Source of the DNA: an uncultured virus (IMG/VR IMGVR_UViG_3300020169_000014)
Lineage: Duplodnaviria > Heunggongvirae > Uroviricota > Caudoviricetes
IMG/VR virus record: IMGVR_UViG_3300020169_000014
Span: 1-64,000 of that record
Length of the DNA: 64,000 bases
Reading direction: 5' to 3' (one strand)
The notes beneath the pieces are model-generated. The model had not been told where the DNA came from. It saw only the letters and a program-made list of their open reading frames with translations, and made no database searches. The position numbers were made by a program, and so were the translations under genes. Positions 1 through 64,000 of the stretch are shown one piece after another (position 1 is the stretch's first letter; each line of letters begins with the position of its first letter).

Positions 1-1162
1 TAGCACTCTTGAGGTCGCCGGTGGTTTCTGACTGTGAATCCATATCAGAACGAATACTATCATTCTGTTTGTATAACCTAGCAATCATCTGGTTATTGTT
101 ATTCACATTGTTCTGTAAAGTCTTGGTCTCTTCTAACCGACTATGGAGTTCTACAAGTTGTTCATCGTAAGTCCCCATCTGTTGAGTTGACTTAGACATT
201 GCAGAGTTCAGTTCCTTTGCACGTGACTTCGCAGATACCTTCTTAGACTCACGTAGGTCTTCGGCAATACCTTGGTCACAGGTAGGACAGTGTTCGTTCT
301 CGTCAAAGAACTTCGCTTCCTTAACCACAGTCTTAATCTGTGATTTGAAGGTCGATTGGTACTCGATCAGTTTGTTACGATTTGAGTTTATACCTTCGAT
401 TTTCTTCGACACGTCTTCTAGTTGTGTCGTCACAATCTCCATGTGTTCAGTATTGTACCCCTGAAGAAACTCAATCTCAGTCTGGTTAGCCTCAATCTCC
501 GACTCTTTCTCTTTACGATGTGCAGTATTGATTGCAGACAAATCACGTAGATACTTCTTCTGTGAGTTTATCTTGGTCTTACACATCTCTATGTTGTAAC
601 CATTCGTGGTTATCTGATCTCTCAACACAGACATCTTTTCTTTCAGAATACTATTCATCTTAGAGAAGATATTGATGTCGAGAAGATCCTCGATTACCTC
701 ACGTCTCGCACCACCAGTCAACTGCATAAACGGAACAAAGGAACTTGATCCGAGAACAACAATCTGGTGAAAAGATTTGTGGGTAAGTTTTAGTATATTC
801 TTCTCAAGCATAGACTGATATTCTTTTGCATGAGAGTCTTGGTTGATCATATTACCACCAACCCAGATTTCGAATATGTTAGGTTTTATCCCACGAACAA
901 TCTTATATTCCTGTGAACCCATAGAGAACTCAACTTCAACAACTGTTCCTTTACCATTAATGGTATTGACCAGTTGTCCTTTAGAGATCTTGCGGTGGGG
1001 TTTGCCAAACAAACCAAAGGATAATGCGTCCAACATAGTAGACTTACCCGCACCATTGTGACCCACGACCAATGTCGTAGAGGATGCTGCAAAGTCTATC
1101 TCTGTAAAGGCATTACCAGATGACAGGAAGTTTTTATATCGTAGTTTACTAAATTTTATCAT
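1..1162 (-). CDS. gp46: Recombination endonuclease ATPase subunit (Rad50/SbcC-like), truncated by the window edge
   Basis: Not in the ORF track. Manual translation from ATG at 1162 gives MIKFSKLRYKNFLSSGN...VGHNGAGKSTMLDALSFGLFGKPHR (Walker A), then coiled coil and a CPTC zinc hook; lies downstream of gp47. Confidence 0.95.
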   Translation of the reverse strand, partial: MIKFSKLRYKNFLSSGNAFTEIDFAASSTTLVVGHNGAGKSTMLDALSFGLFGKPHRKISKGQLVNTINGKGTVVEVEFSMGSQEYKIVRGIKPNIFEIWVGGNMINQDSHAKEYQSMLEKNILKLTHKSFHQIVVLGSSSFVPFMQLTGGARREVIEDLLDINIFSKMNSILKEKMSVLRDQITTNGYNIEMCKTKINSQKKYLRDLSAINTAHRKEKESEIEANQTEIEFLQGYNTEHMEIVTTQLEDVSKKIEGINSNRNKLIEYQSTFKSQIKTVVKEAKFFDENEHCPTCDQGIAEDLRESKKVSAKSRAKELNSAMSKSTQQMGTYDEQLVELHSRLEETKTLQNNVNNNNQMIARLYKQNDSIRSDMDSQSETTGDLKSA

Positions 1163-1168
1163 ACAGGT

Positions 1169-1197
1169 ATTATACCATTAATAGTCAGTCTTGTCAA
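1169..1197 (-). promoter_or_regulatory. Sigma70-type promoter for gp46
   Basis: Minus strand TTGACA (1197-1192), 17 bp spacer, TATAAT (1174-1169), with an extended -10 TG. Confidence 0.85.
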
Positions 1198-1705
1198 ACT
1201 TTATTTTATCCCACACGCATTTAATAGAAGGGTCATATGACTTAGTGAATACATGAAACTCCACGTCCTCATAACCCCGAATGGCTCTGTCCCCGCCCTT
1301 CTGAAGTCCATAGTAGTCGAACCCAGTTGCCGCATAGATAGTACCATTGTGCATCCTACGGTCTGCCATTGTCAACACATACCTAGGTTTCAACATCTTC
1401 AATGCTCGCGATAGAAACCACGAGGTAATGTTATATTCGTTTTGGTGTTTGGCGGATACGACCAGTCTGGCCATGTCCCAGAGTCCGGTCGTGGGGGAGT
1501 CCACTCCAAAGTAGATTGGAACGAAAGACGGATGACAATGACCGTCACTGAACTGAACCACCCCCACGACATCCTCACCGTGGATCAAACCATAAAACTT
1601 ATTGGTCGGTGCATCCATGTATGGGGTACCAAGATAGTGGTACCTCTTAATACAATCTGATCCTTGACTCATGGTTATCTCTCGAACACCATATTCACTC
1701 TTCAA
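1178..1705 (-). CDS. Mom-like (GNAT-fold) putative DNA modification protein
   Basis: Motifs RYHYLG, GVVQF, DMARLV, SWFLSRALK, ADRRMHNGTIYAATGFDYYG resemble the phage Mu Mom family. Start uncertain (TTG, or an internal ATG). Confidence 0.6.
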   Translation of the reverse strand: MKSEYGVREITMSQGSDCIKRYHYLGTPYMDAPTNKFYGLIHGEDVVGVVQFSDGHCHPSFVPIYFGVDSPTTGLWDMARLVVSAKHQNEYNITSWFLSRALKMLKPRYVLTMADRRMHNGTIYAATGFDYYGLQKGGDRAIRGYEDVEFHVFTKSYDPSIKCVWDKIKFDKTDY

Positions 1706-1706
1706 A

Positions 1707-2771
1707 TTAAATTACTTCCATACTTTGGGCTTCTTTCATAAGGTATGAAATCTCTGTTTTGATCCTGTCCTTATTCAGATCAGTATTAACATTGTCAATA
1801 TAATCGTTGACTAAGGTATGAGTATCGTCAACAGATATGTTTTCGTCACCCACATTCTCACCAAGGAAATCTTTGAAGTCTTCTGCAATCTTCAGTTCAT
1901 GAATCTTCTGTTGTTGTACACGATCCACAAAACGTTCGAACTGTAGAGCATCACCCTTATTGTTCACTATGATCTTGACAAACTTATTATCTAAGTAAGA
2001 CATATCCTTGAACTTCCACTCACCCATCTCTTCGTGGTCATAGTAAATCTTTTCGTAGATGGTGATTGGGTTACGGATCGCTTCCACTTCTCTTGTTTTG
2101 GTATCAAGGACATGGAAGTGTTTAGGGTCACCGCAATCATTCCAGAAGAATTCCATCTGTGCACCAAGGTAGTGGATATTACCCTGTGATGATTTGGCAT
2201 GGAAGTGTCCGGTCAGTACAGTTTCGAACCGATCAAACGCAGACTTATCCATACCATCCTTACAGACTTGACCACGAGCCATCTCGAATCCTGCAAGTTC
2301 AAGGTGTGCACCCACAACTTCTGCTTTAGTGTTCTTCAGAAACTCAAGTGTTTCTTTCTCGTTCTCGGGATTGATCCAAGGAACCATTGCAACCTTCAGT
2401 CCACCATACTCCATAGTAGTCGGTTCCATGATAAGGTTAACCTCATTCATGTAGTGACCTTGGAGTTCCTTCAGTGCGTTTAGTTCATTGGTGTTCTTGT
2501 AGTACACGTCATGATTGCCCGGAATGATATCCATAGTGATACCATACTCTCGTAACTTCTCTAGGAAGATCTTACGATTATGCGCAAGTGCTTTGAAGTT
2601 AATAGTCTTACGATTGTCGTAGTAATCTCCGAGATGGAGAATCTGTGTAATATTATTCTCTAACAGATACGGGAAGAACACTTCGGAATAGAAACGTTCT
2701 TGGTAACCCATAAAGATATCAGAAGAATTACGACACCCTGCATGAGTGTCGTTTAGGATTGCCAGCTTCAT
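1707..2771 (-). CDS. gp47: Recombination endonuclease nuclease subunit (Mre11/SbcD-like)
   Basis: Metallophosphoesterase motifs DTH, LGDYYD, GNHD, GHFH; synteny. Confidence 0.95.
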   Translation of the reverse strand: MKLAILNDTHAGCRNSSDIFMGYQERFYSEVFFPYLLENNITQILHLGDYYDNRKTINFKALAHNRKIFLEKLREYGITMDIIPGNHDVYYKNTNELNALKELQGHYMNEVNLIMEPTTMEYGGLKVAMVPWINPENEKETLEFLKNTKAEVVGAHLELAGFEMARGQVCKDGMDKSAFDRFETVLTGHFHAKSSQGNIHYLGAQMEFFWNDCGDPKHFHVLDTKTREVEAIRNPITIYEKIYYDHEEMGEWKFKDMSYLDNKFVKIIVNNKGDALQFERFVDRVQQQKIHELKIAEDFKDFLGENVGDENISVDDTHTLVNDYIDNVNTDLNKDRIKTEISYLMKEAQSMEVI

Positions 2772-2801
2772 ATAATACTCATTTTATTAATAGATGTTAC
2801 T

Positions 2802-2830
2802 ATTATACATGATAAAAATCAGTCTGTCAA
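2802..2830 (-). promoter_or_regulatory. Sigma70-type promoter for gp47
   Basis: TTGACA (2830-2825), 17 bp, TATAAT (2807-2802). Confidence 0.85.
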
Positions 2831-3411
2831 GTAAGAAAATCACTAAGATCAGAATCGACATTAACTGCACGTCTCTTCCGCTGTTTCTTTTCTTCTTTAA
2901 CATACTCTTTGAACTGTTTATCCGCATCTTTAACAGTATCAATTCGATGCCGTAATCCTTCCACGACATGTTGTCCATAGGATTCGCCGTCACCAGATTC
3001 ATCAACAAACATACTCACGTCCGCTTCTGCGATATACTTCATCTTGATGTCTTGTTGTTTCTTCTCTTTCTGGATTCTTCGGAGGAATGCGTACCAAGAG
3101 ATCTGTGTAAAGTATGCGAAAGCATTGGGTGCGTTGGTGCGAGTAACTTTAGTGATGTCATAGTTCTCGATAGCCTTGAGACAGTTTTCTACTGCATCCA
3201 TGACCATCTCTTCACGGTAAGTGTAACGAACAAAGTTGGACTTGTGTGAAAGTCCTTCTGCAATCTTCAGAAAACACAATGCGATATAATCGTTAATCAT
3301 CGGACGTTCATTACCGTTTAAGGTGGCGTTCTGCACACTTTCACAGTAATCTACTACCGCTAAGGAGAACTCTTTGTTGTTTACGTAGTGCGGTCTATCT
3401 TTAGGTTTCAT
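2827..3411 (-). CDS. gp55: Late transcription sigma factor
   Basis: HYVNNKEF, FLKIAEGLSHKSNF, YTYREEMVMDAVENCL, NAFAYFTQI, AFLRRIQKEKKQ are typical of gp55. Confidence 0.95.
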   Translation of the reverse strand: MKPKDRPHYVNNKEFSLAVVDYCESVQNATLNGNERPMINDYIALCFLKIAEGLSHKSNFVRYTYREEMVMDAVENCLKAIENYDITKVTRTNAPNAFAYFTQISWYAFLRRIQKEKKQQDIKMKYIAEADVSMFVDESGDGESYGQHVVEGLRHRIDTVKDADKQFKEYVKEEKKQRKRRAVNVDSDLSDFLT

Positions 3412-3438
3412 TTGGTACTCTCACTTTATATTTACCCT

Positions 3439-3467
3439 ATTATACTATCTTAGGGTATGAATGTCAA
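3439..3467 (-). promoter_or_regulatory. Sigma70-type promoter for gp55
   Basis: TTGACA (3467-3462), 17 bp, TATAAT (3444-3439). Confidence 0.85.
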
Positions 3468-3470
3468 GGG

Positions 3471-3959
3471 TTAACTGTTCTGTAGTTGTAACCAATCTTC
3501 TGCTTTCTTTCTTACCGCTTCTTCTTGGGTAACTTTCATACCCATCAGGGGGTCTTTCATGGATACTCGTTTGCGGAGGTCACTGGTCGAAAATCTGTGG
3601 TCTCTCTTATTAAAGTATATCTCTATACCACGGGCTGCACAAGTTGCACGTCCGGTGAAGGTCGTGTCTTTATATTCACTACCAATGATTCTCACATCGA
3701 TATCAACCATCTTTAGAATGTCCTCCAAGTCCTTTTCGGTCTGGTACGGGATTATCTCATCCACATACTTAACCGCAGATAGTTGGGTGTATCTTTCGAC
3801 CAACGTCTGGACAGGAGAGTTTTTTTCTGAACGATCAGTAGAAGGGTCTATCTGAAGTGCGCATATAAGGTAGTCACACTGTGTCTTCGATTCACGTAAC
3901 ATTGATATATGACCTGCATGTAACAAATCAAATGTAGAGGCGGTTAAACCAACTTTCAT
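3471..3959 (-). CDS. Cytidylyltransferase (TagD/glycerol-3-phosphate CTase-like)
   Basis: TFDLLHAGH (HxGH), ERYTQL, VDEIIPY, GSEY and C-terminal FSTSDLR motifs. Confidence 0.85.
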   Translation of the reverse strand: MKVGLTASTFDLLHAGHISMLRESKTQCDYLICALQIDPSTDRSEKNSPVQTLVERYTQLSAVKYVDEIIPYQTEKDLEDILKMVDIDVRIIGSEYKDTTFTGRATCAARGIEIYFNKRDHRFSTSDLRKRVSMKDPLMGMKVTQEEAVRKKAEDWLQLQNS

Positions 3960-3989
3960 AAAATAATCCTAATATAATTAAAATATAAC

Positions 3990-4018
3990 TTGACATAATC
4001 TTTTTTATGTGATAAAAT
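3990..4018 (+). promoter_or_regulatory. Sigma70-type promoter on the antisense strand
   Basis: TTGACA (3990-3995), 17 bp, TAAAAT (4013-4018), extended TG, AT-rich upstream sequence. Confidence 0.55.
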
Positions 4019-4052
4019 AAGCATGTTGTCTGCCCCCCAGTCAATGTAACGT

Positions 4053-4442
4053 TTAGTGAATGGTTGTAGGGAACTTTAAAATGTTATTAGGTGAGTCACT
4101 ATCCATCGAAACAAACTCATCGTCATACTCTGGTTCAGTACCTTCATAATCCATTATAGAATCAACTGCTTGAACATACTGTTTCAAAATTTCGTCAACT
4201 GGATTAGCGATACTGACAATCTTATCCAACTTCAAAAGAATGAATCTATCCGGATCATCCTGATAACACATGAACAAACGGAACGACCACATTCTCTGGC
4301 CATCTTCGGCTTGCGCAAACTGGATGGTAAGAGGATTTCTAATAATAAGATCATAATCATCTTCCTCAAGGATCTCACACATGATCTCTTCACCAGTGGA
4401 TAACTTGAGTTGTTTCACTTGTTTTAAATCATATATCATCAT
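4053..4442 (-). CDS. Conserved T4-like hypothetical protein between uvsW and gp55 (possible Sm-like beta fold)
   Basis: KLSTGEEIMCEI start, acidic tail, overlaps the uvsW stop, syntenic position. Confidence 0.7.
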   Translation of the reverse strand: MMIYDLKQVKQLKLSTGEEIMCEILEEDDYDLIIRNPLTIQFAQAEDGQRMWSFRLFMCYQDDPDRFILLKLDKIVSIANPVDEILKQYVQAVDSIMDYEGTEPEYDDEFVSMDSDSPNNILKFPTTIH

Positions 4443-5940
4443 CGTTTCCTTTTAGGTCTATCTTATATATCTTATACTTAAAACCCTCTTTCGTGTACAT
4501 CTTAACACGTTCACCCGAATGGTTTAAAGTAAAGTTACGGTGTCCTTTTACAGAGAAGTCGTCAGCAATATCGAATAACTTTGTCACTGCTTCGTTGTCG
4601 GATTGTCTGAGTCCTCGTCCGATTGACTGAAGTACTTTGACTTGAGACTTTGATGGAGTCCCAAACACAATATTGTGAAGATTCCTAATGTTGATACCAG
4701 TACTAAAAGTCCCCAGACTAGCGACAATAATTGCATCATTTTCTTTCTCCACTATTCCCCTAATTTTCTCTCGGTCAGTTGCATCAACTTCTCCCGATAC
4801 ATAGAATACTTTTCGGTCGGTATCTGATACCGAATCCTTTATCATCTCATACAGAACTTTACCGTGTTTCTCAACGAACTGAAACATGACCAGACTATTA
4901 CCTTCCAAGTCCTTTGTAAGTTTAGTAATGAACTTATTCCTGCGTTCATTTGTAACTATGTAGTCAATCTCTTCCTGATAGGTTTTGTCCTTCATCCGTT
5001 GACAGATATCATTGTGATACCTCAGAAGAAGAATAGAGATCTCTAGGTCTGCAAGTGTCTTCTCTTCCTGCAACTTTGCAGTAGTAGTTACCTTATATAC
5101 AGGGCCAAACAAACCCTCAAGTACAAGTTTGTTCGTCTCGGTACCATCCAGTGTACCCGTAGTACCAAACCTATACTTCGCATTAACACATTTGTCCATC
5201 ATGGTAGACAGAGACTTTGCCTTGAATAAGTGAACTTCGTCACCAAACACTGCATCGAATTGTTCGAACCACTCCGGGCCAAACTTATAGATTGACTGCC
5301 AAGTAGAGATGATGACATCTTTATCAGTAACCTTCTCCTTACCGGAGTAGATCTTGTGACATTCGTTCTCTACGTCATAACCATAGTCAGCGAAGTCTTT
5401 ATACATCTGTTCAACTAGACTTGTTGTAGGAACAATAACTAAAGTTTTACCTACACCTTCTTTATCCTTGACAAACCGTAATAAATTGTATATAATAAAA
5501 CTCTTGCCGCTGCCGGTTGGAGATAGTAACAAACACCGCTTGTTTTCAATACCATGAGATATCGCTTCATACTGATAATCTCTTGTATCGAACGGACTAC
5601 CGAGGTTTCCTAGATACTTTACCAACTCAGGATGATTAACCTTCGTAGTTGCACTAGGTACACCATACTCTTCATGTTCTAATATCTGTAGGGGATAGAA
5701 TCTATCACCACAGAATTTACGCAAGTGATGATAAAGACCCACGTTCAAAGTCTTGGTCACGGTGTTGTAAAGTTTTACGCGGCCGTCCCAAACCTTACGT
5801 TTGTATGCCGGCATGTACTTATATCCAGGCACAAAAAATGCAAAGAACTCACGGAGTTCCATCTCTTGGGATGCGTTACTCTCTATCGCCAGATACGAGT
5901 GGTTTAACATCCTTATTCGTATCGTGTTGTCTTTGTTCAT
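4429..5940 (-). CDS. uvsW: SF2 DNA helicase UvsW
   Basis: SPTGSGKS, DEVH, GTTGT, QSIGRGLR; near uvsY. Confidence 0.95.
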   Translation of the reverse strand: MNKDNTIRIRMLNHSYLAIESNASQEMELREFFAFFVPGYKYMPAYKRKVWDGRVKLYNTVTKTLNVGLYHHLRKFCGDRFYPLQILEHEEYGVPSATTKVNHPELVKYLGNLGSPFDTRDYQYEAISHGIENKRCLLLSPTGSGKSFIIYNLLRFVKDKEGVGKTLVIVPTTSLVEQMYKDFADYGYDVENECHKIYSGKEKVTDKDVIISTWQSIYKFGPEWFEQFDAVFGDEVHLFKAKSLSTMMDKCVNAKYRFGTTGTLDGTETNKLVLEGLFGPVYKVTTTAKLQEEKTLADLEISILLLRYHNDICQRMKDKTYQEEIDYIVTNERRNKFITKLTKDLEGNSLVMFQFVEKHGKVLYEMIKDSVSDTDRKVFYVSGEVDATDREKIRGIVEKENDAIIVASLGTFSTGINIRNLHNIVFGTPSKSQVKVLQSIGRGLRQSDNEAVTKLFDIADDFSVKGHRNFTLNHSGERVKMYTKEGFKYKIYKIDLKGNDDDI

Positions 5941-6040
5941 ATAGTCTCTTTGCCAAGTCGATCATATTAAATTGTACACACATACCATGTTCGTGTAACC
6001 AATTCGCTTTGTCTAAGTCTTCGTCATCGTACTGTCGCAT
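5876..6040 (-). CDS. Small hypothetical protein (about 54 aa)
   Basis: ATG at 6040 directly after the uvsY stop; fills the uvsY-uvsW gap but overlaps uvsW by 65 nt. Confidence 0.35.
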   Translation of the reverse strand: MRQYDDEDLDKANWLHEHGMCVQFNMIDLAKRLYEQRQHDTNKDVKPLVSGDRE

Positions 6041-6041
6041 C

Positions 6042-6500
6042 TTATGCACCCGCTTCAAACGCTCTATACCGAATCATATTTCCAATCGTTTGGTGTCTCC
6101 AGTTGAGACTTTGTACGATTTCTTTCAATGTATCTATAATTGTATTATAGTACTGTAACTTCTCTTCGGATTTCTGAATCTCAGGATCTGCATCATAATA
6201 CAAATCCATGTCACCCTTGAGTACTTTGAGTCCATCGAATGGATCTAAATCCCATCCAGTAGCAAGTAACTCTTTTTGATCCATCTTACCATTATAGTAC
6301 TTCCATTTTTGTAACAAGAGAGTCTTCTGAGAGTTCTCTGCACGTTTGAGTTGTAACTTTGTGAGAGATAGGTACTGTAAATATTTTGCATGTAGACTAG
6401 GTGTGTGTCGAGACGCCTCGTCCAGTTGGTGTTGTGGAATTTGGGAATCCTCTTTCCACTCTGATAATATACTTTCAAGGTCTAACATAATAATCTCCAA
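6042..6500 (-). CDS. uvsY: Recombination mediator UvsY
   Basis: WKEDSQI, LHAKYL, KWKYYNGK, LKVLKGD, YYDAD, RYRAFEAG; true start probably ATG at 6488. Confidence 0.9.
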   Translation of the reverse strand: MEIIMLDLESILSEWKEDSQIPQHQLDEASRHTPSLHAKYLQYLSLTKLQLKRAENSQKTLLLQKWKYYNGKMDQKELLATGWDLDPFDGLKVLKGDMDLYYDADPEIQKSEEKLQYYNTIIDTLKEIVQSLNWRHQTIGNMIRYRAFEAGA

Positions 6501-6503
6501 TAA

Positions 6504-7127
6504 TCAAACTGTATTTATATGATCAATAACGTCTTCCCAGAACTCTAGATTGAACCCGAGAGTATATGAGAGGGTAATTCTTTTACTGTCTGTTGATGCG
6601 CAATGGTATATAATTTTATCTGTCTCTTCGGAAGAACCAAAGTATCCAGCCTTACATGTCCACCCCTTCTTATCCTTCATGCGAATATGATCTTTTGTTA
6701 TGGGATCGACCCACTCAAAATAACCATCACCGGTCTCGCTCCATGTGAATATAAGATTGTATGAAGATGCGTTTTGATTTGTATGCCATCCAATATATCC
6801 ACCAACCGGATATAACTGACTAAGCGCAGAATTGCGCACTCCTAGTTCAGTCTTCAATCTTTCATCCAATGTTATATAGGATTTTCGGTAGTCCAGATTA
6901 GATGAATCGTCATGATCGGGCTTGAGACAATAAGACCTTGCTGATTCGGGTGATCCATCATGACCTACTTGTATAGATTGTAAGTATTCGTCACTAATCC
7001 AATGATCTCTATTCTCTCCATCAAGAAAGGTATTGGTCTTGGTAACATCGTATTTGTCAATAAACAACTCTCTAAAACCTTCTAGTATATCCAGAAGATT
7101 CTCATTCATAATATAGACGTGTCTCAT
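6504..7127 (-). CDS. 2OG-Fe(II) oxygenase-like (double-stranded beta-helix) protein, paralog of 27613-28308
   Basis: YPVGGYIGWHTN ... YHCA ... RITLSY. Confidence 0.6.
   Translation of the reverse strand: MRHVYIMNENLLDILEGFRELFIDKYDVTKTNTFLDGENRDHWISDEYLQSIQVGHDGSPESARSYCLKPDHDDSSNLDYRKSYITLDERLKTELGVRNSALSQLYPVGGYIGWHTNQNASSYNLIFTWSETGDGYFEWVDPITKDHIRMKDKKGWTCKAGYFGSSEETDKIIYHCASTDSKRITLSYTLGFNLEFWEDVIDHINTV
6512..6519 (-). promoter_or_regulatory. T4-type late promoter upstream of uvsY
   Basis: TATAAATA on the minus strand. Confidence 0.65.
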
Positions 7128-7628
7128 TTATAACAACTCGAAAGAACTAAACCTAAAGCTTACTGTGAATGTAGGGTATTGTATATCACTAACATTAGAT
7201 TGTAAAGTGATAGGACTCAAGTTTGTAGGAAGGGCATCAAAATACTTTATCTGCACATTCTTGTTGTTGTGACTAGACATGATAATCAATGTTATATCTG
7301 CATAACTACTTCGTGTAGTACCCTCTGCGCCTACACTATTGTCTTGTCCCTGATTCACGATACGTTCCAACCAGTTCTGCATCTCTTTGTATGCAACAAT
7401 ATCTTCATCAAGAATGATCTCTACGGTGAGTTCCCCATAGGTAATTTTATCACCCGCAAGAGGAACCGAAGTAATACGTGCAACTGGTAGTTCTGTTGGA
7501 TTAACTGAGGAGCCAGGATGTGTTACACTCTGCGCAAAATAACTCAGATTCTTATAACCATCACCGGATATAATAATCTTAAATCCCGTGGGTTGTAGAT
7601 AATTTTTATTTGATGTTAACTCTGCCAT
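7128..7628 (-). CDS. gp3: Tail tube terminator / tail completion protein
   Basis: NYLQPTGFK, GDKITYGEL, ILDED, WLE, DITLII, FDALPTNLS; follows gp23. Confidence 0.85.
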   Translation of the reverse strand: MAELTSNKNYLQPTGFKIIISGDGYKNLSYFAQSVTHPGSSVNPTELPVARITSVPLAGDKITYGELTVEIILDEDIVAYKEMQNWLERIVNQGQDNSVGAEGTTRSSYADITLIIMSSHNNKNVQIKYFDALPTNLSPITLQSNVSDIQYPTFTVSFRFSSFELL

Positions 7629-7652
7629 TATAACTCTCGTTGATTTTACTTT

Positions 7653-7660
7653 TATTTATA
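7653..7660 (-). promoter_or_regulatory. T4-type late promoter upstream of gp3
   Basis: TATAAATA on the minus strand. Confidence 0.75.
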
Positions 7661-7663
7661 CAC

Positions 7664-7714
7664 ATTATAGTGGTCTATTAATGGACAATTATCTAAAATA
7701 TAGACCACTATAAT
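7664..7714. repeat. Perfect 15-bp inverted repeat with 21-nt spacer
   Basis: ATTATAGTGGTCTAT (7664-7678) and ATAGACCACTATAAT (7700-7714). Confidence 0.9.
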
Positions 7715-7719
7715 AGACA

Positions 7720-7749
7720 CAAAAAAAACCCCCATCCGAAGATGAGGGT
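7720..7749 (-). terminator. Rho-independent terminator after gp23
   Basis: Minus strand ACCCTCATC-TTCG-GATGGGGGT followed by a T run; cUUCGg tetraloop. Confidence 0.9.
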
Positions 7750-7808
7750 CAAAAGGTGATTTAACCGGGCGTTCCCGATCTATCACTCTTATTATTTTAT
7801 ACTACCAT

Positions 7809-9161
7809 CTACGCGAGAATATTGTCAACTCGGAAGATTCTGTAGTAAACATTGCTCTTAGCAGCGGCAAGACCGTTACTTGGAGTAGAACCGACAAACG
7901 GGTTAGACGCCATACCATAACGAGTCTTGAACCCGATACGTGGTTGGAAGTCATTCTCGCCAACGGCTTTAACCATTTGCAGTGGAACGTATGGGCAGTA
8001 GAATACACCTGCGTCATATGCGTTAGTACCTTTGTAACCTACAGTGATGTAGTCAGCAGAGGCATATGGGTCAATATAGACCTTAGTGCGACCGTTCAAA
8101 GTACCAGCAAAAGTATTACCAGTGTCATCAACCTGAAGGTTGGTAGACATTGCAGGAGTGTAGTCCAACATACCAGAAGCGGCAAGTGCAGTAGCAACGT
8201 CAGAAGAACAGATAACAACGTTACCCTTTCCACGGCGAGTTTCTTTTGCAATTACGTTTGCTTCGCGGTCGATCTGTACAACCAGACCCTTGAACTTCTC
8301 AGCAGACCAACGACCGTCAGCATCAGTTGACAAGTCAAAGATACCTTTAGTAGCAACGTTAGACTGGAGAGCACCAGTTTTTGCTTGACTGTTGATAGTA
8401 CGAACAACTTCACGGTTGATTTCCGCAAGGATCTCAGTAGAGAGGATGTTAGCAAGTTCAGTTTCTGCATCCAGACCATGGATTGCTTTCAGGTCTTGTG
8501 CAAGTTCTAAACTGTACTCAGCTTTCAACGCACGAGATACGGCAGTTACAGTTGCCTTCTCGATGGTGAAACCCATTTCTGCGAAAGGTGCACCAACACC
8601 ATCACCCAGTGCTTCAGCAGCAGCGGTAGTCATACCAGTTGCAGCAAGTGAAGTCAGACGAGAATCGTCTACACTTGAGTCAACAGTGCGAACACCAGTT
8701 GCAGAGTCATCAGAGATGCCGTTGAAACCAGAAGCGTTATCAGAATCGTGAGTACCGGTACGGTCACCAGAGAACTGAGTTTCTGCTTCTTGGAACAATG
8801 CTTCACGTGAAGAAGTTGAACCAGCACCATAACGTGCCTTCATCGCGAAGATGAGACCAGTTGGGCCAGACATTGGTTGAACGCCACATACGTCATATGC
8901 CATCAAGTTAGGCATTGCACGGCGAACGAGAGAGATCAATACTGGATCCCAGTTACCCGCAGAAGTGGTGTTGTTGCCCGGCGCAGCTTCGTTTAAAGAA
9001 CCGAAACCTGCGTGTTGAGCGCGTTCTTCCATCATTGCTTTCTCTTGGTTTTCCAAGATTGCAGCAGTAACAGCTCTACGTTGATGATCTTTAATCTCGC
9101 CAGCAGAACTTTCGTTCAGGACGGGAGCCCATTTTTCGATAAGAGTATCGTAAGAATTCAT
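7809..9161 (-). CDS. gp23: Major capsid protein
   Basis: KWAPVL, LVRRAMPNL, GVQPMSGPTGLIFAM, RALKAEYSLELAQDLKAIHGLDAE, YCPYVPL, FQPRIGFKTRYG. Confidence 0.98.
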   Translation of the reverse strand: MNSYDTLIEKWAPVLNESSAGEIKDHQRRAVTAAILENQEKAMMEERAQHAGFGSLNEAAPGNNTTSAGNWDPVLISLVRRAMPNLMAYDVCGVQPMSGPTGLIFAMKARYGAGSTSSREALFQEAETQFSGDRTGTHDSDNASGFNGISDDSATGVRTVDSSVDDSRLTSLAATGMTTAAAEALGDGVGAPFAEMGFTIEKATVTAVSRALKAEYSLELAQDLKAIHGLDAETELANILSTEILAEINREVVRTINSQAKTGALQSNVATKGIFDLSTDADGRWSAEKFKGLVVQIDREANVIAKETRRGKGNVVICSSDVATALAASGMLDYTPAMSTNLQVDDTGNTFAGTLNGRTKVYIDPYASADYITVGYKGTNAYDAGVFYCPYVPLQMVKAVGENDFQPRIGFKTRYGMASNPFVGSTPSNGLAAAKSNVYYRIFRVDNILA

Positions 9162-9173
9162 ATTGGTTATTCC

Positions 9174-10211
9174 TTATTGAGTTCTAGAAGTTTTTCTAAT
9201 TGCAGTGAGGTAAGAGTCCATGCTTGAAGACACTTCAACTGTTGTTTCAGGTTCCTCATCTACGGCAGCAACTTCTTCACTAATTTTTTGAGAAAAGTAA
9301 GATTCGCGGATAGTAGCAACTTTAGATGCGAATACTTCCGCACTTTCGAAATCGATACTTTCAACGAGACCTTTCAGTTTCTCGACTTGGGTGTCTGCCA
9401 AACCACGAGCGGCTTCAGCAATGATAGAATCACGCTTCAACACTTCGAGTTCTTCTGACAGTTTAATGGCCTCACCAGTTTGAGAATTTAACTTCTCTTC
9501 AAGTTCTTCAACTTGACCTGCGAGTTCATCAACTAGGTCTACCTTGGACTCAGGTACTTCGATGTGAGATTCTACGAATAGATCCTTCATCTTGTCCATA
9601 AAGTTCTCTGCGATTTCAGTACGGAGACCGTTCTGAACAGCAACTTTATTATCTTCCATCCAAGTTTCAACTACGTAGTTTAAGTAAGAATCAACTTTCT
9701 CAACAAGATCACTCTTAATAGACGCGACTTCTTCAGATAGTTCTTCTTGGTATTGTTCCTCTAAACGAGAAACTTCTTCGGACAGTTTAGATTTAACAGC
9801 AGCTTCAAAGATAACTGAAGTTTTCTCTTTGAACTCATCAGACAAAGTTGCCTCTGACTCTACGAGTGCATCAAGTTCACTTACTGTATCAATTTTTTCT
9901 GCAACTACTTCAACATCAAACTCGACATCTTCGCCCATCATTTTACCGTATGCAGCCTGAAGATCCATTTTTTTCATGGAGTTCATCTTCTGGTACATAG
10001 AGTTAATCATGCCCGCTTTTGTCTTGGGTAATGTTGCTTTCTTAGTTGCATCGGCCGCCTTATCTACTGACGCTACAGACTCAGGTTCAGTTACACCATC
10101 AGTTGATGTTGCGCCTGCGCCTTTAGGTTCTGCTTTTTCTTCGAGAGTTTCCTCCACGATTTCGTTAATATCATCGTGAAGTTCTACTTCGACATTAGTT
10201 TCATCAGTCAT
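9174..10211 (-). CDS. gp22: Prohead core scaffold protein
   Basis: Acidic coiled coil, IFEAAV, VDSYLNYVVETWM; between gp21 and gp23. Confidence 0.92.
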   Translation of the reverse strand: MTDETNVEVELHDDINEIVEETLEEKAEPKGAGATSTDGVTEPESVASVDKAADATKKATLPKTKAGMINSMYQKMNSMKKMDLQAAYGKMMGEDVEFDVEVVAEKIDTVSELDALVESEATLSDEFKEKTSVIFEAAVKSKLSEEVSRLEEQYQEELSEEVASIKSDLVEKVDSYLNYVVETWMEDNKVAVQNGLRTEIAENFMDKMKDLFVESHIEVPESKVDLVDELAGQVEELEEKLNSQTGEAIKLSEELEVLKRDSIIAEAARGLADTQVEKLKGLVESIDFESAEVFASKVATIRESYFSQKISEEVAAVDEEPETTVEVSSSMDSYLTAIRKTSRTQ

Positions 10212-10221
10212 TATAGACTCC

Positions 10222-10881
10222 TTACATATTAGATTTGATTAACGAGAGGAAATTTTTAAACTCACGAATTTGAACAGCAGAACTGTACGCCTTCGGTGCA
10301 TTTTTGATTTCTGTCTCCATATCTTCAATTATCTGTTGTTCCAAAATACCGTTATTCCAGATCCAATCCACACCTTCCATAATACCATTAACAAAAGCAT
10401 CAGGTGCGGAGGGGTCTTGTACTATGTCGATAGTTGCAAGGTGAAAATCTTCACCAACATATGCGACACCATTTCGGTTCACTAGACTTCCCATACCACG
10501 AGTTGACACACCTAGTTGAACACCACCTTCTAGAAGACCTTGAACGATCTTACCCATCGGAGTATCCAATATTTGTGCCTTTCCGACCACATCATTTCCC
10601 TCAAATCTGAGGTCAGTGATGAGATGCGAAACTTTATCCAAGTTAACAGTTGGGCCTTCGGGGTGATTCAATTCACCGACCGCACGTTTCTTGCTAACTT
10701 GTTCGGTAACGTACTTATTTACAGCACGTTCCATAATTGCTTTGGGGTAAATTCGCCCATTGCGATTCTTTTGATCTGCTTGAGCGAATACGCCCTCGAT
10801 GACATATTTCTTGGCACCGTCTTCTTTCTTTTCTACGATACACTGAATGTCGTTTTCGTAGTATTCGCTAATCAGTTTCAT
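10222..10881 (-). CDS. gp21: Prohead protease
   Basis: NRNGRIYP, GELNHP, GVSTRGMGS, DIVQDPSAPDA. Confidence 0.96.
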   Translation of the reverse strand: MKLISEYYENDIQCIVEKKEDGAKKYVIEGVFAQADQKNRNGRIYPKAIMERAVNKYVTEQVSKKRAVGELNHPEGPTVNLDKVSHLITDLRFEGNDVVGKAQILDTPMGKIVQGLLEGGVQLGVSTRGMGSLVNRNGVAYVGEDFHLATIDIVQDPSAPDAFVNGIMEGVDWIWNNGILEQQIIEDMETEIKNAPKAYSSAVQIREFKNFLSLIKSNM

Positions 10882-11081
10882 TTTAATTCCTTTACGACTG
10901 TCTTTGCAGTCTTCTCAGCTTCTTTTTGATCCTTGAAGGTGTCTAACATATCACCGTCAATATACAAAACGAAACCCTTCGAGTCTTTCACGATCTTAAC
11001 AGGTACTTTATCGATCTTCTTATTGAAGACGACTTTACCTTTGGAAGCGACAGCTTCTCTTAATTGACCGAATGTTTTCAT
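10878..11081 (-). CDS. Small protein in the gp68 position (putative prohead core protein)
   Basis: Stop overlaps the gp21 start (ATGA-type coupling); upstream late promoter; MKTF-type start. Confidence 0.6.
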   Translation of the reverse strand: MKTFGQLREAVASKGKVVFNKKIDKVPVKIVKDSKGFVLYIDGDMLDTFKDQKEAEKTAKTVVKELK

Positions 11082-11105
11082 TTTAAGTTTTTCCGTTTAT
11101 GGTAT

Positions 11106-11113
11106 TATTTATA
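11106..11113 (-). promoter_or_regulatory. T4-type late promoter
   Basis: TATAAATA on the minus strand, intergenic. Confidence 0.75.
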
Positions 11114-11139
11114 CAAATTCCATCTTTAACAATAAACTT

Positions 11140-11403
11140 TTATTCGATATCGTCAGACTCGTATTCTGTTTCATCTTCTATTTCATCTTCGATGAGATCG
11201 TCATCTTCGAAGTCTATCTCCAGTTGATCTTCTTCTGCACCGTTAAAGATAGTGTCTGCAACAGAAATCTTTTCAACTTCCAATGCGTCATGCATCTTAT
11301 CAGCCAACACGGCATCTAAAGAACCCTGTGCTGAGTTAAAATCTTGTTGTTGGATCGCATCAATCAAATCATGGATGGGATTAGTTTCTACTTCTTCAGT
11401 CAT
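11140..11403 (-). CDS. Acidic prohead core protein (gp67-like position)
   Basis: Very acidic 87-aa ORF immediately after the portal gene. Confidence 0.65.
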   Translation of the reverse strand: MTEEVETNPIHDLIDAIQQQDFNSAQGSLDAVLADKMHDALEVEKISVADTIFNGAEEDQLEIDFEDDDLIEDEIEDETEYESDDIE

Positions 11404-11405
11404 AG

Positions 11406-12929
11406 TTATACTCCAAGGTCTTCTTCATTATCATCTCCGCCCTTTGCGTTCTCGGCTTCGACTTGGTTTTTCATTTCTTCAATATCATCATCAGACATCA
11501 TCATGACATTCTTCATTACCCACTCACGTGAGAAGTATTCACCTACGTACTGTGATACTTGGTCAAGGGTACTTAGTCTTTCTCTAAGTATCTCAGAATC
11601 CTTCAACTCGGTGAAATGATTATCACGAACAAAGTCTATCTGGATATCATTCTTCCAAATATCCCAATCCTGTTCTGTACAGATACCTTTGAGGATTAAT
11701 TGTTTCTTCAGGATACCAGTGAATAGGCCAGAAAAACGTTTACGTAATCTATCGATAAACTTCTGGAATTTAACTTCATCCCTAGAAATCTCGGTAGAAC
11801 GACCCAGACTAAACTGTGACTCTTGTTCTAAACGGTTGATAGGTACATTCAAAGAACGATACAATCTCTTCTGGAAGTATACAATATCGTCAATCTGCCC
11901 AAGGTTCTCACCGCCAGGTAGTGTACTAATCTCGGTACCACGACCACCTTCTCTACGAGGTAACCAGAAGTCCTCCAACATAGACATATGTTTACGGTCA
12001 TCTTTAAGGTTACCGGTACTCGCATCGTATACTAACTTATTACGATAACGACCCATGATATCCTTCATGTGTTGTTCTGCTTTGTTAGCAGGTAAGTTAC
12101 CAACATCAATATAAAAGATTCTACGTTCTGGTGCACGTGCGAGACGATAAATTACCAGACTATCTTCCATCATACGTAACTGGTTGATGGGTTTAATTGC
12201 TTTCTGTAAGTAAGATAAAATACGTTTCTTACTAGGATCTGTAAGACCCGAAGTCACATATGATACTGCATCCGGAGAAATCTTTACCGCACTCTGCGTA
12301 GAACTCTTCTCTTGGAACACGTAGAACTCTTCGGTTTTATCTACGATCTTTGCACCAGTCAGTGTATCTTTTTTATACTTTACTTCTTTTACTTTACGAA
12401 TCTTGGGGGTGTCTATAGGACGGATCTCTTGGATACCGGCCTTCGCATTAGATTCGTTTACTACTAAGTGATGGACAAGACGACCGTCAATATACCATGA
12501 ACGGAATATGTCGTGTCCCATCTCGGAAAAGTTTAACATGGAACATATCCCATCAAACTCTTCTACCATTAATTTTTTAATTTTATCTGACGTTTCGATA
12601 CCGTCTAGATTCAGTTCTACAGGAGAGGTTGTCTCCGAACCAGAAATACTTTCGTTTACAATATCTTCAATCGCTGCGTCAACTTCTGGATGGTTGGCCA
12701 CACCGCGATACTTCATGATGAGTTCTGCATTGTCCTTTGCGTTATCACCATTAATGTCAATGTACTGACCATAGTGAGAACCAGACGCAGTTACATAACC
12801 CGCACCATCGTCATCCGCTTTCGGAACGATAGAAGGTAATTTATCATTTTCTTTACCGGTTTCTTTTTTCGATGCTCTTTTGAGTTCGAAACCGAATAAT
12901 TTCATAATACTGTTATTGTCGTCTGCCAT
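11406..12929 (-). CDS. gp20: Portal protein
   Basis: WYIDGR, NQLRMMEDSLVIYRLARAPERRIFYIDVGNLP, EDFWLPRREGGRGTEI. Confidence 0.98.
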   Translation of the reverse strand: MADDNNSIMKLFGFELKRASKKETGKENDKLPSIVPKADDDGAGYVTASGSHYGQYIDINGDNAKDNAELIMKYRGVANHPEVDAAIEDIVNESISGSETTSPVELNLDGIETSDKIKKLMVEEFDGICSMLNFSEMGHDIFRSWYIDGRLVHHLVVNESNAKAGIQEIRPIDTPKIRKVKEVKYKKDTLTGAKIVDKTEEFYVFQEKSSTQSAVKISPDAVSYVTSGLTDPSKKRILSYLQKAIKPINQLRMMEDSLVIYRLARAPERRIFYIDVGNLPANKAEQHMKDIMGRYRNKLVYDASTGNLKDDRKHMSMLEDFWLPRREGGRGTEISTLPGGENLGQIDDIVYFQKRLYRSLNVPINRLEQESQFSLGRSTEISRDEVKFQKFIDRLRKRFSGLFTGILKKQLILKGICTEQDWDIWKNDIQIDFVRDNHFTELKDSEILRERLSTLDQVSQYVGEYFSREWVMKNVMMMSDDDIEEMKNQVEAENAKGGDDNEEDLGV

Positions 12930-12943
12930 CTTTGCCTCAAAGT

Positions 12944-12979
12944 AAAAATAATACGCAGGGGGAAAATCCCCCTACGCAT
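12944..12979 (-). terminator. Rho-independent terminator-like hairpin after gp19
   Basis: Minus strand ATGCGTAGGGGGA-TTT-TCCCCCTGCGTAT followed by TATTTTT. Confidence 0.75.
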
Positions 12980-12994
12980 ATATTTAGTCACAAC

Positions 12995-13522
12995 TTAACT
13001 AGTTGTGCCTGACTCCCAATATTGTACTTGGAATGTTACGGTAAACTCTTCGATAGTGTCTACTGTATCATAGTTCAAGTCAATAGCAGAAATCACGGTT
13101 GGGAAACAAGAACGGAAGTTGTAAGTCTTAATTACAAGTCCATCTTTGTCCAACTGGTCTACTGACAGGTCAGTTTGGTAATCCGCAGGATCATTGAATC
13201 CGGTATTCGCATTGTGCGAATTGATACCGTTCATCCAACGTTCCATTGCATCACGTATTTCAAAACCTGTGTCGTTAATGACGGTTACTGTCCACTCTTC
13301 GAATGTACGGTCACCGGCAATCTTCAGTTGACGACCACGGAAAGGTACCGTGATCGGAGCAACGTTAGAAGAAGGTAACTGTGCACCCTTCACCATGAAA
13401 GAAGTCAGTTCTGCATCACCAAGGGCATATGCAGGAAAGTTCAACTTACAGTTGAAGAGGTTAGGACGAGCACCACCGCCTTTTAGTTTTGATTTAAAAT
13501 CATCTACACCTAAAATAGCCAT
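12995..13522 (-). CDS. gp19: Tail tube protein
   Basis: GGARPNLF, FRGRQLKIAGDRTFEEWTVTVIND, IEEFTVTF. Confidence 0.96.
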   Translation of the reverse strand: MAILGVDDFKSKLKGGGARPNLFNCKLNFPAYALGDAELTSFMVKGAQLPSSNVAPITVPFRGRQLKIAGDRTFEEWTVTVINDTGFEIRDAMERWMNGINSHNANTGFNDPADYQTDLSVDQLDKDGLVIKTYNFRSCFPTVISAIDLNYDTVDTIEEFTVTFQVQYWESGTTS

Positions 13523-13526
13523 TGTA

Positions 13527-15335
13527 TTATGCTCCTACCGTGCCGATAACTTCTTCAAAGTCCACACCACTTCTAACAGCAACAAAGTTCAATTGAACGA
13601 AGTTGATAGAACGTGCGGGTTTAACGAAGATACTTGCAACAAATTGGTTATTGTCCACAACTTCTTGATTGTTGTTTGTTTCATCACATACAACACGGAA
13701 GTCAGTTATACCTCTACGACCCTTAACTCTACGGAGGAAAGGTTCAACGATATTTACGAACTCTGCACGAGTAAACTCGTCATTGAATTCGAACATCACG
13801 TTTTTCGCAGCTTCACCAATAGACTTCTCAATCGCAATAAACAAACGTCTTACGTTGATACGGTCAAAGGCAGAAGGTCGGCTTTCCAACGTCTTATCAC
13901 CAAACAAGATCAGACCAGTGCCTGGAATGTTTGCGATAGGGTTGACACCTGCTTTATACAGAGAATCACGTTGGGTTTGATTAGGGTTAGTTAAGATATC
14001 GGTAACACCACGATAATTACCACGTCTCTGTCCGGCAGGTGAGTACCAAGGATCTGCGATAATGTCAGTAGCAGCCATCAGACCCGCAGTGCTTGAAGCA
14101 GCAGGGATGTTGATGTACTTGTCGTTGTACTTATCAAAGATCTTGATGAAGTTGTTATCGACAATTAAGTAAGAGGATTTAGTTAATCCGCCAACGAAGG
14201 AAACCGCATTGGTTGTTGCTTGTGCATCGGTCTTACCCACAAGATTGTCTCTGTCTACAGAAGTTATTACAACACAATCTTTACGTGCAGTTGCAATTGA
14301 CGTTAGGTCATTTGTAACAGTCGCGCCTTGTGCGGCAGTTGGGTGCATAGGAGCAATCAGGAAGTCAATCTCGGTAGTGAGTTTGTCTTCGAACAGATCG
14401 TAACCTTCTGAGATATCGCCAGTAGATAGAGTTGCAGACGCTTGTCCACCACCAAGATTTACTGTACGAACACCATCTACAAGAGCTGCACCGAGACCAT
14501 AGTTGGTCGCAGTATCTACATCAGGAGTAGTTCCCCAGTTTCCGCCAAGATCTAAGAAGTCAGAACCGAAGGCAGAGTCATCACCGAAGTAACCATTCCA
14601 GATATACTGAGAGTTTGCATTCAGTACGTCAGAGATATAGTTAGGTGAATTGTCAGGAGTTACTGCGCCTTTAGCAACAGAGAGATATTCAAACTTTTCA
14701 AGAACTGCACCAACAGTACCAGAGATTAGACCGGTACGGTCAATAATAGCAACGTGAACTTCGTCATTAGATGCACCATTGCTGGTTGCATAAGTAGAAG
14801 ATCCGGGCGCGCCATTGAACTGTGATGCGTATGACCAACCAGTAAAGTGATCAACACTTGCAGAGTCGCCAGCAGGACAGAAAGATACAGTCAAAGCGTT
14901 ACCAATGTCGCCTGGATATTTTGCAATCCAAGTACCACTAGAAGTTTTTGAAACACCTTCACCTACTGCGTCTTTGACAGTATTTTCCCAGTGAGAGCCA
15001 TTGTTGACAATCATAGAGTTAAGGTCAGAGTCACCTGCAAGTTTGGTCACTGCACCGTGTGCGTTTTGTCCACCATTGTTCTCGCGAACAACTTGAAGAG
15101 TTTGTGAGTATTTTAAGAAATACGCAGCGGAATGAAAATCCACTGAGTTCGTGTCGTTAGGTGCGGCAAATGCAGTAACTAAACCCGTCTCGTCAGAGAT
15201 AAGAGTTCGTTCATGCACAGGGCCCCAACGGAAGTTTCCTACGAAACCAGCACCAGAAGCACCGACAGCAGGCACGATTGCCGTTTTGTCGATCTCACTG
15301 ATATTGATCCGTGGAGATGCGGGTTTTACAGCCAT
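13527..15335 (-). CDS. gp18: Tail sheath protein
   Basis: SPRINISEID, FRWGP, PWYSPAG, FGDKT, FDRINVRRLF, FEFNDEFTR, KPARSINF. Confidence 0.97.
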   Translation of the reverse strand: MAVKPASPRINISEIDKTAIVPAVGASGAGFVGNFRWGPVHERTLISDETGLVTAFAAPNDTNSVDFHSAAYFLKYSQTLQVVRENNGGQNAHGAVTKLAGDSDLNSMIVNNGSHWENTVKDAVGEGVSKTSSGTWIAKYPGDIGNALTVSFCPAGDSASVDHFTGWSYASQFNGAPGSSTYATSNGASNDEVHVAIIDRTGLISGTVGAVLEKFEYLSVAKGAVTPDNSPNYISDVLNANSQYIWNGYFGDDSAFGSDFLDLGGNWGTTPDVDTATNYGLGAALVDGVRTVNLGGGQASATLSTGDISEGYDLFEDKLTTEIDFLIAPMHPTAAQGATVTNDLTSIATARKDCVVITSVDRDNLVGKTDAQATTNAVSFVGGLTKSSYLIVDNNFIKIFDKYNDKYINIPAASSTAGLMAATDIIADPWYSPAGQRRGNYRGVTDILTNPNQTQRDSLYKAGVNPIANIPGTGLILFGDKTLESRPSAFDRINVRRLFIAIEKSIGEAAKNVMFEFNDEFTRAEFVNIVEPFLRRVKGRRGITDFRVVCDETNNNQEVVDNNQFVASIFVKPARSINFVQLNFVAVRSGVDFEEVIGTVGA

Positions 15336-15401
15336 AGCATTTTCCTTTAGTTTCGTTAACGAATGATAAGTAAATCATAATACGGTTATTTTCAATACTA
15401 G

Positions 15402-15409
15402 TATTTATA
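15402..15409 (-). promoter_or_regulatory. T4-type late promoter upstream of gp18
   Basis: TATAAATA on the minus strand. Confidence 0.8.
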
Positions 15410-15422
15410 AGAATACTATTCT

Positions 15423-17030
15423 CTACCAGTCTCGATCACCTATCGTGTCTATAGAGTGCCATCCTTGGTATGTGTTATCTTGTTCTTCGATATAATCCGA
15501 TCCATCATCAATGAAACCGAACGGTACTATATCATTTTCTATTGCGGACATCTTATCTCGGAACATCATGTCCTTTAGATTAATGTCTGTCATATCCGCA
15601 AAGAATTGGGTGGATACGAAATATCCAAACATCACTAGGTTCATCATAAGGTCATCGTGGTTACCACTAGAGGCTTCGTATGATTGTCCTTTACCTATGA
15701 ATGTTGATATCTCTAGGATGGTGTTCTCATCCACTATGTTTATTTTGTTTGTTTCTATAATGTCTTTGATTGAGGAACACCCAAGTCTCTTGACTTTTCG
15801 GTTCATTTCTATACCGAGTGCGTCTGCCTTGGTTGCACTGGAGGTGTGGAGGTTCTCATATTCTAAGTCATAATATAGTCCATTACAAACTACTGTACCC
15901 TGATCATTTGATTCAACGACTACCCACGATTGATTGTAGAGATTCGCATACTTATATATAATGTTAGGAAAGAGTAGTGGAGAAATAGTATTGCACCGAT
16001 ACACCGCGACTTGTTTGAAAGGTCGTGAGGTAATATCGATTACGTTAAACGTAGAATAATCCTGTCCTCTTCCCTTCGATACATCAACTGCCATGATGTA
16101 TTCGTAATCCTTAATTGGTTCGTCATATATAAGGCAGTCACCCCCTTCAAGAACACTTGAAGGATTTTGTGCTCTGAGACCCATCAGGGTTTCTGCACCT
16201 ATGAGTGTATCACCCGTACCAAAGAAAGTATTACCAAATTCTTGGTCGAACTGTAATTGAGAAGTGTTCGCAATTGTTTGCAACTTCCATTTCTCATCCC
16301 TGCCCGGCACATCCCACCAATCCACACGGAATGGTTGGTATGCATTCGTTCCTTGAACGGCACCAGTCCAAATCTTTTCGTACTGATTACCAATACCATT
16401 TGCGGTAGAGGTGATGATTACTTTGGTGTCTTTACCCGAAGATACAACAGGATACGTTGACGTATAGAACTCAGCCGCATTCTCAACGAAAGCAAACTCA
16501 TCGAGAAAAAGAAGATTAACAGACATACCACGAATAGAAGACCCACTAGTAGCAGCGGCAATGATTCTAGAATTATTACTAAACTCAATAGAACCTTTGT
16601 TGAGTGCCTTACAACCCGGCTGCAAAAAGAAAGGAAGGTTTTCCAACATGAGTGTAACACGTGCGAGCATCTCTCGTGCGGTTGCACCTTTGTTTGCAAG
16701 TACTGCGATAGTTTTCTCGGAATGGAAACAAGCATACCATAGAAGGTACCCAACCGAACTGATTGACTTACCGGATTGACGACATGCAAGTACGATAGAG
16801 AAACGATTCTTTTCGAAATGGTCAAACATCTTTTCTTGATATTCGTATAAATCAAAATTAACCAGACCACGGTCAAGATGCACCACCTTTACGTATGTAC
16901 GACAGAAGTGTACGGGGTCTCCCATACACTTTTGGTATTCTTTTATCTTCTCTTCTGTCCAATTCTCGGCAACCCCATCCCGCTTCACCATTGGGTTTCC
17001 GAGGTAGCTCTCTTTAGTCTGAGTCGTCAT
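15423..17030 (-). CDS. gp17: Terminase large subunit
   Basis: RQSGKS Walker A, LFLDEFAF Walker B, ITSTANG, DVSKGRGQDYS, HDDLMM. Confidence 0.97.
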   Translation of the reverse strand: MTTQTKESYLGNPMVKRDGVAENWTEEKIKEYQKCMGDPVHFCRTYVKVVHLDRGLVNFDLYEYQEKMFDHFEKNRFSIVLACRQSGKSISSVGYLLWYACFHSEKTIAVLANKGATAREMLARVTLMLENLPFFLQPGCKALNKGSIEFSNNSRIIAAATSGSSIRGMSVNLLFLDEFAFVENAAEFYTSTYPVVSSGKDTKVIITSTANGIGNQYEKIWTGAVQGTNAYQPFRVDWWDVPGRDEKWKLQTIANTSQLQFDQEFGNTFFGTGDTLIGAETLMGLRAQNPSSVLEGGDCLIYDEPIKDYEYIMAVDVSKGRGQDYSTFNVIDITSRPFKQVAVYRCNTISPLLFPNIIYKYANLYNQSWVVVESNDQGTVVCNGLYYDLEYENLHTSSATKADALGIEMNRKVKRLGCSSIKDIIETNKINIVDENTILEISTFIGKGQSYEASSGNHDDLMMNLVMFGYFVSTQFFADMTDINLKDMMFRDKMSAIENDIVPFGFIDDGSDYIEEQDNTYQGWHSIDTIGDRDW

Positions 17031-17367
17031 GCGGGATCACTTGTTTCTCATTCTGTAAAAATCGTTGGAGTTCGGTTGTTGAACCCAGAAAAACATTGTT
17101 GGTGGTATTACCTCTATTCTCCAGAGCTGGAACATCAGACTTCTCGACATCCTTTTTCTTTTTCTGGAGATCCATTAACTTATCGTTAACATCAGCAATA
17201 CCTTTTATCATACCAGACAATACTTCGAATGCGCGAGGGTGTTCACTCTCACGTGCAACTTCAATCATGAGTTCCAGAGATTCACGTCCCTTTTCAATTA
17301 GGTCGTAGTAGGTCTCTCTAGAATAGTCATAATCACTTTTGATGTTATCATTACTATCATCTGACAT
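17014..17367 (-). CDS. gp16: Terminase small subunit
   Basis: DYDYSR, ESEHPRAFEV, NNVFLGSTTELQ. Confidence 0.92.
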   Translation of the reverse strand: MSDDSNDNIKSDYDYSRETYYDLIEKGRESLELMIEVARESEHPRAFEVLSGMIKGIADVNDKLMDLQKKKKDVEKSDVPALENRGNTTNNVFLGSTTELQRFLQNEKQVIPHDDSD

Positions 17368-18143
17368 TAAAATGCACTATCCAAATATAATTCTAAAAAT
17401 CCATAGTCGCTATCTGCACTAATTCCAACCGGAGTTGGTGTAGTTTGGATGCGTGTGTGAAACAGATCTCCGTCTGCTCCTATAGTATATAGATTATTAT
17501 TAACTTCGCGTATGACCGGTGATTGTGAGGTTGGGCCGTAGAAGTTTATTTTCATACCGAATGATAGTGTGTATATGATGGTTCTTCGATCACCAACAGA
17601 ACCTTCAAAGTCGTCCGAGAAAGATATTGCCTGTAATGTAATAGGTACGTCTTCTTTTATCTCGGGGAACTCTGAACTGAAAGGTTTTACACCAACCGTA
17701 TATGATGGGTTGAAATATGGTATAATCTGTTCGACCATTTGCAATGCGTCATCTTGACTCTTTGCATATACGTTGACATCAAATGTCATATCATATGGTA
17801 CGGACACATAGAAGTTATTACGTTTAGTCTCACTACCTTGCAGTGTTGTCGAGAACGTATTTGTCTTGGGTAGTTGTCTCTGAGGGTCATACGCCATAGA
17901 AGTAATCTCGAAAGACATCCGAGGCAACTTAATTGCAACTCTACGTTCCTGTTCTTCACCTTCTCTCATTTCCTGAAGACGTTGAATGAAACTTCTCTTG
18001 GGGGCATATGATAACGGAACTTTGACTTGAGAGATAGTCTCTCCTGCCGAGTTAGTTCTCAACACATATATGTTATTAAATAAAGAACCGAATACGGATA
18101 CCGCAGTTCTTACTCTCTTGTGATAAAAATGTGTTCCGAACAT
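17367..18143 (-). CDS. gp15: Tail sheath stabilizer / completion protein
   Basis: FGSLFNNI, KVPLSYAPK, LPRMSFE, QMVEQIIPYFNP. Confidence 0.93.
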   Translation of the reverse strand: MFGTHFYHKRVRTAVSVFGSLFNNIYVLRTNSAGETISQVKVPLSYAPKRSFIQRLQEMREGEEQERRVAIKLPRMSFEITSMAYDPQRQLPKTNTFSTTLQGSETKRNNFYVSVPYDMTFDVNVYAKSQDDALQMVEQIIPYFNPSYTVGVKPFSSEFPEIKEDVPITLQAISFSDDFEGSVGDRRTIIYTLSFGMKINFYGPTSQSPVIREVNNNLYTIGADGDLFHTRIQTTPTPVGISADSDYGFLELYLDSAF

Positions 18144-19894
18144 TATGACATATCTCCAAACGGATTTCCTTCAGAAAAATCTAAAAAATCACTTTCGAAA
18201 TCATCAAAGTAATCTCCCTGAGAAAGACCTGCGGCCACCTCTTCTATTTGTTGTAACTCTTCTACCAGATTCGGTGCATAGGTTGCACTAGGAGAAACTA
18301 CCGCTCTTGTTGTATTGAATGTATGATACTTACCGTCTGTCGCACCCACATGAGCCAGATACAAAGTATTGTCCGAGTCAGACCATTTTGCAACCTCGCC
18401 GGTCATGGAGTATCCACTACCAGACTGTGTTACTATCTCACCACGTTTGTAATCATTAACACTGTATGGAGCAGAAATCGTTACGGTCGGTGGTTCGTTG
18501 TAATATATACCCGAGTTTGTCAAGATAAATGAATCTATCACACCATCCGAATCGATTGTAGATGTAGCGGTTGCACTGATTGCATCGAAATGTAACAGTA
18601 CGGCATCTTTATCATCTGCACTATATGCGGCTTCAGTAGTTACTATTACGTTATCAACACCAACAACAGTATATCTTGGTTCTAGAAGTTCTGCCTTCGT
18701 GCCAACTTGAACACGGAATTCATCGATGAATCCATTCAATCCACTCCAGTCAACACCATCGACTGTACGTGCCGCAGTTCCGCCTACCGAGTAACCATTA
18801 TCAGACACCCAGTCGAAAGTAACACCTGCAAGATTATCATCAAACTTTTTCTCGAAATCAAAGTATATAACTAGATTATTTGTATCAAATGCACCGATAA
18901 GTATGTGATGCCAAGTATCTTCTTGGAATAAAACGTTATTACCAGTAAGTACTGTGACACCACCGCCAGAATTATCACCACGACTATATGTTAACTGACC
19001 ACTACTATTGACACCCCAGAAATATCGGGCAGGAAGATCGTCATCACTTCCACCTGTTTCGAAAAAGATTGACTGACCAGTAGAAGGTAAATCATCAATA
19101 TATATCCAAGCTTCAATTACACCATGCAATCCGGTTTGTGTGTAATTAGATTCTGAACCACGACCACGACCTACATCCAGAGACGCATTACCGAACTGCG
19201 AATTACTACCCAAGGCAGATTCTAGAGTTATTGTGGGTGCAGAAGTATATCCCTTACCTGCGAAACCAGTTTGAAACTGTGTCACTTGTCCATCGAGATT
19301 GATCAGTGTAGTTGCAGTTGCTCTCGCAACCTCCGGAGACTCCATGACCAGTTTATATTGGTATGCACTCTCAACCTCCACGTCATCAATACCTTCGATA
19401 TCAGTATCAAAGTCTTCGTCATTATATTCGAATAACTCACACTGAAGTCTGAACGTTGGTAATTGACTTAGTTGATAGAAAGGTGTTTCGGTTTCTACTT
19501 TGAAGATCTCAAACATAGACTGAGAGAATGGGATGTATATGATATCACCTTCTCTTGGACGGAAGTTATACGCATCTAGTTTATCACCGATGAGTCCTTT
19601 CCATCTTCTTCGTGCACAAACAAATGTTGCTTGATCACGTAACTCTACTCCGAACTTGGAGAATAAGTCAGCCTCTCCTCCAAACCCATCTACATTCTCT
19701 ACATACATTTCTATTTTGTATGCGTCACTGAAATGCGAAGGAACGTCATCAAGGAACACTTTATCTACATTGACAAGTTCACGGGGTAAATAATATACAT
19801 CTTGACCATAGAACTTCAAGGACTCGATTACCAAGTCCTCGTATAAGTTCTGTTCGCCACGTACTGCTTGGGAAACCCACGGATTCGTTGCCAT
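18143..19894 (-). CDS. gp14: Neck protein with an inserted LamG/concanavalin-like domain
   Basis: N-terminal EQNLYEDLVIES, YYLPRE, SKFGVELRD, RPREGDIIY; C-terminal DFSEGNPFG; internal IEAWIY...WHHI...GFIDEFRV...LLHFD. Confidence 0.9.
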   Translation of the reverse strand: MATNPWVSQAVRGEQNLYEDLVIESLKFYGQDVYYLPRELVNVDKVFLDDVPSHFSDAYKIEMYVENVDGFGGEADLFSKFGVELRDQATFVCARRRWKGLIGDKLDAYNFRPREGDIIYIPFSQSMFEIFKVETETPFYQLSQLPTFRLQCELFEYNDEDFDTDIEGIDDVEVESAYQYKLVMESPEVARATATTLINLDGQVTQFQTGFAGKGYTSAPTITLESALGSNSQFGNASLDVGRGRGSESNYTQTGLHGVIEAWIYIDDLPSTGQSIFFETGGSDDDLPARYFWGVNSSGQLTYSRGDNSGGGVTVLTGNNVLFQEDTWHHILIGAFDTNNLVIYFDFEKKFDDNLAGVTFDWVSDNGYSVGGTAARTVDGVDWSGLNGFIDEFRVQVGTKAELLEPRYTVVGVDNVIVTTEAAYSADDKDAVLLHFDAISATATSTIDSDGVIDSFILTNSGIYYNEPPTVTISAPYSVNDYKRGEIVTQSGSGYSMTGEVAKWSDSDNTLYLAHVGATDGKYHTFNTTRAVVSPSATYAPNLVEELQQIEEVAAGLSQGDYFDDFESDFLDFSEGNPFGDMS

Positions 19895-19897
19895 TTT

Positions 19898-20659
19898 TTA
19901 TCCTACAAAGAACATTGGGCCAATGTCTTCTTCTTCTCTGAATTTAATCATGATTTGTTCTATCTCTGCAACAGCATCATCATAGATCTGTCGTCCCGAA
20001 ATAGTAACACCGCCAGGTAATTGCATACCTTCGAACTTAGACATATTCTGTCCCCACTGTTTCTTGAGTAGTGCGATAGAATATTGTTTTAAAAACTTAT
20101 GGTTCCATAGTGAATTCAAATCCGAGTTTGTTCCCGCATTAGGATCAATATCACCATATACCTCAAAGACCACATAGTTACCTACTGTGAAATCTGCCTT
20201 ATCATGATAGAAATATACTCTGTCATTCTGTCGGTCAAATGTAATCTGTGGTTCCCCACTTAGTTTCATATCAAGTAATGATAGGTGTTGTTGCATTTGT
20301 TCATAGTATGCCATGTCACCACTATGTCTATTTAGATCACTAATATCATTCAATCTCATCTGATACTTAATATCAAAGAAGTTGGTTGATGCAGTCACAC
20401 TATCCACACGGAACATGCGTACAACAGTTAATAGATCTTCTTGTAGTTCGAAAAACCCTGCGTCAATTTCTGCCTGAACAAGTTGATGTGTAATGTAAAA
20501 TCGTCTTTTACCATCAGGGTGATATTCACGAAACCATTGTAAAGCTTCGTCAATACGATCTTCGATCTGTTCGTCCGCCACATTAATTTCGAGTACAGGA
20601 GATCCTAATGCCCGTAGACAGTAGTCAATATGTTCGTCTCTTGTATTTGGATTGGCCAT
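19898..20659 (-). CDS. gp13: Neck protein
   Basis: YCLRALGSPVLEINV, QWGQNMSKFEGMQLPGGVT. Confidence 0.93.
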   Translation of the reverse strand: MANPNTRDEHIDYCLRALGSPVLEINVADEQIEDRIDEALQWFREYHPDGKRRFYITHQLVQAEIDAGFFELQEDLLTVVRMFRVDSVTASTNFFDIKYQMRLNDISDLNRHSGDMAYYEQMQQHLSLLDMKLSGEPQITFDRQNDRVYFYHDKADFTVGNYVVFEVYGDIDPNAGTNSDLNSLWNHKFLKQYSIALLKKQWGQNMSKFEGMQLPGGVTISGRQIYDDAVAEIEQIMIKFREEEDIGPMFFVG

Positions 20660-20670
20660 GTTATTACCTA

Positions 20671-23600
20671 TTAGTTAAGTAGCGTTCCCGCAGAGTTATA
20701 TACGTTGATTCGATAATGCGAACCTTGTTGACCATCAAGAACATCAGCATCCAGACCTGAACCCGATCCATCTACAGTCTTGACCGCAGTCAACAGTTCA
20801 TTTGCAGTAGAGTATGTTTCATCTACCGAGAACTGACCAGTCGCAGAGTCATATGCGATATCACCAGTAACACTGAATTGATCACGAATGTTTTGTGTCG
20901 TGACCTTGTTATAGGTAATTGTACCAGTTCCAGAGTTATAACTTAAAGAACCGAATCCAGTACCATTATTATTGATACCGATTGCACCACGTGCAAGAGT
21001 ATCAGTATACTGTGTAATGGTAGTTGAAATCGCCCCATCGGTGATTGAGATACCAGTACTTGCGGATATTGCAGAACGGATGTTTGCATCTGTTACCTTC
21101 GCAAAACTAAACTCTCCATTTGAATATGAGAGTGTACCATATCCGGTACCACTATTTGCAGCAGAGAACAATGCAAGAGTTGACGCAGAGTCTACGCCAG
21201 GATTTGCTAAACTAAACTGTCCGGTCGCACTATCATATCCAAGACCCGAATTATCTACACTGAATAAGTTACGGATAGTAGACGTATGGTTGGATAGACT
21301 CGATACAGTACCAGTTACGTCACCTGTTAGGTTTGCGGTGATTGCAGTTGCAGTAAAGTTACCCGAACCATCACGTTCAACAATTGTACTTGCGGTATTC
21401 GCAGAAGTCGCAGTAGTTGCAGAATTCTGTACCTTACCCGCAGTTGAGATTGTTCCGAGTTTAGTATCTGCAATCGCAGCATTTGTATTGATGTCAGCAT
21501 TGACAATAGTATTCGCAGTAATCCCAGTCGTAATAGTAATGTTACTAGTACCATCAAACGAAGTTGCGGTACCAGTCACATCACCAGAAATACCAATAGT
21601 TCTTGAAGTGAGAAGACTATTTGCGGTAGACGCATTACCCGTTACTGCACCAGTAACATTACCATATAATCTGTTGACTTGCAAGTCTGCGAGTTCAAAA
21701 GATGGGTCTGAAGTATTGATGTTTCCACCAACTTCTGGATCGTATTTGTTGAAGAACTTCCAACGACTATCTGTGGTATCACGGAAGACACCCGCATGGG
21801 TATATGGCGCATCAATCGTATTGTAGTTACCGACAATACCAAAATCTTGATTGATTGGTTGTGCGTCACCTTTCCAGTAGTTGTTTAAAGTGTGACCAGT
21901 AGGAGACGAGAAAGTTACCTTGACATTATATCTTAATGGTACAAGAGTATTATCTACACCCAAGTTCCAAGAGGTAGGGCCTGTACCACCGTCCGAATCA
22001 AACGATAACGGAGTAAACTCGCCAATACCTTCCGCAGAGTCGAAACCCCATTGGATAGTATCACCTGCACTATCGGTTCCGGTTATCTTGACAAAATACG
22101 TTCTGTCAGAATCACCTTCATAATATTCTTTGAAAGTCGCATCATTAAGTCCAGATATACCCGCACCGAATACTGTTTCGATGGTATCACCTGCACCAAC
22201 ATAGATGAACTGATCACCAACGTTTAGAGACTGTACAGTAGTTGTTGTTTCAGAACCAAGGATGTTCAGATTACCTGCGATAGTGACATCACCATCTACA
22301 CGTTGGTTACCTTGAACACGAATGTTCTCTGCAATCTCTGGAGCAAGACGGATCTGAATACAACCACCGACATTACCACCAGTTGCGGAATCCGAAACAA
22401 GTACCGTACCAACTTGATATGGCCAGTTAGGATAATCAGGAGAAAATGCTACCATTTCACCCGCACTATCAGGAGAAACGTGAAGGGTATCACCCACATT
22501 AAAGGATGCAGTATTCAACCCACCGTATAGACCACGTACTGTTACATAACCATATGCACCATTAGCGATAGTACTTGATGCAAGTCCAGATGTTGTGTAT
22601 GTTGTACTGAAGTTATCTGCCTTTGCAAGTGAGATTGTCGGGAAGTCATTTGCAGCACCAGTTACATATACAACTTTACCCTTGGGAATAGATGATCCCG
22701 AGTTGTTGAAAACTCGCATGATTTCATCTTGACCAACTTTGACATTGATTGATGAGTTCGAGTATACAAGTGCATCAGGGCCTTGCATATAAAACAAGTT
22801 ACCTTCACGGAAAGCAGGAAGGTTATTGGGAACATCGATATCCGAGTAGGATGATATGTCTACGTTAAGTAGTTTGAAGTCACCAGAATCCGCAGTGATT
22901 TTACCATCAACAATCATACGGTCTTCAACACGGATATATTCTGCGTGTTCTTTCTCAATGTTTACAAGTAGTGAACCCGAAGTAGAATCTACTGAGATTA
23001 CACGACCTACGTGTGTAGGATAACCTTGGTCGATTGATACTTCAGTTGTAGACCACTTACCCGCACTATCAGCAGAAAGGTATGCAAATGCACCTTCGAT
23101 CATATTCGAAGTGTTCAAACCATTTACTAAACCGAACTGAGTCACATAACCGTGGTTCCCGTTCGGGATATCCATAGTTGCAATACCAGTAACATTTGCT
23201 GTAGAAGAAGCATCTGCCTTTGCAAGAGATATTTGGGGGTGGATACCGTGTGCAGTACCGGATACGTATACTGCATCACCATTGTTAATCTGTCCACCGG
23301 TCAAGTTATGAACATATATTAAATGTTCTTGACCGAGGTTGATTGTTACATCTTGAACCAATTCATTGGTTGTTGGTATAAACGATATACCTTTCTGTGG
23401 GTTTGAATCATAGTAGAGTAAACCCGCAAGACTATTAGGTGCAGTTTCTTGTTTAGTTAAGTGTAGACATCCAATCTCTGCGGAGTCAACAGTTACCTTA
23501 CCGAATACAATATCATCGGTAGTTCCGACAGACTGTGCAATCGCAATAGACCCGTCAGTGATTGTGACACCAGTTCCACCAGAGAAATGTGCACGAGTCT

Positions 23601-24900
23601 CGGATGCACTAGGGCCTGTGTATGTAATTACACCAGTACCGTTATTATAAGATAGAGAACCATCTCCACCTGCATCTGTTACTGAGACCAGACCACGTAC
23701 TTCTGAGTCTGTTCTTTGTGTGAAAGAGTATCTACCAGTCGCAGAGTCATATGATAAATCACCACCGGCAGATAAATGCGCACGGACTTCACTCGCATTT
23801 GGGCCAGTGTATGTAAAGATACCTGTGGATGAATCATATGAAAGAGACCCATCACCCCCAGCATCGTTTACTGATACTGTGCCACGTGCGTCTGCATCTG
23901 TATATTGTGTAATACTTGTCGAGATTTGACCATTGGTGATACCAATACCTGTACCTGCACTAAAATGTGCACGGACTTCGGCCGCAGAAGGGCCGGTAAA
24001 GGAGAACGTACCTGTAGAACTATCATACGAGAATGAACCATCTCCGCCATTGTCAGTCGCAGATACCGCAGCACGTGCTCTGGCATTGTTGAAATAGAGA
24101 TTGGTAGAACCACCTTCACTTAAATCATTGGTAGTTTTTAACGCAAAGTCAGAATCAAATCCTGCATATGATACTTCGGTATAACCTAGTGTACCAGTTG
24201 CAGCGTTATATGTCAACGGTAAACCACTTACACCAATCGCATTTCGTGCGGTAGTTGTGGTGGTTGCGGAATCGTAATAGAGGTTAGTCGAGCCTTGTGT
24301 TAGGTCGTCTGTTGTTTTGGTTGCAAGATCTGTATTGAATAGAGATGTTGCATAATATTTGTTTGTGCTACCTTGGGTAAGATCGTCTGTTGTTTTAAGA
24401 GCAAGACGATCATCGAATGCGGAGTCTGCACGTGCAGTTGTGTAGTAAAGGTTAGTCCCTTCACTTAAATCCGAAGTCGAGAAATGTTGCAGACCAATTC
24501 GTGCATTGAATGAACCACCATCTGCGGTGGCCAGTGTAAGAGTTGCATTAGAGGAATCGAAGGATAACCCCGAAACACCTGCAACAGTAACAGTTCCCGC
24601 ACTATCAATTTGACCTTGCGCATTGATAGTCAATACTGGAATGGTTGTGGTAGAACCATAGGTACCTGCACCGACACCAGTGTTGGTGATACTTAACTCA
24701 CCGTTGGTCTCGGTAATGCCGGTTCCACCAGATACTTGTCTGAGTGTTACGATAGAACTAGAGGATGCAGAATCCGTTGTCTTGAAGAAAAGACGACCAT
24801 CATTTGTGTTGATCGCTAATTCGCCAAGTTCTATATTTGATGTAGTCGGGCTCTTGCCCTTAACTGCACTTCTCTTTAATCTAAAAAGTGTATTCGACAT
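20671..24900 (-). CDS. Long fibre-like virion protein (1409 aa)
   Basis: Gly/Thr/Ser-rich; repeats TTDDLTQGSTNLYY and DxGGDGSLSYDSSTG; two similar internal domains (VHN/VFN...G.xVYV.G...ISLAKAD); C-terminal DGSGSGLDADVLDG. Confidence 0.75.
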   Translation of the reverse strand: MSNTLFRLKRSAVKGKSPTTSNIELGELAINTNDGRLFFKTTDSASSSSIVTLRQVSGGTGITETNGELSITNTGVGAGTYGSTTTIPVLTINAQGQIDSAGTVTVAGVSGLSFDSSNATLTLATADGGSFNARIGLQHFSTSDLSEGTNLYYTTARADSAFDDRLALKTTDDLTQGSTNKYYATSLFNTDLATKTTDDLTQGSTNLYYDSATTTTTARNAIGVSGLPLTYNAATGTLGYTEVSYAGFDSDFALKTTNDLSEGGSTNLYFNNARARAAVSATDNGGDGSFSYDSSTGTFSFTGPSAAEVRAHFSAGTGIGITNGQISTSITQYTDADARGTVSVNDAGGDGSLSYDSSTGIFTYTGPNASEVRAHLSAGGDLSYDSATGRYSFTQRTDSEVRGLVSVTDAGGDGSLSYNNGTGVITYTGPSASETRAHFSGGTGVTITDGSIAIAQSVGTTDDIVFGKVTVDSAEIGCLHLTKQETAPNSLAGLLYYDSNPQKGISFIPTTNELVQDVTINLGQEHLIYVHNLTGGQINNGDAVYVSGTAHGIHPQISLAKADASSTANVTGIATMDIPNGNHGYVTQFGLVNGLNTSNMIEGAFAYLSADSAGKWSTTEVSIDQGYPTHVGRVISVDSTSGSLLVNIEKEHAEYIRVEDRMIVDGKITADSGDFKLLNVDISSYSDIDVPNNLPAFREGNLFYMQGPDALVYSNSSINVKVGQDEIMRVFNNSGSSIPKGKVVYVTGAANDFPTISLAKADNFSTTYTTSGLASSTIANGAYGYVTVRGLYGGLNTASFNVGDTLHVSPDSAGEMVAFSPDYPNWPYQVGTVLVSDSATGGNVGGCIQIRLAPEIAENIRVQGNQRVDGDVTIAGNLNILGSETTTTVQSLNVGDQFIYVGAGDTIETVFGAGISGLNDATFKEYYEGDSDRTYFVKITGTDSAGDTIQWGFDSAEGIGEFTPLSFDSDGGTGPTSWNLGVDNTLVPLRYNVKVTFSSPTGHTLNNYWKGDAQPINQDFGIVGNYNTIDAPYTHAGVFRDTTDSRWKFFNKYDPEVGGNINTSDPSFELADLQVNRLYGNVTGAVTGNASTANSLLTSRTIGISGDVTGTATSFDGTSNITITTGITANTIVNADINTNAAIADTKLGTISTAGKVQNSATTATSANTASTIVERDGSGNFTATAITANLTGDVTGTVSSLSNHTSTIRNLFSVDNSGLGYDSATGQFSLANPGVDSASTLALFSAANSGTGYGTLSYSNGEFSFAKVTDANIRSAISASTGISITDGAISTTITQYTDTLARGAIGINNNGTGFGSLSYNSGTGTITYNKVTTQNIRDQFSVTGDIAYDSATGQFSVDETYSTANELLTAVKTVDGSGSGLDADVLDGQQGSHYRINVYNSAGTLLN

Positions 24901-24927
24901 TTGTCAACCTTTTCCAATATTGGATAA

Positions 24928-24947
24928 ACCCCCTTATAGAAGGGGGT
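24928..24947 (-). terminator. Intergenic hairpin (weak terminator or 5' stabiliser)
   Basis: ACCCCCTT-ATAG-AAGGGGGT on the plus strand; only a short U tract on the minus strand. Confidence 0.5.
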
Positions 24948-24960
24948 GATATTCTATTAT

Positions 24961-26952
24961 TTAGTATGTTCCACCATCGAGTGTTGCGATAGTCACAAAA
25001 CCAGATGTAATGGTGAATTGGTCTGAGTCAAAAGACGCAACACCTTTGTTAGTATAACTTGCAATCTCTGCCGCGAATGTGATAGTATTATCACTGTCTT
25101 GTGCAGCACCATAGGTAATGTCCATACCTTCACCGGCAGCGAAGAATGTGTTACCTAGATGGTCTTCGATATATTCACGAAGAACCGTACCATTGCGATA
25201 GATCTCACCACCAACATCTAGATCTTTGTTGGTGTTCCACTTGTCTCCTGCAACAGAGTAAGTGATTGTTGCATTTGCACCATTGACCGTAATACCTGCA
25301 CCATTTGCAGCGGTCGCATCTGCGGCACTATCTGCAAGAACAAGGTTAAGGTCATTGATCGACATAGTAGTCGAGTTAATGATTGTCTGCGTACCCTGTA
25401 CAACAAGGTCACCCAGTACAAGAACTTGACCACCGTTAGAGTCTCCACCTTTAGGGTCAAGTACAAGAACCTCGGTAGAACTGTTAGTAGAGATCTTGTT
25501 ACCATCGATACGAATTGTATCGGTAGTAATACCGGTTAGACCGGTGAGATCTGTAATAGTCGCACCAAGTGCAACCGTAGTATCACCTATTGTGATGTCA
25601 TCATTTACTAAATCTGCATTTGCAATAGACGCAGCCTTCAGACTTACGTGACCATTCGATATATCAAAGTCAGTATCTTCGAAAGATGCAATACCTTTGT
25701 TGGCACCATTCGCATCTTCACCTTCGATAGAGATGTTAGTACCTGCATGACCTACATTGATACCTTCTCCACCAAGGATAGATACCATGTGACCAGTAAT
25801 AGGAACAATACCATCATCAGTTGTGATTTGTTTCACTACCGAAGAATCGAGACTTACGTCACCAGAGTTGAGTGTGAAGTCACTCGAATTAAATTTAGCG
25901 GTACCCAGTTGTGAATACGATGCGGTTCTTGGTGTAATAGTTACTGTTGCACCTGCACCAGTTACATCCAGACCCTGTACGCCATTACCGAGGATATTGA
26001 AATCATGTCCGATAGGAGTTACAGATCCAGAGTCTGTAGTGATGAGTTTTACTACATCATCCACCAAAGATACTGAACCGGAAGTTACATCAAAGTCATC
26101 AGAGAGGAACTGAGCAACACCCTTCGAAGAAGTAGTCGCATCATCAATTGCATAGTCTACAGTATTTGTAGTTGCGGTATATGTAAGAGTGAGACCATTA
26201 CCGGTTGCGGTAAATGTCAAGTCCGAGTCAAGTAGACTGATAGGATCTGAGTTGACAGTCAAGTTTGTTGCAACGTTCGCAACAGAAGCCGCAGTCAAAC
26301 GACCTTGTGCATCAACTGTGAAAGTTGGAATCTGTGTGGTAGAACCATATGACCCAGGCGTTACCGCAGTACTGTCTAAGTCAAAAGTAATTGCATCATC
26401 AGTAACAGTAGATGTCAGACCTGTACCACCACCGAATGTCAATATACCGGTAGAAGTATTGAACGTGTCATTAGTACCGTTATCTGCACCGATAGTAAAA
26501 GTGTTGGTAGCAATTTGATCATCTACATATCCTTTGTTCGCAGCATCCGAGTCATGGGTAGGAGTCGCAACACCGTGAAGTTGTACGTTTAGAAAATCGA
26601 CTTCATTACCTTGAGTGTCAATTGTAAGTCCACCAGTTACACTGATAGAACTCCCATCAATAATAATGTCATCGACTTTTAAAATATCAAGTTTGCTATC
26701 CGCATCAACAATGAGTGCACTATTCGGGGTAACTGTGCCTTTGTCATGGTCGAGCATTTGAGTGAAGAATTTACCACCAATAACTTCGTGGTTGACTGCA
26801 TTACCTGCGATTTCAGTACCAGTACCGATATATAAACGGTCACCACCATTGGAACCATTATCGGGCAAGTATGAATATGCTAATTCACCTTGGCCAAGTG
26901 TGGACGGATCTCCCGAAGTCCCCGACCGTTTTATTCTTAATAATGATGCCAT
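24961..26952 (-). CDS. Fibre-like virion protein (663 aa)
   Basis: N-terminal RIKRSG..P..L..GELAY shared with the 1409-aa fibre; four (K/L)GxAxF..DF.x.SG.V repeats; ends LDGGTY. Confidence 0.75.
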   Translation of the reverse strand: MASLLRIKRSGTSGDPSTLGQGELAYSYLPDNGSNGGDRLYIGTGTEIAGNAVNHEVIGGKFFTQMLDHDKGTVTPNSALIVDADSKLDILKVDDIIIDGSSISVTGGLTIDTQGNEVDFLNVQLHGVATPTHDSDAANKGYVDDQIATNTFTIGADNGTNDTFNTSTGILTFGGGTGLTSTVTDDAITFDLDSTAVTPGSYGSTTQIPTFTVDAQGRLTAASVANVATNLTVNSDPISLLDSDLTFTATGNGLTLTYTATTNTVDYAIDDATTSSKGVAQFLSDDFDVTSGSVSLVDDVVKLITTDSGSVTPIGHDFNILGNGVQGLDVTGAGATVTITPRTASYSQLGTAKFNSSDFTLNSGDVSLDSSVVKQITTDDGIVPITGHMVSILGGEGINVGHAGTNISIEGEDANGANKGIASFEDTDFDISNGHVSLKAASIANADLVNDDITIGDTTVALGATITDLTGLTGITTDTIRIDGNKISTNSSTEVLVLDPKGGDSNGGQVLVLGDLVVQGTQTIINSTTMSINDLNLVLADSAADATAANGAGITVNGANATITYSVAGDKWNTNKDLDVGGEIYRNGTVLREYIEDHLGNTFFAAGEGMDITYGAAQDSDNTITFAAEIASYTNKGVASFDSDQFTITSGFVTIATLDGGTY

Positions 26953-27176
26953 TAGTATTGGCCTCCGTTAACTTCTTGATTGTTTAATTCAGTTTTTGCC
27001 TCAAAATTGCCTGTGGATTCACTGAATACTAGAACTGCACCATCCGTAACATTACTGGTATCTACACCACCGATATTATTGATATTGCCTGTAGTTGATG
27101 TGATACGTCTGATTGGTTTCCCAACAACGACCCTTTTAACTTTAGTTTTTCCTCTAAGGGATACCGTGACAGCCAT
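26952..27176 (-). CDS. Small virion-associated hypothetical protein
   Basis: Stop abuts the next start; VDTSNVTDGAVLVF motif; ends NGGQY. Confidence 0.65.
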   Translation of the reverse strand: MAVTVSLRGKTKVKRVVVGKPIRRITSTTGNINNIGGVDTSNVTDGAVLVFSESTGNFEAKTELNNQEVNGGQY

Positions 27177-27180
27177 ATAT

Positions 27181-27555
27181 TTACCTTGTTACCGAAGGTG
27201 AGACTTTGATCTTACCCTCTAAAATTCGTTCAATGAGAATATTACCGTCACTATCATTGACCGCTAATTCAACGTCATAGACGTAACGTGTTCTGGTATT
27301 GAGGGTGTCAGTTTGAGTATTTGTGAGGGATAAAACTGCAATACCATCTGTTGCGGGTTCGCTAACGATAGTGGTGAAATCTAGGATCTCATCACTGTCA
27401 ACAGAAGTGTAACTACGTTTCATTTTTGCGTTAACGGTATGTCCAGTCAAGTTTTTCTTGGAACCGTCAGTTTCCTGAAGGTGCAACTCGATTGCAACGT
27501 CTGCGCCTTGATCAATTGTAAAGTCTTCGTAATCTGCCATTCCAGTTCCCATCAA
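27181..27555 (-). CDS. Ig-like adaptor / fibre-attachment protein (BppU-N-like)
   Basis: IDQGAD, NLTGHT, LSLTNTQT, RYVYDVEL, RILEGKIKVSPSVT; start probably at MADY. Confidence 0.65.
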   Translation of the reverse strand: MMGTGMADYEDFTIDQGADVAIELHLQETDGSKKNLTGHTVNAKMKRSYTSVDSDEILDFTTIVSEPATDGIAVLSLTNTQTDTLNTRTRYVYDVELAVNDSDGNILIERILEGKIKVSPSVTR

Positions 27556-27577
27556 ACCAAAGTTGTGTCTATGGTTT

Positions 27578-27585
27578 TATTTATA
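27578..27585 (-). promoter_or_regulatory. T4-type late promoter
   Basis: TATAAATA on the minus strand, intergenic. Confidence 0.75.
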
Positions 27586-27612
27586 TGTTTTGGAAACTGG
27601 AAAACGAGATAT

Positions 27613-28308
27613 TTATTCGTCTGAACTAATTTCTTCGAGTAAATCTTCGCGAAGTTCAGCGGATAGTTGGGAAGTATCGAAAGTGAAAGATACTGTACAT
27701 CTCCAACAGTCAGTCTTCGCGGCATGATAGAACAATCTTTCGGGTTCACCGTAATGACCAAAGTATGCTGCCTTGCACTGCCACCCTGGCTTATCTTCCA
27801 TCACCACAACTTCTTTTGATATAGGATCTACATATTCGAATTGACCTTCTCCAGTTTCCGACCACGTGAAGATCAAATTATACGCTGCTGCATTTGCATT
27901 ATTGTGCCAAGAGATAAAACCACCGGGCGGATACCATGCGGTTAGTGCATTATTTTTCACACCCAACCAATTCATAAGTCCTTGATTCATGTGCGCGAGT
28001 TCTGCGGTTCTATCTTTTCTTACCGAGGGATGAACCCCGTTATTGAAAAATTCATGTCCCTTGCGACCAACACTCATTTCATAACCATACATCTGATCGG
28101 GAAATCCTTCGTGTCGGGTTCCTTGATCTAATATTTCTTCCAGATGACCTTTACCCGCCCAGAAATGTCTATTCCGTGATTCGTGAGAACAACTCTTATG
28201 AAATGTTTCCTCGAAGTCAGGGATATCTCTGGTCAAGAAATCTCGATAGGCATTTAATTTCACCAATAAGTCTTGGTTCATCACCGGAATGTCTTGCATA
28301 TAACTCAT
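27613..28308 (-). CDS. 2OG-Fe(II) oxygenase-like protein, paralog of 6504-7127
   Basis: YPPGGFISWHNN ... YHAA ... RCTVSF; shares YNLIFTWSETG and GWxCKAxYFG with the paralog. Confidence 0.6.
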   Translation of the reverse strand: MSYMQDIPVMNQDLLVKLNAYRDFLTRDIPDFEETFHKSCSHESRNRHFWAGKGHLEEILDQGTRHEGFPDQMYGYEMSVGRKGHEFFNNGVHPSVRKDRTAELAHMNQGLMNWLGVKNNALTAWYPPGGFISWHNNANAAAYNLIFTWSETGEGQFEYVDPISKEVVVMEDKPGWQCKAAYFGHYGEPERLFYHAAKTDCWRCTVSFTFDTSQLSAELREDLLEEISSDE

Positions 28309-29054
28309 ATAATATATCCGTCCTTATCTAATCCACAGGAATAATGTCTGACAATAACTTCACCTTCTGGTCTAGTCCTTGCCCAGTTGAATGCGTTATA
28401 ATAGTTCCAACGCAAATCATCTTCCAAGATACCATACTTCAGGTCTTTGTATTTAGGTTCTTTCTCGGTCAACCACCAAAGACTGAACTGATCCCATGAC
28501 CGAAGACTTTCTATATATCCTTCAGGCCACCAGTCACGATCCATTTGTCTGCGTGTGAGATCCCACCAATCATCCATGAACTCACGTACAATAGGTTTGG
28601 TCATATCGTAAAGTGCAACACCACCACATAGAGTGAACTTGGATGGGCCATCGGGAGTATCAAAACTTCTTTCGGCATAGACATATTCACGATCATCGGT
28701 CAATTCAGAGAATAAGATGTCTTCGTCACGTCTTTCCAATTCATCAAAACAAATGCGGATATCTTCGTGTTCCACTTCCATATCAACATCGAGGTACATG
28801 GTTAGGTCATATGGAGAACGAGCCATACCATCTAGTTTTGCACGGTAGTGGGATGAACACCATTCAACATTATCAAATAAATCTCGGTGTATTTCTTCGA
28901 ACATCCACTCTTCGCAGAATAGTGTAATCTTCGCATCTTCGTAATAATCCAGAATAGATTCTGCTAGATTGATCGCATACCGATAGAAGTTAATCTTATT
29001 CGATGCAACCAACACATAACCTTTAGACTTCTCAGACATCTTCCTCAACTCCAA
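28305..29054 (-). CDS. GT-A fold glycosyltransferase-like protein
   Basis: GYVLVA...AINLAESI, RAKLDGMARSPYDLTMYLDVD (DxD), GGVALY, WDQFSLW, WN, IVRHY; likely start ATG at 29039. Confidence 0.75.
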   Translation of the reverse strand: MELRKMSEKSKGYVLVASNKINFYRYAINLAESILDYYEDAKITLFCEEWMFEEIHRDLFDNVEWCSSHYRAKLDGMARSPYDLTMYLDVDMEVEHEDIRICFDELERRDEDILFSELTDDREYVYAERSFDTPDGPSKFTLCGGVALYDMTKPIVREFMDDWWDLTRRQMDRDWWPEGYIESLRSWDQFSLWWLTEKEPKYKDLKYGILEDDLRWNYYNAFNWARTRPEGEVIVRHYSCGLDKDGYII

Positions 29055-29487
29055 GTTCTTCTTTTAAAAGCAACATAGCAAAAAGATTCGCTTCTACCTT
29101 GGACTTTGCTCGTCTAAGTTTAGACTTGAGTTTTCTGTTCTTAGAGTTTTTAATTTCTTCGGTTTCGAAGATTTCTAATTTATAGTTAAAGAGTTCTTCT
29201 AACTTACGTGCACGTGCGTGTTCCACATCACGTTGTTTATCTTCTTCTTTTTCGGCAGCTTTACGAATCTTACGGTCTTCGGTATTTCTATCTACAGACT
29301 CTTCACCTAAAGCATCAATGACTTCATTGAACAATTCATTTTCACTACCATCCTTATTCTTGCGACTCAACATCATTACTTGTCGGGTCTCGCGATCCAG
29401 ATCATCTTTCATTTCTAGGATACAGTTGAGTTTTTCTTTCTCCTCTGTTTCCCAGAACGCATTATCCATCCATCTTTTATAACTCAT
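29032..29487 (-). CDS. Charged helical hypothetical protein (possible fibre chaperone)
   Basis: Good RBS (GGAGAA); E/K/R-rich; directly follows the giant repeat gene and overlaps the glycosyltransferase start. Confidence 0.7.
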   Translation of the reverse strand: MSYKRWMDNAFWETEEKEKLNCILEMKDDLDRETRQVMMLSRKNKDGSENELFNEVIDALGEESVDRNTEDRKIRKAAEKEEDKQRDVEHARARKLEELFNYKLEIFETEEIKNSKNRKLKSKLRRAKSKVEANLFAMLLLKEELGVEEDV

Positions 29488-29536
29488 TTCAGTTCTCCAA
29501 TTGTATATTATTTACATTATACTATATATCAAAAGA

Positions 29537-32500
29537 TTAAGCAACCCTTACGTACAAGGTATATGTCTCAATCACTCCTGTTCCGGAATCAACAGTTGTT
29601 CCGGTATAATTACCAGTAAAGTTTCTGGCATAATTTCCTGCGAATGTTCTACTATAGTTACCCGCAAAACCTCTACTATAATTACCAGTAAAGTCACCTA
29701 AGTATGACGAGGTTCTAGTTCTAGTAGAATCTATGGTATATGCTGAATTTCGACTTCTACTAAAAGTGGATACTCTAGTTCGTGCAGAGGTTCTGACCGA
29801 AGTTCTTGAGTAGTCCCCAACAAAAGTTCTACTATAGTTACCAGTAAAGTCTCCGACATAATTAGAAGATCGGGTTCTTGCATATTCACCAACAAAGGTT
29901 CTATTGTAGTTACCCACAAAGTTACCCGCAAAGTCTGAAGTAGAATCCCGAGTATATTCTCCTACAAAGTTTCTGTTGTAGTTACCAACAAAATCTCCTA
30001 CGAAAGTCCGGCCATAATTACCACCAAATATTCTTGAGAAGTTACCAGTGTATTCTCCTACAAAATCAGTCGCACGAGTTCTTGCATATTCTCCCACAAA
30101 GTTTCTGTTGTAGTTGCCGACATAGTTACCCGCAAAACCTCTTGCATAGTTACCAACAAATCCTCTATTGTAGTTACCGACAAAATTACCCGCGAATGTA
30201 CTGATACTATTTCTTGTGTATTCCCCAACAAAAGTTCTATTGAAATTGCCGGTATAATTACCCCCAAATCCACGATTGTAATTACCTGCGAATGCACGAG
30301 CATAGTCACCAATAAAGTTTCCAATAGAGTCGGTTACCCGAGTCCTAGAATAGTTACCTGCGAATGCACGAGCATAGTTACCTTCAAATGCACGAGTCGA
30401 AGTGCGGAGAGATATACGGGTATAGTTACCAACGAATCCTCTATTATAGTTACCGACAAAATTACCTGCGAATGTACTGATACTATTTCTGGTATAGTTT
30501 CCGGTAAAGGTTCTACCATAGTCACCAACAAAGTTTCCAATAGAGTCGGTTATACGAGTTCTTGCGTAGGCAGATACACGATTACGAATATAAGACGATG
30601 CACGAGTACGTATATATGTGGATATTCTACTACGGGTCGATATACGAGTATATTCACCAGTATAGTTGCCGGTGTAGTTGCCTGCAAATCCACGAGTATA
30701 ATCACCAGTGAAATTACCTGCGAACGTGCGAGTATAGTTCGATGACAATGTGAGCATATCAGTGATACTAGGACTTGCTGCGTTTGTAGTATCATCTACA
30801 CGAGGTTCCCAGAACTGTTGATTGGTCGCGGTATCTGTTGAGTAATACAAGTATGTTCTGTGGTATGCAGTAGTGTTACCACTCCAGACAAAATCATTCT
30901 GAGCGGATACAACTTTCTCACCCGCCATATTATAGATACCAGAGTCAGCATGAGCCGCACCGGTACCAGAACCTTCGGGGAAAACGTGACCGACTACCAA
31001 AAACCATTCGTTTTGAGATTCGGTACCATACCACCAACCTCTCGCTTGGAAGTACGGATTACTGTTAGATGCACCATTACTTCTGTTCAATACTGTTCCG
31101 CCAACACCAAGATAGAATGAACCATTACCAATAACTTTACGTCTTACCCATGTAGAGAATCTGTATAGTTTGGTTTTATCAACTGAGAAAGCTGAAGTAT
31201 TCCAACCACCATCTGCATTAGATGTCGCATCTTGATTTGACACATCCCAAACGATATCAGTACCCTTCGGAGAAGTGTCGGAAATACGTGAGTTACCGTC
31301 CCCGTTCTGATTATAGTTAGTTGCAGAACCAGTACCAACTGTCCAAGCAGGAAAGTTCTGCCACAACAAGTTAGATTGATCTGAGTAACGTGTACCAGTT
31401 GTACCTACGAACTGAACGATACTATCACGAGTTGATGTACGAGTATACGTAGAACTTCTGTTTTGAATACGAGTTCTTGTGTAATTACTAGGTCTACTGC
31501 GTGTAGATATTCTAATGTATGCGGATGATCTACTACGTGCCGATATACGAGTATATGTGGAGAGACGGCCGCGGGTCGATGGGTTTATTGAAGTGCGAAT
31601 ATATGAAGAATTTCTACTACGGGTCGATATTCTAGTATACGCAGAGATGCGAGTTCGCGAATAGTCACCTATAAAGTTTCGCGAATAGTTTCCTATGTAG
31701 TCTCCGGTATAATATCCAATGCGAGTGTAGTCGCCTATGTAGTCACCTGCATAAGATCCAATGCGAGTATAGTCACCCGTAAAGTCACCTGCGTAATATC
31801 CAATGCGAGTAAAGTATAATGGAGTTATTCTATTACGAATAGATATGCGAGTATAGTCTCCGGTATAGTACAATGTGCGAGTATAGTTACCGATGTAATA
31901 TAGAGTTCGAGTATAGTCGCCTGTATAATACAATGTACGAGTATAGTTACCGGTGTAATATAGAGTTCGAGTATAGTCGCCCGTAAAGTTACCTATATAA
32001 TATCCGGTTCGGATATAGGTATCGATTCGATTCGAAGTACGGGTACTTGTTCTAATGTACGTACCGGTTCCAATTCTAGTACGTATAGATGTTCTGATAT
32101 AATATCCGGTCGCAGTTCTGGTTCTCGAAGAATATCTCAGGTAATTCGCAACCCCCAAATAATCACCGGTATAATACACTGTCTGTTTAACTATTCGAGT
32201 ATAGTCACCTACATAGTTAACTATTCTATTATAGTTACCTACAAAATTACCAACATAATACAATGTACGAGTGTAGTTACCTGTGAAATTACCAATGTAA
32301 TACAATGTACGAGTGTAGTTACCTGTGAAATCACCTGCATAATATGATGTACGTTGGTAGTATAATGTAGCAATTCTGTCTCTTATTGATATACGTTGGT
32401 AGTTACCAGTCGCAATTCTGGTACGAATATATGTTCCGGTGGCAGTTCTGGTACGAATATATGTTCCGGTGGCAGTTCTGGTTCTGATATAGTCACCAGT

Positions 32501-34897
32501 TGCAATTCTTATACGAGTATAATTTCCGGTATAGTTACCAGTATAGGTCGAATCACGAGTATATGTTAAAATTCGACTACTAGTTCGAAGACTCGTTCGG
32601 ATATAGTTGAGTGTGCGAACTGAAGTTCGAAGACTCGTTCGGATATAGTTGAGTGTGCGAACTGAAATACGTGTGCTGTTTCTGGTATATGCAGAAGGAC
32701 GAGTACGGCCATATTCTCCTACGAACCCTCTATTATAATTGCCAGTATAATTGCCAGCAAACGCACGAGTATAATTTCCGGTATAGTTACCAATGTAGTT
32801 TCCGGCAAATGTTCTTTGGTAGTTACCAGTATAGTCGCCAGCAAACGCACGGTTATAATTTCCGGTATAGTTACCAGCAAATGATCTACCATAGTCGCCG
32901 ACATAATTACCGACAAATGTTCTTGCGTAATTACCACCAAAGTTACCGACATATCCTTGGAATCTGTCGCGAGTATATGTTACCAATGAATTCCGTGAAG
33001 AAATACGAGTGTAGTTGGAACCTCTTGTTCTTGCACTAATACGTGTTGATATACGAGAATAGTTGCCGGTATAGTCACCCGCAAACCCACGTGAATAGTT
33101 ACCTATAAATGTTCTATTATAATTACCAACAAATGTTCTATTATAGTTACCAACATAGTCACCGGTAAAAGTTACAAGTCTATCCCGAACATAATTGGAA
33201 ACTCGGCCACGAGTGTAGTTACCAATAAAGTCACCGGTAAAGTCTGTTACTCGATCACGTGTATATGCGGATATTCTCGTGCGTGTATAATTGCCTGTAT
33301 AATTACCTGCATAATTAGAAACACGAATTCTTGCGTATGCAGAGATACGAGTACGGCCGTAGTTACCAACATAGTTACCGGTAAAAGTCGTTAGTTGATC
33401 TCTGGTGTATGTGGAGCTTCTAGTTCGGGTATATGCGGAGATACGAGTACGGGTACTTATTCTAGAGTATGATGATACTCTGTTACGTGCATAGTTGCCA
33501 ACAAAGTCGCCAATAAAGGATGTTACTCGATCACGAATATATGCACTGGTACGTGTTCGCGAATATGTTGATATGCGATTACGTGAGTATGTTCCTGCGT
33601 ATGCGGATACTCTAGTACGGGAATAATCCCCAACAAAATTACCAATATAGTTTCCCGAAAACACGGTTGTGTATGTAGATGTTCTGTTACGAGTATATGT
33701 ACTCAACCTGTTGCGAATACTATTTCTACTGTATGCAGATACTCTTGTTCTAGAATAATTGCCTACAAAGTTACCTGTGAAAGTATTGATACTATCTCTG
33801 GTATATGCAGAAGATCTATTGCGAACATACTCGCCCACAAAGATTCTAGAGAAAGTATCAGTACTGTTTCTAGTGAAAGTTGAAGCACGGTTTCTTGTGT
33901 ACTCACCTACGTAATTACCGACATACTCACCCACATAATCTCTGATATATTGTCCCGAAAAGTTTCGAGTGTAGTTGCCAATATAATTTCCACCAAAATC
34001 TCGGGTGAACGTATTTGTGCTATTACGAGTGTATAGTGAAGTTCTTGTTCTTGCGTATGCGGATGAACGATCACGAGTATAAGAAGATGCACGAGTACGA
34101 ACATATGCAAGTTCTGAAGTTGTTCTTTTAGTATTGGTCGCAGTACCTTTTGCGGCCCAAGTTCCTGCACTTACCGGAGTTCCCTGAGTCGCAGATCTTA
34201 ATTGGTAAGAACCAATATTACCCACCTTTCCCCTAAGAGTTTTACAGTGTTGTCCATAAGTGTAAGTAATCTGGTTAACAGATTGTTCTTGTAATCCACC
34301 AAAACTGGCGGCAGAACCTGACCCAATCATACCAATCGGAGACGTGGCTGTCGGTGCAGTCATTGCATCACGTTGGTAGATATTGTATACTGTAGAAGTT
34401 CCGTTACCTAATGTATCTGTGTATACAGCGGGGATAAATGTACCATAGTCCGCACTAGGTGCAGAAGAACCGAGGTAAAAGGTGCCTGGATAATCAGATA
34501 TTGCAATACGTGCATTCAGACGAGTACATAAGGTATCCATATCTACATCAGTAAATTCATGAATACCTACATCACCCGAAGTGTTCCAACCAACCGGTCT
34601 GTTATAAAAACTACCAGTATAGTTCGCATCATTAGATAGTTGTCTTAGATTAGTCGTAGTTGTGCCGGAAGTGATAGATGATGCGGGATGGGTACCATCA
34701 GGTTCATTGTAGAAAGTATCAACGAAAGAACCAATGATAGTACCACTAGAGAGATGCAAGTCTCCCGCAGAAGAACCCGAAGAATTCTTTAGTTGAATAC
34801 CTGCAAGATAGGCGAGATAGTTCTCTTCCGTAGGAGTCATCTCCTTCAGATCACCATTCGTACCTTCTAACTTTAGTGGGATATCAGATGCGGCCAC
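29537..34897 (-). CDS. Giant self-complementary tetrapeptide-repeat protein A (1786 aa), predicted beta-hairpin fibre with an inserted globular domain
   Basis: 264-aa N-domain paralogous to 34946-38032; units YxRx, RxSx, SxRx, (F/Y)xGx; non-repetitive 221-aa insert; ends ETYTLYVRVA. Confidence 0.85.
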   Translation of the reverse strand: MAASDIPLKLEGTNGDLKEMTPTEENYLAYLAGIQLKNSSGSSAGDLHLSSGTIIGSFVDTFYNEPDGTHPASSITSGTTTTNLRQLSNDANYTGSFYNRPVGWNTSGDVGIHEFTDVDMDTLCTRLNARIAISDYPGTFYLGSSAPSADYGTFIPAVYTDTLGNGTSTVYNIYQRDAMTAPTATSPIGMIGSGSAASFGGLQEQSVNQITYTYGQHCKTLRGKVGNIGSYQLRSATQGTPVSAGTWAAKGTATNTKRTTSELAYVRTRASSYTRDRSSAYARTRTSLYTRNSTNTFTRDFGGNYIGNYTRNFSGQYIRDYVGEYVGNYVGEYTRNRASTFTRNSTDTFSRIFVGEYVRNRSSAYTRDSINTFTGNFVGNYSRTRVSAYSRNSIRNRLSTYTRNRTSTYTTVFSGNYIGNFVGDYSRTRVSAYAGTYSRNRISTYSRTRTSAYIRDRVTSFIGDFVGNYARNRVSSYSRISTRTRISAYTRTRSSTYTRDQLTTFTGNYVGNYGRTRISAYARIRVSNYAGNYTGNYTRTRISAYTRDRVTDFTGDFIGNYTRGRVSNYVRDRLVTFTGDYVGNYNRTFVGNYNRTFIGNYSRGFAGDYTGNYSRISTRISARTRGSNYTRISSRNSLVTYTRDRFQGYVGNFGGNYARTFVGNYVGDYGRSFAGNYTGNYNRAFAGDYTGNYQRTFAGNYIGNYTGNYTRAFAGNYTGNYNRGFVGEYGRTRPSAYTRNSTRISVRTLNYIRTSLRTSVRTLNYIRTSLRTSSRILTYTRDSTYTGNYTGNYTRIRIATGDYIRTRTATGTYIRTRTATGTYIRTRIATGNYQRISIRDRIATLYYQRTSYYAGDFTGNYTRTLYYIGNFTGNYTRTLYYVGNFVGNYNRIVNYVGDYTRIVKQTVYYTGDYLGVANYLRYSSRTRTATGYYIRTSIRTRIGTGTYIRTSTRTSNRIDTYIRTGYYIGNFTGDYTRTLYYTGNYTRTLYYTGDYTRTLYYIGNYTRTLYYTGDYTRISIRNRITPLYFTRIGYYAGDFTGDYTRIGSYAGDYIGDYTRIGYYTGDYIGNYSRNFIGDYSRTRISAYTRISTRSRNSSYIRTSINPSTRGRLSTYTRISARSRSSAYIRISTRSRPSNYTRTRIQNRSSTYTRTSTRDSIVQFVGTTGTRYSDQSNLLWQNFPAWTVGTGSATNYNQNGDGNSRISDTSPKGTDIVWDVSNQDATSNADGGWNTSAFSVDKTKLYRFSTWVRRKVIGNGSFYLGVGGTVLNRSNGASNSNPYFQARGWWYGTESQNEWFLVVGHVFPEGSGTGAAHADSGIYNMAGEKVVSAQNDFVWSGNTTAYHRTYLYYSTDTATNQQFWEPRVDDTTNAASPSITDMLTLSSNYTRTFAGNFTGDYTRGFAGNYTGNYTGEYTRISTRSRISTYIRTRASSYIRNRVSAYARTRITDSIGNFVGDYGRTFTGNYTRNSISTFAGNFVGNYNRGFVGNYTRISLRTSTRAFEGNYARAFAGNYSRTRVTDSIGNFIGDYARAFAGNYNRGFGGNYTGNFNRTFVGEYTRNSISTFAGNFVGNYNRGFVGNYARGFAGNYVGNYNRNFVGEYARTRATDFVGEYTGNFSRIFGGNYGRTFVGDFVGNYNRNFVGEYTRDSTSDFAGNFVGNYNRTFVGEYARTRSSNYVGDFTGNYSRTFVGDYSRTSVRTSARTRVSTFSRSRNSAYTIDSTRTRTSSYLGDFTGNYSRGFAGNYSRTFAGNYARNFTGNYTGTTVDSGTGVIETYTLYVRVA

Positions 34898-34930
34898 AAA
34901 TTCACTTCTCTAATTTATTAAACTTATTTC

Positions 34931-34938
34931 TATTTATA
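34931..34938 (-). promoter_or_regulatory. T4-type late promoter for repeat protein A and downstream genes
   Basis: TATAAATA on the minus strand, intergenic. Confidence 0.8.
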
Positions 34939-34945
34939 AGTTTAT

Positions 34946-37900
34946 TTATGCGGTTCTTACATACAGAGTATATGTTTCAACTGAGAATGTAGTATCCCTA
35001 ATAGTCTGACCCACGTAGTCTCCTACAAAGTCTCTGGAATAATTACCGGCAAAGTTTCTACTATAATTACCGGTATAGTTGCCGCCAAAATCTCTAGTAC
35101 TTGTTCGAGTAGACTCTCTAGTATATGAAGATCCTCTAGTTCTGGTGTATGTAGACCCACGATTTCTTATAAAGTTTGTATTACTTACACGGGTATAGTT
35201 GGAGTTTCTATTTCTGGTAAACTCACCAGTATAATCACCGACATAATCCGCAGCATAAACTCCAACGTATGTAGATGCTCTTAAAGTTATGTATGACGAA
35301 ACCCGAGATCTACTGAAAGAATCGAACCTTGTTCTGGCTGATATTCGTGTGAAATCTCCGGTATAGTTGCCGCCAAAATCTCTTGTGTAATTACCTGCAA
35401 AGTTTCTTGAGTAAGACGATACCCGAGTTCTGATATATGTCGAATAACGATCATTTAAACTAACTCTGGTAAATAGACCTGCATAATTACCGGTATAGTT
35501 ACCGGCAAAGTCTCTCGTATATTCACCGGTATAGTTACCAGTATAGAGTGAAACCCTAGTCCGTATATAATTACTGTTTCTTTCTCGGGTAAAGTCTCTT
35601 GCATACTGTCCCGAGAAAGTAGAAGACCTAGTCAGTATATAATTACTGTTTCTTTCTCGGGTAAAGTCTCTTGAATATTGTCCCGAGAAAGTAGAAGATC
35701 TAGATCTTATGTAACTAGAATCTCTATTTCTGGTAAAGTCCCTCGCATATTCTCCCGCAAAAGTAGAAGATCTAACTCTTATGTAATTCGAATTTCTAGT
35801 TCTTTCATAGTTTCTTGAGTATTCGCCAACAAACAATCTATTATAACTTGATACTCTGGCTCTTTCGAAGTTTCTTGAGTATTCCCCAGCAAACTCTCTA
35901 GAATAAGTAGATACCCGAGTCCTAGTAAATTCGCGAGTGAATCCCTGCAAATATGAACTGACTCTTGTGAAATCACCAATGTATGAAGGAACCGTCCTAG
36001 TAGCTATAAAGTCACCGGTATACGTAGCGGGGCCAGCAAAGTAAAGACCACCACCCGATTTGTCGTATCTGACAGAATTCACAAATCCCGCAAAAGTAGA
36101 TGTACTGTTACGAGTATATTCTCCTCCCGGCAATCCCAAATAACCAGCACCCACAAAGTCTCTTGTGTAATCACCAGTATAGTATAAAGTACCTTTTAGG
36201 TATTCTGCACGAGCTCGTGTATAATTACTTACTCTAACACCACCATATGTGGATGTCGAAGTGCGTGTAAAGTTTAATGTTCGAGTGAAGTTGCCAATAT
36301 ATGTTGAGAAACGAGTTCTGCTGAAGTTTCTATTATATGTAGAAATTCTATCTCTTGTATAGTCACGTGCATATTCACCAACAAAGGCTCTATTATATGC
36401 TGAACTTCTATCTCTAGTGAAGTCACGTGCATAGTTACCAATATATGTGGCAGTATAATTGCCAGTGTAAGTTGATGACCTAATTCTAGTGAAGTCACGT
36501 GAATATTGTCCAGAGAAAAATCTGGAGTAATTGCCAGTGTAAGTTGATGACCTAATTCTAGTGAAGTTACGTGCATATTGTCCAGAGAAAAGTCTGGTAT
36601 AATCGCCAGTGTAATTAGAATTTCTAATTCTAGTGTAGTCACGTGCATATTGTCCAGAGAAAAATCTGGTGTAATCGCCAGTGTAATTAGAATTTCTACT
36701 TACTATTCTTGTTCTGGTATAGGTAGATGTTCTAGCACGTGTCGAGATTCGTGTATATTCACCTACATAGTTACCAGCATAGTTGCCAAGAAACATTCTA
36801 GTATAGTTGCCGGTAAAGTCTCTGGAATAATTAGATGTACGAGTTCTACCATAAGCCGATTCCCGAGTCCGTGTGAAGTCTCTGGTATAATTGCCTGTAA
36901 ATTCACCGGCATATGAACTGATACGTGTCGCTATGAAATCTCTAAAAAAGGTACGTGAAAAGTTGCGACTGAAGTTACCTGTGTAATTTCCAATATAGTT
37001 GCCTGTAAAGTCTCTAGAATAGTCTCCGACAAAAGTTCTACCATAGTCGCCAGTAAAATCACCGGTATAATTGCCCGTAAATTCTCTGGTATAGTTTCCT
37101 ATAAATTCTCTGGTGTAATTGCCTGTGAATTCACCGGCATATGAAGTTGTCCCTGTGCGAGTGTAATCATCAGCGTAAGCCGAAGGTCTAGTTCTCGTGT
37201 ATAAAGATGCTCGTGTGCGAGTATAGTTCTGTTCACTGACAACACGAATGGTGTTTGCAGCACTACCTACATTCTTCCAAGTACCACCGACAGGTATACC
37301 CTGCGAAGAAGTTCTAAGTTCATATGATCCGACCGCACCATCAATTGCACGTCTGGTTTTCGCACGTTGACCAATAGTCACTTGAACTTGACGATCTGTT
37401 AATGCTTGTAATCCTTCATAAGTACCAGAGGCGCCACTACTTCTCTTCAGTCCCGCGAGAGTGACCGAAGTTGGAGCAGTCATTGCAGTTCTACGCCATA
37501 TACTATAGTCATTTACAGTATATGGGTTCCCCGAAGAGTCAGCACGTTGATCATGCAAAACACTAGGGACTAGAATGTCATAGTCTGCACTAGGTCTGGT
37601 CGAAGACAACTTGAGAGAGCCTGGATAGTCAGATAGTGCGATACGACCATTGATATCATCGATGAAAGTGTTCAGATCATTATCCGACATTTCATATACA
37701 TTACTTTCATAATGTCCGACTGGTTTTCTCCAATCACTATCATTCTCTAGTGCGGTACCATTGATCTGATATAAATTTGTTGTGGTGGTAATAACCGATT
37801 GGGCATTATATGGATGAGTTCCAACGGGTTCTGGATAATAGGTATCCGTCAGAGATCCAAGAGACCTATTTCCACTTGCACTGAGCGTAAGAAGCCCTAC

Positions 37901-38032
37901 ATCGCTACTGTCCGCAATTGCGTTCTGTAGTCCTGCGAGGTAGGCAACATAATTTTTCTCGGTTGCATTTATCTGTTGGAGATTACCATTAATGTCTTTT
38001 AATTTTAACGGTAATGTCTTATTATCTGACAT
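34946..38032 (-). CDS. Giant self-complementary tetrapeptide-repeat protein B (1028 aa)
   Basis: N-domain LPLKL...G.L.....E.NY.AYLAG...GTHP...SDYPG shared with protein A; same repeat alphabet; ends ETYTLYVRTA. Confidence 0.85.
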   Translation of the reverse strand: MSDNKTLPLKLKDINGNLQQINATEKNYVAYLAGLQNAIADSSDVGLLTLSASGNRSLGSLTDTYYPEPVGTHPYNAQSVITTTTNLYQINGTALENDSDWRKPVGHYESNVYEMSDNDLNTFIDDINGRIALSDYPGSLKLSSTRPSADYDILVPSVLHDQRADSSGNPYTVNDYSIWRRTAMTAPTSVTLAGLKRSSGASGTYEGLQALTDRQVQVTIGQRAKTRRAIDGAVGSYELRTSSQGIPVGGTWKNVGSAANTIRVVSEQNYTRTRASLYTRTRPSAYADDYTRTGTTSYAGEFTGNYTREFIGNYTREFTGNYTGDFTGDYGRTFVGDYSRDFTGNYIGNYTGNFSRNFSRTFFRDFIATRISSYAGEFTGNYTRDFTRTRESAYGRTRTSNYSRDFTGNYTRMFLGNYAGNYVGEYTRISTRARTSTYTRTRIVSRNSNYTGDYTRFFSGQYARDYTRIRNSNYTGDYTRLFSGQYARNFTRIRSSTYTGNYSRFFSGQYSRDFTRIRSSTYTGNYTATYIGNYARDFTRDRSSAYNRAFVGEYARDYTRDRISTYNRNFSRTRFSTYIGNFTRTLNFTRTSTSTYGGVRVSNYTRARAEYLKGTLYYTGDYTRDFVGAGYLGLPGGEYTRNSTSTFAGFVNSVRYDKSGGGLYFAGPATYTGDFIATRTVPSYIGDFTRVSSYLQGFTREFTRTRVSTYSREFAGEYSRNFERARVSSYNRLFVGEYSRNYERTRNSNYIRVRSSTFAGEYARDFTRNRDSSYIRSRSSTFSGQYSRDFTRERNSNYILTRSSTFSGQYARDFTRERNSNYIRTRVSLYTGNYTGEYTRDFAGNYTGNYAGLFTRVSLNDRYSTYIRTRVSSYSRNFAGNYTRDFGGNYTGDFTRISARTRFDSFSRSRVSSYITLRASTYVGVYAADYVGDYTGEFTRNRNSNYTRVSNTNFIRNRGSTYTRTRGSSYTRESTRTSTRDFGGNYTGNYSRNFAGNYSRDFVGDYVGQTIRDTTFSVETYTLYVRTA

Positions 38033-38046
38033 TCTCTTTCCTACTA

Positions 38047-41000
38047 TTAGTTTAGAAGAGTACCGTTTTCGTCATAGATTAAGACAGTTCTAGATGCCAG
38101 TTCATTTAACGCTTTAACAATACTATCATTATTTATACCTTCAAAGAAGTTGCCTGGCGCAGAACTGTCAAGTGTATTCAACTGACCAACTCGATTACTC
38201 AAGTTTAGAATGTCTGTGTCATTACTTGTGACTCTACCCTTTACGACTTCAATTTCACCAACCGCACTATCCAGTTGGGTGTGGATCTCATTGATAGCCG
38301 GAACAATAAACTTACTTGTTGTATCCAGTGTGGAGATACCTGTTCCTGACATGTTCGCAGTTGTACCACCGGACTGTATAATGTCCAGATGCGCACGGGT
38401 TATAAGTTTCTCGGACTCTATCTCGGTAACTGCACTATCTAGTTGCAAATGAAGTTCATTGATACCACCCGCAACATCTTGTGCGGTAGTGTCTAGATCT
38501 TCGTCAGTGTGGAATGCACGACCATGTATCTCTACCTTAGTTGCATCCATTTCGATTGCAAGACCAGTACCAGAATAAATGTCCAGATGATTGCCAGAGT
38601 TTCGGAATTCACCAAACTGAACGGTTGCATCTTTAAGGAATACATTACCACCGTCTGCATCAAGTGTAATATCACCGGAGACATCATACGTCAGATTTCC
38701 TACAACATCAACTTCTTGGTTTGTACCAAGGTTATAGGTGAACTTAGTTACACCGCCATCCTTGAAGAAGATGTCCGCGCCATTCGCGTCAAGTGTAATA
38801 TCACCTTCTGCATCAAGAAGAATATTTGTTCCTGCATTGATGGTTGCAGTTGTTCCTGCGGTAGTAGATGTAGATCCACCGGCAGTCTGTACAATACTAC
38901 CTGTAGTAGTCAGACCATACGAGTCCGCACTATCATTTAATGCACCGATGATAGCATTTACTAATGTGCCACCAACAGTAGTAGTTTTGTTTACAGTAAT
39001 ATTCTCTTTTACCGAACCACCAATAGTTAGACTATAACCATTTGTAGTAGTCAAAGATGCAGAATCACTTACCGATATATTATAATCTCCGGTAACAGTG
39101 ATGTTGTTTGTTGCACCTAATTGATGACGGATGCGTGTGGATGCACCGTCTTTGAAGTAAATGTCGTTTCCATCTGCGTCAAGTGTAATATCACCAGAAG
39201 CATCGATCAAGTAATTACCATCTGCTGTATGGGTTTGTCCCAATGATGTTGTGGTCAATGTACCCAAAGTAGTATGAGACATTGCACCACTAGAAGTAAC
39301 TGAGTAAGTACCACCAGCACTATCAGATTGGTTACCTGATACAGTTTGTGTAAGATTACCGTTAACATCTAAAGTGTTTGACGCACCCATTCCATATGAG
39401 AAACGAGAAGTACCTGCATCTTTGAAGTCGATGTCTCCACCGTCTGCATCCAGTACTATATCACCTGCCACATCGACAGTTAAGTTGCCGGTGGGTACGT
39501 CAATCTCTTGATTCGCACCCATAACGAAGTCGAATCTGATCGCCCCATTATCTTTAAGTGTAACATTACCGCCATTTGCATCAAGGTTAATATCACCCTC
39601 AACATCTGCGGTTAGGTTACCACCAGCGGTAAGACCCATGTTTGATTCAGTAACAAGATTGAACGCACCACCCGCAGTATTCGTCATCGGGCCACGAGTG
39701 TCGATATTAATACCGTTAGTCGAAGAGATGTCACGAGTACCAGAAGCACTGTCAGAGTGATCTCCTGCCACTGTAAGGGTGTTGTTACCCGAAGTAGTAG
39801 TAGTGAGTGTACCTGTAACATCTAAAGTATTTGCTGAACCCAGTCCGTAAGCAAAACGAGTCGTTCCAGCTTGTTTGAGGTCAATGTCACCACCACCGGC
39901 ATCCAATACAATATCATTGACAACATCAAAGATCAACGAACCGACAACATCAATCTCTTGATTCGTACCGAAATTATATGTTACCTTATTGGCACCACCA
40001 TCTGTTAGATATAGTTGTCCACCATCAGCATCGAGAGTAATATCTCCAGATGCATCAACAGTGAAGTTTCCCGCCACATTATGGGTTTGTCCCAATGATG
40101 TTGTGGTGAGAGTACCAAGAGTGGTATGAGACATCGCACCAGTTGAGGTGATGTCACGAGTACCATTTGCACTGTCTGAGAAGTTGCCTGAGACGGTTTG
40201 AGTTAGATTACCTGTAATGTCTAAGGTATTAGATGCACCAAGTCCGTATTCAAATCTAGATACTCCACCGTCTTTTAGGTCGATGTTTGCGCCATCTGCG
40301 TCTAATATAATATTACCAGACACATCAAGAGTATAATTGCCAGTTACGGCTTCGGTGTTAGTGGTACCCATCGTATATGCAATACGAGTAACACCACCAT
40401 CTTTGTATGTAATGTTTGCCCCATCTGCATCGAAGATTATATCACCCGAGATGTCAAATGTCAAGTTTCCGGTACGAGAAACTGTACCGTCAGTAGCAAA
40501 GTCGTACTCTGTGACACCAGCATCTTTGAATGTGACATTACCACCATCAGCATCAAGGATAATATCTCCGGACGCATCGACAGTGTATGTGGTCGTTTCT
40601 ATTCTAGTTGCACCGGTAGAGGTAAGAGTTGTATCACCAGATACATCGATATCTAAGTTAGAAGAAATATCAAGATCAAGGATACCAGTCACACCAACTG
40701 TGTTAGTGGTACCTAATGTGAATGCAATACGACTGACCGAATCATCAAGGAAGTTGATGTTAGATCCACCGGCATCTAAATTAATATCACCTACCGCATC
40801 AACGTTGAAGTTTGCACCGACATTGAATTGTACATCAGTACCACTTGCTTGATTAGTACTGATTAGTAAACGAGTTTGAGTTTCCCCTTGGAGGGCATTT
40901 CCCGTAGGATAAATGATTTCACCGGAAGATGCGTCAAACACTCTTTCGATTTCGTTGATGGCCATGACCACATCACTATCACCGTGAGTGAGAAGATCCA

Positions 41001-41088
41001 CCGGATCGCCAACATTATAAGAGACAGTGTTGAGGTTGTCTCGCATTATCTTGAACGAGTCACTTAGTTTCGTAAATGGTCTTGACAT
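38047..41088 (-). CDS. Repetitive beta-rich fibre protein (1013 aa)
   Basis: 11 copies of DIxLDAxGxxIxxKD by manual count; four (A/G)(I/L)NE helical motifs; ends IYDENGTLLN. Confidence 0.75.
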   Translation of the reverse strand: MSRPFTKLSDSFKIMRDNLNTVSYNVGDPVDLLTHGDSDVVMAINEIERVFDASSGEIIYPTGNALQGETQTRLLISTNQASGTDVQFNVGANFNVDAVGDINLDAGGSNINFLDDSVSRIAFTLGTTNTVGVTGILDLDISSNLDIDVSGDTTLTSTGATRIETTTYTVDASGDIILDADGGNVTFKDAGVTEYDFATDGTVSRTGNLTFDISGDIIFDADGANITYKDGGVTRIAYTMGTTNTEAVTGNYTLDVSGNIILDADGANIDLKDGGVSRFEYGLGASNTLDITGNLTQTVSGNFSDSANGTRDITSTGAMSHTTLGTLTTTSLGQTHNVAGNFTVDASGDITLDADGGQLYLTDGGANKVTYNFGTNQEIDVVGSLIFDVVNDIVLDAGGGDIDLKQAGTTRFAYGLGSANTLDVTGTLTTTTSGNNTLTVAGDHSDSASGTRDISSTNGINIDTRGPMTNTAGGAFNLVTESNMGLTAGGNLTADVEGDINLDANGGNVTLKDNGAIRFDFVMGANQEIDVPTGNLTVDVAGDIVLDADGGDIDFKDAGTSRFSYGMGASNTLDVNGNLTQTVSGNQSDSAGGTYSVTSSGAMSHTTLGTLTTTSLGQTHTADGNYLIDASGDITLDADGNDIYFKDGASTRIRHQLGATNNITVTGDYNISVSDSASLTTTNGYSLTIGGSVKENITVNKTTTVGGTLVNAIIGALNDSADSYGLTTTGSIVQTAGGSTSTTAGTTATINAGTNILLDAEGDITLDANGADIFFKDGGVTKFTYNLGTNQEVDVVGNLTYDVSGDITLDADGGNVFLKDATVQFGEFRNSGNHLDIYSGTGLAIEMDATKVEIHGRAFHTDEDLDTTAQDVAGGINELHLQLDSAVTEIESEKLITRAHLDIIQSGGTTANMSGTGISTLDTTSKFIVPAINEIHTQLDSAVGEIEVVKGRVTSNDTDILNLSNRVGQLNTLDSSAPGNFFEGINNDSIVKALNELASRTVLIYDENGTLLN

Positions 41089-41325
41089 CTATAGTTTCTC
41101 TACTAGTTGTGAAAGTAAGGATTTGATATCATGGATATCTGACTCTAGTCTATCAACCTTTACTTTAAGATTCTTTTCATCTTGCATCTTTTGTTTACGG
41201 AGTTTCTTCTGTTCCCGTGCAAGTTGTATTTCACTTCTATTTATATTAATAATGGCACCCGACTCTGCATCTCTTGCAAAATCGGGTTCATCTTTTACGT
41301 GTACCAACTGTCTCTGTTTTCTCAT
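41089..41325 (-). CDS. Small coiled-coil hypothetical protein
   Basis: RDAESGAIININ then heptads (LESDIHDIKSLL); tightly packed between neighbours. Confidence 0.7.
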   Translation of the reverse strand: MRKQRQLVHVKDEPDFARDAESGAIININRSEIQLAREQKKLRKQKMQDEKNLKVKVDRLESDIHDIKSLLSQLVEKL

Positions 41326-41326
41326 A

Positions 41327-44300
41327 TTATACTGCCAGTGATATAATTCTCAAGTCACGGAATGAAGGTACTTTCGCACTGTTGGTCGATCTCATAACAA
41401 TCTTAACTTGGAACTGTGTGAATGGTGACATAGTACCACCATCACCACCTACAAGATAACGGTATTCACGGAACACGTTCTTGTTAGTATCAACTGGTAG
41501 AACGGTTTCAGAATTAACCAGAGTCCATGCAGATCTCTTAATGTCATCACCCGCACTTGCGACTTTCCAATAAACTTGGAAGTCTGACTCAGGAGGTCTA
41601 TTCGCAGCAAGTAAGATCTTCAGTCCAACAGCCTGTTCGGTAAGAGTTGTTATTTTAGTAACATGTTTTGCAGACTCAGTACCATATAGAGGGTTAGTTT
41701 CACCGACATAAGATAATGGTACATTGAAACCATCCGTAGACGAAGAATCTTGTCTAGAGATCATGTTGTGAATAGTGTTCAACTTACAACGTTGTAAATC
41801 AATGACTGGAGACAAGTATGGATTGGTTGTCTTCAATGTTAACTGTACAGTAGCAGATCTCTCGCCATTGAGTTTACCTGCGGTTGACAGATTCTCGGTG
41901 CGTCTGTTAAATAGTGCACGAGGATTTGTGAACTCATTATTCTTCTTGTTCTCAATGATGTTATATGAACCATCTTTAACAAATCGAACTTGACTTCCTG
42001 CCAATGCGGACTGACTAGTAGTCTTAATCGACATAGTGTAGTTAGTCTCGCCTGGTTGTTTGATATCAATCTCGGGTCTCAATACTTCGAAGTTCATGTT
42101 TCTCTGAGAAGTTACAGAAGAACCACCGAACCACTTACGAGAGGTCGCAGATGAAGTTGCAGCATAGGTGTAACCAGAGTTATCAAAATCGATAACAGTA
42201 CGTACCCCATTAACATCTGCACCGGTCAAACCGTTACCAAAGTCAGTTGCAGAGTCGATACCTCGAATCCAAGTCTTATCACCATCTCTAAGGCCATGAC
42301 CTTTGAACATAACACGTACTGTGTTAGATCCAGAATCCACTACCAAAGGATCTTTAGACAAAGATACTGGAGGTATGTTTGCATTCTCAAGGATAGCATT
42401 ACCAGAGGTTTCAAACTTAGCAACATTGATTCTGTATGAAAGATCTTGACCACTAGAAGGTTCCCACAATTTAGCATTCTGAGATTTAAAGAATCCACCC
42501 AGAGTTGTTTGTTGTGAGATGAACGCTTCGTTAGAGTTCAATTGGTGTTCACCGACAGTTGCAACATATACGTTATAGTCCGGATCATTGTTGCCCGGTC
42601 TTAGTACGAGTGCATACTCTCCACCCGCAACAAATACCGGATGATCAAATGTAAACGTAGTAGCATTCTGCAACATTTGTTTGTTGGTAGATCCTTCTGG
42701 AACAAGAGATACTTGACTTGCAGATAATTTCTTAGTTGCAATAATCTTACTTGAAGACGGAACGCCATTCACAGTAGGTCTCAACTCACAGAATACAGGA
42801 GCAGAAGAAGACTTACTTGCAAAGTAAACATCAACAGATGTAATGAATACACCGGCAATTTGTTTAACCAAGAAGGTCTGCGCGATTGGATCGTTATATT
42901 CTAGTCTATTATTGGTATGTCTGTAATTGATACCACCTTTACCCTGTCGAGTAGTTCTTTCTACTGGAGTTAGGTCGGCATCAGTCACCGCACCGCCCGG
43001 AGGAACTGTAGTGTCTGTTACATGATCTACCGGAGTGATTTGGTTGAGATAATTTACCTCAGAAGTTTCACCAACATGTTCTGTAGATGATGTGGTATCA
43101 CCGACCAGAGTAGAATATGTTTCGGTAGATACTACATCTGTAGCAATTTCTGTCGAGATAACAGATTCAGTCCATACAGTTGAACTTGAAGCAATTGTTC
43201 TATCAACATCACTGGTACTGTTACCTACGATTTTAAGTACGCGAGTTACTTCGACTTCATCTTCATACTCTTCGAGAACACCTTTAGAGTGGAACATTGC
43301 TCTACCATAAGACATTGCAGCACTGAAGTCATTGACATTTACGTCAAGTAATGCAAACTCACGAGGCCCTGTGTAGAAACGCATTGCTTGGTTGTTAGGT
43401 ACTTCGAACGAACCAATAATACTACCTTCTGCGTCAGATATAAGGTTGGTCTTACCAGAACTATGTTCTTGGGTAGTACGTTGAACACCTTCACCATCTT
43501 CAGTACTTTTAGATGCAAGGTAATTGCGTTGAGCCCAAGTACTGAACGTAGTCTGTTCCCTACAGAAAGAAGATACGTTAGAACCATCAAAGAATGGGAA
43601 GTACTGTGTATTAGGACGCAGACCTTCAGCTTTGAATTGAATATCAATCGAACGCATGAAAGGAATGACCGATACATCGATAACCTTTTTACCAACTACG
43701 TCACGAATAGTAGACTCACTCGCAATACGGTTTACTGTATTGGAAGTTGTTGTTGTTGTTGTGGTATCCGTAGTAGACTCATACGCATTTTCAGTTTCGA
43801 TTGTGCGTGTGGTTTCATAAGTAGATGTGTTAACAGTCTTAACTTTATCTCTAGTTTCGGTAGTAACAACATCCCACATATCAGTGGTAATTTGTTCGGC
43901 AGTCCAAGGGTTGTAATAACCATATGAATAAGAACCTGTTCCACCTAAGCCAAAGTAAGAACCAGACCAGTTACCAGTCCAACCACCCCAATAGTTATGG
44001 TTCCACCAAGAATCTATTACTGTACGTGAGATTTCTTCTTCACGTTCACGTGATACTTCTACAGTTTCGGTATAAAGAGTTTCAACATCAGTCACATGAC
44101 CGACTTCAACCCACTCACCGAGAGTTTCGGTTGTCTCGGTACCAATAAGAACAGGATCTGAACTATTGTGTGTTATCGAAGTTGCGGTACCACTTACAAA
44201 TGAAGTTGCAGCATCACCAGCTTCTAGGTCAGAAGGATCTACACCAAACCATTCGTTCTCGGAGTTGTTCCAGTTCAATGCGTGTTTGAGGTCAAATTCA

Positions 44301-47209
44301 CTTGAACGACCCACAACAGTTTCACCAATCTTCTGAGTCTCTTTCCAAGAATCAGTTTCCGGAGAAAGTTCTACACTACCGACAATGGTAGGAACATAGA
44401 AAGGTGCGAGGTTTTCTGTACCAGAAGCGAGTTCTTGCGCTTCATATGCAATTTCGGTATGGTTCAACATAACGAAGTCACCGAATACACCGGTACGTAG
44501 TTGACCGACATGATCACTGTCATAGAAAAGATCTGCACAGTCTTCTACAAAAGTAGGACGTAACAGTTTACCTCTCTTGTCAATCGCAGCACGATATTCA
44601 GGAGACTTAGTTTGAGAATGAGAATGTGACTTGAAGTTGTCTACAAAGAATCCAGACTTAGCACGATCATTACCCGCAGAATCCAAAACATTCATCATTT
44701 TAGTATTCAATTCGAGAAGTGACAATGTAGTCATTTCTTCAAGACGATCAACTTTCTCTTCTAGTTTGTTGATGTCCTGCATCGTATAACCCTTACGTGG
44801 AATAAGAGTTGTTCTCAAATCCTGAGTGTGCATGGTATTAGCATTCAGTCTCAGTTTATAAAGATCAATACAATCCACAGGAACATCAGGGTATTTCGGA
44901 CTTAACGAAGAAGAACCGGTGATATAACGAAGTTCACCTTGTTTAGATATTACCAGACGGTCTGCACGAGGTAAGTAGTATTCGGCATCTGTAGTGATAG
45001 TATCAGTAGGTACCGGAAGAGGACAAATTGAACCAGCAGAAAATGAACCAGAACCATCAGTTGAAGGACGGAAGTCGATTGCATCACGTAGTGACAGAAG
45101 ACCACCATCAGGCAATTTCTGGCCAGGAACTTTAAGATAATCCAATTGACCATCATAAGAGTTCACAGCATAGAACTGCCCACTTACCGAAGGTTCGAAA
45201 TACTTATATCGTACAAATACGGATTGATCTGCACTATCAAAACCACCACCAGAATAGATTAATCTACTGTCATCTTGGTGAGTAGTACGGTTACCCGCAT
45301 CGAATAAGAAACTGGTGAATACATCTTCACCATCAGAATCATTAAGAGATACACGTTGAATACTATAGACATCAGATTTACCGAGAGGAAGGAAATATAC
45401 ACCTGCGCCATCAGAGTCTAATGAAGCAGTTACCACGGTTTCTGTCAGTGTCTTTGTTTTAACACTTGCGTTAGTTTTTCTTATGAATACAATTGCTTCA
45501 TATGCAACACCATTCGACAACCCACTGAACAAAATGTCTGTGTTTCCGGATTGGATATTTGATGCAACACTTGAAGGTGCAAACTCAGTTGCAGAAGCAA
45601 CAAGGATATCACTTTCATTAACAAAACGTTCACCAGCATCGGTCAGTGTGATTGTGTGACTAGTACCAGAAGCCGTAAAGTTGTACTTCTTCATAAATGT
45701 CATAGTGACATCAGTGAAAGACTTGGGTCGTCTTAATGGAGTATCAAACAGTAAAGCATTTTTCTTAGGTTCATGTACAATACTTCCGCCATTACCTGTT
45801 ACTTGAACAAGGTTTATGTAGTGAGTATTGGTCGAAGATTTAATAGATTTGACATCACGTAAACTATAATTATAGTTATCTCGTTGGATGTCGAATAAAT
45901 GTGCCTTGTATAAAGGTGGTCTCACATAGGTGTATCCACCAGTACGAAGTCCGGTGGAACCTTCGGTCAATGCACGAATGTGTGCAGTACCGATTGCACT
46001 ATCTGCACCATCAAAACCCGCATATAATGTCACCTCTTCGCAAGTATCAATATCCAACATACCAACACCACTATCGAAATAGTAGTAGTTCCCGTAGTCG
46101 ATACCAATCTGTTCTTCTTCTCTTGCAATAGTGTCTCTTGCTTTAGGAATCGGTATATTGCGAGTAGAAGTAGTTGCAGCTCTATATCCATCGATATATG
46201 CTGTGCCTGGATCTACCTTCAACATCAATGTAGATGATGCGTTTGTACCATTAGGTTCTACGCGAAGTTTCCAATACTTCTGGATGAAGTCTCCATTAAT
46301 CTCTCGGACACGTGTAGCAACGTGATTCCGGACTCTATTGAAACCTTCATCATCAGATTGTTGATCGACTAATCTACCACCTTCGATACGACCGAAATAC
46401 ACGAAGGTATCTCCGGTCACCATCTGGTCTCGTCTAATCAGTTCTAATCGAATACGGTATCTGTCTGCGCCAGGCGAAGCACGGTTAGGAGTTACATTTT
46501 GATTGTCATACAGTGCATCAGTATCGGATACTGTTATAATGTCTTGAATAACTTTAAAACCAATATCTGCTGTCTGGAAATTCTTATACTTATCAAGGAA
46601 TAGACTCTGTTTAGGACAGAATACAAAGTGTCCTTGAACATAAAATTCTGATTGTCCAACTTCAACCTGAGAACCATATCCGACTGCCGGATTGGTAGAT
46701 GTGTTGATTGTTTGAACTGTTAAGTTAATGTTAGACCCGTTGGAGAGTACTTCGCCAGGCGTAACAAAGGTACTAGTAGTAAGTGGTAGACTAGGACTCT
46801 GTGTATTTGGATTGTCCAAGTACTGGACAAAAAGAGTATCAGGGTCACTGTTCACAGAAGCAACTGCTTCATAGATCTTGACTTTGATACTCGAATCCGC
46901 ACCAGTTAACACGACACCCTTCAATGCACTTACAGTATCAAAAGAGTTATTTTGATCGTTCTCTATTTTGATGAACGCATAATGGTTGTTAGGTGCAACA
47001 CCACCAGCTTTAGTAGGAACACCATCCTTTTGGAATATGTTATCAGCAAACCTTTTAATTTCTTTTTGGATGATGGTCTGCATCTGTGTAAGTTCACGTG
47101 CTTGCAATGCACGACCGGCATTGAACAAGATACGTGAGTAATTATCACTATCCGCGTGATCATCCTTGTAGGTTGATCTGAATGTTTGTTCTGTAAATGT
47201 GTTTGGCAT
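41327..47209 (-). CDS. Large virion structural protein (VrlC/DUF4815-like)
   Basis: YKDD..., ILFNAGRALQARELTQMQ, PGADRYRI, YYLPRAD, YTMQDINKLE, KSGFFVDNF, DPIAQTF, FQVKIVM...VP..RDLR; follows gp8. Confidence 0.85.
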   Translation of the reverse strand: MPNTFTEQTFRSTYKDDHADSDNYSRILFNAGRALQARELTQMQTIIQKEIKRFADNIFQKDGVPTKAGGVAPNNHYAFIKIENDQNNSFDTVSALKGVVLTGADSSIKVKIYEAVASVNSDPDTLFVQYLDNPNTQSPSLPLTTSTFVTPGEVLSNGSNINLTVQTINTSTNPAVGYGSQVEVGQSEFYVQGHFVFCPKQSLFLDKYKNFQTADIGFKVIQDIITVSDTDALYDNQNVTPNRASPGADRYRIRLELIRRDQMVTGDTFVYFGRIEGGRLVDQQSDDEGFNRVRNHVATRVREINGDFIQKYWKLRVEPNGTNASSTLMLKVDPGTAYIDGYRAATTSTRNIPIPKARDTIAREEEQIGIDYGNYYYFDSGVGMLDIDTCEEVTLYAGFDGADSAIGTAHIRALTEGSTGLRTGGYTYVRPPLYKAHLFDIQRDNYNYSLRDVKSIKSSTNTHYINLVQVTGNGGSIVHEPKKNALLFDTPLRRPKSFTDVTMTFMKKYNFTASGTSHTITLTDAGERFVNESDILVASATEFAPSSVASNIQSGNTDILFSGLSNGVAYEAIVFIRKTNASVKTKTLTETVVTASLDSDGAGVYFLPLGKSDVYSIQRVSLNDSDGEDVFTSFLFDAGNRTTHQDDSRLIYSGGGFDSADQSVFVRYKYFEPSVSGQFYAVNSYDGQLDYLKVPGQKLPDGGLLSLRDAIDFRPSTDGSGSFSAGSICPLPVPTDTITTDAEYYLPRADRLVISKQGELRYITGSSSLSPKYPDVPVDCIDLYKLRLNANTMHTQDLRTTLIPRKGYTMQDINKLEEKVDRLEEMTTLSLLELNTKMMNVLDSAGNDRAKSGFFVDNFKSHSHSQTKSPEYRAAIDKRGKLLRPTFVEDCADLFYDSDHVGQLRTGVFGDFVMLNHTEIAYEAQELASGTENLAPFYVPTIVGSVELSPETDSWKETQKIGETVVGRSSEFDLKHALNWNNSENEWFGVDPSDLEAGDAATSFVSGTATSITHNSSDPVLIGTETTETLGEWVEVGHVTDVETLYTETVEVSREREEEISRTVIDSWWNHNYWGGWTGNWSGSYFGLGGTGSYSYGYYNPWTAEQITTDMWDVVTTETRDKVKTVNTSTYETTRTIETENAYESTTDTTTTTTTSNTVNRIASESTIRDVVGKKVIDVSVIPFMRSIDIQFKAEGLRPNTQYFPFFDGSNVSSFCREQTTFSTWAQRNYLASKSTEDGEGVQRTTQEHSSGKTNLISDAEGSIIGSFEVPNNQAMRFYTGPREFALLDVNVNDFSAAMSYGRAMFHSKGVLEEYEDEVEVTRVLKIVGNSTSDVDRTIASSSTVWTESVISTEIATDVVSTETYSTLVGDTTSSTEHVGETSEVNYLNQITPVDHVTDTTVPPGGAVTDADLTPVERTTRQGKGGINYRHTNNRLEYNDPIAQTFLVKQIAGVFITSVDVYFASKSSSAPVFCELRPTVNGVPSSSKIIATKKLSASQVSLVPEGSTNKQMLQNATTFTFDHPVFVAGGEYALVLRPGNNDPDYNVYVATVGEHQLNSNEAFISQQTTLGGFFKSQNAKLWEPSSGQDLSYRINVAKFETSGNAILENANIPPVSLSKDPLVVDSGSNTVRVMFKGHGLRDGDKTWIRGIDSATDFGNGLTGADVNGVRTVIDFDNSGYTYAATSSATSRKWFGGSSVTSQRNMNFEVLRPEIDIKQPGETNYTMSIKTTSQSALAGSQVRFVKDGSYNIIENKKNNEFTNPRALFNRRTENLSTAGKLNGERSATVQLTLKTTNPYLSPVIDLQRCKLNTIHNMISRQDSSSTDGFNVPLSYVGETNPLYGTESAKHVTKITTLTEQAVGLKILLAANRPPESDFQVYWKVASAGDDIKRSAWTLVNSETVLPVDTNKNVFREYRYLVGGDGGTMSPFTQFQVKIVMRSTNSAKVPSFRDLRIISLAV

Positions 47210-47218
47210 TTCTTAATC

Positions 47219-48589
47219 CTAGATAGTAATTACGATTTTCAGGTCTTCGGTTTGATCGGTGGATCGCGTTACAGCTGAACGGTTATCAATATATAGTAGA
47301 TCCCCAGTGTACGGATTAAACTCACCGTCTACTTTACTGGTTATCGAACCGTTAATATTTGTGTTACCTACCACCTGAATTTCTTCTGCAACTTGGAAGG
47401 AAGTGAATCCAGTTGTTTCGTTTTGATGATACCAGATTGTATCCGAATCATTAGTGTTGTCGATGATTGCAACTGCGCCAGAAGTAACACCTTGAATCTG
47501 AGATTTTTGCACAATAGACTTGACAAATCCTGATCCATCGTGTATAATACTATTAAGTGCCAGAGCGGAAGTAGATGTAAGTAAAACACCTTCTGCACTA
47601 TCAACTCTTGGATTGCGTACCAATAACACTTGACGGAATATCTCGTCACCAGTAATAAAGTCACCGTTTTCAATACCATCTGGTTTGGAGTTAAACATAA
47701 CACCATTTGCCTTCAGGTCAATAACAGGATTAGATCCAACACCAGATGCTTGTCCCAATACAGGACGAACAATACAAGAGTCACCACCACCACCAGAAAT
47801 TAATACGTTTGCATAGTCGTAACCACTACCAAAGTAAGAGTTGCCCGAGTTACCCGCAGAGTCGGCCTTGACCTTGATGTCTACGATAGTCTCACCCGCA
47901 CGTACCGCATAAGCAATCGCACCAGTACCATTACCTACGATACTTACCGAAGGTGCAGATGTATAACCAGATCCACCATTAGTTACTTTATAACCAACGA
48001 TTTGTCCTTTTACCGCAGCGTTCTGGACTAGTTGTTGTTGTAGATCTTCGGCAGGAGAATCCGAGTCGGTTGAACCAACAAATCTTACAGGCATATATGC
48101 AGATGACAAAAACTTATCTGCACGTAATGCACCGATAGAGTAAAGGAACTTCCACGTGTAACCATCCGCAGTACGGAATGGTGTACCGGTAGTGTTACCA
48201 GTAGGTTGGTTGGTAGATAACTGCGAAGAACCATCCTGTTTCTTACCCTGTTCCAAACAGATGTAAATCTCGTTATTCGAGTTGATTACATAGAAAGGAT
48301 TCTCGGGGAAACCTACATCGTTATCATCATATGCAGAGTAGATAAGGTTAGCAACCCATATTCTACGTGGAATTACATATGAGGCATCTTCGATGAGTTT
48401 TGCAGATTGCAAAGAATTTCTTGCCTGTCTGACAGAACGTGAATCATTAGTAGGAACAGTCGCAAGATCAGAAGCATTCCAATCTTCGGATCTACCAATG
48501 GCCGCATAGTATCTTACAGAAGAAGAGTCCAAGTCCGTAAGAAGATCATCTAAGACCTGTTTTTTAAATTGATCGGTAATTACTGGCAT
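47219..48589 (-). CDS. gp8: Baseplate wedge subunit
   Basis: IGRSEDW, VIPRRIW, FYVINS..IYICL, DGYTWKFLYSI, GDLLYIDNR, QTEDLKIVI. Confidence 0.9.
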   Translation of the reverse strand: MPVITDQFKKQVLDDLLTDLDSSSVRYYAAIGRSEDWNASDLATVPTNDSRSVRQARNSLQSAKLIEDASYVIPRRIWVANLIYSAYDDNDVGFPENPFYVINSNNEIYICLEQGKKQDGSSQLSTNQPTGNTTGTPFRTADGYTWKFLYSIGALRADKFLSSAYMPVRFVGSTDSDSPAEDLQQQLVQNAAVKGQIVGYKVTNGGSGYTSAPSVSIVGNGTGAIAYAVRAGETIVDIKVKADSAGNSGNSYFGSGYDYANVLISGGGGDSCIVRPVLGQASGVGSNPVIDLKANGVMFNSKPDGIENGDFITGDEIFRQVLLVRNPRVDSAEGVLLTSTSALALNSIIHDGSGFVKSIVQKSQIQGVTSGAVAIIDNTNDSDTIWYHQNETTGFTSFQVAEEIQVVGNTNINGSITSKVDGEFNPYTGDLLYIDNRSAVTRSTDQTEDLKIVITI

Positions 48590-48602
48590 TTTTTATATAT
48601 TC

Positions 48603-49604
48603 CTACGAAGTTGTTACGTTATCAGTTTTATTTATCACAATCCACTGAGTCCCAAACCACATCAAAGTAACAGATTCGTTCTGTGGTAGTATAAGACTTG
48701 CATACGCAGCAAGATTACTTGAAGTTTCGTTAATAGTTTGTGTACCCGCACCTTTATTAACAAGATATTTAACTTCACCATTTAGTCCAGATGTACCACT
48801 CGCTAAACTGTGTGCACCGGTAGTACTATTGGTGAATAATGTTATTGGTGAATTTGCACTTACAGTACCACCACCTGTCGAAATACCCTGTGTTTTTAAT
48901 ACAAGTTTAGAGTCAACTTTAACTCCACCATTACCCGAACCCTTGAGTGATAGTGCGGAGTTTGGTTCACCCGCAGCTTGCACTATTGCAGGTACGCTAG
49001 TGGGGGAGTTACCAATTCGAATAAAGTTTGTTGCAGAACCGGAGTCTTGGAATTGTATTAATTCGTTACCCGCACTATCAAGAATCTCTTTACCGATAAC
49101 CGGAGAGTTAAGAGTAGGATTCTGAAGTGTCTTGTTCTTTAATATTGCGGTGTGGTCATTAAATACAAAAGTATCTGCCGCACCCAACAGTGGTAATGTA
49201 ATTGTTCTATTCGCAGCCAACTCATTCACTGCAACCACATATCTGTGATTCGATGAAGTGTCATTAATCTGTGGGGTAGTCAAAATAGGACTTAGTAAAG
49301 TCTTGTTAGACAATGTTTGTGTTGCAGAGTCCATAACCAATGCACCAGAATAGTTCGGTATTGTAACCGTGTTATCTGCTGTTGGGTTAGCGACTTGCAA
49401 ACGAGTCTCAAAATTGTTCTCGACAGATCCTTCGAATATAATACCCGAAGAGTCAAAGTCGATCAACGCCATCAGAGATGCACCATCTCCAAGTTTGCTG
49501 TAGATCTCTTGGAAGTTTTGTTCAATCTTCAACGATGCAGTACGAAGTGTATCACCCGTACCATCGTTCGCGATTGTGCCTCTGTTTAATACTTGTCTAG
49601 TCAT
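48603..49604 (-). CDS. Baseplate/fibre connector with gp9/gp10-type N-terminus
   Basis: NRGTIANDGTGDTLR...KIEQNFQEIY; L.NKTL..P repeats. Confidence 0.7.
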   Translation of the reverse strand: MTRQVLNRGTIANDGTGDTLRTASLKIEQNFQEIYSKLGDGASLMALIDFDSSGIIFEGSVENNFETRLQVANPTADNTVTIPNYSGALVMDSATQTLSNKTLLSPILTTPQINDTSSNHRYVVAVNELAANRTITLPLLGAADTFVFNDHTAILKNKTLQNPTLNSPVIGKEILDSAGNELIQFQDSGSATNFIRIGNSPTSVPAIVQAAGEPNSALSLKGSGNGGVKVDSKLVLKTQGISTGGGTVSANSPITLFTNSTTGAHSLASGTSGLNGEVKYLVNKGAGTQTINETSSNLAAYASLILPQNESVTLMWFGTQWIVINKTDNVTTS

Positions 49605-49632
49605 TCTCTTTTTACCTAAAGATTATATGTTC

Positions 49633-49640
49633 TATTTATA
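49633..49640 (-). promoter_or_regulatory. T4-type late promoter
   Basis: TATAAATA; the following leader resembles the one at 53073-53080. Confidence 0.75.
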
Positions 49641-50750
49641 CTAATAATTGTTATCTATTACTTCACGGAGAGAAATTTCTCCATCAGAATCTCCGACCGG
49701 AGTCTGGAATAGATTATTATCAGAATCTATACGAGAAACCTGTGGGTTCCACGTGAAGGTTTCTTGATCTATACTTTCTGTAGATGATAAATCGAATCCA
49801 GAGTAAGTAGTTGAACCGTCACTATCATCATCCAACGTTGGGGAATCAGGCGTGAGGTATTCACCAAGACTTGAATACAGTCTATCGAGGTTATCGATTG
49901 TAAGATCTTGCACGTCATTCAGGTCATTACCCATAGGTATACCCAGATACAATTCACTTGAGTCTCTGGCCAGGCCTGCACTACTACCCATATTTGTTCG
50001 GAACTTCAAAGTTCCTCCTTCATCGGTCGCACCAAAGTCGAATAGTGCGGTATGTTGTTGGAAACCAAGTGGTGATAATCCACCAATACCTTCCAATACA
50101 ATCGGTGGTTTGATTGCTTCGCCCGGATCATACTGTAACTGATCTATTGATGCAGTACCTACGATTTGAGTGAGACCACCAAGGTACATACCGGCAGGAT
50201 GCACCATGAGTTTATATGCATCACGCCATTGCGCAAGAGAAAGTTCTGATCTAATCTGTATTGCGTAGGTTTGATATAGTTTATTGTCAGTAAGGTACCT
50301 TGCACTCTCTGCACCAACCTTAGACTCATTCAACTTGAATATGTATTGTTTTGTGTAAACAACATCTGGTTCAATGTCAAAGAAAGTTTTAAAGAATTGT
50401 CGAATACTGTATCTAGTACCTTTGGCACGATACAGATAACTTGAGTATTTTACTGCGGTTCTTTTATCAACAAACCCTTGAAAGTAATTCTGACCTAACA
50501 GATACTCATCTTCAAAATAAGTAAGAAGATCCAAATCTGTTTGTGACACATCTCGCGTCTCGAACATGTTGTTCAAAAAACGAGTCAACGAATCTTCTTG
50601 ATTCTCAAAGTCAAAGTAGGCCTTGATGAAACTTACAAACTTAGGATACTCTGCAAGGATATGCGAAGGTAAGACGGACTCGATCTGATCCGCTCTCAGA
50701 TTGATGTCACGTCTTGTAGTATCTTTATGTGTTTTATCGAATATTGACAT
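49641..50750 (-). CDS. Baseplate wedge protein (short gp7-like)
   Basis: LPSHILAEYPKFVSFIKAYFDF, YRAKGT..SI..FF, HPAGM; follows gp6. Confidence 0.75.
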   Translation of the reverse strand: MSIFDKTHKDTTRRDINLRADQIESVLPSHILAEYPKFVSFIKAYFDFENQEDSLTRFLNNMFETRDVSQTDLDLLTYFEDEYLLGQNYFQGFVDKRTAVKYSSYLYRAKGTRYSIRQFFKTFFDIEPDVVYTKQYIFKLNESKVGAESARYLTDNKLYQTYAIQIRSELSLAQWRDAYKLMVHPAGMYLGGLTQIVGTASIDQLQYDPGEAIKPPIVLEGIGGLSPLGFQQHTALFDFGATDEGGTLKFRTNMGSSAGLARDSSELYLGIPMGNDLNDVQDLTIDNLDRLYSSLGEYLTPDSPTLDDDSDGSTTYSGFDLSSTESIDQETFTWNPQVSRIDSDNNLFQTPVGDSDGEISLREVIDNNY

Positions 50751-52597
50751 TAGTTACTCGCTGTGGTACGTAAACCTTTCGCACTTAATCTCGTATTATC
50801 ATAATCTAGAATGTATTCTCTCTGTGGTACTATAGCACTTGCGTTAGCAGGAGTACATGAAAGTTTGATCAACTTCGATTCGTCCGACTTAAATCCTACA
50901 AGATTGATGATACCAGAACCGGATTCGTAGAAACCGATGTTGTCGGACTTCACGTCACCTGTACCAACATCAATGATCTGGAGTTTGTTTGTGGTCAGAA
51001 GATTTCTAATCTTACAGTTTAATGATTGTCCACCAAAGGTACGTTTGAACGTAGAAGATTCTATAATGAAGTTCACATCATCCGGATTGGCGATAGGAGA
51101 AGGAAAACTAAATTTGAAATCCTGTTCTACACCAGCCGAAGGCGTGAAACGTTGTTGCATCTTCACATCTGCGCGAGATGATAGAATAGCAGGACTCACG
51201 TCATCCACCAAAGTCAATAAGTTAGACCTACGGAATGCCTGTCCAAACTTACCGGTATTGGTCGAGAAGTAATCTAGCATTACACCTTTAACTTGTTCTT
51301 GAAGTGCATTGATCGACAAGTTAGTATAGTCCGGATTGTATTGGAAGAAGACATTGGTTTCGACAAAAGTCTCTACCGGATCAGTAAATTGTAATCCAAA
51401 CGAAGCAATAGAAAGTTGATCGACCAACACTCTGATATCGTCTTTAGTGATATCTTCTAGGGATTGTGTAACATCCCCTTTGAATTTTATTGACAGGAAA
51501 GTCTGACCATATTCTGGTTGAAGATTGTCTTCTCCACCCCATGCGATAATGTCTTCGATCAATGCACCATATGAACGTAACACCAAGTTAGCATAGTCAA
51601 CGTGTGTTACCATTCTATTCTGTGTTGCATATCGGAATGGCGCATTTCGTCTAATAGAATCCAATGTTTCTTTATTAGTACCACCAACAGATCTATTGAC
51701 TGTTGATACTACAGGTAATCTTTGTAGACCACTACCACTAGTCGGTTCGGTCACTTCTACCGTATTAAGGGGTTCGAATAATCGTCCACCATTTGCATTC
51801 GCACCATCTACCGAGAGATACTCAACTGTGATCTTTGCACCAGCTTTAGGTACCGCACCAAGTGTGGAACCATTACCAAAGGTTAACTCATAGTAACCAT
51901 TTGGTGCTTCCTTTAGAATGTATGCAGGAGTGGTTGCAGTTATATTAGTTGCGGTTTCTAGATTGACATAAGTGGTAAAGTCATCCGAAGTCGAACTCTC
52001 GTATATCTTAACTACCGCAGTCGCACGGTCAAGGTTAAGATCGGGAATGATGTACATAGTTTCTTCTGCATCTTCCCCTGCAAAGAAAGTTTTAGTCTTT
52101 GCAACACCTTCGTAAATAGGGATACTGGTAGAACCCGACAGTGTTGTGAACTGGAAGAAGTTGTTACCATCATTAGTAGCCTGAATCAATTCCTGAGTCT
52201 GGAATGTATAAGACGCATCATCAATAGCTGCGGTAAACTTATATCCAGATGCAATCTGTAGAGTTTCGGGTACATCTGATTGATCGATACCAATGTTGAA
52301 AGACATGTTGATATTTGCTTGTGCCGCAGTTTTTGACTGTGGTACATAACCCAGTGTCTCTGCGTGTGATACGACCGAAGATCTCAACTGTGCAGTATTC
52401 AAGAATGATTCATTCAATGCCATATTTGCAGTGAGACCATTCAAATGCGTATTGTAAGCCAATACATCCAATAGATTAGATATACCAGACGCTTCGAAGT
52501 CATAGTCCGAAAACTCCGACTGTTGTTTTAAATATGTCTTTAGATTGTTTTTGATTGCATCAAAATCTAAAGATGAGGAGTTAATAGTCGTTGCCAT
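50750..52597 (-). CDS. gp6: Baseplate wedge subunit
   Basis: LDFDAIKNNLK, DYDFEASG, LLDVLAYNTH, ESFLNTAQLRSSV, QNRMVT..DY, AWGGED. Confidence 0.95.
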   Translation of the reverse strand: MATTINSSSLDFDAIKNNLKTYLKQQSEFSDYDFEASGISNLLDVLAYNTHLNGLTANMALNESFLNTAQLRSSVVSHAETLGYVPQSKTAAQANINMSFNIGIDQSDVPETLQIASGYKFTAAIDDASYTFQTQELIQATNDGNNFFQFTTLSGSTSIPIYEGVAKTKTFFAGEDAEETMYIIPDLNLDRATAVVKIYESSTSDDFTTYVNLETATNITATTPAYILKEAPNGYYELTFGNGSTLGAVPKAGAKITVEYLSVDGANANGGRLFEPLNTVEVTEPTSGSGLQRLPVVSTVNRSVGGTNKETLDSIRRNAPFRYATQNRMVTHVDYANLVLRSYGALIEDIIAWGGEDNLQPEYGQTFLSIKFKGDVTQSLEDITKDDIRVLVDQLSIASFGLQFTDPVETFVETNVFFQYNPDYTNLSINALQEQVKGVMLDYFSTNTGKFGQAFRRSNLLTLVDDVSPAILSSRADVKMQQRFTPSAGVEQDFKFSFPSPIANPDDVNFIIESSTFKRTFGGQSLNCKIRNLLTTNKLQIIDVGTGDVKSDNIGFYESGSGIINLVGFKSDESKLIKLSCTPANASAIVPQREYILDYDNTRLSAKGLRTTASN

Positions 52598-53046
52598 TAT
52601 CGTAACCTATTCAGTCTGGTTGTAAATTCTACGGATTGACTAGAATTTACGATGTTAAAAATTATCGTAAGTGTAACACTGTTTCCGTTCTCATCTACTT
52701 CGGGAATTACTTGTAGAGTTTCGGAATTTATTCTTGGTTCGAAAACACGAATATTCTGTATAATCGCATTCTGCATTTGATTGATTGTGCCTTGATCCAT
52801 CAACTCAAAAAGATAACTATTGAGGTTCGCACCAAAGTATGGAGAAAAAGGTTTCTCGGTGCGGTTGGTCATCAATAAGTTTTTCAAAGATTGTGTGACA
52901 GATGATACCGCAGTTTTCTTATACACGTCACCGGCACCCTTCGCTGCAAACGAAAGGTCAATGTCGATATACTCATTGTTCGATGTCGATTTGACAGTTG
53001 AAAAGTTTCCTAATCCCCCGTCTTCTATAGAAAATGCTCTAGCCAT
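52597..53046 (-). CDS. gp25: Baseplate wedge subunit
   Basis: DIDLSF, SLKNLLMTNRTEKPFSPYFG, FEPRI. Confidence 0.92.
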   Translation of the reverse strand: MARAFSIEDGGLGNFSTVKSTSNNEYIDIDLSFAAKGAGDVYKKTAVSSVTQSLKNLLMTNRTEKPFSPYFGANLNSYLFELMDQGTINQMQNAIIQNIRVFEPRINSETLQVIPEVDENGNSVTLTIIFNIVNSSQSVEFTTRLNRLR

Positions 53047-53072
53047 TTGTCTTTCCTAAAATATTATAGTTC

Positions 53073-53080
53073 TATTTATA
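53073..53080 (-). promoter_or_regulatory. T4-type late promoter upstream of gp25
   Basis: TATAAATA on the minus strand. Confidence 0.75.
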
Positions 53081-53693
53081 CATCTTCGAGAACTTCTACC
53101 AACTCATTCTTTGCAAAAAGTATTCCGTTGTATCTTGTTTCCAATTCATTTTTATAGTATAACTTCCAAGTAATTCCATCTACCTTTGGCATTACGACTG
53201 TTACTTGTGCATTGAGTTTTCCTGTTGGATCCCACTTATCATATTCTAGAATAAGTTTATCGTATCCAACATAGTCCTTGATATACTCAGCAAGATCGAA
53301 TGTTCTTTCATAATCGATCTCACCCTTCTCATCAACTACTTTGTAACTTACCATTTGACCGTCTTGTTTTAGAAGATTTTCTCCTGCAACTGTTTCTAGA
53401 GGGCCACCACGATAAACCCCTTCCGATACAATAAGACGCACATCTTTGAACATGTCAATGTTTCCATTGATTCTACGGAACAACTCTGCGTGTAGATAGA
53501 GATTGTATGCAAGTTGTTGTCTATCATTAGGACTGTTTTGATATTTGTCTATGGTCGATAAACTACATGGGTTTCCTTTACTGCCAAGAAACTTAGAGAC
53601 TGATACTCCAGGCGCAAGTTTAGTGAACGAAGTAATATCCTTCGCATCAACTAAAGCTGGATTGTATTTCTGATCTGGTACAATTGTTATCAT
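53076..53693 (-). CDS. Hypothetical protein in the baseplate cluster
   Basis: 205-aa ORF whose start overlaps the upstream stop; no recognised motif. Confidence 0.7.
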   Translation of the reverse strand: MITIVPDQKYNPALVDAKDITSFTKLAPGVSVSKFLGSKGNPCSLSTIDKYQNSPNDRQQLAYNLYLHAELFRRINGNIDMFKDVRLIVSEGVYRGGPLETVAGENLLKQDGQMVSYKVVDEKGEIDYERTFDLAEYIKDYVGYDKLILEYDKWDPTGKLNAQVTVVMPKVDGITWKLYYKNELETRYNGILFAKNELVEVLEDV

Positions 53694-55126
53694 TTGAATC
53701 TTTTACCTCTATTCTTCACGGAGTTACCAAGTGGAGTATAACCAAATCTTGGAGATGTTTCTTTCTTGGCAATACGTCCTACCTTCGGAGGTAAAGGATT
53801 TTCCCAGTCGGATGCAATCATACCATTCTTTATCAGTGCATCGGGGAATGAGATACCTTTCTCGTTCACGATTGTTCTGTTCGCTTCGTCTCGCATGGTA
53901 GATCGAATTTCATTTATAGTGGGTTCTTTTTCAAACAGTCCCGCATAGTCATCACGTAACAGTATATGATTGCGTATTGCATCTTTACTATCAATTGATA
54001 TTGCACGTATAGACAAATGTCCATCTGACAGAAGACCTGCAACTGCATCTGTCTTAGGTATTGGTTTCAGTGGAGATAAAGATTCCATATTCTTAGGCAC
54101 ATCAGGCGCCCCTCCGGAGGGTTGTCCACCTTTCTCCTTGGATGCAAGTTGCGCAGTCTTCGCATTCTCTGCTTTATGCGCATACTTGGATTTGATTGCT
54201 TCGAGTGCCTGTCCATGGAAAGAACCATAGAATGATGCACCCGAAGTAAATGGTACCGCACCTTGTGGCCCCATGTAAACAGGGCCAGTGAACTCGACTT
54301 GTTCCCCTCCAATCGCACCTTTCATACCAAGTACTGATATTTCAGTTGCAGAGATATTACCCTGCAATGCAGTCATCACAAATTCTTCTTCGGCAGATAC
54401 ATGGAAACGATTACCGGTGAACATTTCAATCTCAGCACCTACGTTATTTTTCCAATGACCTTTGATGGTACCATAACAGTTACCCAAAACAATATCTGAT
54501 TTGTGTTCGACTGTCTTGTTTACCGCAGTACCTTTAGTTGTATAATTGGTGTTCAGTCCTACCGTTGTGGTGTTGTTCTTACGTATCTCGGTGTTGGTAT
54601 TGCCATCAACGTTGACATTGTAATCACCCCCAACATTGACATTATAGTCACCTGTCACTTCAAGGTTGAGGTTTCCATTATACACCAACTTACCGTTACC
54701 TTCAACAATGACAGTTTGGTCACCACCAGTAACCTCGACCTTGTTATTGACCGCAGAGATGACCACAGACCCGTCTGCGCGGACTTCTACACCCGCACCC
54801 TTACGGTGTTTGATAAGAATACGTTCACCGCCAGGCGTGTCATCATACGAGATGATATGACCCGATGCGGTTTCTTTTACTTGGTTGAACGGGAAACGAG
54901 AAGGTTCTTGGTCTTCGAGATCCAAGTCTGTTCCTTCGGTACCACCACCAAGATAAAGATTCTCTACTTTGAGACCACGTGCAGATCTATTTAATGAAGA
55001 CCCATAATGATATTCCCTTTTGGGAAATTCTCCAGTAGGATCTTGGAAACCATCAATTGGAACACCTTCGGTATTTTCAATTGCAGGATTGTCACCTATC
55101 GTTTTTTTATTTGTTGTAGTTGTCAT
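53690..55126 (-). CDS. Baseplate spike, gp5 C-terminal beta-helix part
   Basis: FPFNQVKETASGHIISYDDTPGGERILIKHRKG, then VxGxxxxx repeats (VTGDYNVNVGGDYNVNVDGN). Confidence 0.85.
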   Translation of the reverse strand: MTTTTNKKTIGDNPAIENTEGVPIDGFQDPTGEFPKREYHYGSSLNRSARGLKVENLYLGGGTEGTDLDLEDQEPSRFPFNQVKETASGHIISYDDTPGGERILIKHRKGAGVEVRADGSVVISAVNNKVEVTGGDQTVIVEGNGKLVYNGNLNLEVTGDYNVNVGGDYNVNVDGNTNTEIRKNNTTTVGLNTNYTTKGTAVNKTVEHKSDIVLGNCYGTIKGHWKNNVGAEIEMFTGNRFHVSAEEEFVMTALQGNISATEISVLGMKGAIGGEQVEFTGPVYMGPQGAVPFTSGASFYGSFHGQALEAIKSKYAHKAENAKTAQLASKEKGGQPSGGAPDVPKNMESLSPLKPIPKTDAVAGLLSDGHLSIRAISIDSKDAIRNHILLRDDYAGLFEKEPTINEIRSTMRDEANRTIVNEKGISFPDALIKNGMIASDWENPLPPKVGRIAKKETSPRFGYTPLGNSVKNRGKRFK

Positions 55127-57084
55127 ACGGCCTTCTTCAGTTTCAGACCATTTCGGTCTAATGATGTTTCTGTCAATGGATCTGCGTAAACAGTCTTCTT
55201 ACCAAACTTGTTCTCAACAAAAGATATAACATCAAAGTACGGATCTTGAGATGAGATGTCAATGTCATTGTGACCGAGAACTTGACCGCCCGGAACTATC
55301 TGGTAGAATATTTCTAGAATATTTTCTAGTGTCTTCATCTGAGATATAGTGAATGAACTCGCGGACAAATTCAATAAAGGATTGTCAGCTTCGGTCGCGA
55401 CATTCACACCACCTACCAAACACACATCAATACAGTTAAACTTGTGGCGGTTGATGTCACTTGCATCCGCAACATTATCTAAGGGTAGTCCACGTTGAAG
55501 TGTTCCGTCACGTCTAATGACCAGATGGTATTGGATACCAACATGTCCTGCTTCGTTGTGTCTTAGTTGAATCTCTTCTGCACCAATGTTTGCATTCGTG
55601 TAGGTTTCACTTGCATGAATTACAACCTCGGATATCTGTCGAGTCATTTTAACAAACTCTAATCCAAGTTCTTCTTTAGAGTCTATGTAAGAAAATTCTC
55701 TAATATACCCTGCGGAATATCTTTTAGAGAGTTCCAATAGATCCAAATCTTCGGTGAAGAATTCACCCGCTTCGGAGACAACACTTCCTGCTATTGTAGT
55801 ATCTACTTGACTAAGTGCATTCTCAATCTTAACAGACTGATTTTTAAAGTTTTGTAATTCGGTCTCGGATATTCCGGCAGCTCTTGCTTTACTCTGAACC
55901 TTGAGATTAAATTCTTCAACATTATTAGCATCTGTGCCTCTAATTATTGTTTTTAATTCTGGAGATAATGTTTTATCTTTCAGTGTCAGTGCTTTGGTTG
56001 CTTTGGTGAGATTGATATCCCCGCCAGTCATGACATCGTTCATGATACCAGAGAGGAAATCTTTATCGAGTTCTTCACCTGCACCGAACAGTCCCGTAAG
56101 AATACCGCCGACCGAACCAGTCAAATCTTCGAATAGATCTTGTGCAGTACCAAATCCTAAGTTTATATCAGAAGAAACATTGTTAACAAGATCTGTTACC
56201 GCACTTCCGATACTACTTGTAATAGCACTGAACCCATCCGAGATTATACCTTTTGCTTCATTGAGTCCAGTCTCTAATGCGGAAGTCAGTGATCCTGTCG
56301 CTGTCGCAGATGCGTTGGCAATAGTATTACCGACACCTTCGACTGCGGATACCGCACTTGCAACTTCATCTAGTAAACCACCACTCTTTGACTTATTGGC
56401 AACTTCATCCAATTTACTCTGTACGTTCCCTATACCTTCGGTTATAGAAGCACCCAATTCATCACCACCGGCTTTGGCTTCGGATGCTGTTGTCTTGATC
56501 GAACTCAATAACGTACCTTTTCTTTCGGACGCATCTTCGATTGCACCGGCAAGTTCATCAAGTGCAGAACCACCCAATGAAACGATAGTGATACTTTCTA
56601 CAGGCGGAATGATTCCTGTCAATGATTTTGTAATCTCGGGAACAGTACTCGGTGAGTTTTCTCCGGTCTGTACTACGGTAGGTACTAATTCACCATCAAC
56701 CAATTGTGTTATTGGATTACCTGCGGAATCTTCGGTAGGGAGTCCGCTCCCATCTAAGACGAATTCTTCTACCTGAGTGGCTACATTTGTCACCGTGACA
56801 ATAGGAACGCCCACATCAGTTATCATATCAGATGGATCTGTATTAGGGTATACTCCCGCAGTAGGAAGTACTTGGGACAATGAACCTGTGGTATCAGTTT
56901 TTGAATTGTTGTCTAAACTTTTGAATCCGTTCACATCAACTTCTACATTCTTACCGAGTATAGTTGATGAATTCAGTATATTCGCATCCTGAGACTTTAC
57001 GACCTGTTGATTAAGGACATTTAAGTTTGCGGTTGATGTGACCTTTGCTTTGAGACCGTCATTAAGTGTTTGGAGACTAGACAT
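55123..57084 (-). CDS. Large protein with C-terminal N-acetylmuramoyl-L-alanine amidase (T7 lysozyme/Amidase_2-like) domain
   Basis: VVIHASET, IQYHLVIRRDG, IDVCLVGG, VLGHND, DPYFDV; long Ala/Ser/Gly-rich helical middle. Confidence 0.8.
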   Translation of the reverse strand: MSSLQTLNDGLKAKVTSTANLNVLNQQVVKSQDANILNSSTILGKNVEVDVNGFKSLDNNSKTDTTGSLSQVLPTAGVYPNTDPSDMITDVGVPIVTVTNVATQVEEFVLDGSGLPTEDSAGNPITQLVDGELVPTVVQTGENSPSTVPEITKSLTGIIPPVESITIVSLGGSALDELAGAIEDASERKGTLLSSIKTTASEAKAGGDELGASITEGIGNVQSKLDEVANKSKSGGLLDEVASAVSAVEGVGNTIANASATATGSLTSALETGLNEAKGIISDGFSAITSSIGSAVTDLVNNVSSDINLGFGTAQDLFEDLTGSVGGILTGLFGAGEELDKDFLSGIMNDVMTGGDINLTKATKALTLKDKTLSPELKTIIRGTDANNVEEFNLKVQSKARAAGISETELQNFKNQSVKIENALSQVDTTIAGSVVSEAGEFFTEDLDLLELSKRYSAGYIREFSYIDSKEELGLEFVKMTRQISEVVIHASETYTNANIGAEEIQLRHNEAGHVGIQYHLVIRRDGTLQRGLPLDNVADASDINRHKFNCIDVCLVGGVNVATEADNPLLNLSASSFTISQMKTLENILEIFYQIVPGGQVLGHNDIDISSQDPYFDVISFVENKFGKKTVYADPLTETSLDRNGLKLKKAV

Positions 57085-57086
57085 TT

Positions 57087-57956
57087 CTATACCTTCTTAT
57101 TCGCATATATTTCATATACTCTTTTTACTTCGCTGTTGTAATCATCTTGAATAGGAGCATAATGACGACCTATAATATTACCCAAAGATCTTGGTTTGGA
57201 TTTATCAATAACATCAGAATTCAAAATGCGAATGTTTGCATCTACGTGAGTAGTATTTAGTTCATATGATATGAATGCCAATTGTGTACTGAAATGCCAC
57301 CATTCATTACTGAATGCCTTCAGGCGAGTGAATCTAACACCACTCCAACCCATCAGTCCGGTACCGCCGATATTTGTATATGTGGTATCAAAAGAACTGT
57401 TAATACGTGAGATCGCACCCACAATCGCACAAGCTTGTTTGATACTGTATCCGGTAGAAAGAAAGAATTTGACAGCAATGTCTCTACGCAACTTCGAAGT
57501 AAACTCATCAGGAGTTTCATCTCTAAGTTCATTCTTCAATGCTTCCGAAGACTCATCAATAGAACCTGTTGATTGATTATAGAACTCTTGGTCTGGACTT
57601 ATTCTCTCAATCAAACTGTCGTATGCAACTTGTTTTTGAATCGAGGTAGGATATTCTGTACGGGGTAGTGAACCGATCACGATAGGAACTTGTGACTCGG
57701 TACCATCCATAAACATACCAAAGACAAAAGAACCCGCCTCAAGTCTTGGAGTAGAACCCAATCCAGACACACCACCCTCAGTGGTAGGTAATACTACCTG
57801 CGCCCATGGGAGATCATTCTGTCTCACTTCACGGGTAGATGGGTTGTGAATACCATGGATACGTACACGCACACGACCCTCCAACCCATAAGGTGGAGTG
57901 GTATCGATCACGTCAGCAACAAACCAACGAACCTTATCACCGTAGTAATTAATCAA
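57087..57956 (-). CDS. gp5 N-terminal OB-fold fused to a degenerate phage-tail-lysozyme-like domain
   Basis: GRVRVRIHGIH, DLPWA, VFGMFMDG..SQ.P.VIGSLP; then GYSIKQACAIVG...GLMGW...QLAFISYEL. Confidence 0.8.
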   Translation of the reverse strand: MINYYGDKVRWFVADVIDTTPPYGLEGRVRVRIHGIHNPSTREVRQNDLPWAQVVLPTTEGGVSGLGSTPRLEAGSFVFGMFMDGTESQVPIVIGSLPRTEYPTSIQKQVAYDSLIERISPDQEFYNQSTGSIDESSEALKNELRDETPDEFTSKLRRDIAVKFFLSTGYSIKQACAIVGAISRINSSFDTTYTNIGGTGLMGWSGVRFTRLKAFSNEWWHFSTQLAFISYELNTTHVDANIRILNSDVIDKSKPRSLGNIIGRHYAPIQDDYNSEVKRVYEIYANKKV

Positions 57957-59307
57957 TGTTCGGCCCCTTCTCTAGTTTGAATACCGTCATTGCAACATCA
58001 TGTCGAGTATCTCTAAAGGTATGTCTTGTATTGTAAATAAGAAAGTCACCACTCTTCAATTGATCGAGTTGATCAGGACTCTCTGGATTATTGTCATCGT
58101 TCAAAACATTGATACGAATCTTATCACCTACCGAACCACCCGATGCAATGAATCCTGGCCCAGGCACCGTAACATCCATCATATTTTTGAATATAACGTT
58201 TCGGAATGCGAGGTTCTCAATCTTCTTGAGAAACATACTAGGACTCACTTCGTCATGGATACTTTTCTTATCGTTATAAACACCCCGAGATACTACACTA
58301 TGGAATATCTTTGCATTGGTATTATGTAGGTGATCTCCTTCGATGTTCACATCTGCAATATCAGGTGTTTTGTATGATGCGTCATAGACATTCTGTTTCG
58401 CATAATTTATAAGTCCTTTCTCACTAGATTTCAATAATAGAGATTCTAGACTAAAGTGTTGCGCAGTTGTTCGACCATTGCTAATATCTGTCACGGTATA
58501 CAATGAACCTATACCACCCGACATAAGTTGATTGAGTGTGTTTTGTAACTTACTGGTTTTCATCGTCTGTACTTGGAAGTATTGCATAGTAGTATCACCA
58601 CCTTCTTCTTGTGCCTGTGTGTTAGCAGGAGAGAAGATGAAAGGAATCTTTTTATTCCATGCGGGTTGTTGCAACATAACATCCAGACTTGCAAGTCTTA
58701 GGTTTTGATCGTGGATAGACGCATATAAAAAGAATGGCATACCCAAATCTGTAGTTGCTTTATTAGTCAACCAAGTTGCAGCCTCAAGGGGGTGCATGTA
58801 TGGGATGATGCCTTTAAAGTTACTCTGGACAGTTTCTCCCGAATAAGAAAGATCGACACTCTTACCACATTCGTTCTGACACAGTTTTACTATTTCAGTA
58901 CCCAAGTTATCTCGTATTGCACGTGAAATGTTTTTGGTCTTACTCACGAATGCATGTTCATCCATAAAACTGAACACGTATAACGAGGAGTTGCCTGAGT
59001 TAGAAGACTTGATAATGTTGTCGATACCGGTCAATAAGAAAGAACGATCCATAACAACTTCTTCGGATTCGGTCTTACTCATTTCACTCAACATTTTGAT
59101 ATGGAGTCTGTCTGTTCCACTAAAACCCAAACTATCAAATACCCCTTGGTCATCAGATATTACGACTTGACCACTGATATATGGTTTGTCTAGATTCTCA
59201 AAGAACACCAACTCCACGATCAGAGAACGAACATCGACAATGAAATCCGATAACCTGTCCGAAGTTATCTCGGCAACTTGATATTTAAATTGGGATTGTC
59301 TTTGCAT
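57949..59307 (-). CDS. Putative baseplate hub protein (gp27-like position)
   Basis: Between gp53 and gp5; FENLDKPYISG, PFFLY, VPG, SGDFLIYNTRH. Confidence 0.6.
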   Translation of the reverse strand: MQRQSQFKYQVAEITSDRLSDFIVDVRSLIVELVFFENLDKPYISGQVVISDDQGVFDSLGFSGTDRLHIKMLSEMSKTESEEVVMDRSFLLTGIDNIIKSSNSGNSSLYVFSFMDEHAFVSKTKNISRAIRDNLGTEIVKLCQNECGKSVDLSYSGETVQSNFKGIIPYMHPLEAATWLTNKATTDLGMPFFLYASIHDQNLRLASLDVMLQQPAWNKKIPFIFSPANTQAQEEGGDTTMQYFQVQTMKTSKLQNTLNQLMSGGIGSLYTVTDISNGRTTAQHFSLESLLLKSSEKGLINYAKQNVYDASYKTPDIADVNIEGDHLHNTNAKIFHSVVSRGVYNDKKSIHDEVSPSMFLKKIENLAFRNVIFKNMMDVTVPGPGFIASGGSVGDKIRINVLNDDNNPESPDQLDQLKSGDFLIYNTRHTFRDTRHDVAMTVFKLEKGPNID

Positions 59308-60371
59308 TATTGACCCATGAGTTCAGAAAACTCATTAACAATACCCTTTATAGAATCGGGTTTGATGAGTTTGATTTGACGGAGACTTTCATTAACATTC
59401 GTTAGATAGTCTTTCATGGTAACTTCGACAGCACCCACCGGTTTGGATTGTGTGAGGGGATCGATATCAATCCAGTTACCATCAACATCTTCGTAGTGAT
59501 GCGTCCCCAAATACTGAGGTTGTTCACCATATACCAACATTGATGTCGAAGTGCCCGCAGGATTGGTATATGACAACTCTTCTCCGGTTTGAAAAGATCC
59601 ATCAGTCAAGTTCTTGGTATTAATATAATACGTCAACTTATATTCTGAAGTAGGATCGAATGCGACATTGGTGATGGTTGCTTTTCTCTCGAAAGGATCT
59701 AATGTTATTTCATACGAAGATAATTGTAAACCATCTTTCAATAACACCCATGTAAGGGGTTGAGTAAAGGTTTCTGCCCCTAATGCATCTGTCCTCTCTA
59801 GGTTTATAATACCATTAGAGTCCGGAGTCACAACCTCTTCACGTACTTCCGAAGTCAATACAACATTGATAGTATCGATAATAAACGTTCCGAGTGATAG
59901 ATCTCGTTTGATGATCTGTCCTCTGGTACCGGATACGTTACCCGTTACGATAGCACCAACTTCAAATTGATCCGGTGCGGTACCTATAATTTTAGTACGA
60001 TAGATTGGTTGGTTGTCATCATCATAGTAATCAATAACATCTTCTTGTTGCAACTGTACCGTCACCATTCGGTGTGGGTATCTTTTCTGTGCAGCACTAT
60101 GGACTTCAGATAATGTCAATGGCCAACCGCCTTCTCGGATATGATCATTCACGAGAAAGAATGTCCAGTAATAATCCGTAGTGCCATATAAACGAAAGGA
60201 TGTTTGATCTGGTCTTTCGTTGACAGGTATGGTATAATCAGAAAGAAATAGATCGCGTGACTTTATCTGATCAATCATATCAACATATTGTGTTAGATTG
60301 GTCGCGACAGAAAGAGAAGTCTCGTCACCAAACCGATAAAGTGTTGGTCTGAAGTTATAGAAATATGACAT
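59307..60371 (-). CDS. gp53: Baseplate wedge protein
   Basis: MSYFYNF, ERPDQTSFRLYG...YYWTFFLVN, WPL, HHYED, NESLRQIKLIKP. Confidence 0.85.
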   Translation of the reverse strand: MSYFYNFRPTLYRFGDETSLSVATNLTQYVDMIDQIKSRDLFLSDYTIPVNERPDQTSFRLYGTTDYYWTFFLVNDHIREGGWPLTLSEVHSAAQKRYPHRMVTVQLQQEDVIDYYDDDNQPIYRTKIIGTAPDQFEVGAIVTGNVSGTRGQIIKRDLSLGTFIIDTINVVLTSEVREEVVTPDSNGIINLERTDALGAETFTQPLTWVLLKDGLQLSSYEITLDPFERKATITNVAFDPTSEYKLTYYINTKNLTDGSFQTGEELSYTNPAGTSTSMLVYGEQPQYLGTHHYEDVDGNWIDIDPLTQSKPVGAVEVTMKDYLTNVNESLRQIKLIKPDSIKGIVNEFSELMGQ

Positions 60372-61513
60372 TAGAAACCTCCTTCAGATACGTCTTTGCG
60401 TACTAGTGCTTTCGTCTCTTGGAAACTCAAGGTCATGTCAACTTCCATGAAGTTACCATCCTCGTGCATTGCCATTTGAGATGAGTTGAACGTTGTAGAT
60501 ACATCACGGAGATAACAGGGTTTGATCTTAGCAAGGCCTGGAATCTTTCTTCCGTCATATTCGAATTCTATATTAAACTTGTTGGGGAATTTATAACCCA
60601 GTGATATTGGATTAGGTGCGCCAATATCAGCGGTGATCTCATCAGGATATAATTCAGTTCGCAACAGTCTTATAATTTCATTGATCTCTCTTGCTTCACT
60701 TGCGGATCTTGCGATCATCTTAAACGCAAATGCAAACTCACGAATGTTTGGTTGTTTGAACAAAACCCGTGAATTGGGGTTGAGTGTAACACCACCTGCG
60801 AGTTTTGAAACTGCTTGTGCCTCTGCACCAAAAGAACCAAACTTAGATGCGAGTTGTACACCTGCAAGTTTCGCAAGATCTGTATTGTCGCCCGAAGTGA
60901 GATTACTTACAAATGAACCCAAACCTTTAACCATAGATGATGCGAACCCAAGACCCGCTTCCATAGTTGCGCCAGTAGCACCAAGATCGAAGTTCTCGTA
61001 TGTTACATTGTCACGGAACGATAGTCCCATGGGGAGATATAAACTAATAGAACTAGTAGTTATGGGAATACTCTCTTTGGTAGAATTGGATTGTTTCTCA
61101 AGTCCTTCATATGATCTTATCTGTTCTATCAGTTCTTTTTCTTTCTGTAGAAGTTGTTGCTTTTCTAACTCTTCAGAACCAGTAAAGAAACTACCTTCAA
61201 TTTCTTCATTCAATTCTTTAACTCTACCTTTAAGAGCTTCAAGATCACCTTTCAACTTCTTTGTCTGTGCAGAAAATACATTGACATTACTTGTGCCGGT
61301 GGATTTGTCTTCATTCACACTGAAAATGACCCGTGCCTTGTAATCGGTATCGTCTATTGGGTACCTGAGTTGTCTAACACTCCCTTCACCGCCCACAGTT
61401 TCTCCGACTGGTACTGCCGGTGGTTGTTGTTTTGCACCACCACCAGCGGCAAGTCTAATCTGTTCCGGAGTGAGTTTGTCTCCGACCTTTACGTCATATA
61501 TATTATCAGGCAT
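60371..61513 (-). CDS. gp48: Baseplate tail tube cap
   Basis: LRYP, ISLYLP, NPNSRVLF..P..REFAFAFKM, P..F.IE, KIKPCYL, LSFQET. Confidence 0.85.
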   Translation of the reverse strand: MPDNIYDVKVGDKLTPEQIRLAAGGGAKQQPPAVPVGETVGGEGSVRQLRYPIDDTDYKARVIFSVNEDKSTGTSNVNVFSAQTKKLKGDLEALKGRVKELNEEIEGSFFTGSEELEKQQLLQKEKELIEQIRSYEGLEKQSNSTKESIPITTSSISLYLPMGLSFRDNVTYENFDLGATGATMEAGLGFASSMVKGLGSFVSNLTSGDNTDLAKLAGVQLASKFGSFGAEAQAVSKLAGGVTLNPNSRVLFKQPNIREFAFAFKMIARSASEAREINEIIRLLRTELYPDEITADIGAPNPISLGYKFPNKFNIEFEYDGRKIPGLAKIKPCYLRDVSTTFNSSQMAMHEDGNFMEVDMTLSFQETKALVRKDVSEGGF

Positions 61514-61523
61514 TTATCCGATC

Positions 61524-61565
61524 CATAAATAGGTTAAAATCTTTAAAACTTTAAAACTATTTATA
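61524..61565. promoter_or_regulatory. Face-to-face late promoters for gp4 (+) and gp48 (-)
   Basis: CATAAATA on + (61524-61531) and TATAAATA on - (61565-61558). Confidence 0.65.
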
Positions 61566-62071
61566 TGAAAACTTACAAAGGAAAATACAAAATCCGGAAT
61601 GAATCCAAGTATCTTGGTGATCCCAAGAATGTGGTGTATCGTTCGGGATGGGAAAAGGCTGTCATGATATGGTGTGACGACAATCCCAATGTGGTTGGTT
61701 GGGTAAGTGAAGAAGTTATTATACCATATATTTGCGAGACTGACAAGCGTCCCCATCGTTATTTCATGGACTTTATGGTCAAGTACAAGGATGGACGCAC
61801 TGTACTGATCGAAGTCAAACCGCATAAAGAGACAATCAAACCCAAGACCGGACAAGGAAGACCTCGAAGACAAGTACTTAGTGAAACATTGACATATATT
61901 AAAAACATAAGTAAGTGGACAGCGACCGAGAAGTATGTTGCGGATAGAGGTTGGCACTTTGAAATATGGGACGAACATAAACTAAGGGCCATGGGAATTT
62001 TACCCAAACCATTAGGAAAGAAACCAATTAAACCATTGAAGAAAATGAAACCGTATAAGAGAAAGAAGTGA
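61565..62071 (+). CDS. gp4: Head completion nuclease
   Basis: KYLGDP..VVYRSGWE, WCD.NP, SEE..IPY, HRYFMDF, IEVKP. Confidence 0.93.
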   Translation: MKTYKGKYKIRNESKYLGDPKNVVYRSGWEKAVMIWCDDNPNVVGWVSEEVIIPYICETDKRPHRYFMDFMVKYKDGRTVLIEVKPHKETIKPKTGQGRPRRQVLSETLTYIKNISKWTATEKYVADRGWHFEIWDEHKLRAMGILPKPLGKKPIKPLKKMKPYKRKK

Positions 62072-62670
62072 TTAACAAGAAAGTATATTTTATAGGAATG
62101 AACAAGATTGCAACCACGTCATTCCACGAGTTATTTAAAGCATCAGGATACCGGTCATGGCATTATTCCTGCATGGACGAATTTACTGGGGAACCGTTGG
62201 TACTCGCACAACAGATGGGACAGAATGTTGATGAAAATAAATATGTGATGAAAAGTATTGATCATGCACAGGTCTATAGTGATTTGTTTTTCCATCGTGA
62301 TTATGCGTGGGTAGATGGCGTCAAGTGGTTCGACAAACTCTACAATAATAATCCAAATGCTTATTTTATATTGCAGACTCGTGATATGGAAGACTGGTTG
62401 GACAGTAAACGTAGACACAAGGACGGTGATTATATGAGACGTTGTTGTGAATATCATGACCTAGAGCCAGATGAGATGTTAGAATGGTTCCGCAATGATC
62501 GAGAAGAACATGAAGATAATGTTCGTTCTTTTTTTACAAACAAGAAGTATGCAAATTTCCTTGAATGGAACCTCAATACCGACCACATATCGAAGTTGAT
62601 CAATTTCGTCAAACCAGACTTTATACTCAAAGAAAAAGATTGGGGGCGTCATGGCAAACTATATAAATAA
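62068..62670 (+). CDS. Sulfotransferase-family (P-loop) protein
   Basis: VYFIGMNKIATTSFH (5'-PSB-like loop), YSD, FILQTRDMEDWLDS (3'-PB-like), H...VR.FF; GTG start overlapping the gp4 stop. Confidence 0.65.
   Translation: MINKKVYFIGMNKIATTSFHELFKASGYRSWHYSCMDEFTGEPLVLAQQMGQNVDENKYVMKSIDHAQVYSDLFFHRDYAWVDGVKWFDKLYNNNPNAYFILQTRDMEDWLDSKRRHKDGDYMRRCCEYHDLEPDEMLEWFRNDREEHEDNVRSFFTNKKYANFLEWNLNTDHISKLINFVKPDFILKEKDWGRHGKLYK
62662..62669 (+). promoter_or_regulatory. T4-type late promoter upstream of gp2
   Basis: TATAAATA on the plus strand. Confidence 0.75.
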
Positions 62671-62696
62671 AGACATGGATTTTAACAGGAAGACAC

Positions 62697-63281
62697 ATGT
62701 CTGACATATTCAATAGATTAGAACGACAGGCATTCCGTGCGGGTATTACACCTCGGACGAAGGAAAGTCGTGCGTGGTTTCTGAAGAAAGCACAGAATAT
62801 GCGGGGTATCAATCGAGAGTCTTTGATGAAGGAAGAACCCATCAAGGCAAGATCTAAACAGATCATTGGTGGTATGTTCATGTTTACCTATGATCCTAAA
62901 CATAAAGACAAACTACCATACTATGATGCATTTCCATTGGTGATTGTTCTTGGGCCTGCGAAGGGTGGATTCTTAGGATTGAATCTACACTATCTACCAC
63001 CCAAGTTGAGGATGCAGTTCTTTGCGAACATCATGGATATCCAAGGTAGTAAGTTGAGTGAAGATGATAAGTTTTCTTTGACATATAGAATGTTAAAGAA
63101 ATCTTCGAATCTGAGATACTTCAAACCATGTGTTAAACATTATTTGAATTCTCAGGTCACCAGTCGTTTTGCGGAAGTACCTGCACCAGAATGGGAGATT
63201 GCAATCTTTCTGCCAACCGCACAGTTCCGCAAACGAAACAGTTATAAGGTTCATTACGATAGTAGGCAGATGATACGATGA
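62697..63281 (+). CDS. gp2: DNA end protector protein
   Basis: YDPKHKDKLPYYDAFPL, GLNLHYLPP, PCVKHYL, W..AIFLPT. Confidence 0.92.
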   Translation: MSDIFNRLERQAFRAGITPRTKESRAWFLKKAQNMRGINRESLMKEEPIKARSKQIIGGMFMFTYDPKHKDKLPYYDAFPLVIVLGPAKGGFLGLNLHYLPPKLRMQFFANIMDIQGSKLSEDDKFSLTYRMLKKSSNLRYFKPCVKHYLNSQVTSRFAEVPAPEWEIAIFLPTAQFRKRNSYKVHYDSRQMIR

Positions 63282-64000
63282 GTGCAGGATTTTCAATCGA
63301 AGACCTAAAGGGTCAAATAGGTGGTTCAGGTGGACTTGCGAAAGCAAACCAGTTCATGGTTCAACTACCCCAACTAGAGAATTTCAGAGTAGATGCGAGA
63401 GAGTTGAATTTATTCTGTACGGTCGCTGCATTACCTGGCCGACAGATCATGAGTTTAGATCATGCGATTGGTACAACCAACCGAAAGATTGCGAATGGAT
63501 ATGCAACAACAGATCTGACATTGACTTTTCTGGTTGCGAACAATCACATCATTCGTCAGTACTTCGAAGCGTGGCAGAATGAAGCACACGATCAGGTAAA
63601 TCGAACTGTAGGTTATTTCGAAGACTACACTAAAACAGTTCAGATTTCTACTATGGAAAGAGGTCTTAGATTAAGTATTGTTAAGAAACAATTAGGATTT
63701 GTAGATAAGGTACCGAGTTTCTTAAAGAATCGATTACCAAAGATAGGCCCTTTTGATCTTTCTCAAGGAGAACTTGATCTTGGTGGTTCCTTTTCTATGA
63801 AGACTACATATACATGTAACCTGTTGGAATGTTATCCAACATCATTGACTGATCAAACATTGGGTAATGGTGAAGAAGGTGTTATGGAATTGAGTGTACA
63901 ATTGTCGTATACTGATTGGGAAAGTGTGGTCGGTGACTACACTAAAGAAGGTGAAGATATTGCACGTGGTGCGGTAAGCGGAGTCTTTGCAAAATTATTT
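63278..64000 (+). CDS. gp54: Baseplate tail tube initiator (gp54/gp19-like), truncated by the window edge
   Basis: Not in the ORF track. ATG at 63278 overlaps the gp2 stop: MSAGFSIEDLKGQ..GGLAKANQF...LFC..AALPGRQ...LTFL...YFEAWQ...LLECYPTS. Confidence 0.7.
   Translation, partial: MSAGFSIEDLKGQIGGSGGLAKANQFMVQLPQLENFRVDARELNLFCTVAALPGRQIMSLDHAIGTTNRKIANGYATTDLTLTFLVANNHIIRQYFEAWQNEAHDQVNRTVGYFEDYTKTVQISTMERGLRLSIVKKQLGFVDKVPSFLKNRLPKIGPFDLSQGELDLGGSFSMKTTYTCNLLECYPTSLTDQTLGNGEEGVMELSVQLSYTDWESVVGDYTKEGEDIARGAVSGVFAKLF

Follow-up and report, generated by a model that had tools for sequence, protein, structure and literature searches.

The window, i.e., the whole 64,000-nucleotide stretch of DNA analysed here, comprises positions 1 to 64,000 of the IMG/VR record IMGVR_UViG_3300020169_000014 from an uncultured virus of the class Caudoviricetes. 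On its minus strand lies P0001, a gene that encodes a protein of 1786 residues and has genes for the baseplate wedge and hub (47219-57956) on one side and a gene resembling those of fibre chaperones (27181-27555) on the other. The gene, its parts and two further genes of the module are the following:

29537..34897, minus strand: whole gene P0001, 1786 aa, with a GTG start; stop codon at 29537-29539
34106..34897, minus strand: N-terminal domain (residues 1-264), the putative base, with the conserved family signature
32192..34105, minus strand: outgoing arm (residues 265-902, 638 aa), built from 4-aa units of three kinds
32174..32191, minus strand: turn VKQTVY (residues 903-908), with the symmetry centre between Q905 and T906
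31400..32173, minus strand: inner part of the return arm (residues 909-1166), facing residues 645-902
30737..31399, minus strand: non-repeat insert of 221 aa within the return arm (residues 1167-1387), put down as globular
29597..30736, minus strand: outer part of the return arm (residues 1388-1767, 95 units), facing residues 265-644
29540..29596, minus strand: C-terminal tail (residues 1768-1786), ending in ETYTLYVRVA and conserved in the family
34946..38032, minus strand: adjacent paralog of 1028 aa, sharing the N-domain and the type of C-tail
27181..27555, minus strand: downstream gene for a 124-aa protein like a tail-fibre assembly chaperone, according to PHROG matches and synteny

The chaperone-like protein matches phrog_1084 (8e-21) and phrog_3304, “L-shaped tail fiber protein assembly” (3.4e-13), as well as the Pfam family LtfC-like with E 8.6e-4, which is below the curated cut-off. 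The gene order, including this gene, is syntenic in phage C48C1, which is itself unpublished and the only carrier of the family among 50,697 GenBank phage records. The products of the neighbouring genes (29032-29487, 28305-29054 and 27613-28308) could be assigned neither to a Pfam nor to a PHROG family, also when the thresholds were relaxed. Judged by its gene context, P0001 is probably a structural fibre or adhesin protein in the baseplate/fibre module of a T4-like marine myovirus. The protein itself has no match among the Pfam repeat families at E<=0.1 (the only rows, at E 0.35 and 0.77, are far below the curated cut-offs), nothing significant among the PHROGs, and, when searched as a whole with phmmer against all PDB chains, 0 matches at E<=1. 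A phmmer search of 1.84 billion representatives with the N-domain, however, returned 330 matches at E<=1e-3, each standing for a cluster at 50% identity, and the C-tail motif occurs in 90 of the 152 family proteins examined. A large family with neither a Pfam, a significant PHROG nor a PDB relative, and known in GenBank from C48C1 only, might thus represent a host-recognition organ that abundant T4-like phages of the sea carry and that has so far gone unstudied.

The arms of P0001 consist of arginine to 14-15%, of glycine to 10-12%, of aromatic residues to 18-19% and of threonine, valine and isoleucine together to 26-29%; histidine makes up 0.0% of both. This composition, together with strands modelled at the arm roots of a relative (see below), points to β-structure in the arms. 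The net charge is +126 per chain, which could help a shaft to meet anionic cell surfaces. A shaft with this charge and 14-15% arginine would be chemically unusual, which counts against the reading favoured below.

The outgoing arm starts at 34105 (residue 265) with YVRT, and the return arm ends at 29597 (residue 1767) with YTGT. Three kinds of tetrapeptide unit make up the outgoing arm: YxRx (P), RxSx or SxRx (S), and (F/Y)xGx (G), with some dipeptide inserts near the tip. A preliminary description of this DNA had proposed that the two arms are of equal length and complementary unit by unit, like a stem-loop made of protein. Re-deriving the coordinates yielded the same arms and turn: the return arm measures 859 aa, and subtraction of the 221-aa insert leaves 638 aa, equal to the outgoing arm. 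With the pairing rule P:P and S:G, which was derived on P0001 itself, 83 of the 95 outer tetrapeptide pairs keep the rule; the 12 exceptions consist of five G:G pairs, five P:G pairs and two with an aromatic unit of neither kind, and no S:S pair occurs among the outer 95. The earlier count of 32 Arg-initial units, all facing an aromatic-x-Gly unit, was reproduced (32/32), and the six pairs cited as examples were all located in the protein. Toward the tip, the inner pairs follow the rule as far as the 6-aa turn on which the register closes, and the dipeptides are matched as well (LN/GY, GT/LY, LY/GT and others), again in line with the earlier claim.

Comparison with other registers sets this arrangement apart. 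Other antiparallel shifts reach at best 45/93 (0.48) and 44/89 (0.49), and parallel pairing under the same rule reaches at best 51/94 (0.54). The proposed control against shuffled and shifted registers was run: neither shuffling of units (mean 31.6, maximum 51) nor shuffling of words (mean 31.0, maximum 58) attained 83 in any of 20,000 trials, and the same holds for word shuffles when the best of 21 shifts is taken (mean 41.3, maximum 59; 0/20,000). An unguided scan of all anti-diagonals recovers two ungapped segments, an outer one pairing residues 269-636 with 1396-1763 (score 96) and an inner one pairing 653-892 with 919-1158 (score 80), with a runner-up score of 28; the top score for parallel pairing is 27. 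The offset between the outer and inner registers is exactly 221, i.e., the length of the insert, and the centre of symmetry falls between Q905 and T906. As had been asserted, the order of unit types is aperiodic when read as a type string, and because it is aperiodic, only one register fits the rule. The two arms of P0001 share one antiparallel register in which their units complement each other. In terms of symmetry, such a sequence fits an intrachain hairpin and two-fold antiparallel pairing between chains alike.

A DNA or RNA hairpin was considered as the source of the mirrored pattern and rejected, as the gene contains no corresponding inverted repeat or stem. Where the register would place the facing bases, their complementarity does not exceed 0.34, compared to a background of 0.26 +/- 0.04 with maxima of 0.354-0.367 elsewhere, and only five inverted repeats of 16-22 nt are found within the gene. 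The complementarity operates at the protein level.

The same rule is kept by relatives with arms of about 70 to about 750 aa, in which the order of units differs. A shuffle of 4-aa blocks was judged over-destructive as a null, and parallel pairing was used as the control instead: in all 13 proteins compared, the maximum for antiparallel pairing is higher than that for parallel pairing (e.g., 96/27, 116/27, 121/18, 50/18). Between lineages, the unit-type strings of arm 1 are 59-79% alike at an amino-acid identity of 43-47% with 144-220 gap positions, and a single ungapped register is kept in each protein despite these gaps. Segments selected by score in 12 relatives provide 902 typed pairs, among which P:P (322) and S:G (461) predominate over G:G (66), P:G (51), P:S (2) and S:S (0). 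The conservation is accompanied by compensatory change. In L004, a near-identical variant whose N-domain is 99% identical to that of P0001, each arm has gained 14 aa; the two insertions lie at mirrored sites and differ in sequence. The pair strings of P0001 and L012 differ by 36 insertions or deletions of rule-obeying pairs and six rule-keeping double changes, in a comparison with a large “other” class that stems from counting typed positions out of phase. At the level of residues, the mutual information between context positions of P:P pairs mainly reflects unit type and common descent, and gave no clear contact register to which the large/small and cation-pi contacts put forward earlier could be assigned.

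Among 139 distinct complete family members, 37 score at least 15, and all 37 lie above the parallel control. In 26 of these 37, with protein lengths between 436 and 1911 aa, the register sum minus the protein length falls within 238-266, and of the 20 proteins in which the motif of a conserved N-domain tryptophan was found, 18 have an offset of -4 or -5 from this residue. The register is anchored to the conserved N-domain and C-tail. The other 102 members give no signal under the P0001 code (27 exceed the parallel control, 26 fall short of it and 49 tie with it), which confines the demonstrated fold-back pattern to a single subfamily. A mutual-information scan without guidance was applied to the 61 scannable members among these 102, which have other repeats, and peaks at the anchored offset in seven. 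The scan is weak: only seven of 19 positive controls peak there, and the peaks at +29 to +36 probably arise at the edge, where fewer pairs contribute. By eye, other subfamilies may use other codes, e.g., VRxV against PQPQ, or Lys against Asp/Glu. Other members of the family carry cargo domains, which are lectin-like (LamG) or of the FG-GAP type.

The adjacent paralog has an N-domain 42% identical to that of P0001, the same C-tail and a fold-back register of its own. The best cross-match between the two proteins scores 29, which is at background level, compared to self scores of 96, 80 and 69; the code of the paralog does not cross-match that of P0001.

The structure of the putative base was approached via a 436-aa relative (P0070). 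In its AlphaFold2 (AF2) model, the N-domain block has pLDDT values mostly of 90-98 and the block of the last 26 residues of 84-97, with long strands at residues 260-293 and 399-434, so the N-domain and the C-terminal strand are predicted to form the base together. This base was modelled as a self-contained monomer (pTM 0.69), with the arms (residues 288-402) at pLDDT below 50. The tip of P0001 (residues 756-1055, single sequence) was modelled at a mean pLDDT of 37.7, with short stacked strands of 12-14 residues separated by 2-residue breaks and no single hairpin. The earlier proposal of one hairpin resting on a base of N-domain and C-terminal strand is thus borne out as far as the antiparallel register, the short turn and the modelled base are concerned, but the tip model, at its low confidence, draws another picture. 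The best fold match to the base of the 436-aa relative, though a weak one, is to β-prisms of the MABP type: VIA-align aligns the MABP or MACPF-associated β-prism domains 8b6v, 2qp2 and 3tow with Z 7.4, 6.8 and 5.9 over 116-124 residues (rmsd 3.4-3.8, sequence identity 8-10%), where Z below 8 is a range common for unrelated models. Foldseek searches of the same model against PDB and BFVD returned nothing at E<=1e-3.

The reading that we consider probable is that P0001 forms an out-and-back fibre shaft, whose register would be fixed by the aperiodic code. The base would consist of residues 1-264 (the N-terminal domain) plus the final ~19 residues, and from it the chain would run outward for 638 residues, reverse in a turn of six, and run back antiparallel for another 638, paired along its full length. 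About 258 residues from the tip, a globular knob of 221 residues would bulge from the return arm and might serve as a receptor-binding element on the shaft. The pairing partners would be set by the aperiodic string of three 4-residue units, in which Arg/Ser units never face one another; the physical pairing within one chain is our inference from this string. A unique register would stop slippage, hold the arms equal and prevent mispairing with the co-encoded paralog. The arms, presumably β-structured, would span ~200 nm in fully extended form (0.33 nm per residue), and the assembly might consist of one ribbon or, like most fibres, of a trimer with six strands. The tail would be expected to measure only about half of these 200 nm, an estimate that counts against the out-and-back shaft.

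If the arms are paired, they need not form one straight ribbon: the hairpin could be wound into a superhelix or solenoid, or three hairpins could form a six-stranded tube, in which case the residues of the code would be buried in a core or at the interfaces of chains instead of being simple cross-strand neighbours. Such a form, which we regard as somewhat unlikely, would accommodate the 12-14-residue strands of the low-confidence tip model and the unclear residue-level register; moreover, tail fibres are typically trimeric (abstract of PMC12143355), and an excerpt of PMC7291167 describes the T4 gp37 needle as six-stranded and antiparallel. The tip model is unreliable at its mean pLDDT, however; no result here favours a trimer, and the base of the relative was confidently modelled as a self-contained monomer.

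Improbable, in our estimate, is a pairing of arms between two antiparallel chains, with the C-tail of one chain on the N-domain of the other, so that the rod would be twice as long, with bases at both ends. Complementarity with i + j constant would equally follow from a two-fold antiparallel dimer, as would the co-modelling of N-domain and C-tail. However, the register continues unbroken up to a turn of six residues, and in L012, L014 and L018 the arms keep a single register around a loop region of 120-160 aa, an arrangement that would fit a tip domain whose ends lie side by side. A double-ended fibre would, furthermore, seem to have no obvious place on a baseplate.

That the arms do not pair at all, and the mirror is a by-product of how the repeats arose (inverted duplication, symmetric expansion) or of composition, is hardly credible: few shared units do build both arms, and tandem duplication of 14-aa blocks occurs, but the DNA lacks the inverted repeat, facing units are complementary rather than identical, the mirrored insertions of L004 differ in sequence, the rule persists across the divergence and gaps described above, S:S pairs are absent from all typed pairs, and the paralog has a code without cross-match. 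A parallel β-solenoid or a disordered low-complexity linker, devoid of contacts between unit i and unit N-i, is just as implausible, for although short repeats with a high content of G, N, T and aromatics are known from solenoids and AF2 is unconfident on the arms, parallel scores stay far under antiparallel ones in all 13 proteins compared, Pfam offers no matching repeat family, the units follow an aperiodic order, and disorder would conserve neither a mirrored code nor equal arm lengths.

Precedents exist for parts of this architecture. SMC, Rad50 and MukB proteins are antiparallel intramolecular coiled coils, in which N- and C-terminal pieces form one head and a hinge lies at the far end; the joined chain ends, the antiparallel arms of matched length and the joint change of arm lengths recall P0001, whereas the arms there consist of α-helical heptad repeats, and no homology to P0001 exists. 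The closest known system is the needle of T4 gp37, the tip protein of the long tail fibre, whose needle domain was reportedly described by Bartual et al. in 2010 (PDB 2XGF). The arms of gp37 are a few tens of residues long. Both proteins share a chain running out to the tip and back in an antiparallel shaft (in P0001 as read from the sequence), a binding element (putative in P0001) located distally on the shaft, at its end or close to it, and a nearby gene for a dedicated chaperone. P0001 differs, however, in its 638-residue arm with a register set by an aperiodic three-unit code, and in its knob, which would sit on the side of the return arm and leave the tip as a bare 6-residue turn. His-x-His motifs bind iron along the axis of the gp37 needle (excerpt of PMC6957217), and the arms of P0001, having no histidine, have no such sites. 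With neither sequence or profile similarity (PDB chains included) nor His-x-His, P0001 was rejected as a member of the gp37 needles.

Searches of the literature on phage and cyanophage tail fibres for tetrapeptide repeats, folding back or antiparallel trimers found no such fibre described among the papers listed, and the main text of the tail-fibre atlas does not contain the terms “hairpin”, “antiparallel”, “fold back”, “folds back” or “six-stranded” (PMC12143355). The earlier statement that no known fibre has a complementarity code of this sort therefore stands for the code, within the literature searched, but an out-and-back shaft as such has its precedent in the gp37 needle. Within the same limits, the P0001 shaft would be of a kind not described in print.

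The analogy to an RNA stem-loop is formal: both have an antiparallel linear code, a unique register, compensatory changes and paired insertions or deletions, but the complementarity here is between 4-residue units of protein. A more far-reaching version of the out-and-back shaft, which we put forward tentatively and with more doubt than conviction, holds that it might be a true protein duplex, i.e., an extended antiparallel β-ribbon of ~200 nm, single or three per fibre. Its register, length and self-specificity would be spelled out digitally by a code of three unit letters (P:P, S:G, never S:S), which would evolve like RNA stems through compensatory substitutions and paired insertions or deletions and be orthogonal between the two paralogs of one cell. 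If so, it would be a natural addressable pairing code for β-strands. Pairing of the arms, in whichever form, would reveal a design principle of fibrous proteins, in which complementary units in aperiodic order hold two very long repetitive strands in register. This would explain how a phage fibre of chosen length is made from low-complexity sequence without slippage, how its length changes stepwise by paired duplications, and how paralogous fibres avoid mispairing. For protein design, it would offer a natural rule set for heterospecific pairing of β-strands.

The 221-aa insert has no match in Pfam, and the possibility that it corresponds to the LamG cargo of a relative (P0273) was dismissed, as the two are not homologous. 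As a lead only, the insert may be a carbohydrate-binding or receptor-binding knob: a search of the Atlas gives a CBM_4_9 cluster at rank 9 with a score of 0.89. In a tblastn search with the whole protein, residues 1181-1400 or 1214-1400, which approximately correspond to the insert, match 15 Vibrio phage records at 31-37% identity (E 2e-25 to 4e-19), in which the matching products are annotated as “virion structural protein” or “hypothetical protein”.

Three kinds of 4-residue unit make up the arms of P0001, a fibre-like protein: aromatic-x-Arg-x (P), aromatic-x-Gly-x (G) and a non-aromatic kind, for the most part RxSx or SxRx (S). The preliminary description had read the protein as a stem-loop whose two 638-aa arms are complementary unit by unit, and the coordinates it assigned are exact on translation of the open reading frame:

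29537-34897, minus strand: whole P0001 frame, GTG start, 1786 aa
Residues 265-902, minus strand: outgoing arm, 638 aa, beginning with YVRT (residue 265 at position 34105)
Residues 903-908 (32191-32174), minus strand: turn VKQTVY
Residues 909-1767, minus strand: return arm, 859 aa, or 638 aa without the insert
Residues 1167-1387, minus strand: non-repeat insert within the return arm, 221 aa
Last 19 residues, minus strand: C-tail, ending ETYTLYVRVA

The arms consist of 14-15% Arg, 18-19% Tyr+Phe, 10-12% Gly and 4-5% Asp+Glu, while Lys, His, Trp, Met and Cys are absent from both; their net charges are +70 (outgoing) and +56 (return). N-x-S/T triplets hold 47 of the 117 arm Asn, compared to 29 ± 4.5 in shuffles, an excess that is a by-product of the junction between a unit ending in N and one starting with Y-T.

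When unit k of residues 265-644 is set opposite unit 96-k of residues 1388-1767 (95 pairs), 83 of these outer pairs satisfy the rule that P faces P and S faces G. The 12 exceptions comprise five G:G pairs, five P:G pairs and two with an aromatic unit of neither kind, and S:S pairs do not occur among the 95. All 32 Arg-initial units lie opposite an aromatic-x-Gly unit, exactly as counted by hand beforehand. This register (83/95) stands apart from alternative antiparallel shifts of -40 to +40 units, which satisfy the rule in a fraction of at most 0.49, and from parallel pairing (at most 0.54); likewise, 83 was never attained in 20,000 unit shuffles (maximum 51), in word shuffles (maximum 58) or in word shuffles scored at the best of 21 shifts (maximum 59). 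In a scan of all anti-diagonals of the whole protein, with no preset register, the top score of 96 went to an ungapped pairing of residues 269-636 with 1396-1763, followed by a second ungapped pairing, of 653-892 with 919-1158, at 80 and by a third-ranked segment at 28. The two registers are offset by exactly 221, i.e., the length of the insert, and the symmetry centre of the arms falls between Q905 and T906. The matched dipeptide inserts described near the tip are present as well (LN/GY, LN/GS, LT/GY, GD/LY, GT/LY, GN/LY, LY/GT, LY/GY, and VN/AN). Pair counts, shuffles and the anti-diagonal scan thus confirm the unit-by-unit complementarity of the arms in full.

This complementarity exists at the protein level only and is no nucleic-acid feature. 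In the expected register, at most 0.34 of the bases of the arm-coding regions show inverted complementarity (background 0.26 ± 0.04), higher values (0.354, 0.367) occur at unrelated offsets, and a repeat search of the gene found five inverted repeats of 16-22 nt each. Along a β-strand, a unit presents positions 1 and 3 on one face and positions 2 and 4 on the opposite face; the P0001 code resides at positions 1 and 3. With position 1 opposite position 3, the contacts would be Tyr:Arg, Arg:Gly, and Ser:Phe, and another offset would give Tyr:Tyr, Arg:Gly, Arg:Phe, and Ser:Arg. A rule under which two Arg-bearing units cannot face each other, while a gap is tolerable, would account for the missing S:S pairs and the tolerated G:G pairs.

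The rule is shared by relatives with different sequences. In 13 of 13 family proteins, the best antiparallel score under this rule is higher than the best parallel one (antiparallel/parallel: 96/27, 123/51, 116/27, 115/21, 121/18, 99/30, 50/18, 47/30, 37/21, 38/18, 33/12, 31/16, 16/10). In four loci encoding relatives (L012, L014, L015, and L018), a single anti-diagonal carries both the outermost units and a long inner stem that reaches the loop; ~50 to 90 residues per arm between these two segments escape the code on this diagonal. Their loops contain another 120-160 residues, plausibly a tip domain. Arm lengths are ~538-578 aa in these four, 638 aa in P0001, 652 aa in locus L004, and ~754 aa in locus L010. 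Between lineages, the arm-1 unit-type strings are 59-79% alike, at 43-47% amino acid identity and with 144-220 gap positions. As each relative keeps an ungapped register, gain or loss of units in one arm must have been matched in the other. L004, whose N-domain is 99% identical to that of P0001, is the clearest single case: it carries a 14-aa insertion of G-rich kind in arm 1 (near residue 868) and a different 14-aa insertion of S-rich kind in arm 2 (near residues 932-946), which sit at mirrored sites within local-repeat ambiguity; its inner register is shifted by 28. Comparison of the P0001 and L012 pair strings, in a count that includes a noisy “other” class, yielded 36 indels of rule-obeying pairs and 6 rule-keeping double changes; of the differences that involve non-obeying pairs, 23 were changes into or out of this class and 16 were indels. 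In 12 relatives, the 902 typed unit pairs, drawn from segments selected by score, are P:P (322), S:G (461), G:G (66), P:G (51), P:S (2), and S:S (0).

Among 139 distinct complete family members, 37 reach a top antiparallel score of at least 15; all 37 exceed the parallel control, 35 of them by at least 1.5-fold. The register sum minus protein length is 238-266 in 26 of the 37, at lengths from 436 to 1911 aa, and of the 20 proteins in which the motif with the conserved N-domain Trp was found, 18 have an offset of -4 or -5 from this Trp, several proteins in these counts being near-duplicates. The other 11 deviate as expected for inserts in one arm. The register is thus anchored at the base across lengths, so that the unit directly following the N-domain lies opposite the one directly preceding the C-tail. 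In the remaining 102 members, which carry other repeats, the code finds nothing: the antiparallel score is above the parallel control in 27, below it in 26, and equal to it in 49. An unguided mutual-information scan peaked at the anchored offset in 7 of 61 scannable other-repeat members, which is a hint only, since it recovers just 7 of 19 positive controls. By eye, the unit pairs of other subfamilies seem to differ from these (members P0077, P0016, and P0019). P0077 has seven NFxGVRxV units followed by five xFTGPQPQ units; the first half of P0016 has Lys-rich units (YNKV, YTKN) and the second half Asp/Glu-rich ones (YEG., YDG.).

P0001 is probably an intramolecular out-and-back shaft with its register set by the code. 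The shaft may be one straight ribbon, a hairpin wound on itself or a hairpin trimer; the suggested length of 200 nm presumes a fully extended strand. Pairing of the arms between chains would match the sequence symmetry equally well, but agrees less with the short turn and the tip domains, and we consider it unlikely. A mirrored pattern arising from a cause without pairing and a parallel solenoid both fit poorly, and either would be very surprising. For the out-and-back shaft, a base formed by the N-domain and the C-terminal strand had been proposed. AlphaFold2 modeling of P0070, a 436-aa mini relative, with 50 family sequences (mean pLDDT 75.5, pTM 0.69) is confident for the base and not for the arms: block pLDDT is mostly 90-98 in the N-domain and 84-97 in the last 26 residues, long strands are predicted at 260-293 and 399-434, and residues 288-402 fall below 50. 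The model thereby supports joint formation of the base by the two ends of the chain, strands exiting and re-entering it, and leaves the arms at low confidence. The best fold matches of the base are β-prism-like domains of Mp2Ba1, Plu-MACPF, and MVB12B (Z 7.4, 6.8, and 5.9, a range that the tool describes as common among unrelated models). Prediction of the P0001 tip region without an alignment was uninformative.

The closest known system is the needle domain of the T4 long-tail-fibre tip protein gp37, described as a six-stranded antiparallel needle (PMC7291167). The likeness lies in the proposed topology, and P0001 is not a member: a PDB search found no sequence relation (no relatives of P0001 at E ≤ 1), the P0001 arms lack His, and the pairing code is a feature of P0001. 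The arms are also more than 10 times longer than those of the needle. The fold-back coiled coils of SMC proteins are an analogue in outline of P0001, whose sequence is β-type. Literature searches found no paper describing a fibre with such a code, in line with the preliminary description; in the main text of a tail-fibre atlas (PMC12143355), “hairpin,” “antiparallel,” “fold back,” and “folds back” are absent.

In a tblastn search with whole P0001, residues 1181-1400 or 1214-1400, a span approximating the insert (1167-1387), align at 31-37% identity to 15 Vibrio phage records annotated “virion structural protein” or “hypothetical protein.” The nearest named Atlas cluster of the insert is the carbohydrate-binding family CBM_4_9 (0.89), a lead only. 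P0273, a 1798-aa family member, contains a Laminin_G_3 (ConA-like lectin) domain and eight FG-GAP repeats, cargo without homology to the P0001 insert. In phage C48C1 (locus L001), the 3347-aa member P0002 (5439-15482) has a hairpin of 864-1261 against 1406-1803, with a tip region within its loop and, by eye, several non-repeat stretches in its return arm. Based on the insert matches, the LamG and FG-GAP domains and these stretches, the shaft appears to display binding modules. A stretch of ~70 aa in P0002, adjoining a domain that resembles the P0001 insert, is apparently repeated exactly, which may reflect either a genuine duplication or an error of assembly.

Of 1.84 billion cluster representatives searched, 330 matched the N-domain (residues 1-264) at E ≤ 1e-3, and the C-terminal motif Y.L[YF].[RK].[AS] ends 90 of the 152 family proteins collected. 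IMG/VR yielded 22 family loci (full-length proteins of 742, 1527, 1566, 1575, 1585, 1786, 1826, and 1911 aa); among 50,697 GenBank phage records, the N-domain occurs in C48C1 only, and neither Pfam nor PHROGs gave a significant family for P0001. The window represents the structural module of a T4-like myovirus, with portal, sheath, large terminase, head-closure, baseplate wedge, and hub genes. The portal protein shares 72% identity with its counterpart in C48C1, filed under Kyanoviridae, and ~52% with the portal proteins of Methylophilales phage Melnitz, Pelagibacter phages Mosig and HTVC008M, and cyanomyoviruses. The P0001 gene is flanked by wedge and hub genes and a gene for a 124-aa L-shaped-tail-fibre assembly-like protein, a position which we take to be the slot of gp9-gp12 and wac in the T4 gene order. 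Its neighbours include:

34946-38032, minus strand: P0001 paralog, directly upstream, 1028 aa (N-domain 42% identical, E 1e-57; same C-tail)
29032-29487, 28305-29054, and 27613-28308, minus strand: three small genes between the fibre gene and the chaperone-like gene of the 124-aa protein
20671-24900 and 24961-26952, minus strand: two more fibre-like proteins (1409 and 663 aa) with similar N-termini (..L.R.KRS....G.P..L..GELA..)

The paralog has a fold-back register of its own, with 274-341 facing 938-1005 and 378-569 facing 710-901 on a single anti-diagonal. Matched against the paralog, P0001 scores at best 29, i.e., background, compared to self scores of 96 and 80 (P0001) and 69 (paralog); mispairing of the two fibres in one cell is therefore not expected, which fits the idea that the aperiodic unit order serves as an address. 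The 1409- and 663-aa proteins are without tetrapeptide arms and fold-back signal. None of the three small genes has a Pfam or PHROG family, and similarly sized genes stand in the same order in C48C1. The 249-aa product has 244 homologs, all unnamed, and the 231-aa product gave weak Atlas leads to 2OG-Fe(II) and Asp/Arg hydroxylase clusters (0.87).

What the first reader, a model, noticed from the sequence alone, without database searches (positions are those of the whole stretch)
30737..31399. 221-aa globular domain inserted as a one-sided bulge in the hairpin
Seen: a non-repetitive Trp-rich block (NLLWQNF...DGGWN...YRFSTWVR...NPYF...WFLVVGHVF...RTYLYY...FWEPRVD) interrupts only the returning arm. 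Pairing resumes exactly across it: YTRD/YTRT on one side, RFQG/FVGT on the other, with no residues skipped on the opposite arm. This independently supports the hairpin register. Inference: a carbohydrate-binding-like jelly-roll hung about 60% of the way along the fibre as an exchangeable receptor-binding module; paralog B lacks it.
Basis: partly seen in the sequence, partly recalled or inferred. Interest (0 to 1): 0.75.

Follow-up and report, generated by a model that had tools for sequence, protein, structure and literature searches.

The report
Swappable sugar-binder on fold-back fibre
A sugar-binding-type domain is looped out of the returning strand of a giant fold-back tail fibre of a marine phage and is swapped between phages, which suggests that these fibres serve as racks for exchangeable adhesion modules.

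Summary
Confirmed. Residues 1167-1387 of a 1786-aa fibre of a T4-like marine phage form a one-sided bulge. With pair scores learnt on insert-less relatives, the mirror register jumps from sum 2031 to 1810, exactly 221, with nothing skipped on the outgoing arm.

The domain folds as a CBM4-like jelly-roll (pLDDT 93.5; Z 11.7) but has no Pfam hit. It is a widespread insertable module (1543 clusters) and also sits inside a LamG loop, so its ends close.

It is exchanged: the core is 98-100% identical in a fibre otherwise 52-76% identical, and a near-identical phage has a 63% allele. A relative in a carrier clade lacks it.

All 20 bulges of 100+ residues lie in the returning arm, though they stem from few independent events. 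Two relatives carry five and six, with LamG-, PA14- and CBM-like cargo at such sites. The '60%' position is not conserved (43-79%).

Best reading: a side-mounted, swappable glycan adhesin. Binding, the 3D hairpin and the oligomer are not shown. The scan noted this bulge before on another genome (e1-5826092).

The parts
29537..34897 (-). Host gene A, 1786 aa (GTG start), fold-back fibre of a T4-like phage
   Evidence: neighbours gp6, gp8, gp9-like, sheath, portal, capsid
34106..34897 (-). N-terminal base domain (aa 1-264), shared with paralog B (44%) and the whole family; no Pfam, PHROG or NCBIfam hit
32966..34105 (-). Outgoing arm, proximal part (aa 265-644), pairs with aa 1766-1387 (sum 2031)
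32195..32965 (-). Outgoing arm, distal part (aa 645-901), pairs with aa 1165-909 (sum 1810)
32174..32194 (-). Tight turn (aa 902-908); no tip domain in this protein
   Evidence: tip 7 residues
31400..32173 (-). Returning arm, distal part (aa 909-1166)
30737..31399 (-). The bulge: 221-aa CBM4-like jelly-roll domain (aa 1167-1387)
30870..31299 (-). Exchanged core of the domain (about domain residues 34-177), between the conserved NGDGNSRI and HRxYLYY motifs
29597..30736 (-). Returning arm, proximal part (aa 1388-1767)
29537..29596 (-). Conserved C-terminal strand (ETYTLYVRVA type), brought back to the base domain by the fold-back (inference)
34946..38032 (-). Paralog B, 1028 aa, single register, no copy of the domain, large tip
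27181..29487 (-). Four genes (151, 249, 231 aa and an LtfC-like 124 aa) that follow the last family gene in 56 of 66 loci; candidates for fibre assembly or modification

Best explanation
The domain is an exchangeable, side-mounted glycan adhesin. SHOWN BY SEQUENCE: the fibre's two arms are mirror-complementary. The domain replaces no paired residues, because its ends come together, so it can be added, removed, stacked with a second module or nested without changing the outgoing arm. Its core is traded between lineages by crossovers in the conserved motifs near its two ends, which swaps variable loops while keeping the fibre junctions. PREDICTED: a CBM4/16/22-like beta-sandwich. INFERRED: the arms zip into a long antiparallel shaft (638 pairs, roughly 200 nm at the usual beta rise). 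The domain hangs about 130 nm from the base and binds a surface or matrix polysaccharide weakly and reversibly. Several fibres per virion give avidity, tethering the phage before the dedicated receptor-binding proteins act, as accessory CBMs do on lactococcal phages.
For: Register and nulls. 16 of 16 carriers among 91 representatives are returning-arm bulges with outgoing skip 0. Empty-site relative L117 is 98-99% identical in the base to three carriers. Fold: pLDDT 93.5; CBM4-2 4bj0 Z 11.7, rmsd 2.9, 149 aligned; Foldseek ranks 1-5 are CBM4-2; Atlas cluster with 56% CBM_4_9 at 0.93. Other cargo at bulge sites is glycan-binder-like: LamG E 1e-15 (L199), PA14 E 8e-4 and CBM_4_9 E 9e-4, both under cut-off. 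The family occurs in surface proteins: pilin-like, T9SS-sorted, collagen tail fibre, LamG. Exchange. Invariant Tyr/Trp/Arg/Asp/Asn residues across 82 sequences.
Against: No Pfam, PHROG, NCBIfam or PDB sequence match for the domain. Structural identity to CBMs is 8-13%, TM-score by query is 0.50, and the top Z scores are tied with non-CBM jelly-rolls (a cyclase Z 11.0, a phage baseplate protein 10.6, MAM 10.4), so the fold does not fix the ligand. Pairing is weak for ~10 residues beside the junction. Most of the other bulge cargo has no family: 4 of 4 in L183 without a meaningful hit, 3 of 5 in L199 with none and one with only a faint fn3 hit. No host, virion proteomics or EM is available.
Confidence: 0.58

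Rival explanations
1. The domain is the primary host-range determinant of this fibre, moved from tip to side: protein A has a bare 7-residue turn and the allele classes are host types.
For: A's tip has no domain. Many carriers have short tips (6-39 aa in 9 of 16) while most insert-less long members have tips of 60-250 aa (lineage-confounded). Core alleles recur across base clades like receptor-binding alleles. In L194 the same domain lies in the tip region.
Against: Relatives with neither insert nor tip domain exist (L117 tip 23, L139 tip 2, L102 tip 3). The genome has further fibre genes. The invariant residues are shared with copies in unrelated bacterial proteins, which points to a common ligand.
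Confidence: 0.2
2. The domain is structural: a protein-binding knob that docks, cross-links or stows the long fibre on the virion, or marks a hinge.
For: Distance from the base is 378-388 pairs in 8 of 15 carriers while the distal length varies. Jelly-rolls of equal Z include protein binders and baseplate parts. Pairing loosens next to the junction.
Against: The distance is 338-613 pairs overall. Loss is tolerated (L117). The core is swapped between lineages that are 57% identical in the base, which a fixed virion partner would not favour. Five and six bulges with different cargo occur.
Confidence: 0.12
3. The arms pair between chains (antiparallel dimer or polymer) rather than within one chain; the domain is then a lateral knob on an intermolecular ribbon.
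For: A complementary code does not tell cis from trans; no confident model of the stem exists.
Against: The register converges on a 7-residue turn in A and on turns of 2-9 residues in several relatives. The conserved C-terminal strand would return to its own base domain.
Confidence: 0.07
4. The insert is a tolerated passenger with no selected function on the fibre.
For: It is dispensable (L117) and the domain is highly mobile (1543 clusters).
Against: It is kept in frame with invariant residues intact in all carriers aligned, several alleles circulate, and further modules are stacked at the same site.
Confidence: 0.03

Closest known systems
CBM4 / CBM16 / CBM22 carbohydrate-binding modules (galactose-binding-domain-like jelly-roll; CBM4-2 PDB 4bj0, 2y64)
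   Same: Beta-sandwich topology over model residues 9-204 (Z 11.7, rmsd 2.9, 149 aligned); best Foldseek matches.
   Different: About 50 residues longer with terminal helices; 8-13% identity; no PF02018 hit; ligand untested. It is an unnamed family of its own.
Accessory CBMs inserted in virion proteins of lactococcal and streptococcal siphophages (evolved Dit, TpeX, neck-passage CBMs; PMC6669499, PMC7291167, passages read)
   Same: CBM inserted in a loop of a structural protein, optional, multivalent, acting beside the main receptor-binding protein; the J-1 evolved-Dit CBM2 (5ly8) is a structural match, Z 10.2.
   Different: The host here is a very long fold-back fibre of a myovirus, the insert is a one-arm bulge, and up to six different modules hang along one chain.
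T4 gp37 needle (six-stranded antiparallel needle of a trimer; PMC9659904 and PMC7291167, one passage each)
   Same: Chain runs out and returns antiparallel.
   Different: About 640 pairs here, against a T4 receptor-binding region of 215 residues in all. No histidine in the repeat arms, whereas the needle's His-x-His iron sites are recalled, not read. No side domains are described in the passages read.
Knob-and-shaft fibres of R-pyocins and tailocins (PMC12208367, passages read)
   Same: Putative binding knobs along a shaft, gained and lost singly, diversified by recombination.
   Different: There the chain runs one way and knobs are in series; here the module is looped out of one arm of a fold-back stem, leaving the other arm unchanged.

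Membership tests
CBM4 / Pfam CBM_4_9 (PF02018) | Sequence match to the family profile | tested here: not met
   No Pfam family at E <= 0.05; no PDB sequence match for the domain alone or in profile (all 39 profile hits start at position 254 or later, the neighbouring LamG)
CBM4 / Pfam CBM_4_9 (PF02018) | Beta-sandwich jelly-roll fold | tested here: met
CBM4 / Pfam CBM_4_9 (PF02018) | Aromatic-lined binding cleft on the concave sheet | tested here: inconclusive
   D63, Y96, N114, Y116, R181, Y183 are 96-100% conserved in 82 sequences. Their place on the concave face is inferred from strand alternation and recalled CBM4 topology, not measured on the model.
CBM4 / Pfam CBM_4_9 (PF02018) | Binds a polysaccharide | not testable with these tools
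   needs an array or cell-binding assay
CBM4 / Pfam CBM_4_9 (PF02018) | Structural calcium site (recalled) | not tested
   no ligand-bearing model made
LamG / ConA-like lectin (PF13385) | Profile match of the domain itself | tested here: not met
   LamG hits in homologous proteins lie outside the domain, which interrupts the LamG
Evolved Dit / accessory virion CBM | Host protein is Dit, MTP or neck-passage protein of a siphophage | tested here: not met
   host has no such match and lies in a T4-like module
Evolved Dit / accessory virion CBM | CBM-fold domain inserted within a virion structural protein, optional among relatives | tested here: met
   virion location of A is inferred from gene context only
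T4 gp37-type needle | Antiparallel out-and-back chain | tested here: met
   sequence register only
T4 gp37-type needle | His-x-His metal sites in the core (recalled) | tested here: not met
   no His in the repeat arms of A
T4 gp37-type needle | Trimer forming a six-stranded barrel | tested here: inconclusive
   no usable model of the stem (see Tried and rejected)

The most novel reading that the evidence does not exclude
These fold-back fibres are a general display scaffold with a stem-bulge grammar like RNA's. Any domain with closed ends can be hung at any height, up to six different ones per chain, but only from the returning arm. The two arms would then be structurally or kinetically unequal, for example with outgoing strands forming a continuous inner core or template that the returning strand zips onto from the tip. 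Marine T4-like phages use the rack to carry a recombining set of glycan binders along a fibre of 200-330 nm.
Probability: 0.4. Interest if true: 0.82.

Novelty: new variant of a known kind. Interest (0 to 1): 0.62.

Why it matters
It is a natural insertion experiment supporting the fold-back model of a fibre family that AlphaFold2 did not model here: inserts of 127-413 residues are absorbed on one arm with no change on the other. It defines an unnamed, widespread CBM-like family (1543 clusters) used by phages, pilin-like proteins and T9SS cargo, and shows where its core is swapped. The domain is small and confidently folded, and natural alleles exist, so what marine T4-like phages grab first on cells or particles becomes directly testable. 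The returning-arm-only rule gives a testable handle on how such a fibre assembles.

Tried and rejected
Mutual-information scan of registers: dominated by the 2/4-residue periodicity and not discriminating.

AlphaFold2 of a stem-plus-insert region (L108, 631 aa, 13 sequences): stem pLDDT about 25, insert mostly 70-90, so uninformative on the hairpin. Its fold search returned only the jelly-roll matches.

Complex prediction of 3 x (returning arm + insert) with 3 x outgoing-arm fragment: no verdict, score 0.00, no evidence either way.

Pfam, PHROGs, NCBIfam and PDB sequence searches of the insert and base domain: blank.

The four other bulges of phage C48C1 have no Pfam family and no relatives among the ORFs then held. 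One matches two L199 bulges at 47% and 37%. No language-model look-alike was obtained for them, so their folds stay open.

No paper names phage C48C1 or its accession, so I do not call it an isolate. Searches for a described fold-back fibre with inserted domains gave nothing relevant.

Rejected: 'fixed at 60% of the length' (43-79%). Assembly chimera as the source of the L131 mosaic is unlikely but not excluded: an unbroken contig of run X1 repeats it with 0 differences, though X1 may be the source sample.

Uninterrupted LamG controls were absent from my loci and were fetched instead.

Partial ORFs (L187, L189, L192, L195, L198, L206) were not counted in the tally. Neither were L199 and L194, which came later.

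Full report
CONTEXT. The window is the structural region of a T4-like myophage: baseplate gp6, gp8 and gp9-like genes, sheath, terminase, portal and major head protein. The finding lies in ORF A (29537-34897, minus, 1786 aa), next to paralog B (34946-38032, 1028 aa). Both have a shared ~264-aa base domain (44% identical), long Y/F-x-G/R-x and R-x-S-x tetrad repeats, and a conserved C-terminal strand. The stretch 30737-31399 is residues 1167-1387 of A.

CHECKING THE REGISTER. A seed rule read off A's outermost tetrads gave recurring sums i+j in A (2031 outside, 1810 or 1808 inside) and in two insert-less relatives. I then trained a 20x20 pair matrix on those two relatives only (L009, L011); the commonest pairs are R-Y, G-R and F-S. 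On A, sum 2031 ranks first of 769 for residues 265-640 and sum 1810 first of 739 for 655-850. A gapped self-alignment with equal penalties on both arms gives 386 + 252 pairs and a single gap, 0 residues on the outgoing arm and 221 on the returning arm. Shuffling in-phase tetrads of the returning arm never reached the observed score (0 of 2000; z 10.2 and 7.6). Against over-reading: the ten pairs just distal to the junction score poorly, short windows there do not pin the register (rank 6-36), and the boundary is uncertain by at least one residue. B has one register and no copy of the domain.

RELATIVES. From 183 loci, 186 full-length ORFs carried the base domain (108 unique, 105 with the intact C-terminal motif, 91 representatives). 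Sixteen of 91 carry the domain, and in all 16 it lies in a returning-arm gap with no outgoing residue skipped. The gap length follows the insert (221, 222, 227, 229, 230, 230, 230, 230, 233, 233, 381, 395, 413). In L131, L136 and L183 the program split the gap with a few spurious pairs. P0001, a shorter fibre, shows 246 with a separate 10-residue gap elsewhere. Among the 48 representatives scoring 300 or more, 29 have one unbroken register, and gaps of 100+ residues number 20 on the returning arm and 0 on the outgoing arm; the count is 20-21 versus 0 under three penalty settings. Outgoing gaps of 20-73 residues do occur, mostly paired near tips or in weakly scoring B-type proteins. The 20 are not independent: most share one ancestral site, so perhaps three or four events underlie them, and the polarity is suggestive, not proven. 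L117 is 98-99% identical in the base to carriers L027, L037 and L111, lacks the domain, has mirrored 92-residue deletions in the two arms relative to L027, and keeps one register of 661 pairs. The position is 338-613 pairs from the base, 43-79% of the length.

MULTI-BULGE FIBRES. The GenBank genome of phage C48C1 (OQ984149.1, Kyanoviridae, host not given) encodes a 3347-aa member with five domain-sized returning-arm bulges (127, 174, 158, 153 and about 270 plus a short duplication). L199 (3901 aa) has six (149, 169, 251, 150, 129, 248). Cargo differs between them at several sites; one L199 bulge is a LamG domain (E 1e-15). At A's own site, L124 adds a CBM_4_9-like domain (E 9e-4), L040 a PA14/GLEYA-like domain (E 8e-4, 6e-5; all below cut-off), and L126 nests about 175 residues inside the domain. 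In L194, a fibre with a different acidic repeat, the domain sits in the tip region instead.

THE DOMAIN. There is no sequence family, but 1543 clusters at 50% identity match it. Of the best 150, only 2 are fibres of this type. Of 47 scanned, companions include LamG, pilin N-methyl signals, T9SS sorting domains, RHS/DUF6443, collagen plus S74 chaperone, and phage tail protein L. AlphaFold2 with 82 sequences gives a 14-strand sandwich, pLDDT 93.5, pTM 0.91. The best solved matches are CBM4-2 (Foldseek TM 0.50/0.63-0.65; Z 11.7, rmsd 2.9, 149 aligned, 13% identity). CBM61 (11.5), CBM16 (10.9) and non-CBM jelly-rolls lie within about one Z unit. Viral structural relatives include tail and tip-attachment proteins at TM 0.77-0.85, and Vibrio phage records annotate relatives as virion structural proteins. 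I could not measure the termini on the model. Natural evidence stands in: in LamG proteins the Asp-to-Trp spacer of the first loop is 14 residues in 21 of 24 uninterrupted relatives, and 222-238 in ten carriers picked from the 17 of 156 domain copies with both flanking motifs. The LamG profile splits around the domain at about position 29. A domain that fits a short loop has adjacent ends.

EXCHANGE. A and L003 are 100% identical in the base but 63% in the domain; A and L131 are 57% and 90%; L027 and L037 are 98% and 63%. Against L003, divergence is confined mainly to codons ~681-1400 within a region 95-98% identical. Against L131, A is 98-100% identical in three 40-codon bins of the domain core (89% in the next) and 52-76% in all others, while L136 versus L131 shows the reverse. 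The switch points lie in the conserved NGDGNSRI and HRxYLYY motifs. AU tests on the core reject A+L003 (p 3e-8) and L131+L136 (p 1e-62), and weakly L027+L111+L037 (p 0.04) (11 rows, with L120, P0001, L126, L040, L135 and L183 left out). A contig of run X1 spans the L131 mosaic with no differences, and runs X2 and X4 of other studies join the same flanks to a different core. Overall identity of base and domain still correlates (Spearman 0.46), so descent and exchange both act. The most variable blocks among fibre alleles are residues 101-130 and 161-180.

MECHANISM. Shown: mirror complementarity, one-arm insertion, optional presence, stacking of modules, core exchange. Predicted: CBM-type fold. 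Inferred: an antiparallel shaft of roughly 200 nm (638 pairs at about 3.3 A, general knowledge), the knob about 130 nm from the base, glycan binding through invariant Tyr/Arg/Asn/Asp residues with allele-specific flanking loops, and avidity from several fibres. I put 0.58 on accessory glycan adhesin, 0.2 on primary receptor binder, 0.12 on structural knob, 0.07 on intermolecular pairing and 0.03 on passenger. The oligomeric state is open.

COMPARISON AND NOVELTY. It works like the accessory CBMs inserted into Dit, tail and neck proteins of lactococcal phages (PMC6669499 and PMC7291167, passages read) and like the gainable knobs of tailocin fibres (PMC12208367, passages). It is not a member of CBM_4_9 or LamG by profile, and the host is not a gp37 needle (PMC9659904, one passage; no His in the arms). 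Supplements of these papers were not opened. I found no description of a fold-back fibre with looped-out domains (other rows seen as search listings only; the library lacks most subscription journals). Earlier notes of this scan describe the hairpin on other genomes and this same bulge as a swappable adhesin (e1-5826092). I saw those after reaching my reading and tested the claims here. The short listings of those notes do not mention the multi-bulge members, the returning-arm polarity, the empty-site relative, the LamG-loop insertion or the mapped crossover motifs.

VERDICT. Observation confirmed, interpretation supported with function untested. New variant of a known kind (exchangeable accessory CBM) on an undescribed scaffold. 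Interest 0.62.

Noticed in passing
window 27181-29487 (-): Four genes follow the last fibre gene in 56 of 66 loci: 151 aa, 249 aa (a DxD-like motif suggests a glycosyltransferase; by eye, no database hit), 231 aa (HxN...H pattern suggests a cupin or oxygenase; by eye) and an LtfC-like assembly protein. A has 56 N-x-S/T motifs. The fibre may be chaperoned or modified.
   Followed up: partly
L199 632-12334 (+); L183 16012-26055 (+): 3901-aa and 3347-aa family members with six and five returning-arm bulges. L199 also has a ~450-aa FG-GAP propeller inserted in its base domain.
   Followed up: partly
L194 1778-12337 (+): A related fibre of 3520+ aa with an acidic 12-residue repeat (ETYTGNYTGAPA type) that also self-pairs, a 636-aa tip region holding the same domain, and a 239-aa Gly-rich returning-arm bulge.
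   Followed up: partly
L183 around 22250-22390: The C48C1 gene repeats about 69 codons covering the end of the domain and the following stem; a tandem duplication or an assembly artefact.
   Followed up: no
L027 versus L117: Mirrored 92 + 92 residue indels in the two arms, about 1150 codons apart; how both arise together is unexplained.
   Followed up: partly
P0006, P0013, P0027, P0142: The same domain occurs in pilin-like proteins with an N-methylation signal or a similar leader, 51-63% identical to the phage copy where listed, suggesting traffic between phage fibres and bacterial pili.
   Followed up: no
window 38047-41088 (-): 1013-aa gene upstream of B with gp5 C-terminal-like beta-helix repeats (PHROG 430, PF22178 weak); possibly a long spike or carrier for the fibres.
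   Followed up: no
paralog B, window vs L001/L003/L004/L103: B varies in length (1026-1073 aa) among near-identical phages, and B-type proteins have large unpaired tips (up to ~470 aa).
   Followed up: no
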